Notes under the pieces: model-generated | Told to the model about the DNA's origin: nothing | The model's input: the letters and a program-made list of their open reading frames with translations, nothing else | Database searches by the model: none | Origin: an uncultured Candidatus Saccharibacteria bacterium | Lineage (GTDB): Bacteria; Patescibacteriota; Minisyncoccia; Phycocordibacterales; UBA2100 | Length of the DNA stretch: 64,000 bases | Direction: 5' to 3' | Assembly: GCA_964586255.1 (NCBI GenBank) | Contig: CAZPGE010000001.1 | Span: 133,907-197,906 of the forward strand | Shown: piece after piece, positions 1-64,000 of the stretch | Numbering within the stretch: position 1 is the first letter of the stretch | Layout: each line of letters starts with the position of its first letter | Translations under genes and position numbers: made by a program

Positions 1-995
1 TACACGTATACAAAGTCGGAACCTGTCTCGTCTTTGATAATGTCGCAAAGGCTGCGTTCATCTTCAGGATTGAGGTCTTTTTCTCCGCGTACGTCACGAC
101 CGGTTTTCTCGAAAATCTTATTTTGCGCCTCGGTGAGAGAAAGTGTCGGAGTCTTGTCTATCATGACAGGCAGTGTCGCCTGAAGGAATTCAAGCTCTTT
201 GGCGCACATCTTTTCAAGCTGCTGCAGAATATACCGTACGGTAGCCTCCGACATATCACGCACATCGTGCCAGGAATCGATAAATGCCATTTCGGCGTCG
301 AGTGAGACGATCTCGGTGAGATGGCGCGTTGTCGCGCTTGGCTCTGCGCGAAAAACTTTGTTCACAGAGAAGACGCGCTCGAAAGCAGTCATAACAATCT
401 GCTTGTAGAGCTGTGGTGACTGGGTGAGGAATGCCTTCTTGTCAAAATATTTGATTTCAAACACTTCGGCGCCACCTTCAGCTGTAGCAGGGGCGATTGC
501 TGGGGCTTGAAATTCGAAGAATTTCTGGCTCTTCATGTACTCACGGAACGAGTCGATGATGACTGCCTGCACTTTGAATATCGCCTGGAGACGCGGATGA
601 CGGAGCGTAAGCGCACGGTGATCGAGCTCGGTAGTAAGATCGAGATTAAAACCCTCTATCGACATGTCGAAAGGCAGCGGCTCGGCCTTCGCAAGGACTG
701 TCATTTCAAGCACCTCAAGCTCGATATCTCCGTTTTGTATCTTGGAATTTCTGTTCTTCTCGGGACGCTCGTTCACCTTACCCGTGATACTGACGACGTA
801 CTCGAGTCGTGTCTCCTTGGCTGTCTCTATAGCGGCACTCTGCGGCAAGACAACACCCTGTACGGTGCCGGTCATATCGCGAAAATCGAAAAAGACCATC
901 TTGCCCTGGTCGCGACGAACAGACACCCAGCCTTTGACAAGAACCTCTTCGCCGACATGCGTACCCAGATCTTCTATGTATGTGCGCTTTGTCAT
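1..995 (-). CDS. aspS: Aspartate--tRNA ligase, archaeal/type-2-like; 5' partial, gene continues past the window edge. Not in the supplied ORF track.
   Basis: My own translation of the minus strand from the ATG at 995 gives MTKRTYIEDLGTHVGEEVLVKGWVSVRRDQGKMVFFDFRD... (OB anticodon-binding fold), then class II motifs ...VFRAEPSATTRHLTEIVSLDAEMAFI... Open frame runs to position 1. Start sits 2 nt after the trpS stop. Confidence 0.8.
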   Translation of the reverse strand, partial: MTKRTYIEDLGTHVGEEVLVKGWVSVRRDQGKMVFFDFRDMTGTVQGVVLPQSAAIETAKETRLEYVVSITGKVNERPEKNRNSKIQNGDIELEVLEMTVLAKAEPLPFDMSIEGFNLDLTTELDHRALTLRHPRLQAIFKVQAVIIDSFREYMKSQKFFEFQAPAIAPATAEGGAEVFEIKYFDKKAFLTQSPQLYKQIVMTAFERVFSVNKVFRAEPSATTRHLTEIVSLDAEMAFIDSWHDVRDMSEATVRYILQQLEKMCAKELEFLQATLPVMIDKTPTLSLTEAQNKIFEKTGRDVRGEKDLNPEDERSLCDIIKDETGSDFVYV

Positions 996-997
996 AG

Positions 998-1933
998 CTA
1001 GATAGCGAGGCCTATTTTAACGCGAACATCGGCCATCTTCGCGACAGCACGCTCGCGAGCTCTGTCGGCGCCGTCTTTCAGAAAAGCGCGGACATCGTCG
1101 TCGGAAATCGAGTCACGTTTTTCACGCATGGGAGCGACAAATGCATCAATGTCTTCAATAAGCGCCTCTTTGAGGGATTTGTACTTTCCCTTGTACGACT
1201 CGTACAGTGATTGGAGCTCCCCTTCGTTGCGTACGACGCGATGAATGGCGTACACGTTTTCCGGGCGCTCGCCCGATGAGTCGGTGACGATAGACATAAC
1301 CGCATCCGCAATCTCGTCTCGAGTACCAAAAAGCGGAATCGTATTGCCATAACTCTTGCTCATCTTCTTCCCGTCAGTACCCGGCACGGTCGCAGTGGCT
1401 TCGATGATGCGCTCTTGAGGCTCTTTGAATGTCTCACCGAATGCATTGTTGAATTTGGATGCCGCTTCACGGGCGTACTCTACGTGCTGCCTTTGGTCCG
1501 CGCCGACGGGGACGATGTCTGTGTCGTAGAGAAGTATGTCGGCAGCCATGAGCATCGGGTATGCGAAGAGGCCGGCATTGGGCTCAAGACCCTTTGCGAC
1601 CTTGTCCTTGTACGCATGAGCTTGCTGGAGAAAAGGCACGGTCACGAGGCACTGAAATACCCAACCGAGCTCCGTGTGTTCTTGCACGTCGGACTGTCGG
1701 AATATGACGGCTTTTTGCGGATCAATACCTGCCGCCACGTAATCGCGCGCGATATCAAGGATGTTTTGTCGGAGCTCAGCTGGGTTCTTAAGCGTAGTGA
1801 TGGCGTGGTAATCGGCTACCATGAGCATACTGTCGTACTCGGCTGAAAGATCTATAAACGGCTTTAGTGCACCGACGTAATTGCCGATGTGGAGCGCGCC
1901 CGAAGGCTGCAGACCCGTGAAAATACGCTTCAT
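998..1933 (-). CDS. trpS: Tryptophan--tRNA ligase
   Basis: 311 aa; N-terminal GLQPSGALHIGNYVGAL (HIGH-type class I motif) and KMSKS present; TrpRS-like length. Confidence 0.93.
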   Translation of the reverse strand: MKRIFTGLQPSGALHIGNYVGALKPFIDLSAEYDSMLMVADYHAITTLKNPAELRQNILDIARDYVAAGIDPQKAVIFRQSDVQEHTELGWVFQCLVTVPFLQQAHAYKDKVAKGLEPNAGLFAYPMLMAADILLYDTDIVPVGADQRQHVEYAREAASKFNNAFGETFKEPQERIIEATATVPGTDGKKMSKSYGNTIPLFGTRDEIADAVMSIVTDSSGERPENVYAIHRVVRNEGELQSLYESYKGKYKSLKEALIEDIDAFVAPMREKRDSISDDDVRAFLKDGADRARERAVAKMADVRVKIGLAI

Positions 1934-1963
1934 AGGCGTAAATATAGCAGATTTTCCGCCTTT

Positions 1964-2860
1964 TTAGAGATTCTGCGAGACCGTCTCTGCGGAAGCGCTT
2001 GGGCGAACGTTGTACACGATAATCGCTACAAATACGGCGAGTGATAGCAAGAAGTAGTTGCCAAACCCGAGCACGTCAGTCAGGAGATCGACGAGTGCGA
2101 CAGGAATAAGCGCAAACAGAGCGAGCACATACGATGTCCCGTAGTCGTATGAGAGACCCTTGAATTTCGCGATGAGCATCACGATGAGCGCGGCAAAAAG
2201 TGCGACAAAGAGATATGCCACGACGGAAAAGCCGGTAATCAGGAAGAAAAGGAGTACCGGAAGCACGTAGAGGAATCCATTGACGAAGGGTCTAATCTTT
2301 TCGATAAAGCTCGTAACCATCGCTTTGTCGAGTGTGAAATCCTTTACCTCACTGAGGTCAACGGGGCGGAAGCTGCCCGTCGGATTCGGGACATCCTTCA
2401 GATTTTCTGCCTCAGCTTCATCTGCGACGAACAGTGTCTTTTGCGTGAGTATGACCGGCGCGTCGTACGACGTAAGCTCAGCTACGGTGACTTCGGGTCG
2501 CGTGTCGATGACGGCGAGGTATTGGGGCGATGTAGATGCAGATTCCTTGCCGGGCATGTCGATGAAGTATGGCTGCGCGACATTCGCGCTCGCTTCCCCG
2601 TCCTTTATAGTGACGACGAGCTCTGAAGGATAGATTCCAGACGCTGTATCCAAGAAATTGGTATTTACAAAAAGGATGAGGGCAATGCCGGCCGGAATAG
2701 CAATCATCAGGGCCCACACGACTGATATCCATGAGAGTACGGAGAGCGGTTTCGGTATGCGACTCGATGTTGCTTCCGTGTAGAGCTCAGGGTCGTTAAA
2801 ACTGCGTCGAATAAGTGTCGCTATGCGTGAGATGTAGTTCATATGCACATACTGTCGCAC
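1964..2860 (-). CDS. Hypothetical polytopic membrane protein
   Basis: 298 aa ORF; N-terminal TM helix, soluble middle domain, C-terminal cluster of hydrophobic helices. Confidence 0.55.
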   Translation of the reverse strand: MRQYVHMNYISRIATLIRRSFNDPELYTEATSSRIPKPLSVLSWISVVWALMIAIPAGIALILFVNTNFLDTASGIYPSELVVTIKDGEASANVAQPYFIDMPGKESASTSPQYLAVIDTRPEVTVAELTSYDAPVILTQKTLFVADEAEAENLKDVPNPTGSFRPVDLSEVKDFTLDKAMVTSFIEKIRPFVNGFLYVLPVLLFFLITGFSVVAYLFVALFAALIVMLIAKFKGLSYDYGTSYVLALFALIPVALVDLLTDVLGFGNYFLLSLAVFVAIIVYNVRPSASAETVSQNL

Positions 2861-2884
2861 GAAAGCGAGGGTTGCTCAATGCAG

Positions 2885-4507
2885 CTACGCACCCTGGATG
2901 GGGAGCTCTACAATGAAGCGCGAACCCTTGTCCTTACCCTCGGATTCGGCCCAAATCTTACCTCCGTGGCCTTCCACTATCGTCTTTGCGATGAATAGCC
3001 CGTACCCCGTCGAGTGCACGTTGACTTTGATTGATTCTGCACCTTTCCCGCCCTCGGTGAAGAGATGCTTCATATCTTCTGGCGTGATGCCGACACCCGA
3101 ATCAGAAATTGTTATACGCATAAGATTCGGCGTCCGTGCAAGCTGTATGCGCACGAAGCCCTTGAGCGTGTACTTCACGGAGTTGTCGACGAGATTTCTA
3201 ATGACATGTCGCCTGATTTTTTCTTCGTCACCAACATACATGTAGGCGCCCGTAACCGGTCTTTCAAAGGTGAGTTCAAGACCGCGCGCTTGTGCCTCTA
3301 TCTGAAGATCGCGTACGATTTCGTCTATGGCGGCTACAAGGTCAAACGTGTCTTTTTTGAACGATACTGTGCCGCGTCTCAAATTGGACGCATCAAGAAT
3401 ATCGATGACCGTGTCCACCCCCTTTCTGACATCGGCGAGCGCGAGACCTGACATGTCATGCAGTTTGGGCTGGACTTCTCCATAATCGCCCGCGAAGATG
3501 GCAGCAAATGCTGCCTCGCTCTTGGTGAGATATCCCTTTACCTCGTGACTAATGAAGTGCAAAAGACTTTCCTGCTGACGATTGATGTCCTCAAGTGCCT
3601 TTTCCTGTTTTTCGAGAATTTCTCGCTGTCGTACTTCCCGATCTACACTACGGATTAGGAGTACCCCTATGACGAGCATCACAAGAAAAAGTACCCCATC
3701 TATGACGCGGTCGCGCACATTTGCGTCGAGTAGGAGGCGCGCCAGCAAAAATATCCAAAGCGATATAGTTATAAGTTCAGTAGCGATGACCTTCACATCA
3801 AAGAGACGGTGTTTAAAGATCGCATAAGTGACGGGCAAAACCATAAACACGGTGAACACCTGTCCGAGCCAGTTAAGTGTGAAATATCCAAAATATGGCA
3901 GTGTTAGGTTGGCGACCATTGCCAGAGTCGATGCGCAGAAGTACCCGAGCAACAGATACATGATCTGCCGTTTCTTCGTAGGTTCAACGAGCAAGGTCCA
4001 TTTGCGCGCAAGGATGAAGAGGCCCAGGCCGAATAAACCGCTTATGTACGTAGCATACGCAAGGTAGAAAGGACCGAAGAAAATAATGTTCTCTCCATCA
4101 GGCACATAGACGACGGGTCCAATAATGAGTCCAGGTACAAGCGTGATAGCCACAATGGCGACATTAAGCGCCGCAATAAGCGGGAGATAGTATCTCTTAA
4201 GGGGTATCTGTGGGTGAACTTCGGGAAACAAAAGCGAGAAGTACACGAAAGTACTCGCTATGAATGTGGGAGCGACGTAAAGTCCGATAGCCCACCACTG
4301 TAGATTCTCGAATGCAATGCGGTAAATGATAATCATGACGGACCACCAGATGATGCAAGCGATATTGAACACATACACGCGGTTGGCAAATTCATCGCGC
4401 TTGCGCGAAAATATGAATACACCCAAAACGGTGTTCATCACGACACTAATCGCAACGAGCACGGTCTGGTAGTCGAGAGATATTGTGGAGAAATATGCGG
4501 ACAACAT
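2885..4507 (-). CDS. Sensor histidine kinase with a large multi-TM N-terminal sensor domain; orphan (no response regulator adjacent)
   Basis: 540 aa. About 7 hydrophobic helices in the first ~300 aa. H-box FISHEVKGYLTKSEA. HATPase_c N/G boxes NLVDNSVKYT, SDSGVGI, STGYGLFIAKTIVEGHGGKIW. Confidence 0.85.
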   Translation of the reverse strand: MLSAYFSTISLDYQTVLVAISVVMNTVLGVFIFSRKRDEFANRVYVFNIACIIWWSVMIIIYRIAFENLQWWAIGLYVAPTFIASTFVYFSLLFPEVHPQIPLKRYYLPLIAALNVAIVAITLVPGLIIGPVVYVPDGENIIFFGPFYLAYATYISGLFGLGLFILARKWTLLVEPTKKRQIMYLLLGYFCASTLAMVANLTLPYFGYFTLNWLGQVFTVFMVLPVTYAIFKHRLFDVKVIATELITISLWIFLLARLLLDANVRDRVIDGVLFLVMLVIGVLLIRSVDREVRQREILEKQEKALEDINRQQESLLHFISHEVKGYLTKSEAAFAAIFAGDYGEVQPKLHDMSGLALADVRKGVDTVIDILDASNLRRGTVSFKKDTFDLVAAIDEIVRDLQIEAQARGLELTFERPVTGAYMYVGDEEKIRRHVIRNLVDNSVKYTLKGFVRIQLARTPNLMRITISDSGVGITPEDMKHLFTEGGKGAESIKVNVHSTGYGLFIAKTIVEGHGGKIWAESEGKDKGSRFIVELPIQGA

Positions 4508-4574
4508 GCGTACATATTGTACCGTATAAAGAAGTAGGGCCGACGGGAAAATTCCATCGGCCCCAAGTGTTGTC

Positions 4575-5861
4575 TCATTCCGCCGCGGGTGCGTACGGAA
4601 TTTGAATGGGCACTAGAATCGCCTCGCACTCAGTTGCGGAAAGCTCTCTTCCGAAGGAAAAGAAAGGGAGCTCACCGATGAGTCCGAGTTTCCTGCCGTG
4701 AGCAACGATGTTGAGCGTGCGCTCTACGACGTCGTCAGTGACTTCACCAACGGCGAGGTCCGTAGGCTCGCCGGCGATAGTTGCGAGTATCGTCTCGGCC
4801 AGACAGGTGAACGTGACCGTAGGATCCTCTGTCTGGAACCCGAAATCGAAGTTGCAATTTAGTCCTGGCACTCGCGCCAGAACGTCAATGACATGCACTC
4901 CGTGCTTGGCGAGCTCAGTGCTCGTGTTGCGAGGTTGCGAGTCATCAATTACAACAGTGCCCTCAGAGAGGTGCTCGGGCTTAATTATGGTGCCCGATGC
5001 GTTCGTTACGACGGCGACGTACGCCGACTCATGAAGCGCGGAGAGATCGGTCGCAATGCGCACGCTTGCAAAGCGACCGCTCGCAATGGCTTCATTCGCC
5101 AACGCGCGGAGAGACATCTCCTTGCCGGGAATGTCGACAAGCATGAGCTCGAGGTGCGCCGGTCCGACCCACGTCCGCTTTAAGACACGCATGAGTGCCT
5201 TTCCGGTAGACCCTCCCGCCCCCACAATGGCCGTGCGCACGAGCTGTGCGTCCGGGTGCCTCTTCTCGACAAGCAGCTTGAGATACTCGGCGATCGTGTA
5301 CGCCGTGTATGCGTGACCAGTTGAGACGGCCGGTCGTTCATTGGGATCGCCCATGGCGAATCTTTTGCCGTATCCAGTCATGGACGGCAAAAGTGCCCCG
5401 AGACCGACTCGGCGTACACCCATTTTGGTTGCTAGAGCAAACAGCTCTGCGAGGTGTGCCCGGGTCTCGTTGCGTTCGCCTGTAAGCAAGAGACGTGGGG
5501 TACGTACTGTCGAAAGCAGGTACCCTTTAAATGTCGAGTCTCCAGATTGCACCTGGATTCGCGAGAGCATAATCGGCGTGATGGTCTTCGCGAACCAAAG
5601 GAGAAGTTTCTCGGCAACTCTGTACGGCAGCATATGGAAGAGATGCCGAAGCGCTGGAAATGGACGATAGATGTCGTTGTTTCCATAGACGTCGGTACCC
5701 GTGAACTTCTCGGTACGCGGATGAACCAAAAACGCGAATGTCTGATCGCGACGCATGATGGCCGAAGAAGTCGACCGAAGGACGAGCCAATCGCGACCCG
5801 CAGCGACGAGGGAGTTGACCGTACGGGCCAGCTCCCCAAAAAGAGTCTGACCCTTTGTCAT
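4575..5861 (-). CDS. NAD(P)-dependent oxidoreductase resembling cyanobacterial long-chain acyl-ACP reductase (AAR family)
   Basis: 428 aa. Motifs TGHAYTAYTIAEYL, AIVGAGGSTGKALMRVL (Rossmann) and VIDDSQPRN line up with AAR motifs TGNTHTAYVICRQ, VVGATGDIGSAVCRWL, LIDGGYPKN, recalled from memory. Confidence 0.5.
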   Translation of the reverse strand: MTKGQTLFGELARTVNSLVAAGRDWLVLRSTSSAIMRRDQTFAFLVHPRTEKFTGTDVYGNNDIYRPFPALRHLFHMLPYRVAEKLLLWFAKTITPIMLSRIQVQSGDSTFKGYLLSTVRTPRLLLTGERNETRAHLAELFALATKMGVRRVGLGALLPSMTGYGKRFAMGDPNERPAVSTGHAYTAYTIAEYLKLLVEKRHPDAQLVRTAIVGAGGSTGKALMRVLKRTWVGPAHLELMLVDIPGKEMSLRALANEAIASGRFASVRIATDLSALHESAYVAVVTNASGTIIKPEHLSEGTVVIDDSQPRNTSTELAKHGVHVIDVLARVPGLNCNFDFGFQTEDPTVTFTCLAETILATIAGEPTDLAVGEVTDDVVERTLNIVAHGRKLGLIGELPFFSFGRELSATECEAILVPIQIPYAPAAE

Positions 5862-5960
5862 GTCTGTATACCTCGTTTGCTTGATATTGTGCCCACTGTC
5901 AATGAGCCTTTAATGGTTATACAACAAGACGGGCTTTATATCAAGTTTCGGTGTGGATAC

Positions 5961-6458
5961 TTACGCCCTTGCTATCGCGAGGGCGAAATACGCACCAAGA
6001 AGCCAGTACAGTCTGTATGCATCACTGAAGACCGAGCGAAATGCGTCTCCCAGGGACCATGGGACTGTCGAATCTGGCAATTGTAGGAAGACCACGGTGA
6101 CGACTACCGCGCACGCGAGGCCCGCGATCATGGCCTGTATCGGCCGCATAGAGTCTGCACCGAAATCGACAATGCGGTAGAGCGCAATGAAAAGCCCAGC
6201 GGTGAGAGCGATAAAGACGCCGGTTTGCATGCCAGCTGAAGAGCTCTCTACATACGAGCCAATGTACGCCGCATCGTGGATTGTCTCGGAGAGCAAGAGT
6301 GCGATAGGGAGCGCTATGGCAAGCGCAGTGACGCGCGCGGGACCTGCGCGCAGCGCATCGAATGCGAGGAACAGCGCGACGCCACCAAAAATTATCCAAT
6401 CGATAGTTATCGAGGCGTATACTGATGCAAAGAACTGCGTGACGGACGATAGGTCCAT
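5961..6458 (-). CDS. Hypothetical small membrane protein
   Basis: ORF 5961..6587. The internal Met at 6458 avoids overlap with the dnaJ stop. Several hydrophobic helices. Confidence 0.45.
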   Translation of the reverse strand: MDLSSVTQFFASVYASITIDWIIFGGVALFLAFDALRAGPARVTALAIALPIALLLSETIHDAAYIGSYVESSSAGMQTGVFIALTAGLFIALYRIVDFGADSMRPIQAMIAGLACAVVVTVVFLQLPDSTVPWSLGDAFRSVFSDAYRLYWLLGAYFALAIARA

Positions 6459-6465
6459 CACGACA

Positions 6466-7545
6466 TTATAACCCTTCCGCGCGAAGGTCTTGGATGAGCT
6501 TCTTTGCAGACGAGGATAATTTCTTTGGAAATAGTATATCGATGCGGACGAGAAGGTCGCCGCGACCACCTCTCCCCTGCGGGACACCGAGTCCTTTGAC
6601 TCGAATCATCTCACCGTGCACGATTCCTGCCGCTACCGAGATTGTTGTGTCGCCATCAAGTGTTTGTATTTTGTAGTCTCCCCCAAGGAGTGCGTCGGTC
6701 AGCTTTATTTGCAGAGATGTGAGCAAGTTGTTCCCGTCGCGCGTATAGGCGGTGTCTTGTTTTACATGGAGTTTGACGTACAGGTCGCCAGAACTCCCTC
6801 CGGCAGTAGCTTCGCCGCGTCCGGGCATCCGAATCATCTCCCCATCCGATACACCTGGCGGTACGGTGATAACGATTTCCTCTTGTCGCTTCCTGACACC
6901 GGCTCCGCTACATGTCTCGCACGGAGTCTCCGGCATCTGCCCTCTCCCATTGCACTTCGGACACGCTCTCGTCGTCGTGAATGTACCGAAGAATGAGTTG
7001 CGCGTCTCTCGAATGTCGCCTTTACCATTACATGTCGAGCAGGTTACGAGAGAGGAACCTTTTTTTGCACCGCTCCCCGCACAGGTATCGCATTGACCTA
7101 CTTTCGATACGAGCACGCGTCGCTCTACGCCAAAGATGCTTTCGCGGAATGACAGCTCTATGTCGATTGATACGTCGCGACCCCTTGTTTCCGCTCGCGC
7201 GCCTCCGCCTGCGTTGAAGAACTCTCCGAATATATCGCCGAGGTCAAATTCGAACTGTTGCCCCTGGCCATTGAAGCCTTGGAAGTTGGAGAAGTCGAAA
7301 CCGTTGAACCCTCCTTGCGGTCCGCCTGCGCCGCCTCCTGCAAACGTGCGGCCATAGGTGTCGTATTCGGCACGCTTCTTCTTGTCGGAAAGTACCGCGT
7401 AGGCCTCGCTTGCTTCCTTGAATTTCTTCTCATCACCACCCTTTTTGTCGGGGTGATACTTTTGCGCAAGTTTGCGAAAAGCTTTCTTCACCTCGTCTTC
7501 TGAGGCGCTTTTTTCTATACCAAGTATCTGATAGTAGTCTTTCAT
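6466..7545 (-). CDS. dnaJ: Molecular chaperone DnaJ
   Basis: 359 aa. J-domain with HPD (KYHPDKK), G/F-rich linker, four CxxCxGxG zinc-finger repeats. Confidence 0.95.
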   Translation of the reverse strand: MKDYYQILGIEKSASEDEVKKAFRKLAQKYHPDKKGGDEKKFKEASEAYAVLSDKKKRAEYDTYGRTFAGGGAGGPQGGFNGFDFSNFQGFNGQGQQFEFDLGDIFGEFFNAGGGARAETRGRDVSIDIELSFRESIFGVERRVLVSKVGQCDTCAGSGAKKGSSLVTCSTCNGKGDIRETRNSFFGTFTTTRACPKCNGRGQMPETPCETCSGAGVRKRQEEIVITVPPGVSDGEMIRMPGRGEATAGGSSGDLYVKLHVKQDTAYTRDGNNLLTSLQIKLTDALLGGDYKIQTLDGDTTISVAAGIVHGEMIRVKGLGVPQGRGGRGDLLVRIDILFPKKLSSSAKKLIQDLRAEGL

Positions 7546-7609
7546 ATCGAGTCACATACTACTCTAAGCGCTTCTAAAGCAAAAGGGTGCCAAGCGGCAC
7601 CCTTTCTGC

Positions 7610-9478
7610 CTACTGTGACGCGCCACCCTCCGGCGGTGTCTGGTCCTGTGGGGGCTGCTGCGAGGCGGCTTGTCCTGACTGCTTTTGCATGGCCTCACCA
7701 ATCGAGCTCATGGCACTGGAGAGTGCCTCGCTCGCTGATTTGAGTGCCGCCGAGTCGTCTCCCGTTCGCGCAGACTTAAGTGCGTCTATTTTTTCCTGCA
7801 CATTCTTTCGAATGTCCTCGCTCACCTTATCGCCATGTTCCTTGAGAGCTTTCTCAGCGCTGTACATAAGTTGATCTGCACCGTTCTGCGCCTCAACGAG
7901 ATCGCGCTTCTTTTGATCTGTGTCAGCGTTCGCCTCAGCATCTTTGCGCATTTTCTCGACTTCTGCCTCGGAGAGACCCGACGAGCCTTCTATGCGGATT
8001 GATTGCTCCTTGCTCGTGGTCTTGTCCTTTGCTTTTACGGTAAGAATACCGTTGGCGTCGATATCGAAGGTGACTTCTACTTGCGGCAGGCCCCGTGGCG
8101 CGGGCGGTATACCATCGAGGTTGAATCTGCCGAGCGACTTATTGTCTGTGGCCATTGGGCGCTCGCCTTGCACCACATGAATTTCGACAGATGGCTGATT
8201 ATCGGATGCCGTCGAAAAGGTCTGCGAGCGCGATGTAGGAATCGTGGTATTGCGCTCGATAATCTTGGTAGCGACACCGCCCATCGTCTCGATACCGAGT
8301 GAAAGCGGAATAACGTCGAGGAGAAGCACGTCTTTAACATCGCCTTGCATAATGCCGCCCTGGATCGCTGCCCCAAGCGCTACGACTTCGTCCGGATTGA
8401 CGCCCATATGTGGCTTTTTGCCGAAAAACTGTTCTACAGCTTTTTGCATCGCGGGCATACGCGTTTGACCTCCCACGAGAACCACTTCGTTGATGTCACC
8501 TACTTTAAACGGCGATGCTTCAATAGCACGCTTGGTGATGGATATCGCGCGGTCGACAAACTCTGCGGACAGCTCTTCAAGCTTGGCGCGAGAGAGCCTC
8601 ACAAGCAGGTGCTGCGGTCCTGCATCGGTGGATGTGATAAATGGAATGTTTACTTCAGTCTCAAGCGCGGTCGAAAGCTCAATCTTCGCCTTTTCTGCCG
8701 CTTCGTCGAGTCGCTGGCGAGCGAGAGCATCGGTGCGCACATCGACACCGCTATCGCGCTTGAATTCGTCGGCGAGCCAGTTGATGATCTTTTGATCGAG
8801 ATCTTTGCCGCCCAAGTGCGCGTCGCCGTCGGTAGAGCGTACCTCTATCACGTCGTCGCCGACCTCAAGCACAGAGATGTCGAATGTTCCGCCGCCGAAG
8901 TCGAACACGACGATTTTCTCGTTCTTCTTTTTGTTGAATCCGTAGGCGAGAGCCGCTGCTGTCGGCTCGTTGATGATGCGCTTCACATCAAGACCCGCAA
9001 TTTTTCCTGCATCTCGAGTCGCTGCGCGCTGAGCGTCGTTGAAGTATGCCGGCACGGTGATGACGGCCTCGGTAATGGTCTCACCGAGACGCGCTTCTGC
9101 ATCCACCTTGAGCTTCTGCAAAATCATCGCGGAGACTTCCTCCGGGCGATACCACTTGTCGCCCATCTGCACTTCTATTCCGCCGTTGGCTGCTTTTCGT
9201 ATCTCAAACGGCACTGCTGACTTGTCTTTTTGGACGTTGGCCTCGTCGAAGGTGTGGCCTATGAAGCGCTTTATCTGATAGATGGTGTTTTTAGGATTGG
9301 TGACACCTTGGCGTCGCGCTATTTGACCCACCAGCCTCTCGCCTGTTTTTGAGATAGCGACAATGGACGGGGTAGTGCGACCGCCCTCCGCATTTTCGAT
9401 TATTTGAGGTTCACCACCAGAGACAACAGCCATTGCCGAGTTGGTTGTACCAAGATCTATACCGAGTATTTTAGCCAT
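7610..9478 (-). CDS. dnaK: Molecular chaperone DnaK (Hsp70)
   Basis: 622 aa. [16 protein letters not shown], Hsp70 signature motifs. Confidence 0.97.
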
Positions 9479-9576
9479 AGTGATGTATTTCTTTGATTAA
9501 ATGCACTTTTACGACTTTTTGTTCGTACTACACCGCCCACACTATACGTATCCTTATAATTTGGTGCAATTCGCAA

Positions 9577-9612
9577 CTCCAGTAAATTCACCAATTGGTG
9601 TATTTACAGGAG
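9577..9612. promoter_or_regulatory. 36-bp near-palindromic operator candidate (copy A) upstream of dnaK: CTCCAGTAAATTCACCAATTGGTGTATTTACAGGAG
   Basis: Imperfect inverted repeat centred on CCAATTGG. Nearly identical copies at 10244..10279 and 51291..51326. About 100 nt upstream of the dnaK ATG. Confidence 0.6.
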
Positions 9613-9636
9613 CGATAGGTTCATTGTAGTCAGAGA

Positions 9637-10218
9637 TTACAGCAAGTCAAATTCTTTCAGGAATCGACGTGCGTCATTTATCTCCTCAGCTACCACATAG
9701 CGGACATGCTCGTCGACTCCGTACCACTTTGCGACTGTAAGTACGTGCTCGTAGCACTCGTGCGGGTAGATAAACACCGAACGCTGATACATCTTCAGCC
9801 CAAAGTCCTCAAGTTTGAGCCGAAAAGACTGGCGCACCGCCTCGTTGCTGCTCGGCAAGTCAAACATGACAATCCGCCATTTGCGGTCCCATCGGCGAGG
9901 CGTATCGAGCGACATTTCCCATATGGCGTCTTCGTGCAGCTGCTTACGACCGGTATCCGTAAGGTGTACGTAGGTATGCGTCCCCTTCTCTTCAAACGTA
10001 AGCTTGTTTTTGCTTTCGAGATACTTAAGCGCCTTCCAAATGCGATTGCGTTCTCGCGGACTTTTGGGATCAAAGATGTCGATAAGCTGTATGGCGTTGG
10101 GCGCCATGGCGGCTCCTGCAATGATGACGCCCGCGCCGACTAGGCGCAGGATATCCTTGGTGAGCTCCCCGCGCCTGTACTCGGCGGCCGTCTTGATGCC
10201 TTTGAATCTTGTTCCCAT
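9637..10218 (-). CDS. PaaX-like transcriptional regulator (winged HTH plus PaaX-type middle domain), lacks PaaX C-terminal domain; sits between grpE and dnaK
   Basis: 194 aa from MGTRFKG... N-terminal wHTH-like segment ...RNRIWKALKYLESKNKLTFEEKGTHTYVHLTDTGRKQL. Then WDRKWRIVMFDLPSSNEAVRQSFRLKLEDFGLKMYQRSVFIYP, matching the PaaX WDGKW...GF... region (recalled from memory). Confidence 0.55.
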   Translation of the reverse strand: MGTRFKGIKTAAEYRRGELTKDILRLVGAGVIIAGAAMAPNAIQLIDIFDPKSPRERNRIWKALKYLESKNKLTFEEKGTHTYVHLTDTGRKQLHEDAIWEMSLDTPRRWDRKWRIVMFDLPSSNEAVRQSFRLKLEDFGLKMYQRSVFIYPHECYEHVLTVAKWYGVDEHVRYVVAEEINDARRFLKEFDLL

Positions 10219-10243
10219 ACGTCGAACATAGCATCCTTTCAAA

Positions 10244-10279
10244 CTCCAGTAAATCAACCAATTGGTGGAAATACAGGAG
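10244..10279. promoter_or_regulatory. 36-bp near-palindromic operator candidate (copy B), 26 nt upstream of the PaaX-like regulator start and overlapping its putative -35 (TTTACT-N17-TATGTT)
   Basis: CTCCAGTAAATCAACCAATTGGTGGAAATACAGGAG. Same CCAATTGG core and CTCCAGTAAAT / ATACAGGAG arms as copies A and C. Confidence 0.6.
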
Positions 10280-10311
10280 TCGACATGTCTCAACGCGGCG
10301 TAGATATTGCG

Positions 10312-10854
10312 CTAAGCTTTTATTATCACCTGCGCGGGTCGTAACACTCGATCACCCACACGGTACCCATACCGTAGTATGCGAACGATGTCGCCGGATT
10401 TGCCCGGAGCCTCTGCAAGCTCCTGGATTGCGTCATGCACATGCGGATCATAGGCATCCCCCACTTCCCCAAAGCGGCTTACGCCATGACGGCGTAGACC
10501 TTCGATAAGTTGGTTGCGCACGTTCTCCATTCCTCCGCGCCAGACACTGTCGGTTTTTTCCCACGCATCTCCTGACATTGCCATATCAAAACTGTCGAGC
10601 GCAGGAAGAATGTCTTCGACAATGCCTTCGAGTTTCCGCTCGGCGTGGCGTTCGGCCTGGAGCATCAAATCCTTCTTTGCGTTGACGGAGTCCGCCTTGC
10701 AGCGTTGCCATCCATCGAGGTACTCCTGACGTTCGGATTTCGTCTTCTCTAGCTCGTCGCGCAATTTTTGCATCTTAGCCTTTGCGGCACCGAGTGAACC
10801 CATCTCATCCTCGGGCTCGAAATCGATATCCTGATCTTCGCTGTGCGCATTCAT
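10312..10854 (-). CDS. grpE: Nucleotide exchange factor GrpE
   Basis: 180 aa; acidic N-terminus, coiled-coil, GrpE C-terminal beta domain. Lies upstream of dnaK/dnaJ. Confidence 0.9.
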   Translation of the reverse strand: MNAHSEDQDIDFEPEDEMGSLGAAKAKMQKLRDELEKTKSERQEYLDGWQRCKADSVNAKKDLMLQAERHAERKLEGIVEDILPALDSFDMAMSGDAWEKTDSVWRGGMENVRNQLIEGLRRHGVSRFGEVGDAYDPHVHDAIQELAEAPGKSGDIVRILRYGYRVGDRVLRPAQVIIKA

Positions 10855-10946
10855 GACGGAGCGAGTATATCATTTCGCAGTATGAAAACGCAAAAGACCT
10901 GTTTCGGGGCCATTTACTGCTTGGGATATCGCATGCATCACGGATA

Positions 10947-10972
10947 CATTGCGAGCCGTCGCTCGCAATGTT
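10947..10972. promoter_or_regulatory. Inverted repeat ACATTGCGAGC-cgtc-GCTCGCAATGT upstream of the grpE promoter
   Basis: 11-bp perfect arms with a 4-nt spacer. About 50 nt upstream of a TTGCGT-N18-TATACT promoter-like element that ends 9 nt before the grpE ATG. Confidence 0.35.
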
Positions 10973-11021
10973 CCGCGACCCCGCCTCGCAGACCTCGCCT
11001 GGAAGCTCGGTCGCTCCGGCC

Positions 11022-11070
11022 GTCCAAGCGATAGAAAAAAGCCCCACTGGGGCTTTTTTCTATCGCTTGG
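11022..11070. terminator. 47-bp near-perfect palindrome (CCAAGCGATAGAAAAAAGCCCCACTGGGGCTTTTTTCTATCGCTTGG); bidirectional terminator or protein-binding site
   Basis: GC stem flanked by an A6 tract on one side and a T6 tract on the other. Located between rpsI and grpE. Confidence 0.5.
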
Positions 11071-11159
11071 ACCACTCGTGGTACTGGGAAACCCACGGTT
11101 TTCCCATTCCTTCCTCCACGGGGAACCTGCTGGTTCCCCGACCCCCTCCTCCCTCAGTT

Positions 11160-11196
11160 AAACAAAAGATGTCCCGCAAGGGACATCTTTTGTTTT
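11160..11196 (-). terminator. Rho-independent terminator of the ribosomal-protein/rpoA operon (after rpsI)
   Basis: GATGTCCC-gcaa-GGGACATC hairpin flanked by an A tract and a T tract. Immediately downstream of the rpsI stop on the minus strand. Confidence 0.65.
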
Positions 11197-11201
11197 CAAA
11201 G

Positions 11202-11597
11202 CTAGCGCTTTGACCACTGAGGGGCACGGCGTGCGCCCTTAAGACCGAACTTCTTGCGCTCACGTGAGCGAGGGTCGCGCTTGAGGAAGCCTCGTACCTT
11301 GAGGTCCTTGCGCTGCTCGGGAACGAGTTCAATCATGGCGCGGGAGATGCCAAGGCGGATTGATTCAGCCTGGGCCTTCTTACCGCCGCCCGATACCTTC
11401 GCGGTAACAGCGTATGTCGCACCGAGCGCTTCGAGCGCTTCGTACGCTGTCTTCATCATGATGGCGAGCGGAAAGTACTCCTTTGCGTCCATGCCGTTGA
11501 CCTCCATAGAGGTGCTCTTAGCGGGCGTGATTCGCACACGTGCAGTCGCTGTCTTGCGACGGCCTATTGCTTCAGTGTATCTGCTAGAGGTAGCCAT
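11202..11597 (-). CDS. rpsI: 30S ribosomal protein S9
   Basis: 131 aa; C-terminal ...KKFGLKGARRAPQWSKR is uS9-like. Confidence 0.93.
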   Translation of the reverse strand: MATSSRYTEAIGRRKTATARVRITPAKSTSMEVNGMDAKEYFPLAIMMKTAYEALEALGATYAVTAKVSGGGKKAQAESIRLGISRAMIELVPEQRKDLKVRGFLKRDPRSRERKKFGLKGARRAPQWSKR

Positions 11598-11601
11598 ATA
11601 A

Positions 11602-11955
11602 TTATTCGGTTACGATAAGATTCTTCATACGCGCGGTTCGCATCGTGTTGTTAGGAAGCATGCGCTGCACGGCCCTGCGAACAGCCTCTCCGTGCCCTTT
11701 GCGTTCATTGAGGTGCGCGAGTGACTCTTTCTTCTGACCTCCCGGGTATCCGGAATACGTCGTGTAGATAGTGCTCTTTCGCTTTCGCTCGCGCGAGTAG
11801 ATCTTGCTTGTGTTGACCACGGTCACCACCACTTCGGACCGGATGTGTGGTGTGTAGCTCGCAAGCGTCTTGCCCATGAGCATCTTTGCCGCCTCAGAAG
11901 CTACTCTTCCGAGAGTTCTGCCCGCAGCGTCAATTGTGAATGTTTTCTGTTCCAT
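11602..11955 (-). CDS. rplM: 50S ribosomal protein L13
   Basis: 117 aa uL13-like; immediately upstream of rpsI. Confidence 0.9.
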   Translation of the reverse strand: MEQKTFTIDAAGRTLGRVASEAAKMLMGKTLASYTPHIRSEVVVTVVNTSKIYSRERKRKSTIYTTYSGYPGGQKKESLAHLNERKGHGEAVRRAVQRMLPNNTMRTARMKNLIVTE

Positions 11956-11964
11956 ATACTGAAG

Positions 11965-12324
11965 TTATTTCTGGACGAATTCGATACGTGCGCTTTCACC
12001 AACACGCTTCCCGATGCGGCCAAGCTTCACGATGCGTGTGTAGCCACCTGCGCGGGTCTCAAAGCGCTTCGCGAGCGTGTCATGCAGCTTCTTCACCGCG
12101 TCCGGTGCGCCACCGAGGTGAGTCGATACATCTCGGCGCGATGCGACGGAGTTTTTCTTGCTCGTCGTAATAAGCCGCTCAATGAATGGCCTAAGCTCCT
12201 TCGCTTTTGCGACCGTGGTCGTAATACCCTCTTTCAAAACGAGAGAGCGCGCGAGAGACCGAAGAAGCGCTGTGCGCTGTCTGCGGTCGCGATTCAATGT
12301 TCTTTTGTTAACGTGATGCCTCAT
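11965..12324 (-). CDS. rplQ: 50S ribosomal protein L17
   Basis: 119 aa; MRHHVNKRTLNRDRRQRTALLRSLA... is bL17-like. Confidence 0.93.
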   Translation of the reverse strand: MRHHVNKRTLNRDRRQRTALLRSLARSLVLKEGITTTVAKAKELRPFIERLITTSKKNSVASRRDVSTHLGGAPDAVKKLHDTLAKRFETRAGGYTRIVKLGRIGKRVGESARIEFVQK

Positions 12325-12330
12325 ACAAGA

Positions 12331-13308
12331 TTATTGGGTGCGGAGCGTAAGGCCAAGATTGGAGAGCGCGCGTTTGATGTCCTGCAAGCCCTTCTGGCCG
12401 AGACCCTCGATAGCCAGGAGATCGTCCTCGCGCTTTCTCACGAGACCTCCGACAGTGCGGATAGATGCGTTGTCGAGCGCATCTTCGACGCGCTGCGGAA
12501 GACTAAGCTCAGTGATGCGCGTCTTGAGCATCTCGGAATCCATAGGGATTGACTTGTCCTCACGTGATGCAGAGCGCGCGTCAGAGATGGCAGGAATATT
12601 CATGTCTGCGGTGTCCTCTTCCTTAAAACCTACGACCGCTTTGAGCTGGTGAATCATCGTCTCGATAGCGCGCTCTAGAGCTTCTCGAGGCGCAAGCGTC
12701 CCGTCTGTCTCGATGAGAATGCGGAGGCGGTTGAAGTCGGTGCGATCACCCACGCGCATGTTCTCTACCTCGTAGTTGGCGCGGCGAATCGGTGAGAATA
12801 TCGCGTCGAGCGCAATCGTGCCGATATCTACGCGCTCTTTCTGATGTTCCTCCTTCGGGATGTAGCCCAATCCGCGCTCTGCGCGAATTTCCAGTTCAAA
12901 GTTGACCTTGCTCGTGACTTCGGCAATGTGCTGCTCCGGGTTCAGGATTTCCACTTGACCAGGAAGTTTAAGGTCGGCCGCCGTGACTGTCTGAGGACCT
13001 TTTACTGAGAGAGTGATTGTCTGTGGCTCATCAGAAAGCAGCTTGAAGCGCATCTTGCGGATGTTGAGGAGGATGGTGACCACGTCTTCCTTGACACCTT
13101 CTATGGTCGAGAATTCATGGGCAACACCAGGGATTTTGACATGCGTAACAGCTGCGCCCGGGAGAGACGAGAGGATGATGCGGCGAAGGCTGTTGCCAAG
13201 CGTGAATCCGTAGCCCGGGTAAAGACCGTCGATTTCGTACGTACCGCTGCGTTCGGATTCCGTGACGACGCGGGGCTTTGAAGGCAATGCGATGTGGTAG
13301 TCGGACAT
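12331..13308 (-). CDS. rpoA: DNA-directed RNA polymerase subunit alpha
   Basis: 325 aa; N-terminal dimerisation domain, C-terminal alpha-CTD (...RTVGGLVRKREDDLLAIEGLGQKGLQDI...). Confidence 0.95.
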   Translation of the reverse strand: MSDYHIALPSKPRVVTESERSGTYEIDGLYPGYGFTLGNSLRRIILSSLPGAAVTHVKIPGVAHEFSTIEGVKEDVVTILLNIRKMRFKLLSDEPQTITLSVKGPQTVTAADLKLPGQVEILNPEQHIAEVTSKVNFELEIRAERGLGYIPKEEHQKERVDIGTIALDAIFSPIRRANYEVENMRVGDRTDFNRLRILIETDGTLAPREALERAIETMIHQLKAVVGFKEEDTADMNIPAISDARSASREDKSIPMDSEMLKTRITELSLPQRVEDALDNASIRTVGGLVRKREDDLLAIEGLGQKGLQDIKRALSNLGLTLRTQ

Positions 13309-13359
13309 ATAGATATTGCGACGCTAATAACGAATAATAATGGGATTAAAAACGCGAGT

Positions 13360-13968
13360 TTATCTGCTGTAGAACTCGAAGACCGTCGCGTAGTCAAGTC
13401 CGGTTTCGACCGTCGTGTATGACGGCTCACCGGTGACTTCGGCCTTGAGTGCATTCATATCGACCTCGAGCCAGCTTGGCACAGAGCGTCGCCCCTCTTT
13501 CTCCTCCGCAAGTCCTGCAAAAAGTGGGCTCGTGCGGCTTCCCTGTCTGACCGAAAGCACATCTCCCTTCTTAAGCTGATGTGAAGGGACTGTTGTGCGG
13601 CGACCGTTGATGGTGATGTGACCATGGCTGACCATTTGGCGAGCAGCACGACGCGTCGTGGCAAAGCCTGCGCGGTAGACAGCGCTGTCGACACGAAGCT
13701 CAAGTGCTTTGTGGAGAGCCGACGACGGGTCGGCCGCTTCGAAGGCCTTTTCCGCGTAATTCGAAAGCTGTCTTTCTGCGAGACCGTATGTGTAGCGCAC
13801 ACGCTGTTTTTCGAGGAGCTGCTTTCCGTAGTCAGAGCCGCCGCGACCGCGCTTCACTTTCTTTTCGCCGCGAGCTGCAGAGAGCGCAAATTTCTGCGTC
13901 TGAAGCTGCTCGAAAACGCCGACACCGAGGCGCTTGCCGATCTTGTACTTTGATTTTACGGGTAGCAT
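13360..13968 (-). CDS. rpsD: 30S ribosomal protein S4
   Basis: 202 aa; MLPVKSKYKIGKRLGV... with S4 RNA-binding domain. Confidence 0.93.
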   Translation of the reverse strand: MLPVKSKYKIGKRLGVGVFEQLQTQKFALSAARGEKKVKRGRGGSDYGKQLLEKQRVRYTYGLAERQLSNYAEKAFEAADPSSALHKALELRVDSAVYRAGFATTRRAARQMVSHGHITINGRRTTVPSHQLKKGDVLSVRQGSRTSPLFAGLAEEKEGRRSVPSWLEVDMNALKAEVTGEPSYTTVETGLDYATVFEFYSR

Positions 13969-14003
13969 AAAAAGACGTGTAATTTAGTAACTATGTATCT
14001 GGT

Positions 14004-14438
14004 CTATACGCGGCGAGGCTTCGGAGGTCGAGGGCCGTTGTGCGGAACCGGTGTATCGTCGGCAATGCGCGTTATGTCGATTCCTTTCCCTGCAAAGCCG
14101 CGCAATGCAGATTCGCGCCCTGCTCCTACGCCGCGGATAACGACATCAACTTCCTTTACACCAATGATGACCGCCTTGTCGCCCACAAGCTCACCCACCT
14201 TTGCAGCTGCAAACGGCGTGCCCTTCTTGGCGCCTGAGAACCCAATGCTTCCTGATGAAGACCACGCGATTGCGTTGCCGTTTTTGTCGGCTAGAAGAAC
14301 TTTCGTATTGTTGTACGTGGCGTGTACGTGAAGCGTACCAGCTGTAATGTTTTTCTTTGCGGTGCGCGCCAAAGAGCGTGACTTCAAGCCCGCGTCTACA
14401 GTGCCTCCTGATTTTCGGATGATTCGTTTCTTTCCCAT
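14004..14438 (-). CDS. rpsK: 30S ribosomal protein S11
   Basis: 144 aa uS11-like (...TPFAAAKVGELVGDKAVIIGVKEVDVVIRGVGAGRESALRGFAG...). Confidence 0.92.
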   Translation of the reverse strand: MGKKRIIRKSGGTVDAGLKSRSLARTAKKNITAGTLHVHATYNNTKVLLADKNGNAIAWSSSGSIGFSGAKKGTPFAAAKVGELVGDKAVIIGVKEVDVVIRGVGAGRESALRGFAGKGIDITRIADDTPVPHNGPRPPKPRRV

Positions 14439-14447
14439 AGATATCTA

Positions 14448-14828
14448 TTATGTTTTCTCTAGCTTACGGCGACCGCTTGTCATCGTCTTTCGGACGTTGC
14501 CACGCACCGTGCGCGAGTTCGTCTTAGTACGCTGACCGCGAGCAGGAAGTTTGCGCAGATGTCTCGTACCGCGGTGTGCCTTGATATCTTTGAGGCGGCG
14601 AATGTTACCGCTAATCTGGCGGCGCAATTCGCCTTCTATAACGTTTTTTTCGATCGCATCGCGAAGTGCGGACTCTTCCTGCGCCGAAAGATCCTTCGGC
14701 CTCTTACCGCCATCAATCTTGAGAACCTCAAGAGTCTTTTGCGCGCGAGGTCGTCCGACGCCGTATACGGCCGTAAGGCCAATATCAAGGCGCTTCTCTT
14801 CGGGTATGGTGATTCCTGCAATACGCAT
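14448..14828 (-). CDS. rpsM: 30S ribosomal protein S13
   Basis: 126 aa; MRIAGITIPEEKRLDIGLTAVYGVGR... is uS13-like. Confidence 0.93.
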   Translation of the reverse strand: MRIAGITIPEEKRLDIGLTAVYGVGRPRAQKTLEVLKIDGGKRPKDLSAQEESALRDAIEKNVIEGELRRQISGNIRRLKDIKAHRGTRHLRKLPARGQRTKTNSRTVRGNVRKTMTSGRRKLEKT

Positions 14829-14849
14829 AATGATTGTACAAAAAAATGA

Positions 14850-14963
14850 TTAGCCCTGACGCTGTTTGTGGCGTGGATTTGAGCAAATGACCCAAAGTCG
14901 ACCACGTCGTTTGACGTGGCGGCAATGCATGCAGATTTTTTTAACGGAAGCCTTAACCTTCAT
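14850..14963 (-). CDS. rpmJ: 50S ribosomal protein L36 (small gene absent from the ORF track)
   Basis: My own minus-strand translation: [37 protein letters not shown], with the C-x2-C-x12-C-x4-H zinc ribbon. Sits between rpsM and infA as in the canonical operon. Confidence 0.85.
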
Positions 14964-14974
14964 GGGTGTTTTAG

Positions 14975-15181
14975 TTAGATGCGCCGAGTGATGCGCGCAC
15001 GACCCCCATAAGGATCTAGCTGCAGCTGCACACGATCGCCTACGAGTACCTTAATTCTGTGCAGTCGCATCTTTCCCGCGAGGTACGCAAGTACCAGCTC
15101 TCCAGATGCCAGATTGACGCGAAAGAGCGTGTTTGGGAGCGCCTCCTCGACGACTCCTTCTACGACCTCTGTGTCAGCCAT
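14975..15181 (-). CDS. infA: Translation initiation factor IF-1
   Basis: From the internal Met: [68 protein letters not shown], an S1-like OB fold typical of IF1. Confidence 0.9.
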
Positions 15182-15224
15182 ATCTGCGCGGCCTAGAATA
15201 GCAGCAACTGTGGAGCGCGTCAAG

Positions 15225-16601
15225 CTACTCCGCGATTTCGGGGCTTTCGACCTTTATTTGGATGTCCGCAGGGTCCTCAGGAAAGGTACTTTTCCAGAAC
15301 GGTTCAATACGTGCCGTGGCCTCTTGTATGGAAGGTATGCCAGCTACGACAGGCTCGAACGCACTCTTGTCTTTACCCGCCAGCGCCGCCTGCAATTCTG
15401 CTTCATCGATCTTCCAAACGAGCGTCGCCGAGCCAGACACTGAGAATCGGATAGGGCCCGCGCCGAGCACCGTCGATGTCCCGACGGGCTGTGCGCCAAA
15501 TCCCGCACTTGGAATCAAATCGATCCCGTCAGCATCGACAATGGTGACTGCGCCACCGCCCACGCCCGCAGCAAACGCGCCGTCTTGGAACACCGGAATC
15601 TTTATACGAGCTCGCTGATGGATGCGCACACCTCCACCAGCCTCTGTTGTGTTTGGAAGGCTCTCGTATTCAATTTGCGTCAGACCAGAGAAGGTCACGT
15701 GTGACGCATCGATCTGAGCTGCGGCTTCGCGCGCTTTGGTCTCCAGACGCGCCCTGACAGCCGCTATCGCATTTTCGAGAGCTCCTGCGGCAACACCTGG
15801 TCGTTCGCCTACAAATCCTCCTGTGAACGATTCAGTGGACTCTGCGTATACCTGCGCATACATAGCGGGTGTTGATTTGAGCCCGGGGACGGTGAATTTT
15901 CCTGGCGCAACATTGTATTGCTCGCCAGGCTGATCTGCTACGACGGTAATCTCAATCTTGCCCGGCGTATTTCCCTGCTTCGCAGGGACCACGATGTCTG
16001 CGGGAGCTCGAAAGACATGCCCAGACGCACTGGCAAAGCGTGTATTTTTAACAAGCTTGAGCGGGGTCGTCTGGTAATTGTTGTATATCGTAATATTGCC
16101 CGTGGCTTTATCTTCGCCATAGACCACCCCCTCACTCGGGACCACTTCAGAATCTTCCAACTCAACGGATTGCACCGAATATTCGAGTGTTCCAAGTCCG
16201 GTACCTTCTGGGTCCGCAGAAAATGTCTCATCTGTAAATGTCAGCGCGTGGGTTCGGGGCTGAACCGTGACCCTCGTCGGTCGCATAGAGACAAATATCA
16301 ATGCTGCGAGGAGGAGCACACATATTGCCGCAATACCCCACATCACGTACTGACCCGACGAGCGACCCCGAGGTGTTGGTCCCAGGTTAGTCGGGTATTC
16401 CCGCGTGTCCTCAAACGTACGGGGTCGGGACCTTTGCGGCGGCGCAATATCGCGAATAGACCTTGTGCCCGCATCTATGCGGGGATTATTAATTGGTATG
16501 TGGGTCACCTCATCATTCGCGGATTCATCGACTGGACGAGCCGATGAAGAGTGGTGACTCTCATCCGGTGGAACGATGTCTTGAAAATAGTCTTTAGCCA
16601 T
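15225..16601 (-). CDS. Hypothetical single-pass membrane protein with a large extracytoplasmic domain, appended to the infA/ribosomal operon
   Basis: 458 aa. About 90-aa charged, Pro-rich cytoplasmic N-terminus, one TM (YVMWGIAAICVLLLAALIFVSM), then ~340 aa Gly/Ala/Thr-rich extracellular region. No recognisable catalytic motif. Confidence 0.5.
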   Translation of the reverse strand: MAKDYFQDIVPPDESHHSSSARPVDESANDEVTHIPINNPRIDAGTRSIRDIAPPQRSRPRTFEDTREYPTNLGPTPRGRSSGQYVMWGIAAICVLLLAALIFVSMRPTRVTVQPRTHALTFTDETFSADPEGTGLGTLEYSVQSVELEDSEVVPSEGVVYGEDKATGNITIYNNYQTTPLKLVKNTRFASASGHVFRAPADIVVPAKQGNTPGKIEITVVADQPGEQYNVAPGKFTVPGLKSTPAMYAQVYAESTESFTGGFVGERPGVAAGALENAIAAVRARLETKAREAAAQIDASHVTFSGLTQIEYESLPNTTEAGGGVRIHQRARIKIPVFQDGAFAAGVGGGAVTIVDADGIDLIPSAGFGAQPVGTSTVLGAGPIRFSVSGSATLVWKIDEAELQAALAGKDKSAFEPVVAGIPSIQEATARIEPFWKSTFPEDPADIQIKVESPEIAE

Positions 16602-16637
16602 GAGAATGGATTATATCACTGGAGGTACGCAACGATT

Positions 16638-17780
16638 TCATGCGCGACTCTCGATGTTGACAAGTGCTACAGCCACCGTGCATGCATCGGATGTTTTCGC
16701 GCCCGCCACCCATTTGGATACATCGAGCGACTGTGCAGTGTGCACGGTAAGGGGAAGCGATGTCTCGGTAAATTGGGCGAAGTCAATGCGCGCCAGAAAT
16801 CCTGCGAGCCACATCTCGAGGTCTGGGTGGACAAGAAGCAAGACGCCATTGGGCACGCGATTTTTTGCAGCAATCTTACCAATGGCCTCACCGAATACAC
16901 GTACGAGCTCCGGCTCCGTCGTCGCAACTGCTTGTCGGAGAGCATCACAGACATCCGTTGAACATGCATCGCGCGACAGCATTCGCAGGTAACCCGCCAC
17001 CTCGTCTGCCGGCCGTCCCGTGGCAATACGTGAAAGTATCGTGCGCGTACCTTCCGGTACGATGAGTTGATTCATTTCGCCATCTCGAAAAGACACAATG
17101 TGTGTATCTTCGATACCCATATCGATAACGAGAAATGATGTGTCGAGATGCGATTCTCGCGCGAACGTCATAAGTGCGCGAATACCCGAGCGCCACGATA
17201 TGCGAGCTACAGGAAAACTTTGCTCTACCGCACCTTTTATCGCAACTTTCACGGCCGCATCGCAGTCACTCACAACAGACGTAACACGCAGAGAATGCGC
17301 GCGCTTTCCCTCTGGCGCGGGCGTGGCATAGCCGTTTAGGTCCACTCGTATCACGCTTGCTTCAAGTACATTCCCGACGTCTATGTTTTTGGTATCCGCA
17401 AGTGCTTTCTTTGCATGTGCACTTATGAGAGCACTCTGTATCAGGGTCTCTCTCTCAAAGTGCTCCTCTGATGCACTGAGTGATGTGTGAGCCCACGGTG
17501 CATGAACTATTACATACGCTTCTGATATTGGCGCGTTGTGTCCGGCCGATGTGTACAACTTGAGCGCCTGAGCTGCAGCCTCCTTCACCTGCTCCCCTAT
17601 TTGCGCTTTCGACTGTTCTTCTGTGCGAGACTCAAGCGAAAGTGCCGAGGTAGCCGTGGCGAGCACAGTCGCCGGTGAATCCTTGGTGCTTGCGCATATA
17701 GCGACGCACGCGCCGCCTGCAGCAACGTCGATTACAGCGGTCGAATGAGCGCGATTAAAACCGATATTGATGTTGACCAT
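16638..17780 (-). CDS. Actin-like ATPase (ASKHA) superfamily protein, PilM/FtsA/Ppx-like
   Basis: 380 aa. N-terminal AVIDVAAGGACVAI and later LVIDMGIEDTHIVSFRDGE resemble the two phosphate-binding motifs of FtsA/PilM/Ppx-GppA. Assignment is tentative. Confidence 0.4.
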   Translation of the reverse strand: MVNINIGFNRAHSTAVIDVAAGGACVAICASTKDSPATVLATATSALSLESRTEEQSKAQIGEQVKEAAAQALKLYTSAGHNAPISEAYVIVHAPWAHTSLSASEEHFERETLIQSALISAHAKKALADTKNIDVGNVLEASVIRVDLNGYATPAPEGKRAHSLRVTSVVSDCDAAVKVAIKGAVEQSFPVARISWRSGIRALMTFARESHLDTSFLVIDMGIEDTHIVSFRDGEMNQLIVPEGTRTILSRIATGRPADEVAGYLRMLSRDACSTDVCDALRQAVATTEPELVRVFGEAIGKIAAKNRVPNGVLLLVHPDLEMWLAGFLARIDFAQFTETSLPLTVHTAQSLDVSKWVAGAKTSDACTVAVALVNIESRA

Positions 17781-17870
17781 TCACAATCAGTATACCTCGT
17801 GATATATACCGCTCATCACACGCATGCATGTGCAACTGGATATCTGCCAGCAATTTGGTTGATACATCGC

Positions 17871-18150
17871 TTACGAAAGTACCGACTTTATACGACGAGT
17901 ACCAGAGGCCACTGCTTCTTCTTTTTGGATTTTAAATGTACCACCCGTTCCTACCTCCTTTGTGTTGCTGACATGAGGGCCGCCGCAGAATTCGATAGAA
18001 TATGCTTCCTCGCTGCTTCACTGTGGACCCGAGAACGAGCTGCAATGCTTTCAATAGCAAATGATGTGCCGTGTGGAGTCGCGTAGTTTTTTCCGAGTGG
18101 TCCTCAAGGCCGCCCTTGAATTTCTGCTCCGCACCGGCCAGAGATGAATA
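17871..18150 (-). pseudogene. Decayed partial duplicate of the alaS 3' end (AlaRS C-terminal domain remnant)
   Basis: Nucleotide blocks about 75-80% identical to alaS at 18756..18860 and 19222..19270. Minus strand still encodes ...[46 protein letters not shown] (compare the alaS C-terminus ...[45 protein letters not shown]). It is interrupted upstream by an in-frame stop and an internal deletion. Confidence 0.6.
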
Positions 18151-18211
18151 CCAAACATTCGGATGATTATAGTAGGGTTAATCGGCAACTATAGTTCGTA
18201 TGTATATAACG

Positions 18212-18239
18212 CGTGCCCGACGAAATTTCGTCGGGCACG
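18212..18239. terminator. Perfect 28-nt palindrome CGTGCCCGACGAAATTTCGTCGGGCACG; hairpin/terminator downstream of the 18250..18720 gene
   Basis: Perfect inverted repeat seen directly in the sequence. Confidence 0.45.
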
Positions 18240-18249
18240 ATAGCGTTCG

Positions 18250-18720
18250 CTAAGCCAAAGACCTTGATTGCTGTCTTGGCTCCCGATTGACGACGATGAT
18301 AGTTCTCACTAGCAGCAGTCCGACGACGACGGACGCAACTGTACATGCTGTCAGAAACAACCAGCGCGGCGTAATCTCGGAAGTGCTGAGGACTCCCGTG
18401 ATGAAAACAAGAATCGGTGGCGCCGCAAAAAGTCGGTTCGGTTGGCCATGCCAAGCCTCGTTGACGCAAGCAACGGTAACGCCGCCCGCGACTAGCGCGA
18501 TCACGGAGAACACCATCAGTGCGAGACCGTTGAACACTCCGGCGAGTGCCTTGATACCTTCCGGATGAGATGCAGTCCGGGCAGCAAACGCCGCTTCCGA
18601 CTCTCCGAAATTCGCACCGGCCCACATGGCGGCAAGAACGGCTATTGAGGCGACCGCTGCGCCCAAGATTCTCAACATGGCTAATCTCCCGCTGTTATGC
18701 AGACACCTCGTGTCTGCCAA
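18250..18720 (-). CDS. Hypothetical small membrane protein (about 4 TM)
   Basis: 156-aa ORF with repeated hydrophobic helices (ILGAAVASIAVLAAMWAG..., LALMVFSVIALVAGGV..., ILVFITGVL..., VASVVVGLLLV). Confidence 0.4.
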   Translation of the reverse strand: MADTRCLHNSGRLAMLRILGAAVASIAVLAAMWAGANFGESEAAFAARTASHPEGIKALAGVFNGLALMVFSVIALVAGGVTVACVNEAWHGQPNRLFAAPPILVFITGVLSTSEITPRWLFLTACTVASVVVGLLLVRTIIVVNREPRQQSRSLA

Positions 18721-18745
18721 CTTTCAGACTAGCATCAGTTACTAG

Positions 18746-20665
18746 TCAGACCAAGATTGCTTTGATTCGTCGAATTCCTGAGGCGACCGCTTCTTCCTTT
18801 TGGATTTTGAAGGCTCCGTCCGTGCCAATTTCCTTTGTGTTGTTTACATGTGGGCCGCCACAAAATTCGATCGAGTATGCCTCCGCAAATTGCGGATTTT
18901 CTTGCGATGCCGTGATTGGCCCCACTGAGTACACGGATACCATGTCTGGATACTTGGCTCCGAATTCATGTTCGGCGCCGAGCATTTCGGCGTCTTCCCT
19001 TGGAAGAGTCGAGCGAACTACGGGCAATGCATCTTGAATGCGCTCATTCACGATGCGTTCTACGTCTGCAATCTGCTCTTTGGTCATCTTTTCTCCGTGC
19101 GAGAAGTCGATGCGAAGTCTTTCCGATGTAATGTTCGAGCCGCGCTGCTTCACATGGGGACCGAGCACTATCTGCAACGCTTTGAGAAGCAGGTGATGGG
19201 CCGTGTGAAGTCGTGTCGTCTTTTCAGAATGGTCTGCAAGACCTCCTTTGAATTTTTGCTCAGCACCAGCACGAGAAAGCTCTTGATGTGTTTTCATTCG
19301 CTCATAAAATCCCCTACTGTCCACTGAAATACCTCGCTCTACGGCGAGCTCTTGTGTCATTTCAAACGGAAATCCATAGGTGGTGAAGAGCATGTACGCG
19401 CCATCGGCCGTTATTGGGCTGTCGCTGAGTTTCTCAAATTCACGTAGCCCGCTTTCAAGTGTTCGCGCAAACTGCACTTCCTCTTTCCAGATTTCCGATG
19501 TGATGTCTTGATACACTGCTTCTCCGTCGAGCTCCGCGTAAGCTTGTTTGTACTTTTCCATCAATATCACCGAAGTGCGCACAAGCATGCTGTCCTCCGT
19601 TTTTTCAGCGGCAATGCCAATCTTTTGTACATGCTGCGATGCCCTCCTCAGAAGGCGGCGCAATACGTATCCGCGGTCGGTATTCGATGGCCTCACGCCG
19701 TCGGCAAGCATAAAGACCGCGGCGCGCATGTGATCAGCAACGATTCGGAATGAGCGCCTGTAGCGGCTGTCTGCATATTCTTTACCTGAAAATTTCTCTA
19801 GCAGCTCTATGACATCCCAAAAGACATCGGTCTTAAAGACATCTGAATCCCCTCTTTGCGCCGCCGCAATCCGCTCAAGCCCGCCACCGAAGTCTACATT
19901 TTGCTTGGGGAGCAGCGCGAACGAGCCATCGGCCTGCTTGATGTACTGCATGAACACGGAATTCCCTATTTCCATAAATCGCCCGCAATCACAATTCGGA
20001 TGACATTCTGGGCCAAACTTGGCATCGTGAGGTGTGCCGAAGTCGTAAAATACCTCGCTGTCGGGTCCGCCGGGCTCGCCAGTGGGCATATTCTCTGGCA
20101 CGCCGGCGCGACTCCACCAATTCTTTTTTGCGTTGTAGTAGAAGATTCGTCCGCCCCGCATACCAAGTCGGTACCCATCGGCCTCACTTCCTACGTCACG
20201 TATTTCCGCATCTATACCGCGCTCACTGAAGAGACGCTGCCATATCTCCGCCGACTCCGTGTCGCGCGGCACATTGTTGGCTTCATCCCCGATAAACGCG
20301 GTGACATAGAGTCGACTCGCATCGATACCAATGTCCTTGGTAAGAAATTCAAACACAAATGGCAATTGCTCATTCTTAAAGTAGTCACCGAGCGACCAAT
20401 TGCCGAGCATTTCAAAGAATGTCGTGTGACGGTTATCGCCCACCTCATCGATATCCTCGGCGCGGAAGCACTTTTGACTATTCACGAGTCGTACGCCTTT
20501 GGGATGCGGCTCACCGAGAAGATACGGGACCAGGGGCTGCATGCCGGATCCTGTAAAAAGCGTGGTCGGATCATTTTGCGGCACGAGCGACGCAGATGGA
20601 ATCACCGTGTGCCCGCGCGCTTTATAAAACTGCAGGTATCGCTCGCGAATATCGTTGACGGTCAT
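18746..20665 (-). CDS. alaS: Alanine--tRNA ligase, short form (catalytic, tRNA-binding and editing domains; no C-Ala domain)
   Basis: From the Met at 20665 (MTVNDIRERYLQFYKARGHTVIPSASLVP...). Class II motifs; editing-domain HxxxH/CxxxH region near the C-terminus. Confidence 0.92.
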   Translation of the reverse strand: MTVNDIRERYLQFYKARGHTVIPSASLVPQNDPTTLFTGSGMQPLVPYLLGEPHPKGVRLVNSQKCFRAEDIDEVGDNRHTTFFEMLGNWSLGDYFKNEQLPFVFEFLTKDIGIDASRLYVTAFIGDEANNVPRDTESAEIWQRLFSERGIDAEIRDVGSEADGYRLGMRGGRIFYYNAKKNWWSRAGVPENMPTGEPGGPDSEVFYDFGTPHDAKFGPECHPNCDCGRFMEIGNSVFMQYIKQADGSFALLPKQNVDFGGGLERIAAAQRGDSDVFKTDVFWDVIELLEKFSGKEYADSRYRRSFRIVADHMRAAVFMLADGVRPSNTDRGYVLRRLLRRASQHVQKIGIAAEKTEDSMLVRTSVILMEKYKQAYAELDGEAVYQDITSEIWKEEVQFARTLESGLREFEKLSDSPITADGAYMLFTTYGFPFEMTQELAVERGISVDSRGFYERMKTHQELSRAGAEQKFKGGLADHSEKTTRLHTAHHLLLKALQIVLGPHVKQRGSNITSERLRIDFSHGEKMTKEQIADVERIVNERIQDALPVVRSTLPREDAEMLGAEHEFGAKYPDMVSVYSVGPITASQENPQFAEAYSIEFCGGPHVNNTKEIGTDGAFKIQKEEAVASGIRRIKAILV

Positions 20666-20731
20666 TCGAATCAAAGTAGCGCGACGAAGGCTTTTGCGCA
20701 ACGAGGCGCTGGAGGATACTATGCGCTAGTC

Positions 20732-22003
20732 ATGAAAAGCCGTATACACACTCTCAAGAACGGACTCCGCATCGTGCTCACCAAGGTGCCCGGCAACAAG
20801 ACGGCGACCGTTGTCGTCATGACTGGTACGGGCTCTCGCTATGAGAGCGCAAGCGAGAACGGACTGGCACACTTCCTTGAACACATGTTTTTTAAGGGGA
20901 CGAGAAAGCGTCCGTCTGCAAAGGCTATTAGCGAAGAGCTCGATGGCGTCGGCGCTGTTTACAATGCATATACGGCAAAGGACCGCACTGCCTATTATGC
21001 AAAAGTGGGCGCAGAGTATATCGACTCGGCGCTCGACGTCATCACGGATATATTTTTGAATTCCTCGCTTCCCTCACGCGAAATAACTAAAGAGCGAGGC
21101 GCAATCATCCAAGAAATTGATATGTACGAAGATATGCCGATGCGTACCGTCGACAATGTATTTGAGGAATTACTTTTCGGCGCAGAACACCCACTTGGCA
21201 GAACCATTTTGGGTCCTAAGGCAAACATTCGTCGTTTTACACGAGAGGAATTTATTGCGTATCACAAGCGCAACTACACACCGCTCAATACAATAGTCTC
21301 CATCGCGGGCGATTTTGATGAAAAGAAAGCGCTTGCGAAGCTGCAGAAGATTTTCGGGATACTTGATGTAGGTAACCCGCCAGACTGCATCACATTTTCA
21401 TCGGAGCAAGATTCTGCGCGTGCTGCAATAAAAGAAAAGAAGACGGACCAGACACAGCTTATGATTGGTGTACCTGCATACCCGTATCAGCACAAAGACG
21501 AGTATGTACTTGCGGTCTTGTCGACGGCACTCGGCGGCGGTATGTCGAGCCGACTTTTCACAGAAGTTCGTGAAAAACGCGGGCTTGCATATTCCGTACA
21601 CGCGTGGATTGAGAAATACCCCGATACGGGATATCTCGCAGTGCAGGCAGGCGTGCAGCACGAGAAGCTAAACGAGACGGTCAAAACAGTTCTTGCTGAA
21701 TTCCGGAAGCTCAAGCGAGTGCGCATACCTTCTGCGGAGCTCGCGAAAGTGAAGGCATATCTGAGAGGCACCATGACACTTTCCCTCGAAACGAGCGATG
21801 AAATAGCTCAAGACGCTGCATCTTCTCTACTTACGACACGGCGGATACGCCCCCTTTCAGAGCGCCTCAACGCCATCGATGCCGTGAGCGCAGCCGATGT
21901 GCAGCGCGTTGCCGTCGACCTCTTCAAAGGACATCTCCTCAATCTCGCCGTAATAGGACCGCATGCGAACCGAAGGGAGCTGGAGGCCCTCCTCAAGATA
22001 TAG
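20732..22003 (+). CDS. M16 family zinc peptidase (pitrilysin-like, inverted HxxEH motif)
   Basis: True start MKSRIHTLKNGLRIV... at 20732, not the 715-aa ORF beginning at 19856. Contains HFLEHMFFKGT (HxxEH). Confidence 0.88.
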   Translation: MKSRIHTLKNGLRIVLTKVPGNKTATVVVMTGTGSRYESASENGLAHFLEHMFFKGTRKRPSAKAISEELDGVGAVYNAYTAKDRTAYYAKVGAEYIDSALDVITDIFLNSSLPSREITKERGAIIQEIDMYEDMPMRTVDNVFEELLFGAEHPLGRTILGPKANIRRFTREEFIAYHKRNYTPLNTIVSIAGDFDEKKALAKLQKIFGILDVGNPPDCITFSSEQDSARAAIKEKKTDQTQLMIGVPAYPYQHKDEYVLAVLSTALGGGMSSRLFTEVREKRGLAYSVHAWIEKYPDTGYLAVQAGVQHEKLNETVKTVLAEFRKLKRVRIPSAELAKVKAYLRGTMTLSLETSDEIAQDAASSLLTTRRIRPLSERLNAIDAVSAADVQRVAVDLFKGHLLNLAVIGPHANRRELEALLKI

Positions 22004-22007
22004 CCGC

Positions 22008-22262
22008 TTACAGCGCACCCTCGGTAGCAAGTATCTGTCTTTTGCGCTCGATACCGCCTCTGTTGTAGCCGCGCATCGTACCATCCGAGGCGACGACTCT
22101 ATGACACGGGATAGATTCATCAAAATTCGTGCGCATAATCGCACCGACTGCTCTCGCGGCTTTTTCGTTGCCGGCTTTCTTGGCTACTTCTTTATAGGTG
22201 AGAGTCTTGCCTTTGGGGATTGCGCGTACGATATCTCGAACTTTGTCCGCAAAAGTCTTCAT
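22008..22262 (-). CDS. Minimal O6-alkylguanine-DNA alkyltransferase (MGMT DNA-binding/active-site domain only)
   Basis: 84 aa. PCHRVV active-site motif (Cys retained, so not an Atl-type PWHRV). HTH ...VAKKAGNEKAARAVGAIMRTN... Confidence 0.8.
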   Translation of the reverse strand: MKTFADKVRDIVRAIPKGKTLTYKEVAKKAGNEKAARAVGAIMRTNFDESIPCHRVVASDGTMRGYNRGGIERKRQILATEGAL

Positions 22263-23068
22263 AGTCCGAGTGTTCCTGATTCGTGTGTCGGCGGCACTGA
22301 TTTTTTCTTAGGCGCAAAGGCGAGCATTTTCTTTCCTACCGCTTCACGGTATCGACAATAATCACATTCCGAGTCCGGCTCGGGCAGCGCATCGCTCTCA
22401 AGGCATGCCTTGATGTTAAGGAGCTCTCGGTCTACCCACGATGCATCTCCCGTGTACGGCACGAGTGTCACTTCAAACTCTAGCTTCGCATCAAACGCTT
22501 CTTTGTCTTTCGACGCATTCGCATAGACAAAGTAGCCCGTATCGCTGACGGTGAACCCATTCTGGCGCAAGAGCCATTGGTATATCTCCATCTGCCGCTT
22601 GTAGCCTATGTGCCAGTCTTGATCCAAGACAGTAATCTGATCGTCCTTACTCGTGGATTTGTAATCGACGACGATAAGCTCCCCATTCGGACGCTCCCAC
22701 ACATCGTCAACTGCACCAGAGACCGTAAAGCCTGTGGGCGCGTGCTTATGCTCGACTCCTTTGAAATTTTCGCGCCATATATCAATCGCCGAGTTTCGAT
22801 ACGGCACCGCATCGAGCTTGTACGCCTTCATGAGAGGGTGAGACGTCCCGTTGACGCGATGCACATCAAATTCCTTCTTGAGAAGGGCGTCGACTGCACT
22901 GTTGAGATTGAATGGAAACCCTGGCGGCCTCGCCGTGCCAAGTTTGTTGTCAATATAGAAACACCTCGGACATTCCAAAAATAGACTAATTTTGGACCTT
23001 GAAAGACGGAACCGGTCTCCACCATAGTTCCATCCAGGATTCCTGTCGGGTTTGTAGTACGTACTCAT
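22259..23068 (-). CDS. Cas4/RecB-family PD-(D/E)XK nuclease with a 4-Cys cluster (standalone, no CRISPR context)
   Basis: 269 aa. E...VVDYKST (D-x-K core), QMEIYQWLL (QxxxY motif), Cys at CPRC (N-terminus) and CDYC (C-terminus). Confidence 0.6.
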   Translation of the reverse strand: MSTYYKPDRNPGWNYGGDRFRLSRSKISLFLECPRCFYIDNKLGTARPPGFPFNLNSAVDALLKKEFDVHRVNGTSHPLMKAYKLDAVPYRNSAIDIWRENFKGVEHKHAPTGFTVSGAVDDVWERPNGELIVVDYKSTSKDDQITVLDQDWHIGYKRQMEIYQWLLRQNGFTVSDTGYFVYANASKDKEAFDAKLEFEVTLVPYTGDASWVDRELLNIKACLESDALPEPDSECDYCRYREAVGKKMLAFAPKKKSVPPTHESGTLGL

Positions 23069-23147
23069 CGAAACGAGTATACCTCATGAGTCACTGCCCG
23101 CGAGATGCCAGGGCAGTGCATAGAGGTAAAGATGGACGCTCGTGTGC

Positions 23148-23675
23148 TCAAATCTTTTGGATGTCCGTGTGTGAGTCCACTATGTACTCGGCAAACCAGT
23201 GTTTAAAACGATTCTCGACATACCACATACCGGTAAACAGGATGAGCACCATGATTGTGGCAAATATTGAAAGCGCATAGAGACCAAATCCCACAGCCAT
23301 ACCGATTGCCGCCATCATCCACAAACCAGCCGCGGTTGTGACACCATGGAGTGAATTCCCTTGAAATACGATGAGTCCTCCTCCCAAAAATCCTATCCCC
23401 GTAACAATAGCCGCAGCGATAAATGTGGGCTGGATATCTGCGACACCAAGAAATGCAAGGTTGACGTAGTTACCAATCAAGACGAAGAGCGCTGCACCAA
23501 GCGCCACCAGTCCAAACGTGCGAGTCCCTGCAAACTGCTTTGCGAGCAATGCTCTTTCTGTTCCAACAATGCCACCCAACAGTACTGCCAGAAGGAGCTT
23601 GCCAAACATCACAGTGGTCGGGTCTATAAACATCTCAGGTGTCGGCATGTCAAAAGTATACGCTATACCGGGCAC
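23148..23675 (-). CDS. MgtC/SapB family membrane protein (transmembrane domain only)
   Basis: 175-aa ORF; ...GVTTAAGLWMMAAIGMAVGFGLYALSIFAT... is MgtC-like. The true start may be an internal Met. Confidence 0.7.
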   Translation of the reverse strand: MPGIAYTFDMPTPEMFIDPTTVMFGKLLLAVLLGGIVGTERALLAKQFAGTRTFGLVALGAALFVLIGNYVNLAFLGVADIQPTFIAAAIVTGIGFLGGGLIVFQGNSLHGVTTAAGLWMMAAIGMAVGFGLYALSIFATIMVLILFTGMWYVENRFKHWFAEYIVDSHTDIQKI

Positions 23676-24487
23676 AACTGTCGCGCCTCATTAAGCACCT
23701 GTGGAATTCGATTGGGCGCGACGCCATGCTCACGAAGCACGTCCTCAGTGCGGAGCGACTTGCACAAAACAATCCTACTTTCGAGAAATCGACGCTTCTC
23801 ACTGTCCGTGAGCGTTGTAAGTGCTGTAAGCGGGTGGACTTTTGCCTCTTCTATCATATGCATGAGACCACGAGACCTCGGATAATCCCATGCAAGAATG
23901 GTGAGATTTGAGCATCGCGCATACCGTACTGCATTGCTCGTGAACTCCGTATTTGTCACCAGCCATCCTTCATCGACTCGCGACGACGCCGTCGGTGCCT
24001 GTTTAAGATCTTCATACCGCGCATGCACATAGAGAGCGTCTTTGATATCGGTCTTGCCACCCGGCTCATTGTGGAACTTCGCTTCAATCCCGACACGATG
24101 ACCGTCTTTCTCTGCCAGGACATCCACTTCATGCGGTGCACATCGTCCCATCAGCATGAGGTCGGTACGGACGGTCCATCCGTGTGCGCGAAGCACCTCA
24201 GCAAGGAACTGTTCAAAAGGAAATCCCGAAGGCCCCAGAGAATATACGGCACGTTTTACCGAGTATCGCGCGGCGACAGGTGCAATCTCCTCTGTGCGAA
24301 GAAAATCAAATGCCTTTCGATAGATCTCCTCGGTCGATATGAGGGGGCGCAGCTCATGGAGCACTTTTGCCACGGTCCGCGCACGTGCCGTAGATGATGC
24401 CCCTGCATGCATGAGGGACTGCTCCAGTTTCGCGGGGTCGAAACGTTCGGTCGTACCGTCGGCTTTTTTGATAAGAATATGATCCAT
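23663..24487 (-). CDS. ATP-cone domain fused to an Mrr-type restriction endonuclease catalytic domain
   Basis: 274 aa. N-terminal ILIKKADGTTERFDPAKLEQSL... matches the ATP-cone pattern (VIKRDG.xEPFDxxKI). C-terminal VDVLAEKDGHRVGIEAKFHN is the Mrr_cat (D-x-A-E-K ... E-A-K) PD-(D/E)XK motif. Confidence 0.7.
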   Translation of the reverse strand: MDHILIKKADGTTERFDPAKLEQSLMHAGASSTARARTVAKVLHELRPLISTEEIYRKAFDFLRTEEIAPVAARYSVKRAVYSLGPSGFPFEQFLAEVLRAHGWTVRTDLMLMGRCAPHEVDVLAEKDGHRVGIEAKFHNEPGGKTDIKDALYVHARYEDLKQAPTASSRVDEGWLVTNTEFTSNAVRYARCSNLTILAWDYPRSRGLMHMIEEAKVHPLTALTTLTDSEKRRFLESRIVLCKSLRTEDVLREHGVAPNRIPQVLNEARQLCPV

Positions 24488-24490
24488 AAA

Positions 24491-24949
24491 CTAGTGCTTT
24501 ACTTCCTTTGCCGGTGTAATAGCGATGCGAAGCGGCTCGTCATCAAGAGTGGAGATGAATTCGATACCGACCGACGGAGCGAATACCACTGCGCGAAACG
24601 CGCGCGGCGTATCTGCCTCAACGCAGTCGATATTCGGTTCTTCCCAGGTCGAAAATTTCAAATGAAAGATATTGTCTGCAACCTCCTCAGTGCGTACGGA
24701 AAGCTGCCTGCATGTCGAGGGCACCATGACCATTCCCGAAAGGTGGTGCTCACCTACCTTTAGAAAATCGCGAATGAGAACCATGCGCGATTGATCGAGC
24801 GCTTGCGTGTGTATCGCATTGCCTGCCATAAGAAAGATTGCATAGGCAATCGCCGATGCAACTACGAAGAACCAGACGAGGCGCCGCACAAGATCGAGCA
24901 TTCTCCGCATTGTACCCGCGCGCAAGGAAAAATGCGCGCGACTATACAC
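24491..24949 (-). CDS. Hypothetical membrane-anchored protein
   Basis: 152-aa ORF with one N-terminal TM (LVWFFVVASAIAYAIFLMAG) followed by ~100-aa soluble domain. Stop-start juxtaposed with neighbours. Confidence 0.45.
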   Translation of the reverse strand: MYSRAHFSLRAGTMRRMLDLVRRLVWFFVVASAIAYAIFLMAGNAIHTQALDQSRMVLIRDFLKVGEHHLSGMVMVPSTCRQLSVRTEEVADNIFHLKFSTWEEPNIDCVEADTPRAFRAVVFAPSVGIEFISTLDDEPLRIAITPAKEVKH

Positions 24950-24952
24950 AGC

Positions 24953-26002
24953 TTACGCGATACGTCCTCCGCCGAGACACACATCTCCGCGATAGACGAC
25001 GAGCGATTGACCTTTCGACACGGTGTGCGCAGCGTCAAAGACCGCGGCACAAGAGCCGTCGCTATTTTCGCGTATCGTCACGTTGAACACCTGCTCCCTA
25101 TACCGAGATTGAGCTTCAGCCGTAAGGGGCATGTGAAGCTCTTGCAGCCAGTGTGTATCCACAAGATGCGCATGGAGAACTTCGGTATCTTCTCGCCTGT
25201 CAGAAACGGTAATTGTATTGCTCTGTGCATCGATGCGAACTACGTAATGCGGCTTTGCTGGCTCCGGGACAGCAATACGAAACCCGTGCCGTTGCCCTAC
25301 GGTATAGAGCGCAGCACCGTCGTGCGTGCCTATCACCTCCCCGCTCGCACTCAGGACCTCGCCTTCTGAGACATCTATGTACCGGCGGAGAAAATCTCGC
25401 ATGCTCACGTCGCCGACAAAGCAAAGTCCCTGGCTGTCGTGTTTCTGTGCTACTGGGAGTCGCATGCTTCGCGCCAATGCGCGCACATCTGTCTTGAGCA
25501 AATCCCCGACGGGAAACAGGATGCATGGCAAATGCTCGCGACTCACCCTATGGAGAAAATATGACTGATCTTTCTCCGCGTCGACGCCGCGATACAGCGC
25601 ATACGAACCGCTTTCTGCTTTTTGTATACGCGCATAGTGTCCCGTCGCGACCATATCTGCGCCGTCAGCACGGGCCCAGTCGTAAAACGAGCCAAACTTG
25701 ATGCGCTCATTGCAGTCAACGTCCGGGTTCGGAGTCTCGCCCATTCGATACGATTCGATCATTCGCTCGACGACGTCGTGCTTGTATTCACCAGATAAAT
25801 CAATCTCGCGAAAAGGAATGTCGAGTGCTACAGCGACTCGCATCGCGTCGATTCGATCTTTCTCCCACGTACACTCGATGAATTCTGGCTGCCATATCTT
25901 GATAAACACCCCGACTACATCATATTCATCGCGTTTTAGAAGTGCCGCAGAGACAGCGGAATCGACGCCGCCTGAAAGACCCACATATACCTTCCTACTC
26001 AT
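24953..26002 (-). CDS. mnmA: tRNA-specific 2-thiouridylase MnmA
   Basis: 349 aa; N-terminal VYVGLSGGVDSAVSAALL PP-loop; MnmA-like length and C-terminal domain. Confidence 0.92.
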   Translation of the reverse strand: MSRKVYVGLSGGVDSAVSAALLKRDEYDVVGVFIKIWQPEFIECTWEKDRIDAMRVAVALDIPFREIDLSGEYKHDVVERMIESYRMGETPNPDVDCNERIKFGSFYDWARADGADMVATGHYARIQKAESGSYALYRGVDAEKDQSYFLHRVSREHLPCILFPVGDLLKTDVRALARSMRLPVAQKHDSQGLCFVGDVSMRDFLRRYIDVSEGEVLSASGEVIGTHDGAALYTVGQRHGFRIAVPEPAKPHYVVRIDAQSNTITVSDRREDTEVLHAHLVDTHWLQELHMPLTAEAQSRYREQVFNVTIRENSDGSCAAVFDAAHTVSKGQSLVVYRGDVCLGGGRIA

Positions 26003-26028
26003 GACGGCACAGTATCAAAAAAGTAGCG

Positions 26029-27057
26029 TTAGTAGTACCGCAGCTTGTTTGCCTGGTGGCACGAGTGTGTCTTGCAGAAATGCGTTACTCCTCTGAGGTC
26101 GGCCATAAAAAACAGGTAATCCGTCTTTGCAGGCACGGCGGCAGCAACAATAGCGTCGAGCGACGGACTGCCAATTGGGGTTGGAGGAAGTCCTTTGTTT
26201 ACATACGTATTATACGGCGAGTCACTCGCAAGATCGTCTTTCGTGAGCTCGAACGTACCCTTACCAATCGTGTAGAGAAATGTCACGTCCACCTGCAGGG
26301 CCATATCTTTCTTGAGTCGATTCCACAACACGCTCGAGATTTTACGGCGCTCCTCGGGATTTCGAGCCTCACGCTCTATGATGGAGGCAAGCGTAATGAT
26401 ATCGGAGAGCGGTTTACCTGATGCGTCGATATCGACCTGTATGGTCGCTATATGCGCGTCGAAATTCTGCCGCATAGTCTGTATCACCGTATCTTCCGTA
26501 GCATTGGGAAGGAAGAAATATGTGTCAGGGAAAAGATAGCCCTCCATAGGCTGCGCTTGCGCAAGGAAATTCTCTCTGTTGAATCTCTGTAGTCGCGTGC
26601 CAAAAATAATCGCCATATCTTTTGTGGTGGCACCTTCGGCGACTCGAATACGAATTGGTTCAAGTCCAAATGCGCCGGTGGACATAGCTCGCGCGATAGC
26701 GAAAATATCCTTCGGCTCTTTAAATAGATAATCGCCCGCACGCACATTTCTTTCGTCGCCGAAAATCATTATGAGTGCTTTAAATGCAATTGGAGAATGT
26801 ATGACGCCTTGCGCTTCAAGCTCAAGCGCAATTTCCGACACCGATGTCCCGCTTGGCACTAAGACGAGCTCGCCAATAGGAAAGTTGGCGGGCGGTTGTA
26901 TCAACGCAATGTATGCATAGATGGCGATAGCACCTCCGACGACCAGCACAATGAGTGAGCGTCGATTTGTGTGCACACGCCATTTCTCAGAAAGCCTGTT
27001 CTGGAAATCATCGAGAGCACCAAAAAATCCCCGGACTTTCGGTTCGAGTGGAGGCAT
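26029..27057 (-). CDS. mltG: Endolytic murein transglycosylase MltG (YceG-like)
   Basis: 342 aa; N-terminal TM, YceG motifs ...YLFPDTYFF..., ...LASIIEREA... Confidence 0.88.
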   Translation of the reverse strand: MPPLEPKVRGFFGALDDFQNRLSEKWRVHTNRRSLIVLVVGGAIAIYAYIALIQPPANFPIGELVLVPSGTSVSEIALELEAQGVIHSPIAFKALIMIFGDERNVRAGDYLFKEPKDIFAIARAMSTGAFGLEPIRIRVAEGATTKDMAIIFGTRLQRFNRENFLAQAQPMEGYLFPDTYFFLPNATEDTVIQTMRQNFDAHIATIQVDIDASGKPLSDIITLASIIEREARNPEERRKISSVLWNRLKKDMALQVDVTFLYTIGKGTFELTKDDLASDSPYNTYVNKGLPPTPIGSPSLDAIVAAAVPAKTDYLFFMADLRGVTHFCKTHSCHQANKLRYY

Positions 27058-27060
27058 ATA

Positions 27061-28509
27061 CTATTTAGGCAAGTTCGAAGGTGCGGTCGCTTTTGTCGAA
27101 GGAATGCGGCGAAGTCCTGGCGCTTGGACGGTACTGCTCGGGGGGTGCCAGAGCGTCGCAAGCGTCTCATTGGTGAGTACATTCGTAGGGGTCACCCAAG
27201 GAGTGTGGAAGAACGATCGCCTGCGAAATGCATCAAAGAAGCGGCGCGCATGGAGATTCCATCTAAAGTCAGCGACATCCTGCCATGGATAGTCAAACGG
27301 ATTGTGATAGCGTCGCGGGCGAAGCTGTGACATGTAATTTGGATTGCCGAGCGGTTTCCAGAGCCAACGTGTACCCGTGTACGTGGGGCCATGCATGTGG
27401 CCCGTGGTGATATAGCATCCTCGCGCTCCTGTCTCAAACGGATATTTACCGAGGTGCCGCTCCATACTTTTCATCTGCTCGGTCTGTTTCCACGTCGCGC
27501 GCGGCTGCGGAGGTCGTGCGGGGGTTTCGTTCTCACCGAGCTCTGCAAGCACGTTCTCAATAGTGTGTCCGCTGATAACAGCTGCCTTCGTCCTCACCTT
27601 TTCCACCTCGTGCTCCACTTCGTGCATCCAATCGTGATCTTGGTCATGCGTAAAGAGGATTCCCTGCTTGCCACACTTTCGGATGATTATCTGCACCCAT
27701 ATTTGCTCTTGAGGCTCTATGTTGCTCATGAATTCAAGTATCGTAGCGAGTGGGTCTACACGAAATTCCTCCTTCGGGTCCTTATCGAGCTCAAAGTCTA
27801 TATACGTCTTCGGCTGGTAGGCATTCATTGCCATCGAGTCAGCCTTTAGACCGCTATGGTACGCCTCGAGACGCCAGTCTGTGCAGAACACATTGTGTTT
27901 TTCAGGGTCGAATTCAAACTTGGTCGCATAGTCCTCCACTTCATACAGCTCGACTTCTGGATATTGGCCGTATATAGCACTCTCGACTTCGCTCTTGTAG
28001 TTCTTCCACGTCCAAATATAGAAATGCAGCTCTCCCCCGAAACTTGCAATCTCAAAAGAGAAGAATGGTCGCACCTGACCTTTCCACGCGCGATGGATAA
28101 AGGTGGTTTCGCCCGATGAAATCGAGAACAAGCTAAACGCTATCTCCATCGCTCGCGGTGATTTTGTGATCTCTCTCGGCACTTTCATTTCGAGCAATAT
28201 CGGGTTGCGACCGGAGAGGAAGAGCGACTGTACGTACCACATCCAAATTCTCCATGCTCCCATAATAAGTATGATCGGGAGCCAAATTGGCGCTGTGCCG
28301 ACGATCCAATTGAAGGTGTAGAGCGGCAAGTGCGGTATGAGGTGAAGAAGCCATAGGTATTCTGCCACGAAGAGGGCTGCAAGAAACATGCCACGCGACA
28401 CGCCCCAGTCGCCGAGCCAATTTATCCACCCGTCGAGTGAAGAATACTTCAATCCGTCTGTATACGTCGTGATGAACTTGTGTATGACACCACCTTCGCT
28501 CGAAGACAT
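27061..28509 (-). CDS. Hypothetical membrane protein (2-3 N-terminal TM helices plus a large Trp/His-rich soluble domain)
   Basis: 482-aa ORF; no recognisable catalytic motif; basic, Pro-rich C-terminal tail. Confidence 0.5.
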   Translation of the reverse strand: MSSSEGGVIHKFITTYTDGLKYSSLDGWINWLGDWGVSRGMFLAALFVAEYLWLLHLIPHLPLYTFNWIVGTAPIWLPIILIMGAWRIWMWYVQSLFLSGRNPILLEMKVPREITKSPRAMEIAFSLFSISSGETTFIHRAWKGQVRPFFSFEIASFGGELHFYIWTWKNYKSEVESAIYGQYPEVELYEVEDYATKFEFDPEKHNVFCTDWRLEAYHSGLKADSMAMNAYQPKTYIDFELDKDPKEEFRVDPLATILEFMSNIEPQEQIWVQIIIRKCGKQGILFTHDQDHDWMHEVEHEVEKVRTKAAVISGHTIENVLAELGENETPARPPQPRATWKQTEQMKSMERHLGKYPFETGARGCYITTGHMHGPTYTGTRWLWKPLGNPNYMSQLRPRRYHNPFDYPWQDVADFRWNLHARRFFDAFRRRSFFHTPWVTPTNVLTNETLATLWHPPSSTVQAPGLRRIPSTKATAPSNLPK

Positions 28510-28590
28510 GGCAAAATTATATCATTTGATTTACGCACCAACAGAAAACGCACCCGATTTAGGCGCGTTTTCTAATCATGAACACGGGAA

Positions 28591-29619
28591 CTATGCTTTC
28601 TTTGAGAATGCGTACTTACCGTCTGACTGTTTAACAAACATCGGATTCTGGAGATTGACAGAGATTGTCGCATCTTTGACATAGCGCTCGCGCTTTACGC
28701 GCTCAACTATCTCTTCGCGAGTAAGAGGACCTTCCCTCTCAAGAATGCCACGGATCACATCGCGCACGACGCCGGGCTCATAGCCCCATTCTTTGAGCGC
28801 GTAGAGCCCTCGACCCACGAGTACAAAGCGACCGTCTTTGATCAGCTCGTTGTGTGTCGTTGCAGGGTGCGTCTCGCGACCGAACAGATTCTCGATGCCC
28901 TTTGCGACTTCCGTGAAGTGCATCGGGGAGCCGTGGCGCTTGAGCGTGAGATATGCAAAATCACGCGTGTTCTTGATACGGACGTGTGGAGATTCCATCC
29001 TTCCCCATTCGCCAAGTGGATTGCGGCCGATGCGCTTCGAGATATGGAGCCAACGCAGGAGGACGTCGTCTCCGCGATTCTTCACGCCGGCCTGACGCAA
29101 ATGCTTCGAGAAAACCTGTACAAACTCGTCCTCCGGAGTGAGCTTGTTGGATTCGAGAGACTCGTACAAATTCGTGAGTGCTTCCTCGACCTGCTCCGCG
29201 AGCTGCTCATCCACGTGCCAGCGAGACTTAAAGTCTGCGTTCTCACGTCTATCCTCGAAATGATGCGCCACGGTAAGCAGGAAGATGATGTGGTTGTGGT
29301 CGGCGTCTGCCTTTGCGACATGGCCAAGCAAAGTTTCCTGGGCGAGGATTCCGCCAAGTGTCTGGACAGCACGCTTGAGATCCTCTAGAGCGGACGCAAA
29401 CTCCGTATAGGCATCAGAATCACGGACGGCGGCTATCCCGTGGTTTTCTATCTGGCGAATACGCTCACGTGTAATACCGTACTCCTGACCGATGGCATCG
29501 AGCGTGCGCTGCTCTCCCTTCGGAGAGAGCCCGAAACGGTCGACGAGCACCCTCCTGGAGCGCTCAGGGAGCTCCGAAAGGAGCTCCTTGGTGACGTTTT
29601 TTGGCGAAAATGAAAGCAT
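28591..29619 (-). CDS. Sigma-70 region-4-like HTH protein with extended C-terminal domain of unknown function
   Basis: 342 aa. N-terminal ...PERSRRVLVDRFGLSPKGEQRTLDAIGQEYGITRERIRQIENHGIAAVR... is a textbook sigma-70 region 4.2 HTH. The remainder has no known motif. Confidence 0.6.
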   Translation of the reverse strand: MLSFSPKNVTKELLSELPERSRRVLVDRFGLSPKGEQRTLDAIGQEYGITRERIRQIENHGIAAVRDSDAYTEFASALEDLKRAVQTLGGILAQETLLGHVAKADADHNHIIFLLTVAHHFEDRRENADFKSRWHVDEQLAEQVEEALTNLYESLESNKLTPEDEFVQVFSKHLRQAGVKNRGDDVLLRWLHISKRIGRNPLGEWGRMESPHVRIKNTRDFAYLTLKRHGSPMHFTEVAKGIENLFGRETHPATTHNELIKDGRFVLVGRGLYALKEWGYEPGVVRDVIRGILEREGPLTREEIVERVKRERYVKDATISVNLQNPMFVKQSDGKYAFSKKA

Positions 29620-29794
29620 ATATGTATCTCGATATTTGACTATTCCTATACCTGTGGCTTTGTTTTATCAAACCACGGGGCATCCGTCAAGCCCCTGGCA
29701 GATTCTGGGCTACCCGGTCTTTTCCACAGAATAGCCCCATGTTCTCGGATATACGAGAAACGGAGACACAGGGCTTCCGTGATACTATCGCTCC

Positions 29795-31189
29795 ATGTCC
29801 ACTGTGCGTCCCATCGTCCCACCGCAAGATATCGAGATGGAGCGGGCGCTCTTGGGCGCACTCCTTCTTAGCCAGAACGCCATCTACGAAATTGCCGACA
29901 TCGTCGGCATTGATTCCTTCTACATGGGCAAGCATCGGACTATTTACGATGCGATGCTCACACTTCACGCAAAGGGTGAGCCTATTGATGTCGTGACAGT
30001 CTCGGGCAAGCTGAAAGAGCGAAAGCAGCTTGCCGACATTGGTGGCGCCTCATACCTCTCCGAGCTCGCAGCTGCGGCTGCTTCCCCGGGCAGCGCGCGC
30101 CATTATGCGCAGAGTGTCCAGACCAAGTTTGTCCTGCGCTCGCTTATCGACGCCGCAGCCAAAATCGGTGAGCTCGGCTTTCAGGAGGATCGTGATATTG
30201 AGCAGGTCCTCGACGAAGCGCAATCTGCGATATTTCAGGTTTCAAACTCCCCCATGTTGCAGAGTTTTAGCTCGATAAAGGATGAGCTTGCGGAGGCATG
30301 GGAGCGCCTTGAGTCTCTACAAAAGCATCAGGGTTCGATGCGCGGCGTGCCTACGGGTTTTCCCCAACTCGACAACATGCTCGCCGGCCTTCAGAAATCA
30401 GATCTTGTCATTCTTGCTGCGAGGCCCTCGATGGGTAAGACATCGCTCGCGCTCGATATCGCCCGACAAACCGCTATAAAACACAAGACGCCCGTCGGCA
30501 TTTTTTCGCTCGAAATGAGTTCTCAACAACTCGTCGACCGTATGCTCGCTGCACAAGCGGGCGTCAACTCATGGCGACTGAGGACCGGCAAAATATCACG
30601 CGATGACGAGTACGATAGGCTCCAAGACGGCATCGCACAGCTCAGCGAAGCGCCGATATACATTGACGATAAGCCGGGTATGACCGTGCTTTCTATGCGC
30701 TCCGTCGCAAGACGCCTCAAGATGGAGCGCGACTTGGGACTTGTCATTATTGACTACCTCCAGCTCATCACGCCGAGCAACTTCAAGTCCAACGATTCTC
30801 TCGTACAGCAAGTAACCGAGATTTCACGTGCACTCAAAGCGATGGCACGTGAGCTCGATGTGCCCGTCCTTGCGCTCTCACAGCTCTCTCGTGCCGTGGA
30901 GCAGCGCGGCGGCAAACCTCGCCTCTCCGACCTCCGCGATTCTGGCTCCATCGAGCAAGACGCCGACGTGGTCATGTTCATCCACCGCGACGATATGATG
31001 GGTAACCGCTCTGACAATGAGAAGACCGGCATAGCTGAGATTCTCATCGAAAAGCACCGCAACGGACCCGTCGGCAAAGTCGACCTTAAGTTCGATGAAG
31101 AGAAGACCACCTTTATGTCTATCGACAAGAGCGACTTCGGCGACTTCGTGACCGAAGCGCAAGTCGGTGGCGAATCCGCACCGTTTTAG
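29795..31189 (+). CDS. dnaB: Replicative DNA helicase DnaB
   Basis: 464 aa. Walker A GKTSLALDIA, H4 motif, typical DnaB length (no intein). Confidence 0.95.
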   Translation: MSTVRPIVPPQDIEMERALLGALLLSQNAIYEIADIVGIDSFYMGKHRTIYDAMLTLHAKGEPIDVVTVSGKLKERKQLADIGGASYLSELAAAAASPGSARHYAQSVQTKFVLRSLIDAAAKIGELGFQEDRDIEQVLDEAQSAIFQVSNSPMLQSFSSIKDELAEAWERLESLQKHQGSMRGVPTGFPQLDNMLAGLQKSDLVILAARPSMGKTSLALDIARQTAIKHKTPVGIFSLEMSSQQLVDRMLAAQAGVNSWRLRTGKISRDDEYDRLQDGIAQLSEAPIYIDDKPGMTVLSMRSVARRLKMERDLGLVIIDYLQLITPSNFKSNDSLVQQVTEISRALKAMARELDVPVLALSQLSRAVEQRGGKPRLSDLRDSGSIEQDADVVMFIHRDDMMGNRSDNEKTGIAEILIEKHRNGPVGKVDLKFDEEKTTFMSIDKSDFGDFVTEAQVGGESAPF

Positions 31190-31210
31190 TCGCTGCGATA
31201 TACTGCGCGC

Positions 31211-31810
31211 ATGGACCCCATCGATAGACTGTCACGAATATTTGAGCGTTTTCCCGGCATCGGACCACGGCAGGCGAACAGATTTGTCGCATACATACTG
31301 AGGAGTACCCCGGCCCTTCGGCGAGAGCTTGTCGACTCGATACAACAGCTCTCAAGCGGCGTCAGGCAGTGCGATGAGTGCATGCGCTATCATGCGGGCG
31401 AGCATAAGGTGTGCAGCATATGCGCGCACCCAGAACGCGACCCCTCATCGCTCGCGGTCGTCGCTTCGGACTCAGACTTAGCCGCGCTAGAAAGAAGCGG
31501 CACGTATAGAAGCATGTATTTCGTACTTGGCGGCACAATTTCTCTCGCATCGGAAAAAGCTACCGGTCTTCGCATAGATGCGCTGCTTTCCTCTCTCCCG
31601 AGGCGGATAGAGCACGGACTCAAGGAGGTGATCCTTGCATTCCCGGCCAACCCAGAAGGTGACGCCACGACCACGCGCGTGCGCGAGGATATTTCGGAAC
31701 ACGCCCCAACGCTGCGCATTACGGCGCTCGGTCGCGGCCTCTCCACGGGGAGCGAGCTCGAGTACGCCGACCCGGAGACTATCAAGAGCGCGCTCGACTC
31801 CCGACGCTAA
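31211..31810 (+). CDS. recR: Recombination protein RecR
   Basis: 199 aa; HhH N-terminus, C4 zinc finger CDECMRYHAGEHKVCSICAHPERD, Toprim domain. Confidence 0.93.
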   Translation: MDPIDRLSRIFERFPGIGPRQANRFVAYILRSTPALRRELVDSIQQLSSGVRQCDECMRYHAGEHKVCSICAHPERDPSSLAVVASDSDLAALERSGTYRSMYFVLGGTISLASEKATGLRIDALLSSLPRRIEHGLKEVILAFPANPEGDATTTRVREDISEHAPTLRITALGRGLSTGSELEYADPETIKSALDSRR

Positions 31811-31842
31811 GTCAAAAGCCGCCCCTTGGGGCGGCTGTTTGG

Positions 31843-32163
31843 TTATGAGATTGCGGTGATGCGGACCTTTGCGTACTCCTGTCTGTGGCCCTTCTTTTTC
31901 GCGTAGCGGCTCTTCTGGCGGTAGCGAAGGACAATCACTTTCTTGTCGCGGGCATTCTCCACGAGCTCCGCAGAGACTTCTGCACCCTTGATATACGGGG
32001 CTCCCACGACTGTCTTTGCGCCATCGTCGGTCAAAAGGACCTTGTCGAACGTTATTTTAGCACCGGCCTTATCAGCGCCCTTTATGGTCTCGACGTCGAG
32101 GACGCTGTCCTTGGTGACAACGTACTGTTTCCCCCCCGTCTCTATAATTGCGATTTTCGCCAT
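31843..32163 (-). CDS. rplU: 50S ribosomal protein L21
   Basis: From the internal Met MAKIAIIETGGKQYVVTKDSVLDVE... (bL21). The upstream extension in the ORF track is unlikely. Confidence 0.9.
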   Translation of the reverse strand: MAKIAIIETGGKQYVVTKDSVLDVETIKGADKAGAKITFDKVLLTDDGAKTVVGAPYIKGAEVSAELVENARDKKVIVLRYRQKSRYAKKKGHRQEYAKVRITAIS

Positions 32164-32237
32164 AAGTGGGTGGATATTACGATGTATCCGCAATTTAGGC
32201 AAGTCTTGCCTCCCTTGACGCTCCGGCCTCTATATTG

Positions 32238-33320
32238 TTAGGAGTCCTGAGCAGGCTTGTCGATGAATGGAATCTCGAGCTCCGGAGACACTTCCGTTAT
32301 GCGCATGACGTCCTTATCAATCTTGCCGAGCTCTTTGCTCCCCGCGTTGAAATGGTTCACCGTCGTAGAGAGCGAATTCCCGAGTTTCTTGTAGTAATCT
32401 TGATAGGCGTTGAGATGCCTTCCGAGCGCCTCCACATTCTTCGCGATATCCTTAGCGGTCTCCTCTATCTTGAACGCCTTGAATCCGTAAAGCACCGACT
32501 GTAAATACGCCGCAAATGTCGTCGGCGATACAATGATGACTTTCTTCTCATTGTAGGCGTAGTCGATGAGATTGCGCGTATTTACCTTTACCGAACCCAC
32601 CTCATTGATGAGGAGGTCGTAGTAGATGGCCTCAGCCGGGATGTACATGAAGGCGAAAGGAAGCGTGCCGTCTTTCGGGCGCACATACTTCGCACATTCG
32701 TCGATGCGCATCTTGAGATCATTTTTAAACTGCTTCTCAAGCTCTTCGCGCTGCGCATCGTCTATCGCGTTGACCAGACGTTGGTAATTGTCGAGGGAAA
32801 ATTTCGCGTCGATAGGTATGACGCCTTCTTTTGTTACAACGACAGCGTCAACTGTCTCCCCACCCGGGAATTCATACTGCATTTTGTACGAACCCGGCGG
32901 TAGAATATTGCCCAAGATAAGCTCCAGGGACGCTTCGCCAAGATTGCCGCGCTGTTTCTGGTGCTTGAGCACCTTTTCAAGATTTGCGAGCTGCTCGGCG
33001 ATAGTCATAAACCGCGTTGTCGCCTCGTTGGTCTTTGTCTGCTCTTTCGTCACCTCGAGGAGTTGTTCAGACATCTGTTTACTGATAGAGCTCATAAGGC
33101 GCTCCGCCTGCTCAGCTTGCGTGCGCATGCCTTCAAACATCCTGCTTGTACCCTCGCCGAGCTTCATCTCCATAGCGCGTGTCAGGTCTTGCATCTGATT
33201 TTGCAGGAGCATCATGCTTTGCATATCCTGCGGGGCATCCACCTTTCGCATCAGCATGTATGCAAGTGCCGCCAGCAGCGCCAGCACTAAGATAAGTAGC
33301 GCTATTATGAGCCATTCCAT
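32238..33320 (-). CDS. rmuC: DNA recombination protein RmuC
   Basis: Start at MEWLIIALLILVLALLAALAYML (N-terminal TM), long coiled-coil, C-terminal RmuC nuclease-like domain. Confidence 0.85.
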   Translation of the reverse strand: MEWLIIALLILVLALLAALAYMLMRKVDAPQDMQSMMLLQNQMQDLTRAMEMKLGEGTSRMFEGMRTQAEQAERLMSSISKQMSEQLLEVTKEQTKTNEATTRFMTIAEQLANLEKVLKHQKQRGNLGEASLELILGNILPPGSYKMQYEFPGGETVDAVVVTKEGVIPIDAKFSLDNYQRLVNAIDDAQREELEKQFKNDLKMRIDECAKYVRPKDGTLPFAFMYIPAEAIYYDLLINEVGSVKVNTRNLIDYAYNEKKVIIVSPTTFAAYLQSVLYGFKAFKIEETAKDIAKNVEALGRHLNAYQDYYKKLGNSLSTTVNHFNAGSKELGKIDKDVMRITEVSPELEIPFIDKPAQDS

Positions 33321-33362
33321 GCGGCGATTGTAGCACGGTCGCTCTTTGCTATACTTTGGCGC

Positions 33363-33815
33363 ATGCTCCAACTTCAAGTACGAGAAGACTTAAAAACAGC
33401 CATGAAAGCGCGCGACCAGATTCGTGTCGATACACTCCGCGGCGCACTGACCGCATTCACCAATGAGCTCGTCGCCAAAGGAAAAAAACCGACCGAGGAG
33501 ATTGCAGACGATGATGCGGTCACCGTGCTCAAACGCCTTGCTAAGCAACGCCAAGACTCCATAGAACAGTTCACCAAGGGCGACCGCTCGGAACTTGCGG
33601 AGAAAGAAGCGACTGAGCTTTCAATACTCAAGGCGTACCTTCCTGAGATGGCTTCTCGAGAAGCTATAGAAAAAGTCGCACGCGCAAAGAAAGAGGAGCT
33701 TGGCCTTACCGACGCTTCAGGAGCAGGAAAGCTTATGGGAGCTGTCATCAAGGAATTTGCGGGAAAAGCCGACGGTGCCGATGTAAAGGCGGTCGTAACG
33801 GCGCTGTTTGCATAG
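33363..33815 (+). CDS. GatB/YqeY domain protein
   Basis: 150 aa; MLQLQVREDLKTAMKARDQIRVDTLRGALTAF... is a canonical YqeY start. Confidence 0.88.
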   Translation: MLQLQVREDLKTAMKARDQIRVDTLRGALTAFTNELVAKGKKPTEEIADDDAVTVLKRLAKQRQDSIEQFTKGDRSELAEKEATELSILKAYLPEMASREAIEKVARAKKEELGLTDASGAGKLMGAVIKEFAGKADGADVKAVVTALFA

Positions 33816-33892
33816 GACTCTCAGATCACGCATGTGCGCCTTTTTTTGGTGCGCATCTCATGCTATAGAGTGCCCAGCACGAGGAGGCAACG

Positions 33893-34114
33893 ATGCGCAA
33901 AACATGGTCAAGGCGTCGCAGAGCGAAATTTGAGCTCAGAAAAGAGCTTGAGCGCAGGAAGCAAAAGGCACTCGAAGAGCAGGCCGCGGCGCTCGCTGAG
34001 CTTGCGGCCGAAAAAACAGCGAAGGAGTACGAGAGCCTTGTGAGGGAGACGAACCAAGACATCGTTCCTTTCGACGACTCCCCTCTTGGAGCCATCGTCG
34101 TCAGTGATGAATAA
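33893..34114 (+). CDS. Small highly charged hypothetical protein (73 aa, Lys/Glu/Arg-rich coiled-coil)
   Basis: ORF followed immediately by a strong terminator hairpin at 34114..34148. Confidence 0.4.
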   Translation: MRKTWSRRRRAKFELRKELERRKQKALEEQAAALAELAAEKTAKEYESLVRETNQDIVPFDDSPLGAIVVSDE

Positions 34115-34148
34115 GCGGGACCGTATCGCGTACCCGCTTTTCTTTTTG
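34114..34148. terminator. Bidirectional intrinsic terminator (AGCGGGACCGTATCGCGTACCCGCT plus T tract)
   Basis: Hairpin followed by TTTTCTTTTT on the plus strand. Sits between a plus-strand small gene and a converging minus-strand transporter. Confidence 0.6.
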
Positions 34149-34149
34149 G

Positions 34150-35310
34150 TCAGTATGCCGCGCGCGTGCGTGTAGCGTGGTATACGGAGAAGCCCGCAGC
34201 AAGGGCTGCAAGTGCGAAAGAAAACGCGAGCGCATGCGGTAATGCAAATACGCCGAGGAATGCCGCCGCCACAAGGCACAGGATGATGCGACCGAGCGCC
34301 ATCCCCATTTCTTTTAGTGCTGTATATTCGTCGACGAATGTGTGATTGTCGCCCGTTTGTTCATAGGCATGGATATCGATTCCTCTCGCGGCCGTGCGGC
34401 TCGCCGTATGGAAATACGTATCCACAAGCACAGCACCTACAAATCCGCCGACGCCGAGGCGCATGACCCAGCCAGAGGCAGCCACGAGCGGCTGTACTCT
34501 CACGGGCACCGCGTGCACGGCATCGCCAAAGAGTTTTCGCGCCACAAGTGTGAATAGAAGGGTGAGCGACATTACGACACCCAGCAGCGGATACGACCAA
34601 TCAAGCAGCGTGAAAACGGTGATGGGCCACAGGATAAAAAGCGCTGCCGCCTCAAGTCCCGACAGGACAGACGACCACAAGAGAGATCGATGGCGCTCTT
34701 CGAAGAGCTCATGAAATGTCGCCCGATACGACCACGAAAATCCTTGGTACGTGTCTTTCATCGAGAGAAGCGGGACAATCGAAGCAAGGGACAATGCGCT
34801 CGCGATGTACATAAGATACACGAGCGATTGACCTCCATTCGTAATATAGAGGCCTCCGATGAGAGGGATCAGCGCAATCACAACTTCTATCCACTCTCGA
34901 TAGCGCACCGCGCTCGTCTCCTTTGCGACCTCATATGGTATCCAATACAGAGCTCGATAAAGGCCGCTCAGTATCGCAAAAAGTGCTATACCAAGTGCGA
35001 CATCGCCGAGCACTCCTGAGAAGGCAGCGCCGAGTACTAGAAACGATGCGGCGAGTGCACAGATAGAGGCTACGAGTGAGCGCCGGTATCCGTGTCTCAG
35101 CCGCGAAGCAGTAACGGGGGTGAGCAATATGACAATCACATGAGTAAGTGCATACGTGAGCAGCACGCTTACGAATGCGCCTGAAACTGAGCGTGACTGA
35201 ATGTAGAAATACTGAAAAATAAACACCCACGCGAAGAGATGTGCGCCCGAGAGAGCGGCTCGTATAAGCAGGCGGTGCAGAGCTCTATCCTTAAGATTCA
35301 TGCGAGTCAC
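34150..35310 (-). CDS. Polytopic membrane transporter (MFS-like)
   Basis: 386-aa ORF with about 10-12 hydrophobic helices. Confidence 0.5.
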   Translation of the reverse strand: MTRMNLKDRALHRLLIRAALSGAHLFAWVFIFQYFYIQSRSVSGAFVSVLLTYALTHVIVILLTPVTASRLRHGYRRSLVASICALAASFLVLGAAFSGVLGDVALGIALFAILSGLYRALYWIPYEVAKETSAVRYREWIEVVIALIPLIGGLYITNGGQSLVYLMYIASALSLASIVPLLSMKDTYQGFSWSYRATFHELFEERHRSLLWSSVLSGLEAAALFILWPITVFTLLDWSYPLLGVVMSLTLLFTLVARKLFGDAVHAVPVRVQPLVAASGWVMRLGVGGFVGAVLVDTYFHTASRTAARGIDIHAYEQTGDNHTFVDEYTALKEMGMALGRIILCLVAAAFLGVFALPHALAFSFALAALAAGFSVYHATRTRAAY

Positions 35311-35674
35311 GAGTCATCGGCGGTGCTGAATGACGATGCAGGCGTGGCGCGAAGAGCGGTATGAGCACGATGAGAGAATACCCCACCCACACATTCCAAT
35401 CCGAAAAGAGTGCCCAGCCCGTAAAAGGTACCGAGAATACGATATCGAGAAGCGCCACGACTACCAGCCATGCAATCGAGTACGGCAGTATGTCTCGCCA
35501 CGAAACAAAGCGCAGGGACTGCCCCGCGTAGAGAGCCATGGCCATAAGCACGGCGAGGCTTACGAGGCGCGGCACGATGCCCTCCACGAATCCGTACAAG
35601 ACGAATCCCGACCACAAGAGAAACATAATCGCATACATGGTAATCCCCCAGCCGAGGAGTGCTCCAAATTTCAT
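35291..35674 (-). CDS. Hypothetical small membrane protein (4 TM)
   Basis: 127-aa ORF, hydrophobic; overlaps the downstream gene start by 20 nt. Confidence 0.45.
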   Translation of the reverse strand: MKFGALLGWGITMYAIMFLLWSGFVLYGFVEGIVPRLVSLAVLMAMALYAGQSLRFVSWRDILPYSIAWLVVVALLDIVFSVPFTGWALFSDWNVWVGYSLIVLIPLFAPRLHRHSAPPMTRDSHES

Positions 35675-35725
35675 TCCCTCATTATGAGCGACCGGGACAT
35701 CTTCCGCCTGTCACACTGTGGATAG

Positions 35726-36805
35726 CTATTCCCTGTGATCTTCTTCGACCGGTTCCGCGCTCATCATCATGCTTGCACTCTCAGTGTCAGGACGTGAGCG
35801 TGTAAACGTTCTCACATCGGTCTTGAGTCTCTCTGATGCATCCATATGCACCTCCACTGTTTTTACGGCGCGAATAGCTTCTTGGAAATTACTGAATGCA
35901 CTTCCATAATCTCCGTCTTTGAGTGCATCTTCAGCATGCTCAATAGAGCGCTCTGCCTCTTCCGCGCTCTCGCGTGCGACATCTGCGGTCGTTGTCGACT
36001 GCAGCAGCGCAGAGTTTGCACGTGAGCGCACACTCAGCACAACCTCCTTCGCCTTTTGCTTCTTTTTGAAAGCCGCTTCACGTATGTCCTTGCCATCGCG
36101 CGTGGCGACGAGCGCCGCCTCGTGCGATGTGCGCGACGCCTGCGCCGCTTCTGCCTTACTCAGAATAGAGCGGATAATGGGCTGCGCTGCACCGTCGTCA
36201 TCGTCGGAAGATGAGAGCGCGACGAGCACTTCAGCGTGTCCTATGAGCGATGCCTCCAGGTCGGACTGCACTGCGGCGACAGCCGCCTCTCCATCGCTTT
36301 TTGAAAGCTTTTCTACATGCGCATCAAATGCAACAACTGTGTCTTCAATCTCGGATTCGAGCTGCGCTTGCGCGACAGGCGTGAGCCTACCCTCTGCCAC
36401 GAGCATCTCTGCTTCTACGAGGCGTCGCTCGAGTTTTTCTGTGTGCCACGAGGCCTCCGATGCGTCGGACACCGCGAGCGCACCTTTTACGGACTCGTTG
36501 ACGTTGAGCTTGACCGCGTACAGAGGTTCACCTGGCAAAGCGCCTTCAGCCGCGTATGCGGTGCCAAGACCTACCACGAAAACCATAGCGAGTGTCGCCG
36601 GTACAAAACGATAGTTACTAAACTGCTGCCGGCCAAAGGCGTCGGTAAGCGCCGAAAGTCCGTCGAGAAAACGCACCGAGAATGGCGCTCGCGCCGGATG
36701 CTCACTCATGTGCATGAGGAGCTGGTTGCGCATGAGCGCTCGCTCGCTATCCGTAAGCGAGTCGCGTTTTACCTCTTCAAATATGCGTGTGATTTTTTCA
36801 TTCAT
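35726..36805 (-). CDS. Anti-sigma-like / DUF5667-like protein (cytoplasmic N-terminus, one TM, Ala/Glu-rich extracytoplasmic coiled-coil)
   Basis: 359 aa. TM FVPATLAMVFVVGLGTAYAA; encoded downstream of the ECF sigma factor. Confidence 0.5.
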   Translation of the reverse strand: MNEKITRIFEEVKRDSLTDSERALMRNQLLMHMSEHPARAPFSVRFLDGLSALTDAFGRQQFSNYRFVPATLAMVFVVGLGTAYAAEGALPGEPLYAVKLNVNESVKGALAVSDASEASWHTEKLERRLVEAEMLVAEGRLTPVAQAQLESEIEDTVVAFDAHVEKLSKSDGEAAVAAVQSDLEASLIGHAEVLVALSSSDDDDGAAQPIIRSILSKAEAAQASRTSHEAALVATRDGKDIREAAFKKKQKAKEVVLSVRSRANSALLQSTTTADVARESAEEAERSIEHAEDALKDGDYGSAFSNFQEAIRAVKTVEVHMDASERLKTDVRTFTRSRPDTESASMMMSAEPVEEDHRE

Positions 36806-36929
36806 ACTTCATTAAAAACCGTGGGCGATGTGCACGTAGACACTGTAGCAGTCTTGCGAGCACCTATTTCCCCCGTGAATTATAGACGATATACGGGGCA
36901 CTATCTTACGTTTGATTGTGTGTGGCCTC

Positions 36930-36962
36930 TAAGAGAACGACCCGCCAGTAGGGCGGGTCGTC
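36930..36962 (-). terminator. Terminator hairpin ACGACCCGCC-agta-GGCGGGTCGT downstream of the RRM protein gene
   Basis: 10-bp perfect stem seen in the sequence. Confidence 0.45.
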
Positions 36963-36977
36963 TCAATGAGGGGGGGG

Positions 36978-37322
36978 TTACCAGCTCCTTCCGCCGCCGC
37001 CAGTGTTTCCACCGCGACCGCCTCCAGAGTAGCCACCACGATCACCACCGCGGAAATTGTTCTTTGGGCGCTCTTCCATCGGCCTCGCTTCGTTGACCGT
37101 GAGAGTGCGACCGCCGAAATCCTTTCCGTTCCAGAGATCGATTCCCTTCTGAGCGTCTTCGTCTGAAGTCATCTCCACGAAACCGAAGCCCTTCGAGCGA
37201 CCCGTCATACGATCCATGATGATCGATGCGGACTCTACAGCACCAGCCTGTGAAAATGCCTCGCGAAGTTCGTCTTCCGTCGTTGAGTACGGGAGACCGC
37301 CCACATATAGCTTCTTAGCCAT
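36978..37322 (-). CDS. RRM-type glycine-rich RNA-binding protein
   Basis: From MAKKLYVGGLPYSTTEDELREAF (RNP2), KGFGFVEM (RNP1), C-terminal RGG/GGY-rich tail. Confidence 0.88.
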   Translation of the reverse strand: MAKKLYVGGLPYSTTEDELREAFSQAGAVESASIIMDRMTGRSKGFGFVEMTSDEDAQKGIDLWNGKDFGGRTLTVNEARPMEERPKNNFRGGDRGGYSGGGRGGNTGGGGRSW

Positions 37323-37454
37323 GTCTCTTTGCGTTGCTTCCTTTAAAAAAATGTAAACCAACCTTTTCCTTATGGGAAAAACTTACATTCGCCGCAACTA
37401 TAGCCCACGCACCTCTTTTCGCAAGCATTTTTCAACACCCCCACCGCGCGGGCT

Positions 37455-38009
37455 CTATAGAGCCGTATTATCCGGCTCATGCCGCATAAGCGTGCTCAAT
37501 TTCTCGATACCACGATGAATTCTCACCGAAATGACATTCTCCGAGACGCCGAGCACATCCGCGATTTCGCGCGGCGACATCTCTTCGAGATACCGCATCG
37601 TAATAGCCGTCTTGTATATCTCATCGAGGGAATTCAGGTGTGAGAGCGCTTCTTTGAGCGCCGGTGTGTCTTTCGGCTCGCCGATGCTCTCATCTTTAGG
37701 CTCGAAGCCATCGTCGTCCATCATCGCGTCGAGCGACGCTGATTTCTTTTTGCGCGAGCCGTCGACTATCAGATTGTTGGCGACGCGATACAAAAACGCG
37801 CGCATGTATTCAATCTTCTTGCCCTCAGACAGGTACACCCATGTCTTTGAAAACGCCTCCTGCACCACATCCTTTGCTACCTCTCTATCGCGAACTCGTA
37901 TGAGGCAATGCCGAAAAAGCGCATCAGAATGCTCTTCATACGAGGCAAGAAAGGACGCTTCCAGCTCCTTAGCCCACGCCGCCTGCCGTGCTGATACTTT
38001 ACGCGCCAT
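37455..38009 (-). CDS. ECF-type RNA polymerase sigma-70 family factor
   Basis: 184 aa; region 2 (...FSKTWVYL...) and region 4 (MSPREIADVLGVSENVISVRIHRGIEKL). Confidence 0.88.
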   Translation of the reverse strand: MARKVSARQAAWAKELEASFLASYEEHSDALFRHCLIRVRDREVAKDVVQEAFSKTWVYLSEGKKIEYMRAFLYRVANNLIVDGSRKKKSASLDAMMDDDGFEPKDESIGEPKDTPALKEALSHLNSLDEIYKTAITMRYLEEMSPREIADVLGVSENVISVRIHRGIEKLSTLMRHEPDNTAL

Positions 38010-38138
38010 TGAAGTATCAAGATATCATGACTCAGCCAGCTTGTGGGTCGGCAGTATTTTGACTCCTGCCATGGACGCATTTCCAAAATCGCAGACTCGT
38101 TTGAGTCCAGGATTACCAAGTAATTCTGCTATACTCGC

Positions 38139-38924
38139 GTGATGGACGACTATTTGAAACTTGCTCAAGAAATCGCTGATGAAGCGGCAATCATTGCCCT
38201 TAAGCATTTCAGTTTTGAAACTGAGCACGTCTGGAAAAGTGACGACACACCACTCACTGCTGCTGATACAGCAATCAACAAACTTGTTATAGAGAAGATA
38301 AACGCCAAGTATCCCGACCACAGCATCTATGGCGAAGAAGCGAGTGATCATAAAAATGGCTCGCGTTATACGTGGGTATGCGATCCCATTGACGGCACAA
38401 TGCCATTCTCTCTCGGACTTCCTATATTCACTTTTTCCCTCGCGCTCGTGGACCAAGCGAGCGGTCAGCCGATTCTTGGAATAGTGAACGATCCCGTGAT
38501 GAAGAATAGATATTGGGCCACTGAGGGAGGGGGTGCATTTCGTAACGGCACGCCGATACAGGTGAGCAAAGAAACGAGTCTTAAAAATACATATATCAGT
38601 ACCGATGGCTCCTTAGATTTTGGCATCGGTATTGATAGTTTTGAGACCATGCGGACCCTGAAGACGCGCGGGGCACGAACGTTTAAACTCCTTTCCATCG
38701 TGTATGGAGGTATCCAGGTGGCAAATGGCAAATTCGTTGCCGCACTGTTCTATGGTAGCCATGGTCACGATGTGGCAGCCCTCAAGATCATCATCGAGGA
38801 AGCGGGTGGCAGAGCAACCGATCTCACGGGTAAATCACGTCGCTATGATGAAGAGGGCATCGGTTTTGTAGCGTCCAACACTTTACTGCACGAGGAGATT
38901 CTGGGATTGATCGCGAAGGCGTAG
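38139..38924 (+). CDS. Inositol monophosphatase family protein (IMPase/SuhB-like)
   Basis: 261 aa; WVCDPIDGT metal-binding motif. Confidence 0.85.
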   Translation: MMDDYLKLAQEIADEAAIIALKHFSFETEHVWKSDDTPLTAADTAINKLVIEKINAKYPDHSIYGEEASDHKNGSRYTWVCDPIDGTMPFSLGLPIFTFSLALVDQASGQPILGIVNDPVMKNRYWATEGGGAFRNGTPIQVSKETSLKNTYISTDGSLDFGIGIDSFETMRTLKTRGARTFKLLSIVYGGIQVANGKFVAALFYGSHGHDVAALKIIIEEAGGRATDLTGKSRRYDEEGIGFVASNTLLHEEILGLIAKA

Positions 38925-38938
38925 AAGGACGTGCTTTT

Positions 38939-39802
38939 TCAAACGGCGGCGCGGCCATTCTCCAAGTATGTCATTTCTCGTCTTAAGAGTTCTATCATTT
39001 TCGGATTGCATACATGTTCTATGGCTACAAGGTCCAACTTGCCGGGTGGAATTGTGCCTTCCCTTCTTACTCTATCCATATATAAAGTCTGGCAAATTCG
39101 TGCAAGCCCGCCAGGGGAAAACGTAAGGCCCTCTGTTTCGACTTTATCCGCTGCCTCTGCAAGATCTCTAAATATCTGGTAGGGTTGCCCATGGGTAAAA
39201 ACCACTGGCCGCACTTTGTCTCCAAACCTTTGCATATTATCCGATAACTTCACCACTTGCGCGTATAAACGCAGGAGAATGTCGCGATAGGACTCACCGC
39301 GTTCGGAAAAATAGTTATTTAACTCGGGATACTTGAACGTACCATCTTCCTGTCGTAATGGGTCGCCAAAATGGTAGTCGAGGTTGTCTTTGGAAGGATC
39401 TCTTTCATTGAAAGTCTCCGCGCTAAATATTTTCCACGCAATTTTTAAACCTTCGAAACTATCACCTGCCTTGTAACCAGGCGGCAGTATAAAGGCACCT
39501 TGATCAATTTCGCGTAAGTTTGGATCAGTTTCTAATATAATATGCAGTTTAATTGGTTTGTCCCTTAGGCTATGTTCTACCATCTGCGCAGTTTCGATTG
39601 TCCTTGTCTTTGTTGATGCACAAAATACAAGCGTGTTAAAGCCGCCTTCGACGGCGTGCCGATACACTTCATCTGCCATGTTAGCCGCAAGATGTTCTTG
39701 TCCTGCAACAAGTCCCGCATCACGCCCCTCTCTCTCGAGATCATCACGATCATGCAGATGCTTAGCTACATGTATGCGCATTTTCTCGTTCATGATATCC
39801 AT
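38939..39802 (-). CDS. Hypothetical protein (possible histidine-phosphatase-like fold, low confidence)
   Basis: 287-aa ORF; no confidently recognised motif. Confidence 0.4.
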   Translation of the reverse strand: MDIMNEKMRIHVAKHLHDRDDLEREGRDAGLVAGQEHLAANMADEVYRHAVEGGFNTLVFCASTKTRTIETAQMVEHSLRDKPIKLHIILETDPNLREIDQGAFILPPGYKAGDSFEGLKIAWKIFSAETFNERDPSKDNLDYHFGDPLRQEDGTFKYPELNNYFSERGESYRDILLRLYAQVVKLSDNMQRFGDKVRPVVFTHGQPYQIFRDLAEAADKVETEGLTFSPGGLARICQTLYMDRVRREGTIPPGKLDLVAIEHVCNPKMIELLRREMTYLENGRAAV

Positions 39803-40020
39803 CGAATTGAATCGATTTATGCCATGTTAGCACAAGGAGCATAACGGACCACAGTCGTCATTCCTCTTTCATTTGACAAACTAGGACATTTCAGTACAGT
39901 CGAGCCAGTCCAGGAATGCGTTATATCGCTTCCAATCCCAACGTAACCGGGACGGGGAGGAATATTCGCAACCATGCATATCGTTCTCAAGCTCGCTCAG
40001 ATAGCGAAGAAAGGTACACG

Positions 40021-40761
40021 ATGGCTAAAAAGGCTATTGTTATGGCAGGGGGCCACGGCACACGTCTGGGCCTTCTCACAAAGCACGGTATCACCAAAAT
40101 CATGCTGCCGGTGTACGACCGGCCCATGATTGTCTATCCAATCGAAACTCTCGTGAGAGGCGGCATAACTGACATTCGCGTAGCACTCAACGGAAGAAAT
40201 CCTCAGCTCGTGATGGATTTCCTGCAAGACGGTGCTCATCTCGGATGTCGGATTAGCTACACCTACCACGCGGAGGTGTTCGCAGGACCGGTCCGGCATT
40301 TCATGTCGTCCGAAGATTGGGTAGGCAACGATGACGTCGTCGTCATGCTGGGAGATTCGTACTTTCGATTTCTCCTCGACTTTGCGAAAGTGAAAGCTCC
40401 GCACATCTGGACGATGCCGCTTGAGAACATGGACGATCCACGAAAATACGGCCAGGTGAAAGTATCTGGCGATCGCGTGTCGAAACTCGTGGAGAAGCCG
40501 AAGAAGGTATTCAGCGGCATTGTGGCAACTGGATGCTGGGTTTTCCCAAGCGATGTATTCGCGAGGGCGCGTAAGCTCCTCGGAAAGGAGGGAGAACTGC
40601 AGTTCGCTGATCTTTCCATGGAATACGTTCGCGCTGGCGCAATGACGCACACTCCAATGCCTGCGGGCTCCTATCTCGACCTGGGTACGCCTACGGCCCT
40701 GTTTACGGCGTCACAGGTTGTCGCTCACGAGCGTCAACTTGAAATGCTCGTGAAGAGATAG
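40021..40761 (+). CDS. Sugar-phosphate nucleotidyltransferase (glucose-1-phosphate thymidylyl/uridylyltransferase-like)
   Basis: From MAKKAIVMAGGHGTRLGLLTK... (GxGTRL nucleotidyltransferase signature). Confidence 0.8.
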   Translation: MAKKAIVMAGGHGTRLGLLTKHGITKIMLPVYDRPMIVYPIETLVRGGITDIRVALNGRNPQLVMDFLQDGAHLGCRISYTYHAEVFAGPVRHFMSSEDWVGNDDVVVMLGDSYFRFLLDFAKVKAPHIWTMPLENMDDPRKYGQVKVSGDRVSKLVEKPKKVFSGIVATGCWVFPSDVFARARKLLGKEGELQFADLSMEYVRAGAMTHTPMPAGSYLDLGTPTALFTASQVVAHERQLEMLVKR

Positions 40762-40787
40762 ACGCATGTGGTCGCGTTCACCCAATA

Positions 40788-40819
40788 CAAGGCGTCGATC
40801 CCGTGTGATCGACGCCTTG
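40788..40819 (+). terminator. Intrinsic terminator-like hairpin (13-bp stem CAAGGCGTCGATC/GATCGACGCCTTG) after the nucleotidyltransferase gene
   Basis: Perfect 13-bp inverted repeat with a 6-nt loop. Confidence 0.45.
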
Positions 40820-40848
40820 TTCCTTAACTCGATGTAATTAGTATTGCT

Positions 40849-40884
40849 GCGCCCCTGCCCGAGGGGCGCGTCGTTTTCGTATTT
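40849..40884 (+). terminator. Second hairpin plus T-rich tract (GCGCCCCTGCCCGAGGGGCGC GTCGTTTTCGTATTT)
   Basis: GC-rich stem followed by a T-rich run; abuts the tRNA-Ala 3' end. Confidence 0.45.
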
Positions 40885-40885
40885 G

Positions 40886-40958
40886 TGGACCCTAGCGGAT
40901 TCGAACCGCTGACATCCACATTGCAAATGTGGCGCTCTACCAACTGAGCTAAGGGCCC
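40886..40958 (-). tRNA. tRNA-Ala (anticodon UGC); CCA not encoded
   Basis: Reverse complement GGGCCCTTAGCTCAGTTGGTAGAGCGCCACATTTGCAATGTGGATGTCAGCGGTTCGAATCCGCTAGGGTCCA: G3:U70 Ala identity pair, GTTCGAATC T-loop, anticodon loop TTTGCAA. Confidence 0.9.
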
Positions 40959-40984
40959 TCTGTACTAACACCCGGGATTATAGA

Positions 40985-41959
40985 CTAGGCTCGCTCCCTC
41001 GCCAAACGCATGGAATGCTCGAGGAACTCAAGGACCGATGAGCCGACGCTCTCAAGCATCGCCGGGAATGACGCGCTTGGATAGAGGCCGGGTATAGAAT
41101 TGACCTCGAGGAGATAGATTCCCTGCGGCGCCACGATAATGTCGGCGCGAGAAAAATGCGAAAGCCCGAGCGCTCGATGCGCGGAGCGGGCTACGTCGGC
41201 AAGAGATAGTTTTTGCGCATAAGAAAAGCGACTCGGTACTGAGTGGCGCAGCATGCCCTCTGCGTGATGCATGGAGAGAAGGTGCGAGGAATCTTTGTGG
41301 ACATGCGCTGGAGGTAGCGCATAGAGCTCTTCGTCGCGAAAGTTTTCTATGATACCGACAGATGCTTCTTCACCTCGTACAAATTCCTCGATGAGCGCCG
41401 TACCGTACGCGTCTATCGCATCGCCGATTATGTCGGGAAGCTGTGCGATGGTCGGCGAAAGCACGAGACCGTGGCTTCCCCCTTCGCCTGGCGGCTTCAC
41501 CATGTACGGCGGGCCGAATTGTGAGAATACGACCGCGGCCATCTCCGCCGTATTGAGCCCGTTGTCTATGCTAAAGGTAATCGCGCGCGGCATCTTCACG
41601 CCGGCTTTTTGGAGCACTTCCCTTGCGCGAATTTTGTTGAGGGAGAGTGCAGATTGAGAGGCTCGAGAGCCGGCATACGACACCCCCGCGCGCTCAAGGA
41701 TTCTTTGCACGGTACCATCTTCACCTACCCCGCCATGAAGCGCATTCAACACGACGTCTACTTGCGCGAGTGCACGCGCTGGCGTCGCTGGCTGGCCACG
41801 CAAATGCCACAATCCATTTTTATCTATGAGTATGTCGCGCACGTCGTAGCGGTCCTCAGGAAGCACCTTGAGCATCTCCGCACCCGTCTTGAGCGAGAGA
41901 GCATACTCATTTGAGGTGCCACCGCGGAGAACACCCACGATACTTCGCGTCATGCGCAA
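40985..41959 (-). CDS. ddl: D-alanine--D-alanine ligase
   Basis: 324 aa; ATP-grasp; VGVLRGGTSNEYALSL N-terminus is typical of Ddl. Confidence 0.9.
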   Translation of the reverse strand: MRMTRSIVGVLRGGTSNEYALSLKTGAEMLKVLPEDRYDVRDILIDKNGLWHLRGQPATPARALAQVDVVLNALHGGVGEDGTVQRILERAGVSYAGSRASQSALSLNKIRAREVLQKAGVKMPRAITFSIDNGLNTAEMAAVVFSQFGPPYMVKPPGEGGSHGLVLSPTIAQLPDIIGDAIDAYGTALIEEFVRGEEASVGIIENFRDEELYALPPAHVHKDSSHLLSMHHAEGMLRHSVPSRFSYAQKLSLADVARSAHRALGLSHFSRADIIVAPQGIYLLEVNSIPGLYPSASFPAMLESVGSSVLEFLEHSMRLARERA

Positions 41960-41971
41960 ATTATATCACCG

Positions 41972-42478
41972 TTATTTGTCGTAATCGATGATTGGTTTAC
42001 TCGCGGGTACGTCAAACGCGCTGAGATTCGGCTTCCACCACACTGCGCATTGCGCATTCACGAAAAGCGGCGGGAGCACTTCGCCGAGTGACTGAACACC
42101 CGACTGTCCACCTGCCCCTATCCGCAGGATAGCCTCCGAATCATCGCTCCATATATACATTTCGTCGTCGCGGATAATCCAATACTGGGACTTGCCGTCG
42201 GTAAGGCTCGTAAAGGCGAGTCTCGTCATGCCTTTATAGTGATACGAGGTCACACGAGATGCAGAATTGAAGTCAGAATGATCTTCCGTGCACTTCATCG
42301 ATGGTGCCGCCTTTAGTGCAGCTACTACATCACTCAGGCTTGATGCTTGAAACCCTTGCAGCGTTGTCTCCTTATAGTCTGTCACTGCACGCTCTTTCAG
42401 GTAAGCGTATCCGCCAAAGGCGAGCGCGACTGCTATGAGCACTGCGCATGCCTGGATGATTATTCTCGCGAGACGCAT
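41972..42478 (-). CDS. Hypothetical secreted/membrane-anchored protein
   Basis: Start at MRLARIIIQACAVLIAVALAFGGYAYL (signal anchor), which avoids overlap with the uvrC stop. Confidence 0.45.
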   Translation of the reverse strand: MRLARIIIQACAVLIAVALAFGGYAYLKERAVTDYKETTLQGFQASSLSDVVAALKAAPSMKCTEDHSDFNSASRVTSYHYKGMTRLAFTSLTDGKSQYWIIRDDEMYIWSDDSEAILRIGAGGQSGVQSLGEVLPPLFVNAQCAVWWKPNLSAFDVPASKPIIDYDK

Positions 42479-42482
42479 ATGC

Positions 42483-43736
42483 TCAGTATATCTTGCCGCG
42501 ACGCTTTCTATGCCAACCAATAGCGAATCTGTGAGCTTCGCTGTTGGCGAGCAAGATATCCTTTTCAAACGCATCTATTGACCGTTTGTCCCCCACAAGC
42601 TTCACCGGTTTGTGACGCTCATCTTTCACGACTCCGACAACCGGTATACGTACGCCGGCCTTTTTGAGCACGCGCTCGGCCGCTCGCTGCTGCGCCACGC
42701 CACCATCGACCGCAAATACGCGAGGGAGCGGCCATTCTGGGTGCGCAAGGCGACGGTCGAGCGCCTCGGTGAGTGCAGCAACGTCATTGTTTTCAACACT
42801 TTGTATTTTAAATTTACGATAGGCCGCCTTAAAGACCTCACCGCTACTCACGACTGTCATCACCGCGACGGTCTCCTTCCCCGAGGTGTGTGCGACGTCG
42901 AAGGCCTCGATACGCGCACCGCCGCCCGCAGACACTTTCTCCGCTTTGATAAGCGATACATCTTTGATGTGTTCGAGCGCCGAGCACTGCCGTCTGAGTA
43001 TCTGCGCGAGCTCAAATTTCTCCGCTTTCGCGGCAGCATGCATCTCCTTTGTAAGCTGCCGTTTCAGACCCTGAAAATTGCCGGAAAAAAGCTGTGCGAT
43101 ATGCTGGATTGTCTTTGCGTACTCGGTTCGCGACACCTCCCCTGTGCACACGCCGGGACAAAGTCCTATCTGCTTATTGAAACAGGGCTTACACACGTAT
43201 GGAAAACCGTCTTTTACATTCTTGGCCTGCCGCTGGTTCTCGCACGGCGTACATTTTGAATCTCGAAACGAAAATATCTTTCGCACAATCTTCAACGCCT
43301 CCTGGAGCGAGGCGCCTTCGGTAAACGGGCCAAACTGGTGCTTTATAGCCGACGCCTCCCAATTTTGGAAAAGTTCTCGCCCGCGCACGACCAGCACACG
43401 TGGGAAATTCTCCTTGGTGATGACAACATAGTTGAAGCTCTTGTTGTCTTTCGACATCGCATTGTACGGCGGCATATGCCGTTTGATGAGATTGGCCTCG
43501 AGAATAAGCGCTTCGAGCACTGAGTGCGCGATCTCGTGACTCACCCCACTCGCCTCCTGAACCATTTTCTCGATATGGAGCCCGCGTGTACTCGCAATAT
43601 CCGGCGAGAAGTAGCTTCTCACACGGTCGCGCAAAGATGTCGCCTTTCCTATGTAGAGGATTTTGCGGCCCTTTTTGAAGGTATAAACACCGGGCTCATC
43701 CGGCAAATCAAACTGTTTCAAGTCATCGCGCTGCAT
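42483..43736 (-). CDS. uvrC: Excinuclease ABC subunit C, short form (GIY-YIG, UvrC Cys region and RNase-H-like domain; no C-terminal HhH)
   Basis: 417 aa; GIY-YIG (PGVYTFK...ILYIGKA), C-terminal ...AFDVAHTSGKETVAVMTVV... endonuclease domain. Confidence 0.85.
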   Translation of the reverse strand: MQRDDLKQFDLPDEPGVYTFKKGRKILYIGKATSLRDRVRSYFSPDIASTRGLHIEKMVQEASGVSHEIAHSVLEALILEANLIKRHMPPYNAMSKDNKSFNYVVITKENFPRVLVVRGRELFQNWEASAIKHQFGPFTEGASLQEALKIVRKIFSFRDSKCTPCENQRQAKNVKDGFPYVCKPCFNKQIGLCPGVCTGEVSRTEYAKTIQHIAQLFSGNFQGLKRQLTKEMHAAAKAEKFELAQILRRQCSALEHIKDVSLIKAEKVSAGGGARIEAFDVAHTSGKETVAVMTVVSSGEVFKAAYRKFKIQSVENNDVAALTEALDRRLAHPEWPLPRVFAVDGGVAQQRAAERVLKKAGVRIPVVGVVKDERHKPVKLVGDKRSIDAFEKDILLANSEAHRFAIGWHRKRRGKIY

Positions 43737-43778
43737 CGTGCGAGTATACTAGAGCCCTCTTCCACCACCCACAAGTCT

Positions 43779-43876
43779 CTTGCCGGCATGTTTGAGGGGG
43801 TCTCTGCAGCACGTCGGTGCGAAGCGGAGGGAATTTTCACCAGAAAATTTCCGACCCCCGAGAATATGCCGGCAAG
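43779..43876 (+). promoter_or_regulatory. Structured leader element upstream of carA: long inverted repeat (CTTGCCGGCAT...GGGGGTC / GACCCCC...ATGCCGGCAAG) enclosing an inner palindrome GGAATTTTCACCAGAAAATTTCC
   Basis: Nested inverted repeats read directly from the sequence. Lies in the 300-nt uvrC/carA divergent intergenic region. Confidence 0.45.
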
Positions 43877-43975
43877 GGACGCCCCCACTATCCACAGCTA
43901 CGTTGCGTTTGACGCGTCGTAATCGAGGTCTATACTGCTGTTTTAATGACCTCCAAGAAGTGCCCGCAGATATAC

Positions 43976-44036
43976 AGCCCGCTTGGGGCTATTTTTTTGT
44001 CATTTTTTCATCCCGCCTCGAGCGGGGTTTTTTCTA
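43976..44036 (+). terminator. Two tandem intrinsic terminators (AGCCC-gcttg-GGGCT + T8; CCCGC-ctcga-GCGGG + T6) ending 1 nt before the carA ATG; candidate attenuator
   Basis: Hairpin plus U-tract pairs on the plus strand, with no upstream plus-strand gene. Confidence 0.5.
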
Positions 44037-44037
44037 T

Positions 44038-45096
44038 ATGCGCTTAATACTCGAAGACGGCACGGTGTTCGAGGGCACAGGCTTCGGCGCACCTACTTCA
44101 AGCGCAGGAGAGGTGGTCTTCTCAACCGGTATGACCGGCTATGTTGAGTCGCTGACCGACCCATCGTTCGCCGGGCAGATTCTTGTCTGCACCTATCCAC
44201 TTATAGGCAATTACGGGGTACCCGACGCATCGAAGTTTGAGTCAAGTCGCATGCACATTAAAGGCCTCATAGTTTCGGAGTATTCGAATACGTACTCCCA
44301 TGGAGAAGCCAAGGAATCACTCGATGCCTGGCTCAAGCGCTCGGGAGTACCCGCGATTCAAGGAATCGATACGCGCGCTCTTACCAAGAAGCTTCGTGAG
44401 CGCGGCGTTATGCTCGGCCAAATCGTAGACACAGAGCCCGGTGAATTCATCGACCCCAACAGAGAAAACCTCGTCGCGAGTGTCTCGCCAAAAGACGTCC
44501 GCACATACGGCAGTGGTCCGCTGCGCATACTCGCCGTCGACTGCGGCATGAAGGAAAACATCGTACGCGCTCTCACGAGACCGGAGACGACCGTCATACG
44601 AGTGCCCTGGAATTTTGATTTCGCGCGTGAGAGATACGACGCGATTGTGCTCTCCAACGGCCCGGGTGACCCTGAAATGTGCGACGCGACGGTGGTCAAC
44701 ATACGAAAAGCCATGAAGGAGCGGAAACCTATTTTGGGCGTGTGTTTGGGCAATCAGCTGCTCGCACTCGCCGCTGGCGCATCGACATACAAACTCAAAT
44801 ACGGACATCGTGGGCAAAATCAACCGTGCATAGACGCAGATAGCGGGCGCTGCTACATTACCTCGCAAAACCATGGTTTTGCCGTCGACGCATCCACGTT
44901 ACCGACAAGTTGGCGTGTCTGGTTTACCAACGCCAACGACGGCTCCGTCGAAGGTATTCGCCACACGTCGCATCCATGGCGCTCTGTACAGTTCCATCCC
45001 GAAGCCTCGCCCGGCCCTACCGATACCGCATGGATATTTGATGACTTTCTGAAAGAGCTCACCGTACACAGACGGATTCACGTAACTCATATATGA
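44038..45096 (+). CDS. carA: Carbamoyl-phosphate synthase small (glutamine amidotransferase) subunit
   Basis: From MRLILEDGTVFEGTGFGA...; GATase class I with catalytic Cys in LGVCLGNQLL and His/Glu near the C-terminus. Confidence 0.92.
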   Translation: MRLILEDGTVFEGTGFGAPTSSAGEVVFSTGMTGYVESLTDPSFAGQILVCTYPLIGNYGVPDASKFESSRMHIKGLIVSEYSNTYSHGEAKESLDAWLKRSGVPAIQGIDTRALTKKLRERGVMLGQIVDTEPGEFIDPNRENLVASVSPKDVRTYGSGPLRILAVDCGMKENIVRALTRPETTVIRVPWNFDFARERYDAIVLSNGPGDPEMCDATVVNIRKAMKERKPILGVCLGNQLLALAAGASTYKLKYGHRGQNQPCIDADSGRCYITSQNHGFAVDASTLPTSWRVWFTNANDGSVEGIRHTSHPWRSVQFHPEASPGPTDTAWIFDDFLKELTVHRRIHVTHI

Positions 45097-48000
45097 CGAA
45101 ATCCTTTCAAGACAACCACGAGCGCGAGACTGCTTCTTCCGGCGTGTCTCGCAGCGCGTCGTCTGCCGACCCAAGACATCGAGAGGCAGCGCTGCGCGAG
45201 CACGCGCAGACAGCGACGCCGAAGAAGCTGCCTCGTCGAGTTCTTCTGCTCGGTTCCGGCGGGCTCAAGATCGGACAAGCCGGTGAGTTCGACTATTCGG
45301 GCTCGCAGGCAATAAAGGCACTCAAGGAAGAAGGAATCGAGGTAGTACTCATGAATCCAAACATCGCGACTGTACAAACCGATGAAAAGCTCGCCGACAC
45401 CGTCTACTTCCTGCCGCTTACACTCGCTTTCGCGACGGGCGTTATAGAGAAAGAAAAGCCCGACGCCATCTTCTTGAGCTTCGGGGGCCAGACCGCTCTC
45501 AACCTTGGCCTTCAGCTGGAAGAAACGGGAATACTCAAGAAACACGGAATCGCCGTGCTTGGCACTCCCGTATCCACCATTCGTGATACGGAAGACCGCG
45601 ACCTCTTCATCGCCCGCCTGAGCGAAATCGGCGTACAGACGGCGAGGAGCAAGGCTGCACGCGCTGTCCAAGAAGCGCTTCGGGCCGCAAAGGAAATCGG
45701 ATTCCCCGTGATGCTGCGGTCAGGATTTGCTCTCGGAGGGGAAGGCTCTGGCGTCGTCAAAAATGCTCAGGAGCTCACCGACAAACTTACCGAAGTCTTC
45801 CGCAACGTGCCCCAAGTGCTCGTCGAGGAGAATCTCGGGGGTTGGAAAGAGGTGGAATACGAGGTCGTGCGCGACAAGGCGGACAATTGCATCACCGTCT
45901 GCAACATGGAAAACATTGACCCGATGGGCATCCACACTGGCGAATCTATCGTCGTCGCTCCATCACAAACGCTCTCCAATCGCGACTACCACATGCTTCG
46001 TGAAGTAGCGATTAAGACCATTCGGCACCTCGGCATTGTCGGCGAGTGCAATATTCAGTACGCGCTGCATCCCACTTCGGGCGATTACCGCGTGATCGAA
46101 GTGAACGCGCGTCTTTCCCGCTCTTCCGCACTCGCATCAAAAGCTACGGGGTATCCTCTCGCGTTCGTCGCGGCAAAGCTTGGCCTCGGATACACGCTGA
46201 CTGAGCTTAAGAACTCGGTGACAAAGAAGACGACCGCGTGTTTCGAGCCCGCGCTCGATTATGTGGTCCTCAAGATGCCGCGATGGGATCTCGCAAAATT
46301 CGAGAATGCCGCCACGAGAATCGGTACGGAGATGAAAAGTGTGGGCGAAGTCATGGCGATTGGCCGAAGCTTCGAGGAAGTGCTTCAAAAAGCAATTCGC
46401 ATGCTCAATACCGGCGCACAAGGATTCACCACACAGAAGAACGGTGCCTTCAACGTGGCCAACTATCGCAAAGAAATTCATGAGCCAACGACGCGCCGCA
46501 TCTTTGCTTTGGCGCAGGCGCTGCGCGACGGCGTAAGCATCGAGCGCATACATCAGCTCTCTAAGATTGATAGGTGGTTTCTCTCGAAGATGGAGAACAT
46601 TATTGCTATTGAAAAGCGCCTCAAGCGCGGGCGCCTCACCAAGGAGCGGATTCTTGAGGCAAAGCGTGCAGGATTCTCTGATGCGCAGATTGCCACACTT
46701 ACGAAGTCTACCGAGCTCAAGGTGCGCGCCTTGCGCAAGAAGCTCGGGGTACTACCGAGTATTAAACAAATCGACACGCTCGCCGGCGAATTCCCCGCTC
46801 GCACCAACTACCTGTATGTCACGTATCACGGCACCGAACACGACGTCGAGCGCGGTGACAATCAAATGGCTGTACTCGGCTCCGGACCATACTGTATTGG
46901 CTCTTCCGTGGAGTTTGATTGGTCGTGCGTTCAGGCACTTAAGACACTGAAGAAGGAGGGATACGACACCATCATGATCAACTCCAACCCGGAAACGGTC
47001 TCTACTGATTACGACATGTCGGATCGGCTCTACTTCGAAGAGCTGTCACTAGAGCGCATCCTCGACATCGCCGAATTCGAGAAGCCAAAGGGCCTCATGA
47101 TTTCAGCGGGTGGGCAGATACCCAACAATCTTGCACTGCCGCTTCACAAGTGCGGCCTGCCTATCTTGGGTACCTCACCTGAAGACATCAACAGAGCTGA
47201 GGACCGGCATGTTTTTTCCAAAATGCTGGACAAGCTTGGCGTCGACCAGCCCGGATGGGCAGAACTGAGCACGCTCGCGGCTGCTCGTAAGACAGCGAAA
47301 AAGCTCGGTTATCCTGTCCTCGTCAGACCTTCCTACGTTCTCTCGGGAGCTGCTATGAGCGTCGCGTACGACGAGCCGTCGCTTGTGCGATTCCTTCGCA
47401 AGGCCGTAAGTATCACCAACGACCATCCCGTGGTCATATCGAAATATATTGAGAACGCTCGCGAAATCGAGATAGATGGTGTAGCTAAAAAAGGCAAACT
47501 TGTCGTCTATGCAATCACCGAGCACGTCGAAAATGCAGGCACACACTCAGGCGACGCGACAGTGGTATTGCCGCCGCAGCGCACCTATCTCGAAACAATC
47601 CGCCGCGCCAAACAGGCAGCAAAACATATCGTTAAGGAGCTCAACATCACGGGCCCTTTTAACATCCAGTTTCTTGCAAAGGATAACAAGCTGCAGGTGA
47701 TTGAGTGCAACGTACGCGCTTCGCGCAGCTTCCCTTTCGTATCGAAAGTTACCGGATACAACTTTATAGATATCGCGACGCGCGCGATTCTTGGTCGCGA
47801 TGTCTCAGGCGAATACCATACCGTCGAGCTCGATACGGTCGCTGTAAAGTCGCCGCAATTTTCGTTTAATCGTATCAAGGGCGCGGACCCTCGTACAAGC
47901 GTGGAAATGGCATCTACGGGTGAAGTGGCATGCTTTGGTGACTCATACGCGGAAGCGCTCATCAAGTCCATGATGGCTGCGGGATTCCGTCTGCCTCGGA

Positions 48001-48401
48001 AAAATATCCTGCTGTCACTCGGAGGCGAGGAACATAAGGTGAAGCTACTTCCGGCACTCAAGAATCTATACGCGCTTGGATTTAACTTCTACGCCACCGA
48101 ACACACGGCCGACTTTCTTTCGGAACACGGCATGCGTAATAAAAAGGTATACAAACTTCATCAGAGGAAAAAGCCCAACGTCGCCGAATTACTCCACTCC
48201 GGGGAGCTGGACCTCATCATCAATATTCAGCAGCGCGCACTCAAGCCTTCGCAGGATGGTTTTGCGGTACGCAGAAAGGCGATAGATATGAATATTCCTC
48301 TTATTACAAACCGGCAGCTCGCCGAGGCGTTTATCCTCGCACTCTGTGAACTCAAGGAGATGCCTGCACCCAAAGCCTGGCACGAGTACAAAAGCGAATA
48401 G
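45093..48401 (+). CDS. carB: Carbamoyl-phosphate synthase large subunit (with ~45-aa N-terminal extension)
   Basis: 1102 aa; duplicated ATP-grasp halves, MGS-like C-terminal domain. Start overlaps the carA stop (ATGA). Confidence 0.93.
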   Translation: MTKSFQDNHERETASSGVSRSASSADPRHREAALREHAQTATPKKLPRRVLLLGSGGLKIGQAGEFDYSGSQAIKALKEEGIEVVLMNPNIATVQTDEKLADTVYFLPLTLAFATGVIEKEKPDAIFLSFGGQTALNLGLQLEETGILKKHGIAVLGTPVSTIRDTEDRDLFIARLSEIGVQTARSKAARAVQEALRAAKEIGFPVMLRSGFALGGEGSGVVKNAQELTDKLTEVFRNVPQVLVEENLGGWKEVEYEVVRDKADNCITVCNMENIDPMGIHTGESIVVAPSQTLSNRDYHMLREVAIKTIRHLGIVGECNIQYALHPTSGDYRVIEVNARLSRSSALASKATGYPLAFVAAKLGLGYTLTELKNSVTKKTTACFEPALDYVVLKMPRWDLAKFENAATRIGTEMKSVGEVMAIGRSFEEVLQKAIRMLNTGAQGFTTQKNGAFNVANYRKEIHEPTTRRIFALAQALRDGVSIERIHQLSKIDRWFLSKMENIIAIEKRLKRGRLTKERILEAKRAGFSDAQIATLTKSTELKVRALRKKLGVLPSIKQIDTLAGEFPARTNYLYVTYHGTEHDVERGDNQMAVLGSGPYCIGSSVEFDWSCVQALKTLKKEGYDTIMINSNPETVSTDYDMSDRLYFEELSLERILDIAEFEKPKGLMISAGGQIPNNLALPLHKCGLPILGTSPEDINRAEDRHVFSKMLDKLGVDQPGWAELSTLAAARKTAKKLGYPVLVRPSYVLSGAAMSVAYDEPSLVRFLRKAVSITNDHPVVISKYIENAREIEIDGVAKKGKLVVYAITEHVENAGTHSGDATVVLPPQRTYLETIRRAKQAAKHIVKELNITGPFNIQFLAKDNKLQVIECNVRASRSFPFVSKVTGYNFIDIATRAILGRDVSGEYHTVELDTVAVKSPQFSFNRIKGADPRTSVEMASTGEVACFGDSYAEALIKSMMAAGFRLPRKNILLSLGGEEHKVKLLPALKNLYALGFNFYATEHTADFLSEHGMRNKKVYKLHQRKKPNVAELLHSGELDLIINIQQRALKPSQDGFAVRRKAIDMNIPLITNRQLAEAFILALCELKEMPAPKAWHEYKSE

Positions 48402-48630
48402 GAAATTAAAAACCCCCGAACTCGACTACGCATACTAGTACGCGCAATAGTCTCGGGGGTACGCTACGCAACAACGATACAAGAACTTTTACATCCCGAT
48501 ACACTACGCGGGTGTGAAGTGCCGATTCCCACACTTCCTCACAGTCACATACACCGGGCCGGAAGGCACCAAGCCGGGTCATATGCACCGTGGTAGCCCA
48601 GGCAGTTTTATACCACGGCACAAGCCAGCG

Positions 48631-51261
48631 TCAATCCCGCTTGCCCTTGGCTTTCTTCAACATCTTCTTGAGGTAGTACCCCGTGTGAGAGCCCTCCGTA
48701 CGCGACACTTCCTCCGGTGTGCCCTTTGCTACAATCTGACCGCCGCGCTCCCCACCTTCTGGCCCCATGTCGATAAGATAATCTGCGCACTTGAGTACAT
48801 CGAGGTTGTGCTCGATGACAATTACCGAATTGCCCTTGTCGACGAGCTTCTGCAAAATGTCGATAAGCTTTGCGACGTCGTCATAGTGAAGTCCCACCGT
48901 CGGCTCGTCGAGCAAGTAGATGCTTTTGGTGATGTGGGGGCGGTACAGCTCCGATGCGATTTTTACACGCTGCGCTTCCCCGCCGGAGAGCGTGGTCGCG
49001 CTTTGGCCAAGTTCGAGATATGAAAGACCGACGTCTGCGAGAGAGCGTAGGCGATCCGATATCGCCGGTATGTCGTCGAAAAACTTCAACGCTTCTTCTA
49101 CCGTCATCGAGAGCACATCGTGAATGCTCTTCTTCTTGTACTTCACTTCGAGCGTCTCTTTCATAAAGCGTTTTCCGTTGCATACATCACACGTGACGTA
49201 CACCGTCGGCAAGAAATGCATCTCAACAGCCACGAGGCCGTTGCCTTGACACGCCTCACAGCGACCGCCCTTTACGTTGAATGAGAATCTGCCGGGTCCC
49301 CATCCGCGAGCGCGACTCTCTTCGCTCATCGCGAACATATCGCGGATGTGCGTCCACGCACCGGTGTACGTCGCAGGATTGGAGCGCGGTGTGCGACCGA
49401 TTGGTGACTGGTCGATAAGAATCGCGCGTCCAAGGTATTCAGTACCCGTAAATTCCTTCACATTGTACGTCTTGGCCGTCCGAAATCGCTTGTCGAAGCG
49501 CGCCTGCAGATTGCGGTGAAGCAGTTCGTAAAGAAACGTCGATTTACCGGAGCCAGACACACCGGTGATACCTACGAGCTTACCGAGTGGAATATCGGCA
49601 TTGAGATTTTTGATGCTAAATTTGTTGCCTCCGCGAATCTTTATCTTTCCTTTGTCTGCCGTGCGGCGTTTGTCAGGTACTGGTATCTCGGTCTCCTGAC
49701 GCAAGTATGAGAGCGTACGCGAGCCAGACTTATTGGTCTTCGCCGTAAGAAGCTCCTCGAGCCAACCTGCGGCCACAATGTTGCCTCCGTGCGTACCTGC
49801 GCCGGGTCCGATATCGACGATGTAGTCAGACGCATAAATAGTATCTTCGTCGTGCTCGACGACGATTACTGTGTTACCGAGATCGCGCAGATGCTTCAGC
49901 GTATTGATAAGTTTGTCGTTGTCTCGCTGGTGAAGTCCGATGGTCGGCTCGTCGAGTACGTAGAGCGCCCCGACGAGGCCGCTTCCAAGTTGCGAAGCAA
50001 GGCGTATGCGCTGCGCTTCACCACCGGAGAGCGTGTTGGCCTTTCTATCGAGGGTGAGGTATTCGATACCCACGTTGAGCATAAACTGCAGGCGACTTGT
50101 AATCTCCTTGATTACCTGGCGAGAGATATCCTGCTCCTTCTTGCTGAGCTTCAACTGATTGAAAAACGTCATCGCGTCTTCTATCGAAAGGGCGGCGAGC
50201 GAGACAATGCTCATGCCGGTTGCAGGCCCCTTGTGTTCGACGGGCTCATGTACCTTGCCCATGAATACGTTGAGAGCCTCGGGCCGAAGGCGTGCACCCT
50301 CACACACATCGCATGGTTCGTCGCCAAAAAAATACTTGCTACCGAGACCTTTGCACTCAGGACACGCCCCGTATGGAGAGTTGAATGAAAAAAGGCGCGG
50401 CTCAACTTCCGGGAAAGAGAATCCATCGTACGCACACATAAACTTCGCCGAGATGATGTGTGACGTACCATCGGGGTCAGTGATATGTACGAGCCCATCG
50501 CTCTCAGCGAGCGCTCGCTCTATGGCCTCGCTTGCACGCTCAAGACTTCCCTTCACATCATCGTTGAATTCCGATACGAAGATTTCATCCACGATGATGT
50601 CGATGTCGTGCCGGTCGTTCTTACCCATGACGATTCGCTCGCGAAGGGATTTCTCTTCTCCATCAACTATCGCGCGTTCAAACCCTTTGTTGAGCATGTC
50701 GTAGAGCATTTGGTAGTACTCGCCCTTGCGCCCTACCACTACGGGCGCAGAGATACGCACTTTTTCCTTCGAAACCGCCGCGGTGAGCTTTTTCTTGCTG
50801 GCGACTTTCTTGTTCTTGCTCGCCTCTTCAACTATCTCCAAGACTTTTTCAAGAATCTCTTCGTTGGTCTGCTTCTTGACCTCCCTGCCGCAAGTCGGAC
50901 AATGCGGGTGACCTATGCGCGCATAGAGCACTCGCAGATAGTCGTATATCTCGGTGATGGTCGCGACGGTCGAACGCGGATTGTTGGAGCGACTCTTTTG
51001 GTCGATAGATATTGCGGGCGAAAGACCCGTTATCTCATCGACATCGGGCTTCTGCATCTGGCGGAGGAATTGACGAGCATACGCAGAAAGTGACTCCACG
51101 TATTTTCTTTGGCCCTCGGCAAATATCGTGTCAAAAGCCAAAGACGACTTTCCGCTACCGGAAAGTCCCGTAAACACGACCATCTTCCCGCGCGGTATCT
51201 CTACCGTGACGTTCTTCAGGTTGTGCGTCCGCGCCCCTTTTATGACTATTTTATCGTCCAT
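48631..51261 (-). CDS. uvrA: Excinuclease ABC subunit A
   Basis: From [18 protein letters not shown]...; two ABC ATPase modules, zinc-finger CxxC pairs, about 877 aa. Confidence 0.95.
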
Positions 51262-51290
51262 AGTGTATCTTTTCTCTGTCTTCTGCACTA

Positions 51291-51326
51291 CTCCTGTATT
51301 TTCACCAATTGGTGAATTTACTGCAG
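51291..51326. promoter_or_regulatory. 36-bp near-palindromic operator candidate (copy C), 30 nt upstream of the uvrA ATG: CTCCTGTATTTTCACCAATTGGTGAATTTACTGCAG
   Basis: Its reverse complement CTGCAGTAAATTCACCAATTGGTGAAAATACAGGAG differs from copy A at only a few positions. Confidence 0.6.
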
Positions 51327-51415
51327 TTCGCCTAGAGAAGGAGTCTCTCAAATCTGCAAACAATTCCGACCCCCGCTTTGCGCTAGGGGTTGGTAGGGGC
51401 ACTATATCACGCGGG

Positions 51416-52333
51416 CTACAGGAGCGCTGCTTCCTCCTTGAGCTCTACGCCGAATTGGTTGAAGACCTCGAGCTTTATCATTTGTGCCAGATTTCGGACG
51501 TCGTGCGCGGTGGCCGTTCCCTGATTCACGATGTAATTGGGGTGCTGGAGGCTCGCTATCGCTCCACCTACGGTGGCGCCCTTCATGCCGGCTTTCTCTA
51601 TGAGCCAACCGGCCGGTACCCTACTCTCACGTGACTTCACACCCTTTTCTGCCTCAAACATCTCAACGATATGCGCGGGGGCAATCGGATTCATAAAGAA
51701 TGAGCCAGCTGCGCGTACATTTTGAAGATGTCTTCGCTCGCGCTCTGCTATCGTCTCGTCGGAAAGTCGAGCGCTCTCGACCGGCTCAACGGCATTGAGT
51801 TTCAGGGTCACGCTGGTGATAATCCAATCAGGGTTATCTTTGAAAAAGCTGTGCCGATATGAAAAGTCGCATACGCCGTTTTCGAAATCTTTCGTTTCAC
51901 CGGACTTCGCATTGAATGCACTGACGCTCAGCACGAAATCCTTTATTTCCGGCCCGAATGCACCCGCGTTGCCGCGCACCGCACCACCCACTGTGCCCGG
52001 AATTCCAGAGAGTTTCTCCCAGCCGCCGAAACCCTGCATGCCGCATTCTCGGATGAGCGAGAGGAGGTTGCACCCGAAGTCCGCCGTAAGCACGCCATCT
52101 TGCAGCGTGTAACTCCCCTCCACTATGTGCAGTACGACAGCCCGGAGTCCGTCATCTGGAACAAGGACGTTGCTTCCTCCCGCGAGTACGATATACGGAA
52201 GTGACTTCTCTCGCGCAAAAGCGAGCGCGTCGCGCACATCCTGCTCGTTCGCGACGTCGATAAAGTATGACGCGGGGCCTCCAATACCAAAAGTAGTGAA
52301 AGGCGCGAGCAGTATGTTTTCCTGAATACGCAT
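51416..52333 (-). CDS. murB: UDP-N-acetylenolpyruvoylglucosamine reductase MurB
   Basis: From [21 protein letters not shown]...; FAD-binding domain, MurB C-terminal domain. Confidence 0.9.
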
Positions 52334-52334
52334 A

Positions 52335-54377
52335 TTATTTTTTACCGGCCTTTGCCTTCTTCTTCGCCCCCTTGAGCAATTTCTCAAGCTCTCCTATCTC
52401 GTCGCGCAATATTGCTGCCGTCTCGAAATCCAGATTGTCCGCCGCTTCATGCATCTGCTGCCTCTTATCCTTTATCAACTTCACAGGGTCGCCACCGTCT
52501 GCCGATATATCGAGTTGCGCGAGCTCGTGTACCGCATTACGACGCGACTTCTGGATGTCTTCCATGATGTCGAAAATCCTTTTTTGAATCGTCTGCGGCG
52601 TGATGTTGTGCTTCGTGTTGTAGGCGACCTGTACGGCCCGACGACGATTCGTCTCGCCTATCGCCCGCTCCATAGAGCCGGTCATAGTGTCGGCATAGAG
52701 AATCACGCGGCCATGCACGTTGCGCGCCGCACGACCGATGGTCTGGATGAGAGAGGTCTCGCTGCGCAGAAAGCCCTCCTTGTCAGCGTCGAGTATGGCC
52801 ACCAGCTCAACTTCCGGCAGGTCGAGGCCCTCGCGGAGCAAGTTAACGCCCACGAGCACATCAAAAAGGCCCTTACGAAAATCGGTGAGTATCTCGATGC
52901 GGTCTATTGTCTTTACATCGCTGTGTATATAACGAACCTTAATCTTTTTTTCTTCAAGGAACGTGGTCAGGTCTTCCGCCATCCTCTTGGTGAGGACGGT
53001 CACCATGGACCTCGCGCCACGCGCCGTTATCCGCTCCGCTTCGCGTATAAAGTCACGTACCTGGCCTTCATACTCCCCCGAGCTCACGATGGGGCGCACG
53101 ACAATCTCAGGGTCAATAAGGCCGGTAGGCCTGATGACCTGCTCAATAGGCGTACCACTGCGCGCAAGTTCATATTTGCCTGGCGTGGCCGACGTATAGA
53201 TAGTCTGTCCGATACTGCGCTCAAACTCGTCAAACTTGAGCGGGCGATTATCGACGGCGCTCGGCAATCGGAATCCGTGTTCAATGAGCGTCTCTTTGCG
53301 CGCTCTGTCTCCTGCGTACATCGCACCTACCTGAGGAATGGTGACGTGCGACTCATCCACCACGGTCAGGTAATCTGGCGTACCGTCTGCTTTGTGCGGA
53401 AAATACGAGAGCAGCGAGTACGAAGGTTCGCCAGGTTTTCTACGGTCGAAATGACGCGAGTAATTCTCAATACCGTTGCAGTATCCAAACTCACGAATCA
53501 TGGAGATGTCTTGCCTCGTGCGACGCTTAAGGCGCTCTGCCTCAAGAATCTTTCCCGAATCGTTAAGCTTCTTAAGCTGGTCGGCAAGTTCTTGCTCTAT
53601 ATCCGCAAGAGCCGCGTCCTTTACCTCTTCGGCCGTAATGTAATGCTTGTGGGGAAAAAGAAACGCACTATCCACTTCGCGATGAATCACGCGTGTAATA
53701 GGGTCCATCTCTTGTATCGAAGCGATAGTACCGCCGGAAAGATCAAGGCGATATATTACGCGCTCTTGCGCCGGCATGATTTCCACGAGGGAGCCGAGTG
53801 GGCGAAACGTGCCGGGAGAGAGGTCGCCCGCTGTGCGTTCAAAATGCATCGATATCAGCTTGCGCGTAAGCGCTGCGCGCGTATACACCTGCCCCTTTTT
53901 GAGATTGAGAATCGCATTCTTGTATTCTATGGGGTTTCCAAGACCATAAATGCAAGAGACCGAGGCTACCACTATCACATCTGAGCGCGTAAGGAGCGCT
54001 TGTGTGGCCGCATGACGCAGCCGCTCGATATCCTCGTTGATCATCGCCTCTTTCTCTATGTACGTGTCAGTCACCGCCACGTACGCTTCCGGCTGGTAGT
54101 AGTCGTAGTATGAGACAAAGTAGTGCACGGCCGCATCAGGGAAAAAGTCACGGTACTCGGAAGCGAGCTGAGCAGCCAGCGTCTTGTTGTGTGCAATAAC
54201 GAGGGTCGGCTTCTGTACTTTTTCTATTACGTTGGCAATCGTAAAGGTCTTTCCCGAGCCCGTGACGCCAAGGAGCGTCTGGTCGCGCACGCCCTTGGAG
54301 AGTCCCTGCACGAGACTCTCTATGGCTTTGGGCTGGTCGCCCGCCGGCGTGTATGCAGACTTGATAGTGAGGGACAT
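52335..54377 (-). CDS. uvrB: Excinuclease ABC subunit B
   Basis: 680 aa; helicase motifs GVTGSGKT, DESH, C-terminal UVR domain (...AADNLDFETAAILRDEIGELE...). Confidence 0.95.
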   Translation of the reverse strand: MSLTIKSAYTPAGDQPKAIESLVQGLSKGVRDQTLLGVTGSGKTFTIANVIEKVQKPTLVIAHNKTLAAQLASEYRDFFPDAAVHYFVSYYDYYQPEAYVAVTDTYIEKEAMINEDIERLRHAATQALLTRSDVIVVASVSCIYGLGNPIEYKNAILNLKKGQVYTRAALTRKLISMHFERTAGDLSPGTFRPLGSLVEIMPAQERVIYRLDLSGGTIASIQEMDPITRVIHREVDSAFLFPHKHYITAEEVKDAALADIEQELADQLKKLNDSGKILEAERLKRRTRQDISMIREFGYCNGIENYSRHFDRRKPGEPSYSLLSYFPHKADGTPDYLTVVDESHVTIPQVGAMYAGDRARKETLIEHGFRLPSAVDNRPLKFDEFERSIGQTIYTSATPGKYELARSGTPIEQVIRPTGLIDPEIVVRPIVSSGEYEGQVRDFIREAERITARGARSMVTVLTKRMAEDLTTFLEEKKIKVRYIHSDVKTIDRIEILTDFRKGLFDVLVGVNLLREGLDLPEVELVAILDADKEGFLRSETSLIQTIGRAARNVHGRVILYADTMTGSMERAIGETNRRRAVQVAYNTKHNITPQTIQKRIFDIMEDIQKSRRNAVHELAQLDISADGGDPVKLIKDKRQQMHEAADNLDFETAAILRDEIGELEKLLKGAKKKAKAGKK

Positions 54378-54394
54378 CGGATTACTGTAACAAA

Positions 54395-54432
54395 TTCTGC
54401 TTTTAAAAAGAAAGGCCTCCCTAGAGGAGGCA
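54395..54432 (-). terminator. Hairpin GCCTCC-ctaga-GGAGGC with a flanking T/A tract between a small ORF and uvrB
   Basis: Minus-strand reading: AGACTTGCCTCCTCTAGGGAGGCCTTTCTTTTTAAAAG. Confidence 0.4.
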
Positions 54433-54469
54433 AGTCTGTACGCGTCGCTGTTCTTCTGTCGTTCGGGCT

Positions 54470-54739
54470 TCAGTCCTTCTTGGGGATTTCCTCCTCGCTT
54501 TCCGCAGCTGGCGTTTGCGTCGCCGCAGGCTTCTCTTCTTGATCACGCGACTGCGAACTCATTTGGAAGCGTCCTTCTGGGCCGGGAAGCCTACACCCTT
54601 GATTGGTACCGGTCAGCCTGCTCATCTGACTACCTTTCTCGCTGTATTGTCGACGGTGCGCCGTACATTCGTTCTGCGTTGCAAAACGTCCGCGTAGTAT
54701 GCCCGGTCTTTCCACTTTTGCAAGCCGGGCGAGGGGCAT
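54470..54739 (-). CDS. Possible small protein (89 aa, Arg/Gln-rich, acidic C-terminus); the locus may instead be non-coding
   Basis: ORF only; the region contains a long imperfect hairpin (about 54705..54760). Confidence 0.25.
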   Translation of the reverse strand: MPLARLAKVERPGILRGRFATQNECTAHRRQYSEKGSQMSRLTGTNQGCRLPGPEGRFQMSSQSRDQEEKPAATQTPAAESEEEIPKKD

Positions 54740-54814
54740 ACTGCGTTCCCTTCAGTTGCGCTGCAGACGGATAGGCATGCCGAAATCGGCACGATCTAAA
54801 GTCCACATCTCTAT

Positions 54815-56059
<1,245 letters not shown>

Positions 56060-56224
56060 TTATTGTGACCTACTTGCTTCGAGGAATAGAGCGACGACCC
56101 TTGCTGCCGGCGCCGTGCTGCCCTGCCCTCGACGGCATGCGTATCGGCGTCTGTTGGCGCGACTGAGGCTTGTCGTAATGCGGTTTATTATTCTTTTTCT
56201 CAAACGGTCCTCCCTTCATATCGT

Positions 56225-57457
56225 TTATTTAAAGGCTAGTACAGAAGCAGGCTGACTCTTACCCGCTGTAAGAACAATCATACCATCGCCATCAACATCA
56301 TCTTTCCCCAGCACTCGGTCGACATCGTCCACCAAGGTACCGTTTATTTTGACCGCATTACCCTCGACGAGCCTGCGTGCAGCGGATTTTGATTCCGCGT
56401 ATCCAAGCGACACCAGCACCTCGATGACGCTCGCGCCAGCATCAATATCTGTCTTGAGCTGACTCTTATCTTCTTTGGTGAGCTCTTTCTTAAACTTCAA
56501 TTCGGTCTCGGCCAATGCTTGTACTGCGGCATCTTTGCCGTGCACAAGCTCAGTGACTTCGTCGGCCAATCTTCGTTGAGCAAGTCGAGCACCAGGATTC
56601 TTTGCGTGCTCCGTAATGACCTCCTCGATAGTCGCTCTCGGAAGAAGGGTGAGTTTATAGAGCAGCTCCCCTACTGACTCGTCGTCGACGTTGAGGAAAA
56701 ATTGGTAGAAGCGGAACGTGTTCGTCTTTATGGCATCAAGCCATATCGCACCCTCTTCACTCTTTCCGAATTTCTTGCCCGTCGACTTGTTGATGAGAAG
56801 TGGCGATGTAAAAGCGTATGCAGTGTCACCTGTCTTGCGACGAATCAAATCTACCCCTGATGTAATATTTCCCCATTGGTCAGATGCTCCAATCTGGAGG
56901 TCGACGCCATTGCTCTGATGCAAGTGTAAATAATCGTAAGCTTGAAGGAGCATGTATGAGAATTCCGTATACGAAATGCCTTGTTCCTGACCTTCAATCC
57001 GATTCTTCACCGAATCGCGTTGCAGCATCGCATTGACTGAAAAATGCTTGCCGATGTCACGCAAAAATTCGAGCAGATTGAGTGGACGCAGCCAATCAGC
57101 GTTGTTCACCATCATAAAGTCGAGTCCGCCGAAAAGCTTTTTCGCCTGTGAGGCAATTGCGCCTGAATTGCGCTGTATGGTCTCGTCGTCGAGCAAATTG
57201 CGCTCTTCGCTCTTGCCCGACGGGTCTCCTATCATGCCCGTCCCTCCTCCGATTACGAGAACAACCTTGTGACCATCGAGGAGGAAATGTCGCAGCACGA
57301 GCATGGCCTGCAGATTACCCACATGGAGGGAATCGGCTGACGGGTCGATACCAAGATAGACCGTCCGTTTCTGCCCATCGGTGATTTCCTCGAGGGTTTC
57401 CGATGAATGCTGGTGCACGTACCCGCGTTCGCGCAGTATTTCCGAGAGCTTTGCCAT
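56225..57457 (-). CDS. tyrS: Tyrosine--tRNA ligase
   Basis: 410 aa; HVGNL (HIGH), KFGKS (KMSKS), C-terminal S4 domain. Confidence 0.93.
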   Translation of the reverse strand: MAKLSEILRERGYVHQHSSETLEEITDGQKRTVYLGIDPSADSLHVGNLQAMLVLRHFLLDGHKVVLVIGGGTGMIGDPSGKSEERNLLDDETIQRNSGAIASQAKKLFGGLDFMMVNNADWLRPLNLLEFLRDIGKHFSVNAMLQRDSVKNRIEGQEQGISYTEFSYMLLQAYDYLHLHQSNGVDLQIGASDQWGNITSGVDLIRRKTGDTAYAFTSPLLINKSTGKKFGKSEEGAIWLDAIKTNTFRFYQFFLNVDDESVGELLYKLTLLPRATIEEVITEHAKNPGARLAQRRLADEVTELVHGKDAAVQALAETELKFKKELTKEDKSQLKTDIDAGASVIEVLVSLGYAESKSAARRLVEGNAVKINGTLVDDVDRVLGKDDVDGDGMIVLTAGKSQPASVLAFK

Positions 57458-57478
57458 AGATGCAGAAATAGTAGCACG

Positions 57479-58525
57479 CTAGGCCTGCGGGTCGGGCATA
57501 ACCGTATAGAGGGCCTGTATGTCTGCCATGACCTCACTTGAGAGCTGTATGTCCGCGCTTGCGATATCCATTTTGAGCTGCTCCATGGAAGTTGCTCCGA
57601 TGATATTGGAAGTCGTAAAAGGGCGGTCGGTGACAAACGCGAGCGCCATTTGCGCTGGGTCGAGTCCGTGCTTTTTTGCGATATCCACGTACGCCTGAAT
57701 CCCCTCTTGGAGGTGCTCAGCGTTGTAGCGCTCCCTGTTGCGGTCAAAGAGTGTGTGACGCGCTTTCTCGGGCTTGGCACCACCAAGGTATTTGCCCGAG
57801 AGGACTCCTCCGCCAAGCGGAGAGTACGGCAGAAACCCGACGCCTTCGCGCAAACACATCTCGGAAAGACCAATTTCGAAGGTGCGATTCATGAGTGAGT
57901 ACTGATTTTGTATCGTAGCTATCTTCGGCAATCCTTTTTCGCGGGCGAGGCGCAGGTATTCACTCATGCCCCACGGTGTCTCGTTGGAGATGCCGATGTA
58001 TCGAGCTTTCCCACTCTGTACTACCTCGGCGAGCGCCGAAAGCGTCTCCTCTATCGGCGTCCCTGAATCCTCCGGCAGAAACTCCACACCGCGCACGCCG
58101 AAGAAGTTGGTAGCACGCTCCGGCCAATGCACTTGATAGATGTCGACGTAATCTCTCTGAAGTCTCTCCAGGGTGCCGTCTATCGCCGCAAGGATATTCT
58201 TGCGGTCGTATATCGTACGCGGTCCCTCCATGGGGCGGGTGCGAATCGCGGGCGAGGCAGCTACTTTGCTCGCGACGACGAGGTCATCACTTTTCCCGCG
58301 CTTCTTGAGCCACGTGCCGATATAGGTTTCCGTGCGCCCCTGTTTTTCGGGGTCGGGCGGAATCGGATACACTTCTGCCGTATCAATAAAGTTGATGCCC
58401 TGCGTGAGCGCATAGTCGAGCTGCTCGTGCCCATCAGCTTCTGTATTCTGCTGGCCCCAGTTCATCGAGCCGAGACAAATCTTCGAGACTTTTACATCAG
58501 TGCCCGGTATATTTCTGTAATCCAT
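57479..58525 (-). CDS. Aldo/keto reductase family oxidoreductase
   Basis: From MDYRNIPGTDVKVSKICLGSMNWG...; AKR fold motifs. Confidence 0.85.
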   Translation of the reverse strand: MDYRNIPGTDVKVSKICLGSMNWGQQNTEADGHEQLDYALTQGINFIDTAEVYPIPPDPEKQGRTETYIGTWLKKRGKSDDLVVASKVAASPAIRTRPMEGPRTIYDRKNILAAIDGTLERLQRDYVDIYQVHWPERATNFFGVRGVEFLPEDSGTPIEETLSALAEVVQSGKARYIGISNETPWGMSEYLRLAREKGLPKIATIQNQYSLMNRTFEIGLSEMCLREGVGFLPYSPLGGGVLSGKYLGGAKPEKARHTLFDRNRERYNAEHLQEGIQAYVDIAKKHGLDPAQMALAFVTDRPFTTSNIIGATSMEQLKMDIASADIQLSSEVMADIQALYTVMPDPQA

Positions 58526-58600
58526 AGCGCGCCAGTATACCAAATTGAACATTAGCACTGTGTATCATCACCTCAATCTAGAGGTGACACCTCTAGATTT

Positions 58601-58990
58601 CTATTTCCCGTCGCGCTTTTCTTCGCGGAGCTGCACTTCATTCTCATCCATGCCGAAGTGGTGCGCGAATTCGTGCCAAATCGTCTCAGCAATCACCTGC
58701 GCAACAGGCATGCCGTCTTCCTGTGCTGCCTGCTCTATGGGCTTACGAAAGAGCGTAATGGTGTCGGGCAGCGTCATCCCAACACCGTAGTGCTCGCCAC
58801 GTTCGGTAAGAGGAATTCCTTGGTAGTAACCCAGAAGCGTCTCATCATCGCCAAGACCCTCAACCATGCGCACCTCATCGGAGGGTTCGTCCTCTGTAAG
58901 AAGTGCGACGTTCTGTATACGCGCTCGCACCCATTCCGGCAGCTGTTCAAACCCTTCTTCTATAAGTTGTTCGAACTGATGGTCAGGCAT
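58601..58990 (-). CDS. Small zincin-like metallopeptidase (HExxH)
   Basis: HEFAHHFG motif near the C-terminus; about 130 aa from MPDHQFEQ... Confidence 0.6.
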   Translation of the reverse strand: MPDHQFEQLIEEGFEQLPEWVRARIQNVALLTEDEPSDEVRMVEGLGDDETLLGYYQGIPLTERGEHYGVGMTLPDTITLFRKPIEQAAQEDGMPVAQVIAETIWHEFAHHFGMDENEVQLREEKRDGK

Positions 58991-59534
58991 TTTGTTTGAC
59001 GAGCTGTGCGAAACGTTTACGCACTCTTTCAATTTTTGGCTCGATAACTATCTGACAATACGGCGCACTCGCGTTGTTGGCATAGTAGTCCTTGTGATAA
59101 TCCTCGGCCGGGTAAAATCCGCCGGCTGGCGGAGTACCGAGCTTTTCTATCTGCGTGACGACACTCGTCCCATCAGTAAGTGACTCCTGTATTTCCTTTG
59201 CGACGCACTCCGCTATCGCCTTTTCTTCACCAGTCATATACAAAATCACCGAGCGATATTGCTCTCCGATGTCTGCGCCCTGTCTATTCGGCGTCGTGGG
59301 ATCATGAGAACCAAAAAATACCGTCAACAAATCTTCGTACGAAATCACTGCAGGGTCATAAGTGACGCGGATGACTTCCGCATGTCCTGTGTTGCCCTCG
59401 GCGACACGCTCGTAGGTAGGGTTCGCGCCAGCGCCGCCGGCATACCCAGACTCTACGCTTGTCACGCCCTTGAGCATCGCGAACACCGCTTCAGTGCACC
59501 AGAAGCACCCGCCACCAAAAACCGCCGTATGCAT
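58983..59534 (-). CDS. msrA: Peptide methionine sulfoxide reductase MsrA
   Basis: 183 aa; GGCFWCTEAVF active-site motif. Confidence 0.93.
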   Translation of the reverse strand: MHTAVFGGGCFWCTEAVFAMLKGVTSVESGYAGGAGANPTYERVAEGNTGHAEVIRVTYDPAVISYEDLLTVFFGSHDPTTPNRQGADIGEQYRSVILYMTGEEKAIAECVAKEIQESLTDGTSVVTQIEKLGTPPAGGFYPAEDYHKDYYANNASAPYCQIVIEPKIERVRKRFAQLVKQNA

Positions 59535-59536
59535 AC

Positions 59537-60988
59537 TTACTGTGTGCGAGGACGCAGCAGTGGGAAAAGCTGTGCTTCGTGTGCGGGCCTGTTCTCTAAG
59601 AACGAAAAGAGTCGCTCCGACATGCCGAAGCCAAAAGAAGGTGGCATACCGTACTCCATAGCGCGCACGTAATCGTCGTCGAGTCGCTGCGCTTCGTCGT
59701 CTCCCGCATCGCGAAGTGCCTGTTGCTCTTCAAAACGAGCCCGTTGGTCGAGTGGGTCGTTGAGCTCGCTAAATCCCTTGCCCATCTCCGAGCCCGCGAG
59801 TATCACCTGCATGCGCTCCACAATCGCAGCGTTCTTTGGTGAGCGCTTCGCGAGTGGCTCCAAATATGCCGGCTGATTGATGAGAAATGCGGGACCTGCG
59901 ACGGATTTGCGAATCGCCTTCCACAGGTGATCCACCGCGCGCGCTTTGTTGAGCGCTTCGCCGTACTGAATCTGCGCGTCGCGCACCGCTTGTATCGCCT
60001 CATCTTCGGAGCAGGTGATGGGATCGATTCCATACGTCTTCTGAATCACCTCGCAAAAGTCTATCTCCTTCCATTCCTCAGCAAGGTCTACTGTGTGGCC
60101 GTTGATTTCAAACGTGTATTTTCCGTACAGCTCTTTCGCGATAGCACGATACAGGTCTTGCACAAATGTCATGCCCGCAGCCATGTCGCTGTACGCCTCG
60201 TAGCTTTCTATCTGTGTGTAGTCTTGCAAGTGCTCGCGCGACTGACCTTCGTTGCGAAAGATTCTGCCTATTTCAAAAACCTTCGGGAATCCTGCTACGA
60301 GAAGTCGCTTGAGCCAAAGCTCAAGAGAAATGCGAAGTGATACGTCGATATCGAGCGCGTTGTGGTGAGTTTCAAACGGTCGCGCATCAGCCCCGCCTGG
60401 AGAGGATTCGAGCACCGGCGTTTCCACTTCCAAAAACCCGTGAGCGATATAAAAATTGCGCACCGTCGCCCAAAATTTCGAACGCCTCTCAAACATGGCA
60501 CGCACCTCGGGGTTCATGAGAATGTCCAAATACCGCTCGCGCAATATCTTTTCCTCATCTTTAAGACCAAACCACGTATCGGGAATCGGTGAGATAGATT
60601 TCGCAAGCATGCGCCAGCTTCTCACGAGTAGAGATTTCTCTCCGCGCTTCGTCGTATATGCATTCCCGCTCACTTCCACGAAATCTCCCATATCGACCGT
60701 ATCCGCAAACAAAGTGAGTTCAGCGTCGTCCGTCTCCCCTTTTTGGAGCACTGCTTGAGTCTTTGCCGTGCCATCGAATATGTCGGCAAACAATATCGCC
60801 CCTTGTCCGCGGCTCGACATAACACGGCCCGCCAGAGTCACTGTCGTCTCTCCGAGAGACTCATGCGCACCCAGAAAGTCCGCGTTGGAATGGCTGCGAT
60901 TGCTATGCACGGGATATGCTTCCATCCCCGCATCGTGCAGTTTTTGAAGCTTCTTGAGCCTCTCGGCCCTAATGTCCTCTCCGCTCAT
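59537..60988 (-). CDS. lysS: Lysine--tRNA ligase (class II)
   Basis: From MSGEDIRAERLKKLQKL...; N-terminal OB anticodon-binding domain, class II motifs, about 484 aa. Confidence 0.92.
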   Translation of the reverse strand: MSGEDIRAERLKKLQKLHDAGMEAYPVHSNRSHSNADFLGAHESLGETTVTLAGRVMSSRGQGAILFADIFDGTAKTQAVLQKGETDDAELTLFADTVDMGDFVEVSGNAYTTKRGEKSLLVRSWRMLAKSISPIPDTWFGLKDEEKILRERYLDILMNPEVRAMFERRSKFWATVRNFYIAHGFLEVETPVLESSPGGADARPFETHHNALDIDVSLRISLELWLKRLLVAGFPKVFEIGRIFRNEGQSREHLQDYTQIESYEAYSDMAAGMTFVQDLYRAIAKELYGKYTFEINGHTVDLAEEWKEIDFCEVIQKTYGIDPITCSEDEAIQAVRDAQIQYGEALNKARAVDHLWKAIRKSVAGPAFLINQPAYLEPLAKRSPKNAAIVERMQVILAGSEMGKGFSELNDPLDQRARFEEQQALRDAGDDEAQRLDDDYVRAMEYGMPPSFGFGMSERLFSFLENRPAHEAQLFPLLRPRTQ

Positions 60989-61013
60989 CGAGCTATGATA
61001 GCAGAAAAGATGG

Positions 61014-61817
61014 CTATGCCGCACGTCTGTACAGACGAATTGCAAGCGGCATAAAGACACCCAAGATACCCGCTATCCAGAGCACAGCGAGCCACGAGAG
61101 CCTCGCAGCCTCCGCGGCATCGGCATATCCAAGCAGGAGCGTGCGGACCGCGTTGACGGTCACGCTGATGGGATTGATTTCGGCGAAAACTCGGAGCCAA
61201 TCGGGCATAGTCTCAACAGGCACGAACACTGAGGACGCGAATACGAGCGGAAAGACCCAGATAAACCCGGCGACCTGTGCGGTCTCTACGTTTTTCACGA
61301 GGAGTCCTATCGTCGCCGATATCCAAGAGAAGGCGAAGCCAAAAAGAAGCAGTATTGCAAATGCGAGCACGGCGTCAGAGACAGAGCCGCCGATGCGGAA
61401 TCCTATCAGGCTTCCGACGCCAAACATAAGTAGGATCACGAAAATATTGCGCATCGTATCGGCAAGCGTGCGCCCCGCGAGCACCGCCGCTCTTGCCATG
61501 GGGAGTGAGCGAAATCGGTCTATGAGACCCTTTGCCATGTCTTCCGTAAGACCGACACCCGTCTGTATCGCACCGAAGACCGCGCTCTGCACGAGGATGC
61601 CTGGCAAGAGATAATCAATGTATGAACCTGTCACACGGATAGCACCGCCAAACACGTATGTGAAAAGCAGCAAAAACATCACCGGCTGGATGGTCGAAAA
61701 AATCAAAAGCTGCGGCAAGCGCACATACCGAATCAGATTGCGCTCCACCATCGTAAGCGTGTCACTCACCACATACATCCATCTTTTTTCTAACAATGCT
61801 CGGTAAATAGCTTCCAT
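61014..61817 (-). CDS. ABC-2 type transporter permease
   Basis: 267 aa; 6 TM; typical ABC-2 architecture downstream of the ATPase gene. Confidence 0.8.
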   Translation of the reverse strand: MEAIYRALLEKRWMYVVSDTLTMVERNLIRYVRLPQLLIFSTIQPVMFLLLFTYVFGGAIRVTGSYIDYLLPGILVQSAVFGAIQTGVGLTEDMAKGLIDRFRSLPMARAAVLAGRTLADTMRNIFVILLMFGVGSLIGFRIGGSVSDAVLAFAILLLFGFAFSWISATIGLLVKNVETAQVAGFIWVFPLVFASSVFVPVETMPDWLRVFAEINPISVTVNAVRTLLLGYADAAEAARLSWLAVLWIAGILGVFMPLAIRLYRRAA

Positions 61818-61822
61818 AATCT

Positions 61823-62767
61823 TTATGCGCGAACACCGTGGCCGGTTAGTTTGAGAAATATTTCATCGAGCGTAGGGCGCCGTACGGTGAGATCTTCGAT
61901 TTCAATATGGGCGACATCGAGTGCCCGAATCGCTTTCGGAAGCGAGCCGACCCCCTGGTCAAGCGTCATGGAAATAGTTTGAGTCTCAAAATCTACATGT
62001 ACGCTCTGGCTTTCGCCTATCGAACGAAGTGCAGCTGTGGCTTCGTTGATACGACTAATATCGCGAATACGAACTTCCAAGACCTCATCGCCGAGCTCCG
62101 TCTTGAGCTCGTGTGGCGTGCCAGACGCGATGACTTTTCCGTGATCGATCACCACAATGCGATCAGCGAGAAAATCGGCTTCGTCCAAATACTGCGTAGT
62201 GAGAAGCACCGTCGTGCCCTGTGCGACAAGCTCTCGGATGATTTTCCAAAGCGCAATGCGACTCTGCGGATCAAGCCCCGTCGTAGGTTCATCGAGAAAA
62301 AGTACGGGAGGATTATTCACAAGCGAGGCCGCGAGATCGAGCCGCCGTCGCATTCCTCCTGAGTACGTCTTGAGTGTGCGGTCGGCCGCATCGGTGAGGT
62401 CAAAATGTCCGAGCAAATCGGCTGCACGAAGCTGCGCTTCTTTCATTGGCATGTGATAGAGACGGCCCACCATGATGAGGTTCTCTCTCCCGGTGAGATT
62501 TTCGTCGACCGCAGCATACTGGCCCGCGAGACCAATGATTTCCCGCACGGCCTGCGCCTCAGTGTCGACATTGAGACCCTCTACCCAAGCCTCGCCTGAG
62601 TCGATCTTCATGAGCGTCGTGAGCATCCGTATGAGGGTCGTTTTACCTGCTCCATTGGGGCCCAGAAGGCCCAGGACGGTGCCTTTATCGACCGTGAGGT
62701 CTATCCCGCGTACAGCCTCGATGTCGCCAAAGGACTTGCGTATATTGCGTATCTGGATGCTTGGCAT
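61823..62767 (-). CDS. ABC transporter ATP-binding protein (DrrA-like)
   Basis: 314 aa; Walker A GPNGAGKTT, signature YSGGMRRRL, Walker B LLFLDEPT. Confidence 0.9.
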   Translation of the reverse strand: MPSIQIRNIRKSFGDIEAVRGIDLTVDKGTVLGLLGPNGAGKTTLIRMLTTLMKIDSGEAWVEGLNVDTEAQAVREIIGLAGQYAAVDENLTGRENLIMVGRLYHMPMKEAQLRAADLLGHFDLTDAADRTLKTYSGGMRRRLDLAASLVNNPPVLFLDEPTTGLDPQSRIALWKIIRELVAQGTTVLLTTQYLDEADFLADRIVVIDHGKVIASGTPHELKTELGDEVLEVRIRDISRINEATAALRSIGESQSVHVDFETQTISMTLDQGVGSLPKAIRALDVAHIEIEDLTVRRPTLDEIFLKLTGHGVRA

Positions 62768-62797
62768 CGACGCACGTTACAACACCACCCCAAAGTG

Positions 62798-63910
62798 TCA
62801 ATGAATATGCATATGACCCTTATTATTCAGTCCCGACCGTCCCGTGAGGAGCCAGACAGAAATAAGTGTGGTAATTGGCACAGCGAGGACAAGGCCTATG
62901 GAGCCGACCATGGTGCGTACTATTTCCGTAGCAAATATTTCCCTGTTCATATTGAGGAGGAAGTTACCAGCGCCACTATTGTAAAAAAGGAGCAGGAGCG
63001 GCAGTGACACGCCTACGTATGCGATTGCAAGCGAGTTGACCAAAGCCCCCGTGTGCTCGCGGCCGATACGAATCGCGCGCGCGTACACTTCGCCCGCGTG
63101 TAAATTCTGACCCGCACGCTTTATTTCCTCTACGCTCACAGCCTGACCGATAGCAATATCGTAGAGGACGCCGAGCAGACCAATGAGCACTCCCCCAAGA
63201 AGCAATCCTGCAAAATCGATTGTCCCGCCTGTATTGAAATGCAGGTACACCGCTTCTTCCGTCTCAAATCCAGTGAGCCGACCGAAATAAATCGAAGCCC
63301 ATGCCAACGCGCCCGTAAAGAGAATCGTCGCAATCATGCCAAAGACGGCGGCCAGAGTCGTCCTGTTAAATCCGTGCGTTACGAAAGAGCCCACGCCGAT
63401 TATCAGCGATGCCACACCAATCGCTACGAACACCGGCGAGTATCCTGCGAGAATCCCCGGCAAAAGTAAGTAGACGATTAAAAACAAGCCTCCGACGAGT
63501 GATGCGAGCCCCCGGAGCCCTTGGGTGCCACCAAATATGGCGACGACGAGAACGAAGAGCGCGACGAGACCAAACAAAAAAGGGAGCCGATACGGATCCG
63601 CGACGCTAAAATATTCGGTACCGTCGATGTCCGTCCGGTACCGCATGTAAAACGTCTCGCCTTCGCGCAGTCGTATGTAATCGTTTTCCACGATAACCTC
63701 ATCACCACCTTTGACACCTTCTACTATCTCGGCACGAATAGTCTGATTTAGTGCCGTTACGTCGGTCCCCACAATCGGAAGTGTCTCTTGCGCGATTATC
63801 TCAATCACCCGAGCGCGGACGATGATTTCAGTATCAGGCACGAGCTCCTGTGCAATGACAAGAGAGGGCACCGACCCGAGAAAGATGACAAGTGCTACCG
63901 CAAAACGCAT
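62798..63910 (-). CDS. YibE/F-like polytopic membrane protein
   Basis: 370 aa; signal peptide, extracytoplasmic N-terminal domain, then about 7 TM helices. Confidence 0.5.
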   Translation of the reverse strand: MRFAVALVIFLGSVPSLVIAQELVPDTEIIVRARVIEIIAQETLPIVGTDVTALNQTIRAEIVEGVKGGDEVIVENDYIRLREGETFYMRYRTDIDGTEYFSVADPYRLPFLFGLVALFVLVVAIFGGTQGLRGLASLVGGLFLIVYLLLPGILAGYSPVFVAIGVASLIIGVGSFVTHGFNRTTLAAVFGMIATILFTGALAWASIYFGRLTGFETEEAVYLHFNTGGTIDFAGLLLGGVLIGLLGVLYDIAIGQAVSVEEIKRAGQNLHAGEVYARAIRIGREHTGALVNSLAIAYVGVSLPLLLLFYNSGAGNFLLNMNREIFATEIVRTMVGSIGLVLAVPITTLISVWLLTGRSGLNNKGHMHIH

Positions 63911-63922
63911 CGCGAAAGTATA

Positions 63923-64000
63923 TCAAAATGCCTCCGTCGCCGTGGCCGTGGCCAATGGCTCATGCGCAGGCTCCTCGTGAGGCAGCGCGTATGCAACACC
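63923..64000 (-). CDS. 3' end of an unidentified gene running off the window (...PHEEPAHEPLATATATEAF*)
   Basis: Open minus-strand frame to the window edge, with a stop at 63923..63925. Confidence 0.2.
   Translation of the reverse strand, partial: GVAYALPHEEPAHEPLATATATEAF

What the first reader, a model, noticed from the sequence alone, without database searches (positions are those of the whole stretch)
23663..24487. ATP-cone domain fused to an Mrr-type restriction endonuclease
An N-terminal ATP-cone (the allosteric nucleotide-sensing module of ribonucleotide reductases and NrdR) is fused to a C-terminal Mrr_cat PD-(D/E)XK nuclease (VDVLAEKDG...IEAKFH).

This suggests a nuclease whose activity is gated by ATP/dATP levels. 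That is conceptually similar to nucleotide-sensing antiphage effectors.

It sits in a co-directional run with a Cas4-like nuclease, an MgtC-like membrane protein and a minimal MGMT (22008..24949), all stop-start overlapped. This could be a DNA-repair/defence island.
Basis: partly seen in the sequence, partly recalled or inferred. Interest (0 to 1): 0.6.

Follow-up and report, generated by a model that had tools for sequence, protein, structure and literature searches.

The report
ATP-cone nuclease, conserved housekeeping gene
The gene really does fuse a nucleotide-sensing ATP-cone to a nuclease, but it is an ordinary copy of a large, already catalogued, biochemically unstudied family that behaves like a housekeeping gene tied to nucleic-acid and nucleotide metabolism, not like a phage-defence gene.

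Summary
The ORF 23663..24487 (-), 274 aa, is real. It has three domains, not two: an ATP-cone, an Mrr_cat PD-(D/E)XK nuclease and a C-terminal (HhH)2 domain. It is an ortholog of AF1548 (PDB 1Y88, function unknown). Full-length AF1548 orthologs carry the same three domains.

The family holds at least 421 clusters at 50% identity and occurs in at least 598 species genomes: Patescibacteria, Bacteroidota, Chlamydiota and many archaea. Across 373 members the catalytic E120, D122, E135 and K137 are invariant. The cone's nucleotide-site residues K8, G11 and K20 are at least 98% conserved.

In Patescibacteria the gene sits in a vertically inherited housekeeping block: LeuRS, sigma-like, DUF8128, YceG, MnmA, target, MgtC, Cas4-like, MGMT/UDG, AlaRS. 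It co-diverges with its flanks (r about 0.9).

It is absent from phage and viral collections and nearly absent from plasmids. It has no methyltransferase partner.

Elsewhere it heads a cassette with a beta-CASP hydrolase, an AMP/thymidine-phosphorylase-family gene and a PRPP synthetase, inside Usp-rich stress islands.

The best reading is an adenine-nucleotide-gated housekeeping nuclease. The defence-island reading is not supported. It is a new member of a known kind.

The parts
23663..24487 (-). Complete ORF, 274 aa: ATP-cone, PD-(D/E)XK (Mrr_cat) nuclease and (HhH)2 domain; an AF1548-family protein
   Evidence: The exact sequence is already in public collections, and a member of its 90% cluster is named 'restriction endonuclease [Minisyncoccota bacterium]'.
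24248..24475 (-). ATP-cone domain (residues 5-80), with the motif K8-x-x-G11-x-x-E14-x-F16-x-x-x-K20-L and T52, Y75, K78
24212..24235 (-). Invariant linker GPSGFPFE (residues 85-92), which joins the last cone helix directly to the first catalytic-helix glutamate E92
   Evidence: G85 373/373, G88 372/373, F91 373/373 and E92 372/373. Translation checked. Its role in allosteric coupling is inferred.
23885..24226 (-). PD-(D/E)XK nuclease domain (Mrr_cat, residues 88-201)
24077..24130 (-). Catalytic core EVDVLAEKDGHRVGIEAK (E120, D122, E135, K137)
   Evidence: All four residues are invariant in 373/373 family members. They align with the D38/E51/K53 predicted for AF1548 in PMC1821046. Translation checked.
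23672..23875 (-). C-terminal (HhH)2-type domain (residues 205-272; Pfam AF1548-like_C)
23148..23675 (-). MgtC-family membrane protein, immediately downstream (context; not shown to be a functional partner)
   Evidence: Pfam MgtC 104 bits. It lies at +1/+2 in 38 of 80 related loci. An MgtC+DUF4010 gene also recurs in the non-Patescibacteria islands.
22259..23068 (-). Cas4-like PD-(D/E)XK nuclease (PDDEXK_1) (context)
   Evidence: Present downstream in 40 of 80 loci. The window has no CRISPR array.
22008..22262 (-). 84-aa stand-alone MGMT C-terminal domain with the PCHR active site (context)
   Evidence: Present downstream in 17 of 80 loci.
24953..26002 (-). MnmA (tRNA 2-thiouridylase), the most constant neighbour (context)
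   Evidence: It lies within three ORFs upstream (positions -1 to -3) in 66 of 80 loci. Its identity co-varies with the target's, r=0.89.

Best explanation
The gene encodes an ortholog of the AF1548 family, a soluble three-domain enzyme.

Shown:
- The middle domain is a PD-(D/E)XK fold with a complete, invariant active site (E92, E120, D122, E135, K137).
- The C-terminal domain is an (HhH)2 module of the kind that binds nucleic acid without sequence specificity.
- The N-terminal domain is an ATP-cone. It keeps the K-x-x-G-x-x-E-x-Phi-x-x-x-K motif, which I recall from the literature on ribonucleotide reductases and NrdR as the motif that contacts adenine nucleotides.
- In Patescibacteria the gene is vertically inherited, strongly conserved, and sits among housekeeping and DNA-repair genes.

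Inferred:
- The cone binds ATP and/or dATP and sets the nuclease on or off.
- The most likely route is a change in oligomeric state or in access of the (HhH)2/active-site surface to nucleic acid, as the cone does in NrdR and ribonucleotide reductases.
- The signal would pass through the invariant GPxGFxFE linker that ends in the catalytic glutamate.

Inferred, weaker:
- The physiological job is regulated breakdown or processing of cellular or imported nucleic acid, matched to the adenylate/deoxynucleotide pool (nucleotide economy and genome maintenance).
- It is not restriction of phage DNA.
For: Domains and fold:
- Pfam places both main domains above cut-off.
- phmmer to 1Y88 gives E=3e-29 over residues 89-271.
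- The AlphaFold2 model has pLDDT 91.6 and pTM 0.86.
- The (HhH)2 assignment rests.

Family architecture:
- Full-length AF1548 orthologs and about 120 archaeal relatives carry ATP-cone + Mrr_cat + AF1548-like_C.
- 421 clusters at 50% identity score E<=1e-30; the 150 best-scoring ones listed are mostly about 265-310 aa.

Conservation of both sites:
- E120, D122, E135 and K137 are 373/373, E92 is 372/373, K8 is 368/373 and K20 is 367/373.

Housekeeping behaviour:
- Gene order is fixed in 80 loci.
- The target co-diverges with its flanks, r=0.89-0.94, and is more conserved than YceG in 60 of 61 loci and than MnmA in 41 of 65.

Not mobile and not defence-like.

Link to nucleic-acid and nucleotide metabolism in independent lineages:
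- Downstream in Patescibacteria are a Cas4-like nuclease, MGMT, UDG families and an HD 5'-deoxynucleotidase-like gene.
- In Bacteroidota and Chlamydiota the order is target, beta-CASP hydrolase, AMP/thymidine-phosphorylase family, PRPP synthetase.
- The beta-CASP gene lies within +3 in 32 of 61 loci that have at least 2 downstream ORFs.
- In a Bathyarchaeia contig the target overlaps the end of AMP phosphorylase (TIGR03327, 617 bits against a cut-off of 535), which follows ribose-1,5-bisphosphate isomerase.

Mechanistic precedent:
- NrdR forms DNA-binding tetramers with dATP+ATP and non-binding oligomers with ATP alone (abstract of bioRxiv 10.1101/2024.05.27.596032, listed).
Against: - No member of the family has been assayed. 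I found no paper on the fusion.
- Nucleotide binding, the ligand's identity, the direction of regulation and the substrate (DNA or RNA) are all unknown.
- Contexts are heterogeneous. The beta-CASP/AMP-phosphorylase cassette is absent from the window and from all Patescibacteria loci examined.
- In Archaeoglobi the neighbours are membrane transport genes: MscS, CorA, DUF389 and AA_permease-Usp.
- Conserved synteny in small, stable Patescibacteria genomes may carry little functional information.
- Strong conservation does not by itself exclude a toxin-like or defence role.
Confidence: 0.55

Rival explanations
1. It is a DNA-repair or recombination nuclease, structure-specific like NucS/EndoMS or Hjc. 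The ATP-cone ties its activity to dNTP supply, so that cutting happens only when repair synthesis is possible.
For: - The (HhH)2 domain resembles the RAD51/RadA N-terminal DNA-binding domain.
- In Patescibacteria the recurrent downstream genes are a Cas4-like nuclease (40/80), MGMT (17/80), UDG family 4 (22/80) and UNG (8/80).
- Some sources label relatives 'Holliday junction resolvase'.
Against: - Fold similarity to NucS and Hjc is generic for PD-(D/E)XK domains. Restriction enzymes and Can2 score the same.
- The repair neighbours are not kept outside Patescibacteria.
- The source labels are automatic COG-type names, not experiments.
- No clamp-binding or junction-specific feature was identified.
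Confidence: 0.2
2. It is an anti-phage effector or Type IV-like restriction nuclease. It is switched on when infection perturbs ATP/dATP pools, and it forms a defence island with the Cas4-like gene.
For: - The catalytic domain belongs to Mrr_cat.
- It is structurally similar to ligand-gated defence nucleases (Can2, Card1, Cdn1, NucC, Avs4 nuclease domain) and to modification-dependent enzymes (MspJI, AspBHI).
- PADLOC gives weak hits to PDC-S02 (1.9e-4) and to the ZorD nuclease part (6.6e-4).
- One archaeal relative lies next to an MjaI-type R-M pair.
Against: - There is no reader domain for modified DNA.
- No methyltransferase, cyclase or CRISPR array is nearby.
- Position is fixed in a housekeeping block, and divergence tracks MnmA, YceG and the sigma-like gene. 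That is the opposite of the patchy, fast-turnover pattern of defence genes.
- There are zero hits in phage and viral collections and 2 in 72,556 plasmids.
- The PADLOC hits cover only the shared nuclease fold.
Confidence: 0.08
3. It is an NrdR-like transcription factor. The ATP-cone reads ATP/dATP, and the nuclease-fold plus (HhH)2 part serves only as a DNA-binding module that regulates neighbouring genes.
For: - From my own knowledge, PD-(D/E)XK folds have been recruited as DNA-binding domains elsewhere.
- The gene is often first in, or inside, co-directional gene strings.
Against: - All catalytic residues are invariant in 373 of 373 sequences. That is not expected if cleavage were dispensable.
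- (HhH)2 domains bind the backbone rather than specific sequences (my own knowledge).
- There is no Zn-ribbon.
- None of the neighbour clusters I annotated is a ribonucleotide reductase, though not all clusters were annotated.
Confidence: 0.07

Closest known systems
AF1548 of Archaeoglobus fulgidus (PDB 1Y88, structural-genomics entry, function unknown; Pfam AF1548-like_C PF22357)
   Same: - Same catalytic D/E/K, predicted for AF1548 in PMC1821046.
- Full-length orthologs (265 aa) have the same three-domain architecture.
   Different: - Only about 30% identical, and archaeal.
- The solved construct, and the 174-187-aa gene calls in strain DSM 4304, lack the ATP-cone.
- So no structure shows how the cone and the nuclease communicate.
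E. coli Mrr and other Type IV (modification-dependent) restriction enzymes with an Mrr_cat domain
   Same: - Same catalytic-domain family, Pfam PF04471. It is grouped with 1y88 and COG1787 in PMC3424549.
   Different: - No Mrr_N or other modified-DNA reader domain; it carries an ATP-cone and (HhH)2 instead.
- It is a conserved, syntenic, non-mobile gene.
NrdR, the ATP-cone repressor of ribonucleotide reductase genes
   Same: - Same logic: an adenine-nucleotide sensor coupled to a nucleic-acid-directed output, acting in NrdR through ATP/dATP-dependent oligomers (abstract listed).
   Different: - NrdR has the cone C-terminal to a Zn-ribbon and only binds DNA.
- Here the cone is N-terminal to a catalytically intact nuclease, and no nrd genes were seen nearby.
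Ligand-gated PD-(D/E)XK effectors Can2/Card1/Cdn1 (CARF-nuclease) and NucC
   Same: - A small-molecule (adenine-nucleotide-derived) sensor fused to, or controlling, a PD-(D/E)XK nuclease.
   Different: - The sensor is an ATP-cone, not CARF.
- The expected ligand is ATP/dATP, not cyclic oligoadenylate.
- There is no CRISPR or CBASS context.
NucS/EndoMS mismatch and branched-DNA repair endonuclease
   Same: - Housekeeping rather than defence role.
   Different: - NucS has its own N-terminal dimerisation/DNA-binding domain and, from my own knowledge, a clamp-binding tail.
- It has no ATP-cone and no (HhH)2 domain.

Membership tests
Pfam Mrr_cat (PF04471) PD-(D/E)XK catalytic domain | Profile score at or above the curated gathering cut-off | tested here: met
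   38.1 bits against a cut-off of 21, residues 88-201.
Pfam Mrr_cat (PF04471) PD-(D/E)XK catalytic domain | Catalytic E...D...(D/E)xK residues present | tested here: met
   E92, D122, E135 and K137 (plus E120). D122, E135, K137 and E120 are invariant in 373/373 relatives and E92 in 372/373.
Pfam Mrr_cat (PF04471) PD-(D/E)XK catalytic domain | Restriction-endonuclease-like alpha/beta fold | tested here: met
   [not shown]
Type IV (Mrr-like) modification-dependent restriction enzymes | A domain that reads modified DNA (Mrr_N winged helix, SRA, etc.) | tested here: not met
   Pfam finds only ATP-cone, Mrr_cat and AF1548-like_C/(HhH)2. The fold search shows no such domain.
Type IV (Mrr-like) modification-dependent restriction enzymes | Defence-gene behaviour: patchy distribution, mobile or defence-island context | tested here: not met
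   Fixed synteny and co-divergence with housekeeping flanks. No phage or viral hits and 2 plasmid hits. Only weak domain-level PADLOC hits.
Type IV (Mrr-like) modification-dependent restriction enzymes | Cleavage that depends on DNA modification | not testable with these tools
   Needs enzyme assays on methylated and unmethylated DNA.
ATP-cone (PF03477) | Profile score at or above the curated cut-off | tested here: met
   29.5 bits against a cut-off of 25.8, residues 5-80. Most relatives carry the precomputed PF03477 hit.
ATP-cone (PF03477) | Beta-hairpin plus four-helix cone fold | tested here: met
   [not shown]
ATP-cone (PF03477) | Conserved nucleotide-contact motif (KxxGxxExPhixxxK, later T and K) | tested here: met
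   K8 368/373, G11 369/373, E14 319/373, K20 367/373, T52 353/373 and K78 332/373 (+39 R). The equivalence to E. coli NrdA K9/G12/E15/K21 comes from motif register and my own knowledge, not from a structure with ligand.
ATP-cone (PF03477) | Binds ATP and/or dATP | not testable with these tools
   Needs ITC, DSF or co-crystal structures.
AF1548 family (ATP-cone + Mrr_cat + AF1548-like_C) | Significant full-length similarity and the same three-domain order | tested here: met
   1Y88 at E=3.1e-29. P0121 and about 120 relatives carry PF03477+PF04471+PF22357. All 22 C-terminal segments match PF22357, best E=3.5e-28. The window's own C-terminus scores 16-19 bits, below the 23.9 cut-off, but aligns to 1Y88 through residue 271.
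NrdR | N-terminal Zn-ribbon DNA-binding domain | tested here: not met
   The protein starts directly with the cone (MDHILIKKADG...). No CxxC pairs and no Zn-ribbon hit.
NrdR | Association with nrd operons | not tested
   None of the recurrent neighbour clusters that I annotated is a ribonucleotide reductase. Not every cluster was annotated, and no NrdR-box search was made.
CARF/SAVED-type cyclic-oligonucleotide-gated nucleases (Can2, Card1, Cap4, NucC) | CARF/SAVED sensor, or association with type III CRISPR or CBASS | tested here: not met
   No such domain. No CRISPR array in the window. No cyclase among the annotated neighbours.

The most novel reading that the evidence does not exclude
The AF1548 family may be the adenylate-gated entry enzyme of an unrecognised 'nucleic acid to pentose-bisphosphate' catabolic module.

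- When the cone senses a fall in ATP (or a change in the ATP/dATP ratio), the nuclease would cut cellular or imported nucleic acid.
- A beta-CASP hydrolase would trim the fragments to mononucleotides.
- An AMP-phosphorylase-type enzyme and a PRPP-synthetase-type enzyme would channel the ribose into central metabolism.
- In host-dependent Patescibacteria, which are reported to carry an archaeal-type AMP/nucleoside salvage pathway (PMC5113843), the same enzyme would be a core part of the nucleotide economy. That would explain its strong conservation there.
Probability: 0.2. Interest if true: 0.65.

Novelty: new member of a known kind. Interest (0 to 1): 0.35.

Why it matters
For this window the result is mostly a correction. 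The gene is not evidence of a defence island. It is one more copy of a conserved family that databases already name ('ATP cone domain-containing protein' or 'restriction endonuclease') and for which a partial crystal structure exists.

At the family level there is a modest open question worth an experiment. ATP-cones have been studied in ribonucleotide reductases and in NrdR. Here one is welded, through an invariant linker, to a catalytically intact nuclease, in at least hundreds of species from Patescibacteria, Bacteroidota, Chlamydiota and many archaeal lineages.

If the cone gates cleavage, it would be a simple and testable case of adenylate or dNTP status controlling nucleic-acid breakdown.

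The repeated linkage to AMP-phosphorylase-type cassettes suggests a role in nucleotide salvage or energy-stress physiology, which bears on how reduced-genome symbionts obtain nucleotides. Culturable carriers (Cyclobacterium lianum, Pontibacter actiniarum) make this approachable.

Tried and rejected
- The 50-sequence alignment A1 was too diverse to seed a locus search. A closer set, A2, was used instead.
- phmmer of the cone alone against PDB found no ribonucleotide reductase or NrdR. A family profile did, but its top hits were de novo designed helical repeats, which I treat as composition artefacts.
- Literature searches for the fusion returned nothing directly relevant: ATP-cone + Mrr, ATP-cone + endonuclease, 'ATP cone domain-containing protein', and ATP-cone + nuclease. 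An AF1548 search gave only the GOS paper.
- PADLOC gave only weak hits to the shared nuclease fold. NCBIfam has no model for the protein.
- Phage records and viral contigs gave no relatives.
- I considered a Mg2+-homeostasis theme: MgtC in Patescibacteria, CorA in Ferroglobus, and MgtC+DUF4010 in Bacteroidota-type islands. The recurrent P-type ATPase scores best as Ca2+-type, not Mg2+-type, and below the equivalog cut-offs. The theme rests on MgtC and CorA only and is left as a lead.
- I looked for the beta-CASP/AMP-phosphorylase/PRPP-synthetase genes in the window and in the Patescibacteria loci. None was found, so that context cannot be transferred directly to this organism.
- The promoter and terminator scan was uninformative. 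Promoter-like sites were at the chance level, and no convincing terminator lies inside the string.
- No CRISPR array or other tandem repeat lies near the gene.
I could not measure cone-nuclease contacts or the distance between the conserved C116 and C192.
Full report
**1. The observation**

The window has an ATG-initiated ORF at 23663..24487 on the minus strand, 274 aa long.

Pfam places an ATP-cone at residues 5-80 (29.5 bits, curated cut-off 25.8). It places an Mrr_cat nuclease domain at residues 88-201 (38.1 bits, cut-off 21). There is also a weak hit to AF1548-like_C at residues 234-271.

The neighbours are as described: MgtC (104 bits), a PDDEXK_1/Cas4-like nuclease (60.5 bits) and an 84-aa MGMT C-terminal domain (100.6 bits). 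An unassigned 152-aa ORF and MnmA lie upstream.

The string is compact and co-directional but not uniformly stop-start overlapped. A 79-nt gap lies between MgtC and the Cas4-like gene.

**2. What the protein is**

A sequence search of solved structures gives one strong hit: AF1548 of Archaeoglobus fulgidus (PDB 1Y88, 'protein of unknown function'), E=3.1e-29 over residues 89-271. This covers the nuclease plus the whole C-terminal region.

Searching with the AF1548 sequence shows that its full-length orthologs are 260-280 aa and carry PF03477 + PF04471 + PF22357. The 174-199-aa AF_1548 entries are N-terminally short versions. The three-domain architecture is therefore the family norm.

- Generic PD-(D/E)XK nucleases: AspBHI 12.0, NucS 11.2, FokI 10.2 and Can2 10.2.

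A profile of the C-terminal segment hits the RAD51 N-terminal domain (7e-4) and the NusA AR domains (1e-3). Nine of 22 members match Pfam HHH_5. This is an (HhH)2 module.

A profile of the N-terminal segment hits NrdD (2e-3), NrdR (4e-3) and NrdA (0.05).

**3. Size, spread and conservation of the family**

The window protein itself is already in public collections. A member of its 90% cluster is named 'restriction endonuclease [Minisyncoccota bacterium]'.

The word-indexed search returned 2970 relatives. The top 120 are 70-97% identical and almost all 274 aa, mostly from Candidatus Kaiserbacteria and other Parcubacteria.

The exhaustive search of 50%-identity representatives found 1071 clusters at E<=1e-3 and 421 at E<=1e-30. 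The 150 best-scoring ones listed are mostly about 265-310 aa. These are mainly Patescibacteria, but include Bacteroidota such as the cultured Cyclobacterium lianum.

Archaeal carriers include Archaeoglobi, Nanoarchaeota, Aenigmarchaeota, Korarchaeota, Bathyarchaeia and Altiarchaeales.

In an alignment of 373 full-length members:
- E120, D122, E135 and K137 are invariant, and E92 is 372/373.
- The cone residues are K8 368/373, G11 369/373, K20 367/373 and T52 353/373.
- The linker G85-P-x-G88-F-x-F91-E92 is the most conserved stretch of the protein.

D122, E135 and K137 align with the D38/E51/K53 predicted as catalytic for AF1548 in PMC1821046. PMC3424549 files 1y88 with Mrr_cat and COG1787.

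The conservation of both the active site and the nucleotide site suggests that both are under purifying selection.

**4. Context in the window's own lineage**

I called ORFs in 80 related loci from species genomes, clustered them and ordered them relative to the target. From 97% down to about 42% identity the gene keeps the same place in a co-directional block:

LeuRS, sigma70_r4/HARE-HTH protein, DUF8128, YceG, MnmA, TARGET, (DUF7282 membrane protein), MgtC, Cas4-like nuclease, MGMT, UDG family 4 or UNG, AlaRS.

- MnmA lies within three ORFs upstream (positions -1 to -3) in 66 of 80 loci.
- Downstream, MgtC occurs in 38, the Cas4-like gene in 40, MGMT in 17 and UDG in 22.
- An HD/YfbR-like 5'-deoxynucleotidase lies at +1/+2 in 6.

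The target's identity to the window copy co-varies with that of the flanking genes: r=0.89 with MnmA, 0.92 with YceG, 0.91 with DUF8128 and 0.94 with the sigma-like gene. The target is more conserved than YceG in 60 of 61 loci and than MnmA in 41 of 65.

The rest of the window is ordinary core chromosome: RpoA, DnaK, DnaB, RecR, RmuC, UvrA/B/C, CarAB and several aminoacyl-tRNA synthetases. This is the signature of a vertically inherited housekeeping gene.

**5. Tests of the defence reading**

- PADLOC gives only weak hits to the shared nuclease fold: PDC-S02 at 1.9e-4 and the ZorD nuclease end at 6.6e-4.
- There is no modified-DNA reader domain.
- No methyltransferase is among the identified genes from 12.3 to 33.4 kb.
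- The window has no CRISPR array.
- tblastn finds no relative in 50,697 phage records and only two in 72,556 plasmids. No relative is in 2.9 million viral contigs.
- One archaeal relative lies beside an MjaI-type R-M pair, but that pair is absent from the related Archaeoglobus locus.

The defence-island interpretation is therefore not supported. The 'DNA-repair' alternative is only partly supported, by the downstream repair genes in Patescibacteria.

**6. Context elsewhere**

In Archaeoglobi the gene abuts or overlaps membrane transport genes:
- MscS in A. fulgidus.
- CorA upstream and DUF389 downstream in Ferroglobus.
- An AA_permease-Usp protein in Geoglobus and another Archaeoglobi contig.

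In a Bathyarchaeia contig it overlaps the end of AMP phosphorylase (TIGR03327, 617 bits, cut-off 535). That gene follows ribose-1,5-bisphosphate isomerase (TIGR00511, 419 bits, cut-off 314).

In Bacteroidota (Cyclobacterium, Pontibacter and several MAGs) and in a Criblamydia plasmid, the annotated order is 'ATP cone domain-containing protein', MBL-fold (beta-CASP, RMMBL) hydrolase, thymidine-phosphorylase-family protein, ribose-phosphate pyrophosphokinase. The phosphorylase is 37% identical to the Bathyarchaeia AMP phosphorylase (E=2e-94). It scores 491 bits on the AMP-phosphorylase model, just under the cut-off.

In 87 further loci from metagenomes:
- The beta-CASP gene lies within +3 in 32 of the 61 loci that have at least two downstream ORFs.
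- The phosphorylase occurs in 17 loci and the PRPP-synthetase-like gene in 15.
- The surrounding islands are rich in tandem universal stress proteins, P-type cation ATPases, phosphofructokinase, 2-hydroxyacid dehydrogenase, an AAA_28/dNK-like kinase and MgtC+DUF4010.

In Bradyrhizobium diazoefficiens an MBL/PRPP-synthetase/phosphorylase triad is induced by microoxia (PMC6515984).

None of these cassette genes is in the window or in the Patescibacteria loci. The link is family-level evidence, not evidence about this genome.

**7. How it most likely works**

Shown: a complete PD-(D/E)XK active site, an (HhH)2 module, an ATP-cone with its nucleotide-contact motif, and strict conservation of all three.

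Inferred from established knowledge of ATP-cones:
- The cone binds ATP and/or dATP and changes oligomeric state or domain packing. NrdR binds DNA as a tetramer with ATP+dATP and forms non-binding oligomers with ATP only (abstract). From my own knowledge, ribonucleotide reductases form inactive oligomers with dATP.
- That change would switch nuclease access on or off.
- The invariant linker ending in the catalytic glutamate, and the high pTM of the model, fit tight coupling but do not prove it.

The biological role is less certain. I favour regulated nucleic-acid turnover tied to nucleotide or energy status. A repair nuclease is the main rival. Defence and NrdR-like regulation are unlikely.

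**8. Novelty and verdict**

The fusion is a catalogued architecture with database names and a partial crystal structure. I found no biochemical study of it. The window's gene is an ordinary ortholog, so I file it as a new member of a known kind.

Interest is moderate to low for this locus. The family-level question is unstudied and testable in culturable Bacteroidota: an ATP-cone gating a nuclease, linked to AMP-phosphorylase cassettes in several phyla.

Noticed in passing
window 24491..24949 (-): A 152-aa ORF with an N-terminal transmembrane helix sits between MnmA and the target. It has no Pfam, NCBIfam or PADLOC match. It is conserved only in the closest relatives (10 loci); in most other Patescibacteria MnmA abuts the target directly.
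   Followed up: partly
window 22259..23068 (-): The Cas4-like PD-(D/E)XK protein has an N-terminal CPRC and a C-terminal CDYC motif, four cysteines in all, as in the iron-sulfur-cluster Cas4/AddB-type nucleases (my own knowledge). It is more conserved than the target (mean 63% against 57% identity). The window has no CRISPR array. Its divergence correlates poorly with the target's (r=0.41).
   Followed up: partly
window 22008..22262 (-): A stand-alone 84-aa MGMT C-terminal (DNA_binding_1) domain retains the PCHR active-site cysteine but lacks the usual N-terminal domain. It overlaps the Cas4-like gene by 4 nt.
   Followed up: no
window 27061..28509 (-): A 482-aa protein (weak DUF8128 hit in the relative L001; no Pfam hit for the window copy) is conserved upstream of YceG in 55-60 of 80 Patescibacteria loci. 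Its function is unknown.
   Followed up: no
window residues C116 and C192 of the target (nt 24140..24142 and 23912..23914): Two cysteines are conserved in about 95% of 373 family members (354 and 353). H119 and H139 are also largely conserved. This could be a disulfide or a metal site.
   Followed up: partly
AF_1548 in A. fulgidus DSM 4304 (proteins P0394, P0396 against P0121): The type-strain gene is called at 174-187 aa without the ATP-cone. Other Archaeoglobus assemblies that are 99% identical encode 265 aa with the cone. This is either an old mis-called start or a real truncation or frameshift in the strain used for the crystal structure.
   Followed up: no
L089 2551..3807 and 2163..2558: An MjaI-type restriction-modification pair (N6_N4_Mtase + RE_MjaI) lies divergently next to one Archaeoglobi relative. 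It sits between the relative and the DUF432-MscS genes, which abut the gene directly in A. fulgidus, so it looks like an insertion.
   Followed up: no
window 19856..22003 (+) and 18746..20701 (-): The 715-aa ORF listed on the + strand overlaps AlaRS on the opposite strand. Only its last 422 codons (from 20735) match a real gene, an M16 peptidase with the HFLEH zinc motif.
   Followed up: yes
window 42483..43736, 48631..51402, 52335..54377: UvrC, UvrA and UvrB all lie within 12 kb, interleaved with carbamoyl-phosphate synthase small and large subunits (43780..48401). The organism therefore has nucleotide-excision repair and at least the first step of pyrimidine or arginine synthesis.
   Followed up: no
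L094-L173 (metagenome loci), e.g. L164-L166 and L173: Up to five tandem universal-stress-protein genes lie directly upstream of the target's relatives. An 84-aa ORF with no family match is wedged between the target and the beta-CASP gene in 14 loci.
   Followed up: partly

What the first reader, a model, noticed from the sequence alone, without database searches (positions are those of the whole stretch)
43737..44037. Structured leader with nested inverted repeats and two tandem intrinsic terminators directly in front of carAB
The 300-nt uvrC/carA intergenic region has no upstream plus-strand gene, yet it contains three structural elements:
- a 24-nt-arm inverted repeat (43779..43876) enclosing the palindrome GGAATTTTCACCAGAAAATTTCC
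- a hairpin plus T8 tract (43976..43998)
- a hairpin plus T6 tract (44011..44036) ending 1 nt before the carA ATG

This is the architecture of a transcription attenuator or riboswitch, possibly pyrimidine- or arginine-responsive. It could also be a small RNA gene.

carAB itself is an unusual biosynthetic island in an otherwise biosynthesis-poor gene set.
Basis: seen in the sequence. Interest (0 to 1): 0.55.

Follow-up and report, generated by a model that had tools for sequence, protein, structure and literature searches.

The report
Leader-peptide attenuator before carAB, plus Y-RNA
In this Parcubacteria (CPR) genome, carAB is preceded by a conserved short translated leader reading frame that runs through a U-rich pause hairpin and a terminator and ends on the carA start codon, which looks like the E. 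coli pyrBI attenuator rebuilt on an mRNA with no ribosome-binding site, while the large inverted repeat is a separate, previously undescribed, conserved Y-shaped RNA structure found only around carAB.

Summary
All three structures exist at about the stated coordinates.

The two hairpin/T-tract elements (T1, T2) belong to a transcription attenuator.

- **Leader.** A conserved promoter (TTGACG-17-TATACT) is followed after exactly 9 nt by an ATG. This opens a 33-codon uORF (43946-44047) that runs through T1 and T2 and stops on the carA start.
- **Conservation.** The same layout is present in 26 of 26 related Patescibacteria carA loci that have a leader. 22 of them have an ATGA stop/start overlap. 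T1's U-run sits at +45 and T2's at +82 in nearly all. The frame stays open even across 130-170-nt insertions.
- **Genome context.** The genome is leaderless, lacks Shine-Dalgarno sequences and has almost no other intrinsic terminators.
- **Best model.** A pyrBI/pyrL-type, ribosome-mediated attenuator with translational coupling to carA. UTP sensing is probable but inferred.
- **The inverted repeat.** The repeat at 43775-43880 lies upstream of that promoter. It belongs to a new six-copy family of Y-shaped elements. All copies are on the + strand and all are at carAB, including one in frame inside carB (45117-45247). Compensatory changes are strong. Its function is unknown.

The parts
43743..43748 (-). 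-10 box (TATACT) of the divergent, leaderless uvrC gene. It ends 6 nt before the uvrC ATG (43736).
   Evidence: Sequence. The same AGTATAC motif sits in the same place in relatives. 20 of 55 genes in the window have a -10-like hexamer 4-10 nt before the ATG, most often 6 nt, against 3% of all ATGs.
43775..43880 (+). Y-shaped structured element 'WIN-A': a 19+7 bp basal stem, a small hairpin with loop GUCG and a 10-bp hairpin with loop ACCA. It lies upstream of the leader promoter.
   Evidence: Fold -73.7 kcal/mol, z -11.4; the - strand is 20 kcal/mol weaker; five G-U pairs on the + strand. An ortholog sits at the same position in L171: gapless alignment, 43 pairs, 7 compensatory, 6 one-sided, 0 broken. 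Covariance model R2, built from the other family members, ranks it second in the whole window at 17.7 bits, E 0.018, and scores the L171 copy 31.3 bits, E 3e-6. Absent in L002, L162, L173 and L175.
43889..43896 (+). DnaA-box-like motif TATCCACA, 12 nt upstream of the -35 box.
   Evidence: TTAT[CG]CAC[ACT] or a close variant is at the equivalent place in L002, L003, L006, L008, L083, L084, L086, L162, L171, L173 and L175. TATCCACA occurs 5 times in the window against 1.04 expected. Function not tested.
43909..43936 (+). Leader promoter: -35 TTGACG (43909-43914), 16-17 nt spacer, -10 TATACT (43931-43936).
   Evidence: The only promoter-like site in 43000-45000, matching 10 of 12 positions. The -10 box is conserved in every locus with a leader. 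The TTGAC -35 box is seen in most of them, but not in L082, L163, L172, L173 or L174.
43937..43945 (+). 9-nt segment gctgTTTTa between the -10 box and the uORF ATG. The T-run is 43941-43944. The predicted transcription start is here or at the ATG.
   Evidence: The spacing is exactly 9 nt in all loci, against 6 nt for most leaderless genes of this genome. At least 3 T directly before 'A ATG' in 21 of 25 loci. The same segment precedes carA directly in L005, which has no attenuator.
43946..44047 (+). Leader uORF: 33 codons (MTSKKCPQIYSPLGAIFLSFFHPASSGVFSICA) plus TAA. It runs through T1 and T2 and ends 7-9 nt inside carA.
   Evidence: A homologous uORF is present in 26 of 26 loci with a leader. 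The stop lies at -6 to +7 of the carA ATG, with an ATGA overlap in 22. Leader length mod 3 = 2 in 14 of the first 15 loci. Summed log10 probability of the frames being open by chance is -10.8.
43976..43998 (+). T1: 5-bp hairpin (43976-43990) plus U7 (43992-43998). Read here as a UTP-sensitive pause hairpin and first terminator.
   Evidence: The U-run begins at +45/+46 from the uORF ATG in nearly all loci. It persists even where the hairpin is marginal (L085, L087). Stems differ between lineages: AGCCC/GGGCU, ACACCC/GGGUGU, CCCC/GGGG.
44003..44008 (+). Extra T6 run between T1 and T2. Relatives have a pyrimidine-rich spacer here.
44012..44033 (+). T2: hairpin CCCGC/GCGGG (44012-44026) plus U6 (44028-44033). 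Read here as the attenuator terminator.
   Evidence: A hairpin at +64 to +81 and a U-run at about +82 recur in most loci, with different stem sequences (GCCCGC, GUCCCC, GCUCGCGA, GUCCGC and others). Missing in L126; the U-run is degenerate in L163.
44038..45096 (+). carA (352 aa). No Shine-Dalgarno sequence and no promoter of its own.
   Evidence: Pfam CPSase_sm_chain plus GATase; upstream sequence.
45093..48401 (+). carB (1102 aa). Its ATG overlaps the carA stop (ATGA).
   Evidence: Pfam.
45117..45247 (+). Y-shaped element 'WIN-B': an in-frame insertion of about 129 nt (43 codons) after codon 3 of carB.
   Evidence: R1 68 bits, E 3e-15; R2 91 bits. L002 carB reads MTKPKKVLLLG; the window reads MTK[SFQ...QTAT]PKK[LPRR]VLLLG. 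A 39-nt core is identical to the L126 copy.

Best explanation
The region holds two distinct things.

**(A) Attenuator, 43909-44047.** This is a ribosome-mediated transcription attenuator of the pyrBI/pyrL kind, built for a leaderless organism.

1. Transcription starts a few nt after the TATACT box. The mRNA begins at or 1-3 nt before the uORF AUG, so a ribosome must load on the 5' end without a Shine-Dalgarno sequence.
2. RNA polymerase reaches T1 (a weak hairpin plus U7) 45-52 nt downstream. When UTP is scarce, it dwells in the U-run long enough for the first ribosome to load and catch up.
3. The closely following ribosome then melts T1 and stops the T2 hairpin (+64 to +81) from forming. Transcription reads through.
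4. When UTP is plentiful, the polymerase outruns the ribosome and terminates at T1 or T2.
5. The same ribosome finishes the uORF on top of the carA AUG and restarts there. carA translation therefore also depends on uORF translation.
6. The conserved T-run at the start site may add a second UTP-sensitive step: reiterative transcription or start-site switching, as at E. coli pyrBI and carAB P1.

*Shown:* the promoter, the uORF, its coupling to carA, the fixed geometry of T1 and T2, and their conservation. *Inferred:* pausing, UTP as the signal, and the position of the transcription start.

**(B) Y-shaped element, 43775-43880.** This is a member of a conserved family of Y-shaped structures on the carAB-sense strand, found only at carAB. 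Its structure is under selection. How it acts is not known. At this position it lies upstream of the leader promoter, so it is not part of the attenuated leader.
For: **uORF**
- Present in 26 of 26 loci with a leader, 26-83 codons long.
- Always starts 9 nt after the -10 box.
- Stops at -6 to +7 of the carA ATG, with an ATGA overlap in 22.
- The frame stays open across unrelated insertions: 132 nt in L002, about 126 nt in L170, about 160 nt in L007, and 93 nt net in L126, where the element replaces T2. The probability of each frame staying open by chance is 0.009-0.19.
- Leader lengths of 77-224 nt are all 2 mod 3.
- The peptide is not conserved. The reading frame relative to the T1 U-run differs between the window and L003. 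Selection therefore acts on openness and RNA, not on the product.

**Geometry**
- T1's U-run is at +45 to +51 and T2's at +82 to +87 in nearly all loci.
- Hairpin stems differ in sequence but keep pairing.

**Genome context**
- Only 3 strict terminator-like sites in 64 kb, two of them here.
- 4 of 55 genes have a Shine-Dalgarno-like 4-mer; 20 of 55 have a -10 box 4-10 nt before the ATG.
- No promoter lies between T2 and carA.
- No Arg codon in the window's leader peptide, and no conserved antiterminator.

**Literature**
- The pyrBI terminator lies inside the 135-bp pyrL leader ORF, and pausing enforces coupling (PMC4824070, PMC5021804).
- At least 3 T shortly after the start site suffice for UTP-sensitive reiterative transcription, which E. 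coli carAB uses (PMC6524683).
- A carA leader peptide and pyrimidine attenuation are reported in P. aeruginosa (PMC4997734).

**Y element**.
Against: - No transcript ends, pausing or nucleotide dependence can be measured here. UTP as the signal rests only on the U-runs and on the role of carbamoyl phosphate in pyrimidine synthesis.
- No other pyrimidine or arginine gene was found in 64 kb or in the 20-kb flanks of relatives. The pathway that carAB serves in this organism is unknown.
- The transcription start is predicted, not mapped. A 9-nt distance from the -10 box to the ATG is long for a true leaderless start.
- T2 is lost or degenerate in L126 and L163, and L005 has no attenuator at all. 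The device is dispensable in some lineages.
- For the Y element at 43775-43880, no conserved + strand promoter was found upstream of it. RNA-level function there is not established.
Confidence: 0.62

Rival explanations
1. The uORF/terminator device couples carAB transcription to translation in general, as a quality gate that senses ribosome availability. It does not sense UTP or any specific metabolite.
For: The architecture shows only that read-through should need a closely following ribosome. No pathway context ties carAB to pyrimidines in this genome.
Against: The most conserved feature is the U7 run of T1 at a fixed position, kept even where its hairpin is weak. A T-run is also conserved at the start site, including in L005, which lacks the attenuator. 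In the 64-kb window, only carAB has such a device.
Confidence: 0.2
2. A riboswitch or an RNA-binding protein (PyrR-like or arginine-responsive) controls T1/T2 through alternative RNA structures.
For: Two hairpin/U-tract elements lie in front of a biosynthetic operon. T1 and T2 can pair with each other (12 bp).
Against: There is no Rfam match, including PyrR. Only 28-30 nt precede T1, and they are not conserved as a structure. The T1:T2 pairing would still be followed by the U-run, so it is not an antiterminator. The uORF signal is left unexplained.
Confidence: 0.06
3. The promoter plus T1/T2 is a small-RNA gene of about 52 or 88 nt with a function of its own. In the window, a longer RNA might also include the Y element.
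For: Attenuated leaders can accumulate as stable RNAs; this was proposed for P. syringae carA (PMC4997734). The Y element is a stable, conserved + strand structure.
Against: The sequence between the ATG and T1 is poorly conserved apart from codons 2-5. The ORF, its frame and its overlap with carA are what is conserved. No conserved promoter lies upstream of the Y element.
Confidence: 0.1
4. The Y-shaped elements, including 43775-43880, are selfish palindromic mobile elements (MITE-like or RPE-like). They insert at gene junctions and survive only when in frame. They have no function for the host.
For: Presence and absence vary between close relatives: the window has two copies, while L002 (CarA 96% identical) has one at a third site. 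The copies sit in frame in a uORF or in carB, and all three reading frames are used. A 39-nt core is identical in genomes whose CarA is only 68% identical. This resembles Rickettsia palindromic elements (PMC10969869).
Against: All six copies are at carAB and all are in the carAB orientation. None lies elsewhere in about 370 kb of Patescibacteria DNA, or in 542 kb from other phyla. Stems show compensatory and G-U-mediated changes with no broken pair. No translated copies turned up in protein databases and none in viral contigs. No terminal repeats or target duplications could be defined.
Confidence: 0.3

Closest known systems
E. coli pyrBI attenuator (pyrL leader peptide); the rph-pyrE attenuator works in the same way
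   Same: An intrinsic terminator lies inside a short translated leader ORF. A hairpin plus U-rich tract sits some 20-35 nt upstream of the attenuator. No antiterminator is present: read-through depends on a ribosome following the polymerase closely. The downstream gene acts in carbamoyl-phosphate/pyrimidine metabolism (PMC4824070, PMC5021804; details of the pause region are from my own knowledge of Turnbough's work).
   Different: There is no sequence homology. The leader mRNA has no Shine-Dalgarno sequence and essentially no 5' UTR. The distance from the AUG to the U-run is fixed at 45 nt. The first element looks like a terminator itself. The uORF stop overlaps the structural gene's AUG (ATGA), which adds obligatory translational coupling. 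The host is a CPR bacterium. UTP dependence is untested.
Pseudomonas aeruginosa carAB leader peptide and pyrimidine attenuation (Kwon, Lu and Abdelal 1994, as cited in PMC4997734)
   Same: A leader peptide is encoded in the carA promoter region, and pyrimidine control by attenuation has been proposed.
   Different: I could not read the primary paper, so no detailed comparison was made. Pseudomonas uses Shine-Dalgarno-led translation and also has arginine control by ArgR.
UTP-sensitive reiterative transcription and start-site switching (E. coli pyrBI, carAB P1, codBA, upp)
   Same: A run of at least 3 T lies in the non-template strand at or near the transcription start of a pyrimidine-related operon (PMC6524683). 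It is conserved in 21 of 25 loci and retained in L005, where the attenuator is absent.
   Different: The start site is not mapped. The T-run lies 5-8 nt after the -10 box, so it may be upstream of, at, or just after the start.
Rickettsia palindromic elements (RPEs) and other MITEs that insert in frame
   Same: Palindromic units of about 105-130 nt are found in frame inside coding sequence (carB, the uORF). Presence and absence vary between relatives (PMC10969869).
   Different: RPEs are dispersed in many unrelated genes and encode a conserved peptide. The Y elements are confined to carAB, use all three frames, and keep a three-way-junction structure through compensatory changes.
carA motif RNA of beta-proteobacteria (Breaker laboratory, PMC8632094)
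   Same: An orphan structured RNA found only immediately upstream of carA.
   Different: The carA motif is an extended imperfect hairpin directly before the ribosome-binding site in Polynucleobacter. No Rfam family matched the leader or the Y elements here. I did not confirm that the carA motif is among the Rfam models. The Y element is a three-way junction and can lie inside translated sequence.

Membership tests
pyrBI/pyrL-type ribosome-mediated, UTP-sensitive attenuator | Intrinsic terminator between the promoter and the first structural gene | tested here: met
   T2 (and T1) lie between the only promoter-like site and carA. Conserved at the same position in most of 26 loci.
pyrBI/pyrL-type ribosome-mediated, UTP-sensitive attenuator | Translated leader ORF that begins upstream of the terminator and extends through it | tested here: met
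   The ORF is present in 26 of 26 loci. The frame is kept across insertions; leader length mod 3 = 2; summed log10 probability of being open by chance is -10.8. Translation itself was not observed.
pyrBI/pyrL-type ribosome-mediated, UTP-sensitive attenuator | U-rich pause region, preceded by a hairpin, upstream of the attenuator | tested here: met
   The T1 hairpin plus U5-U8 (mostly U7) sits at +45, 30-37 nt before T2's U-run, in nearly all loci. Pausing itself cannot be tested here.
pyrBI/pyrL-type ribosome-mediated, UTP-sensitive attenuator | No antiterminator structure; the ribosome itself blocks the terminator | tested here: inconclusive
   No conserved alternative pairing was found in folds of the leaders. 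Absence of evidence only.
pyrBI/pyrL-type ribosome-mediated, UTP-sensitive attenuator | Read-through rises when UTP falls | not testable with these tools
   Needs in vitro transcription or reporters.
pyrBI/pyrL-type ribosome-mediated, UTP-sensitive attenuator | Sequence homology to pyrL | tested here: not met
   No Rfam match. The peptides are not conserved even among the loci studied here. The resemblance is in mechanism, not descent.
PyrR-binding attenuator (Rfam PyrR) | PyrR binding loop in an anti-antiterminator hairpin | tested here: not met
   cmscan at E up to 10 over 43000-44800, and at E up to 1 over six related loci, gave no PyrR match.
Classical amino-acid leader-peptide attenuators (trp, his, leu) | Run of regulatory codons, with alternative 1:2/2:3/3:4 pairings | tested here: not met
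   No Arg codon in the window's peptide and no codon run shared by the loci. The Trp_leader match scores 19.2 bits against a gathering score of 41 and covers only the terminator.
Riboswitch | Conserved aptamer upstream of the expression platform | tested here: not met
   For the leader: only 28-30 poorly conserved nt lie before T1, and no Rfam match. For the Y element the question stays open.
UTP-sensitive reiterative transcription | At least 3 T in the initially transcribed region | tested here: inconclusive
   A T3-T4 run lies directly before 'A ATG' in 21 of 25 loci. The start site is unknown.
MITE / RPE-like mobile palindromic element (for the Y element) | Many dispersed copies in unrelated genomic sites | tested here: not met
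   Six copies, all at carAB. None elsewhere in the window, in about 370 kb of related DNA or in 542 kb from other phyla. Whole genomes could not be searched.
MITE / RPE-like mobile palindromic element (for the Y element) | In-frame insertion into reading frames; presence/absence polymorphism | tested here: met
   WIN-B is in carB; the L002, L126 and L170 copies are in the uORF. L002 lacks both window copies.
MITE / RPE-like mobile palindromic element (for the Y element) | Terminal inverted repeats with target-site duplication | tested here: inconclusive
   Comparison of filled and empty sites gave no clear duplication. A possible TAT in L002 is too short to judge.

The most novel reading that the evidence does not exclude
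The Y-shaped element is a new class of cis-acting structured RNA specific to carAB in Parcubacteria. It would be a ligand- or protein-binding three-way junction that works from inside translated, translationally coupled junctions (uORF-carA, carA-carB) or next to the promoter. It would tune how many ribosomes pass from one cistron to the next, or how the mRNA is processed. Together with the leaderless leader-peptide attenuator, it would be the first regulatory RNA system described for CPR bacteria.
Probability: 0.3. Interest if true: 0.75.

Novelty: new variant of a known kind. Interest (0 to 1): 0.6.

Why it matters
Almost nothing is known about gene regulation in CPR/Patescibacteria, and most of them cannot be grown alone.

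- **Mechanism.** This locus gives a concrete, testable mechanism. A classic enterobacterial logic (the ribosome chases the polymerase, and U-runs act as a UTP clock) has been rebuilt on an mRNA with no ribosome-binding site. The ribosome must load on the 5' end, so the distance from the AUG to the pause site is held to the nucleotide.
- **Use as a model.** The locus is a natural system for studying transcription-translation coupling on leaderless mRNA. It is also a handle on what carbamoyl phosphate is for in these reduced genomes.
- **The Y element.** It is a small conserved RNA structure with no known relatives. It tolerates being translated. That is unusual for a structured regulatory RNA and worth biochemical study.

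Tried and rejected
- **Rfam.** Three scans gave only sub-threshold chance hits (mir-31_2, Trp_leader terminator, OmrA-B) and one tRNA-Ala: 43000-44800 at E up to 10, six related loci at E up to 1, and the whole window at gathering scores.
- **Repeat within the window.** blastn-short of the intergenic region against the window found no other copy. The second copy (WIN-B) appeared only with a covariance model.
- **Protein search with a six-frame translation of WIN-B.** 8000 candidates, none significant. The word index was probably saturated by Arg-rich words, so the call was wasted.
- **Exhaustive HMMER search with the CarB N-terminal extension.** The single hit was an unrelated tandem-repeat protein.
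- **Pattern scan of viral contigs for the Y core.** 0 hits.
- **MAFFT alignment of WIN-A with the L002 and L126 elements.** It failed. Relatedness had to be judged by covariance model and through the L171 ortholog.
- **Alignment-based covariation for T1 and T2.** Weak, because stems shift by 1-2 nt between lineages. Per-locus hairpins were used instead.
- **Inverted repeat GAGGTC-N18-GACCTC around the -10 box.** Considered as an operator and rejected: not conserved in L003, L008 or L082.
- **Phe- or Arg-codon attenuation.** Rejected. Arg codons are absent. The Phe codons are a by-product of the U-runs, and their frame differs between loci.
- **Hammerhead, twister and group II domain V for the Y junction.** Considered by eye and rejected: core motifs are absent and Rfam is negative.
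- **Pathway context.** Pfam scans of about 45 window proteins found no pyr or arg genes.
Full report
**Where we are.** The window comes from a Patescibacteria (Parcubacteria group) genome. The closest public genome is MAG Athens0416_74, whose CarA is 96% identical (L002). The finding covers the 301-nt gap between uvrC (- strand, 42483-43736) and carA (+ strand, ATG 44038). carB follows with an ATGA overlap (45093). Pfam confirms all three genes.

**The observation**

All three structures are real; the corrected coordinates and the chance tests are given under the observation check. In short:
- The inverted repeat 43775-43880 folds as + strand RNA into a very stable Y shape (z -11.4).
- T1 carries T7, not T8.
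- T2's T-run ends 4 nt before the carA ATG.
- T1 and T2 are two of only three strict terminator-like sites in the whole 64-kb window.

**What relatives show about the terminators**

I collected carA loci in three ways:
- one scan of genome contigs;
- one scan of metagenome contigs;
- a CarA protein search followed by contig look-ups.

This gave 26 Patescibacteria loci with a leader. Their CarA is 65-96% identical to the window's. Most share the uvrC-carA arrangement, and some have another upstream gene.

All share one core:
- a -10 box (TATACT or close to it), preceded in most loci by a -35 box TTGAC and a 17-nt spacer;
- exactly 9 nt, usually ending TTTTA or CTTTA;
- an ATG opening a short reading frame.

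In the window the promoter is 43909-43936. It is the only promoter-like site in 43000-45000. The frame is 43946-44047, 33 codons.

**The uORF is conserved as an open frame that ends on carA**
- In every locus the frame runs through T1 and T2 and stops at -6 to +7 of the carA ATG. In 22 of 26 loci the stop and start overlap as ATGA.
- Leader lengths differ (77, 83, 92, 95, 98, 134, 137, 140, 185, 224 nt in the first 15 loci). All but one are 2 mod 3, as the overlap requires.
- The frame stays open across large unrelated insertions in L002, L007, L126 and L170. Shuffling gives 0.009-0.19 for each of these by chance. The summed log10 over the first 15 loci is -10.8.
- The peptide itself is not conserved. 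The window reads the T1 U-run as AUU UUU UUG, and L003 reads it as GUA UUU UUU U.

What is kept, then, is an open frame, the RNA hairpins and the junction with carA.

**The geometry is fixed**
- T1's U-run starts 45-46 nt after the A of the ATG in nearly all loci. T2's starts at about +82.
- T1 has a weak stem (4-6 bp) but an almost invariant U7. The U-run persists in L085 and L087, where the stem is marginal.
- T2 has the stronger stem, and its sequence varies with pairing kept: CCCGC, CCCGCGA, GCCCGC, GUCCCC, GCUCGCGA, GUCCGC and others.
- No conserved alternative (antiterminator) pairing appears in any fold.
- The 12-bp T1:T2 pairing in the window exists because both hairpins are CCCGC/GCGGG-like. 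It would still be followed by the U-run.

**Genome context**
- Of 55 predicted genes in the window, 20 have a -10-like hexamer ending 4-10 nt before the ATG, most often 6 nt. Only 3% of all ATGs do.
- Only 4 genes have a Shine-Dalgarno-like 4-mer.
- First genes are therefore leaderless, and later genes are translated by coupling.
- carA has no promoter and no Shine-Dalgarno sequence of its own.
- The leader's 9-nt spacing, with a T-run, departs from the genome's norm yet is invariant across loci.
- L005 has no attenuator, but carA there follows TACACT-ctaatttta directly. The start-site segment therefore goes with carA on its own.

**Mechanism proposed**

The arrangement matches the E. coli pyrBI attenuator in logic. 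In pyrBI the terminator lies inside the leader ORF, a hairpin plus U-rich pause region lies upstream of it, and only a ribosome travelling directly behind the polymerase prevents termination (PMC4824070, PMC5021804; details of the pause region are from my own knowledge).

I read T1 as the UTP-sensitive pause and first terminator, and T2 as the attenuator. The steps are set out under the best explanation. Two further points are inferred:
- The 45-nt distance from the AUG to the pause may be what lets a ribosome load on the 5' end and contact the paused polymerase. This is inference from published ribosome-polymerase complex geometry, from my own knowledge.
- The T-run at the start site may add UTP-sensitive reiterative transcription or start-site choice. 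At least 3 T near the start suffice in E. coli, and E. coli carAB P1 uses this (PMC6524683).

A leader peptide and pyrimidine attenuation have also been reported for P. aeruginosa carAB (PMC4997734).

UTP as the signal, the pause and the start site are all inferred. No pyrimidine or arginine gene lies nearby to say which pathway carAB serves.

**The large inverted repeat is something else**

It lies upstream of the -35 box. It is absent from L002, L162, L173 and L175.

*How the family was found*
- L002 and L126 carry a 115-nt Y-shaped structure between the terminators and the carA ATG. The two are homologous, with 10 compensatory pairs.
- A covariance model built from them (R1) found a third copy inside the window at 45117-45247 (68 bits, E 3e-15).
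- That copy is an in-frame insertion of about 129 nt after codon 3 of carB. L002 lacks it.
- A fourth copy lies in L170, again between T2 and carA, with the uORF open through it (82 bits).

*Support for the structure.* On these four copies:
- 95% of cells pair, against 76.5% in shuffles.
- 14 pairs change on both sides, against 6.4 ± 1.6 in shuffles (0 of 500 shuffles reach this).
- Slid controls pair at 32-47%.

- The improved model R2, run without filters over the whole window, ranks WIN-A second: 17.7 bits, E 0.018, full length, + strand. The next hit scores 12.8 bits.
- The link is firmer through L171. It has a copy at exactly the same place, between the uvrC -10 box and the TATCCACA box. 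That copy scores 31.3 bits (E 3e-6).
- L171 aligns to WIN-A without gaps: 43 pairs, 7 compensatory, 6 changed on one side through G-U, none broken.
- WIN-A shares the family's layout: basal stem, GUCUYYGCAG, a small hairpin with loop G(U/A)CG, CGAR, and a second hairpin with loop A(C/G)CA.

*Where the copies are*
- All six copies are on the carAB-sense strand and all are at carAB.
- They occupy three positions: upstream of the promoter, uORF-carA, and carA-carB.
- None lies elsewhere in about 370 kb of related DNA, nor in 100 carA loci (542 kb) from other phyla.
- WIN-A and the L126 copy each have five G-U pairs on the + strand. Their - strand folds are 20 kcal/mol weaker.

*What it might be*
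- For a functional structure, most simply an RNA: the features above.
- For mobility: the patchy distribution among close relatives, in-frame residence using all three frames, and a 39-nt core identical between distant genomes.
- Against an RPE-like selfish element: confinement to carAB, and no translated copies in protein databases.

I cannot say what the element does. For the copy at 43775-43880 I found no conserved promoter that would transcribe it.

**Other structured insertions**

They recur at the same two junctions:
- a 164-nt hairpin in L007;
- small hairpins carrying a Shine-Dalgarno-like sequence in L008, L009 and L082;
- a different in-frame insertion in carB of L165.

The coupled junctions of this operon therefore attract or tolerate structure.

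**Verdict**
- *Observation:* confirmed.
- *Interpretation:* partly supported.
  - Right: it is an attenuator.
  - Wrong or unsupported: a riboswitch or arginine-sensing mechanism, and the repeat being part of the leader.
  - Missed: the uORF.
- *T1/T2 device:* a new variant of a known kind, namely a pyrBI-like leader-peptide attenuator on a leaderless mRNA with obligatory coupling. I found no description of such a device in CPR bacteria.
- *Y element:* an undescribed structured family of unknown function.

Noticed in passing
window 45102-45239 (within carB, 45093-48401): carB carries an in-frame 43-codon insertion after codon 3. It is a copy of the Y-shaped element. The CarB N-terminus reads MTK[SFQDNHERETASSGVSRSASSADPRHREAALREHAQTAT]PKK[LPRR]VLLLG, against MTKPKKVLLLG in the closest relative. 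The element has no stop codon in any forward frame.
   Followed up: yes
window 9577-9612, 10243-10280, 51290-51327: Three copies of a 36-bp palindrome, ACTCCAGTAAAT..CACCAATTGGTG..ATTTACAGGAGT. They lie just upstream of dnaK, of a PaaX/Cas2-like-domain regulator gene inside the grpE-x-dnaK-dnaJ cluster (where hrcA usually sits), and of uvrA. This looks like the operator of a stress or repair regulon. It is not CIRCE.
   Followed up: partly
window 43889-43896; also 5952-5959, 25156-25163, 34419-34426, 35717-35724: The DnaA-box-like octamer TATCCACA occurs 5 times against 1.04 expected. TTAT[CG]CAC[ACT] or a close variant is conserved 6-12 nt upstream of the carA-leader -35 box in at least 11 related loci, between the divergent uvrC and carA promoters.
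   Followed up: partly
whole window: Leaderless gene organisation: TATACT/TATAAT followed by 6-7 nt and then ATG at 20 of 55 gene starts; Shine-Dalgarno-like motifs at only 4 of 55. Canonical intrinsic terminators are nearly absent: three strict sites in 64 kb, two of them T1 and T2.
   Followed up: partly
window 11022-11072: A perfect 25-nt-arm palindrome, GTCCAAGCGATAGAAAAAAGCCCCA/TGGGGCTTTTTTCTATCGCTTGGAC. It is the only other terminator-like site in the window, and it is bidirectional.
   Followed up: no
L165 4990-5110; L007 2830-2993; L008 about 4090-4190 and L008/L009/L082 just upstream of carA: Other, unrelated structured insertions lie at the same two junctions. L165 has a different Y-like in-frame insertion in the 5' end of carB. 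L007 has a 164-nt hairpin between the terminator and carA, read through by the uORF. L008 has a non-coding hairpin between carA and carB. L008, L009 and L082 share a 40-nt hairpin holding a GGAGG-like sequence 9-11 nt before the carA ATG.
   Followed up: partly
window 42483-54377: carAB is embedded among nucleotide-excision-repair genes: uvrC, then carA-carB, then uvrA, murB and uvrB. The order is conserved in L162, L163, L170 and L174. No pyrimidine or arginine pathway gene lies in the window or in those 20-kb flanks.
   Followed up: partly
L163 9602-9808, L167 2331-2579, L172 2510-2728: In some relatives a small gene of 68-82 codons (hydrophobic; no Pfam hit on record for L163 and L167) is inserted between uvrC and the carA leader. 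In L167 and L174 a further small - strand gene is there as well.
   Followed up: no
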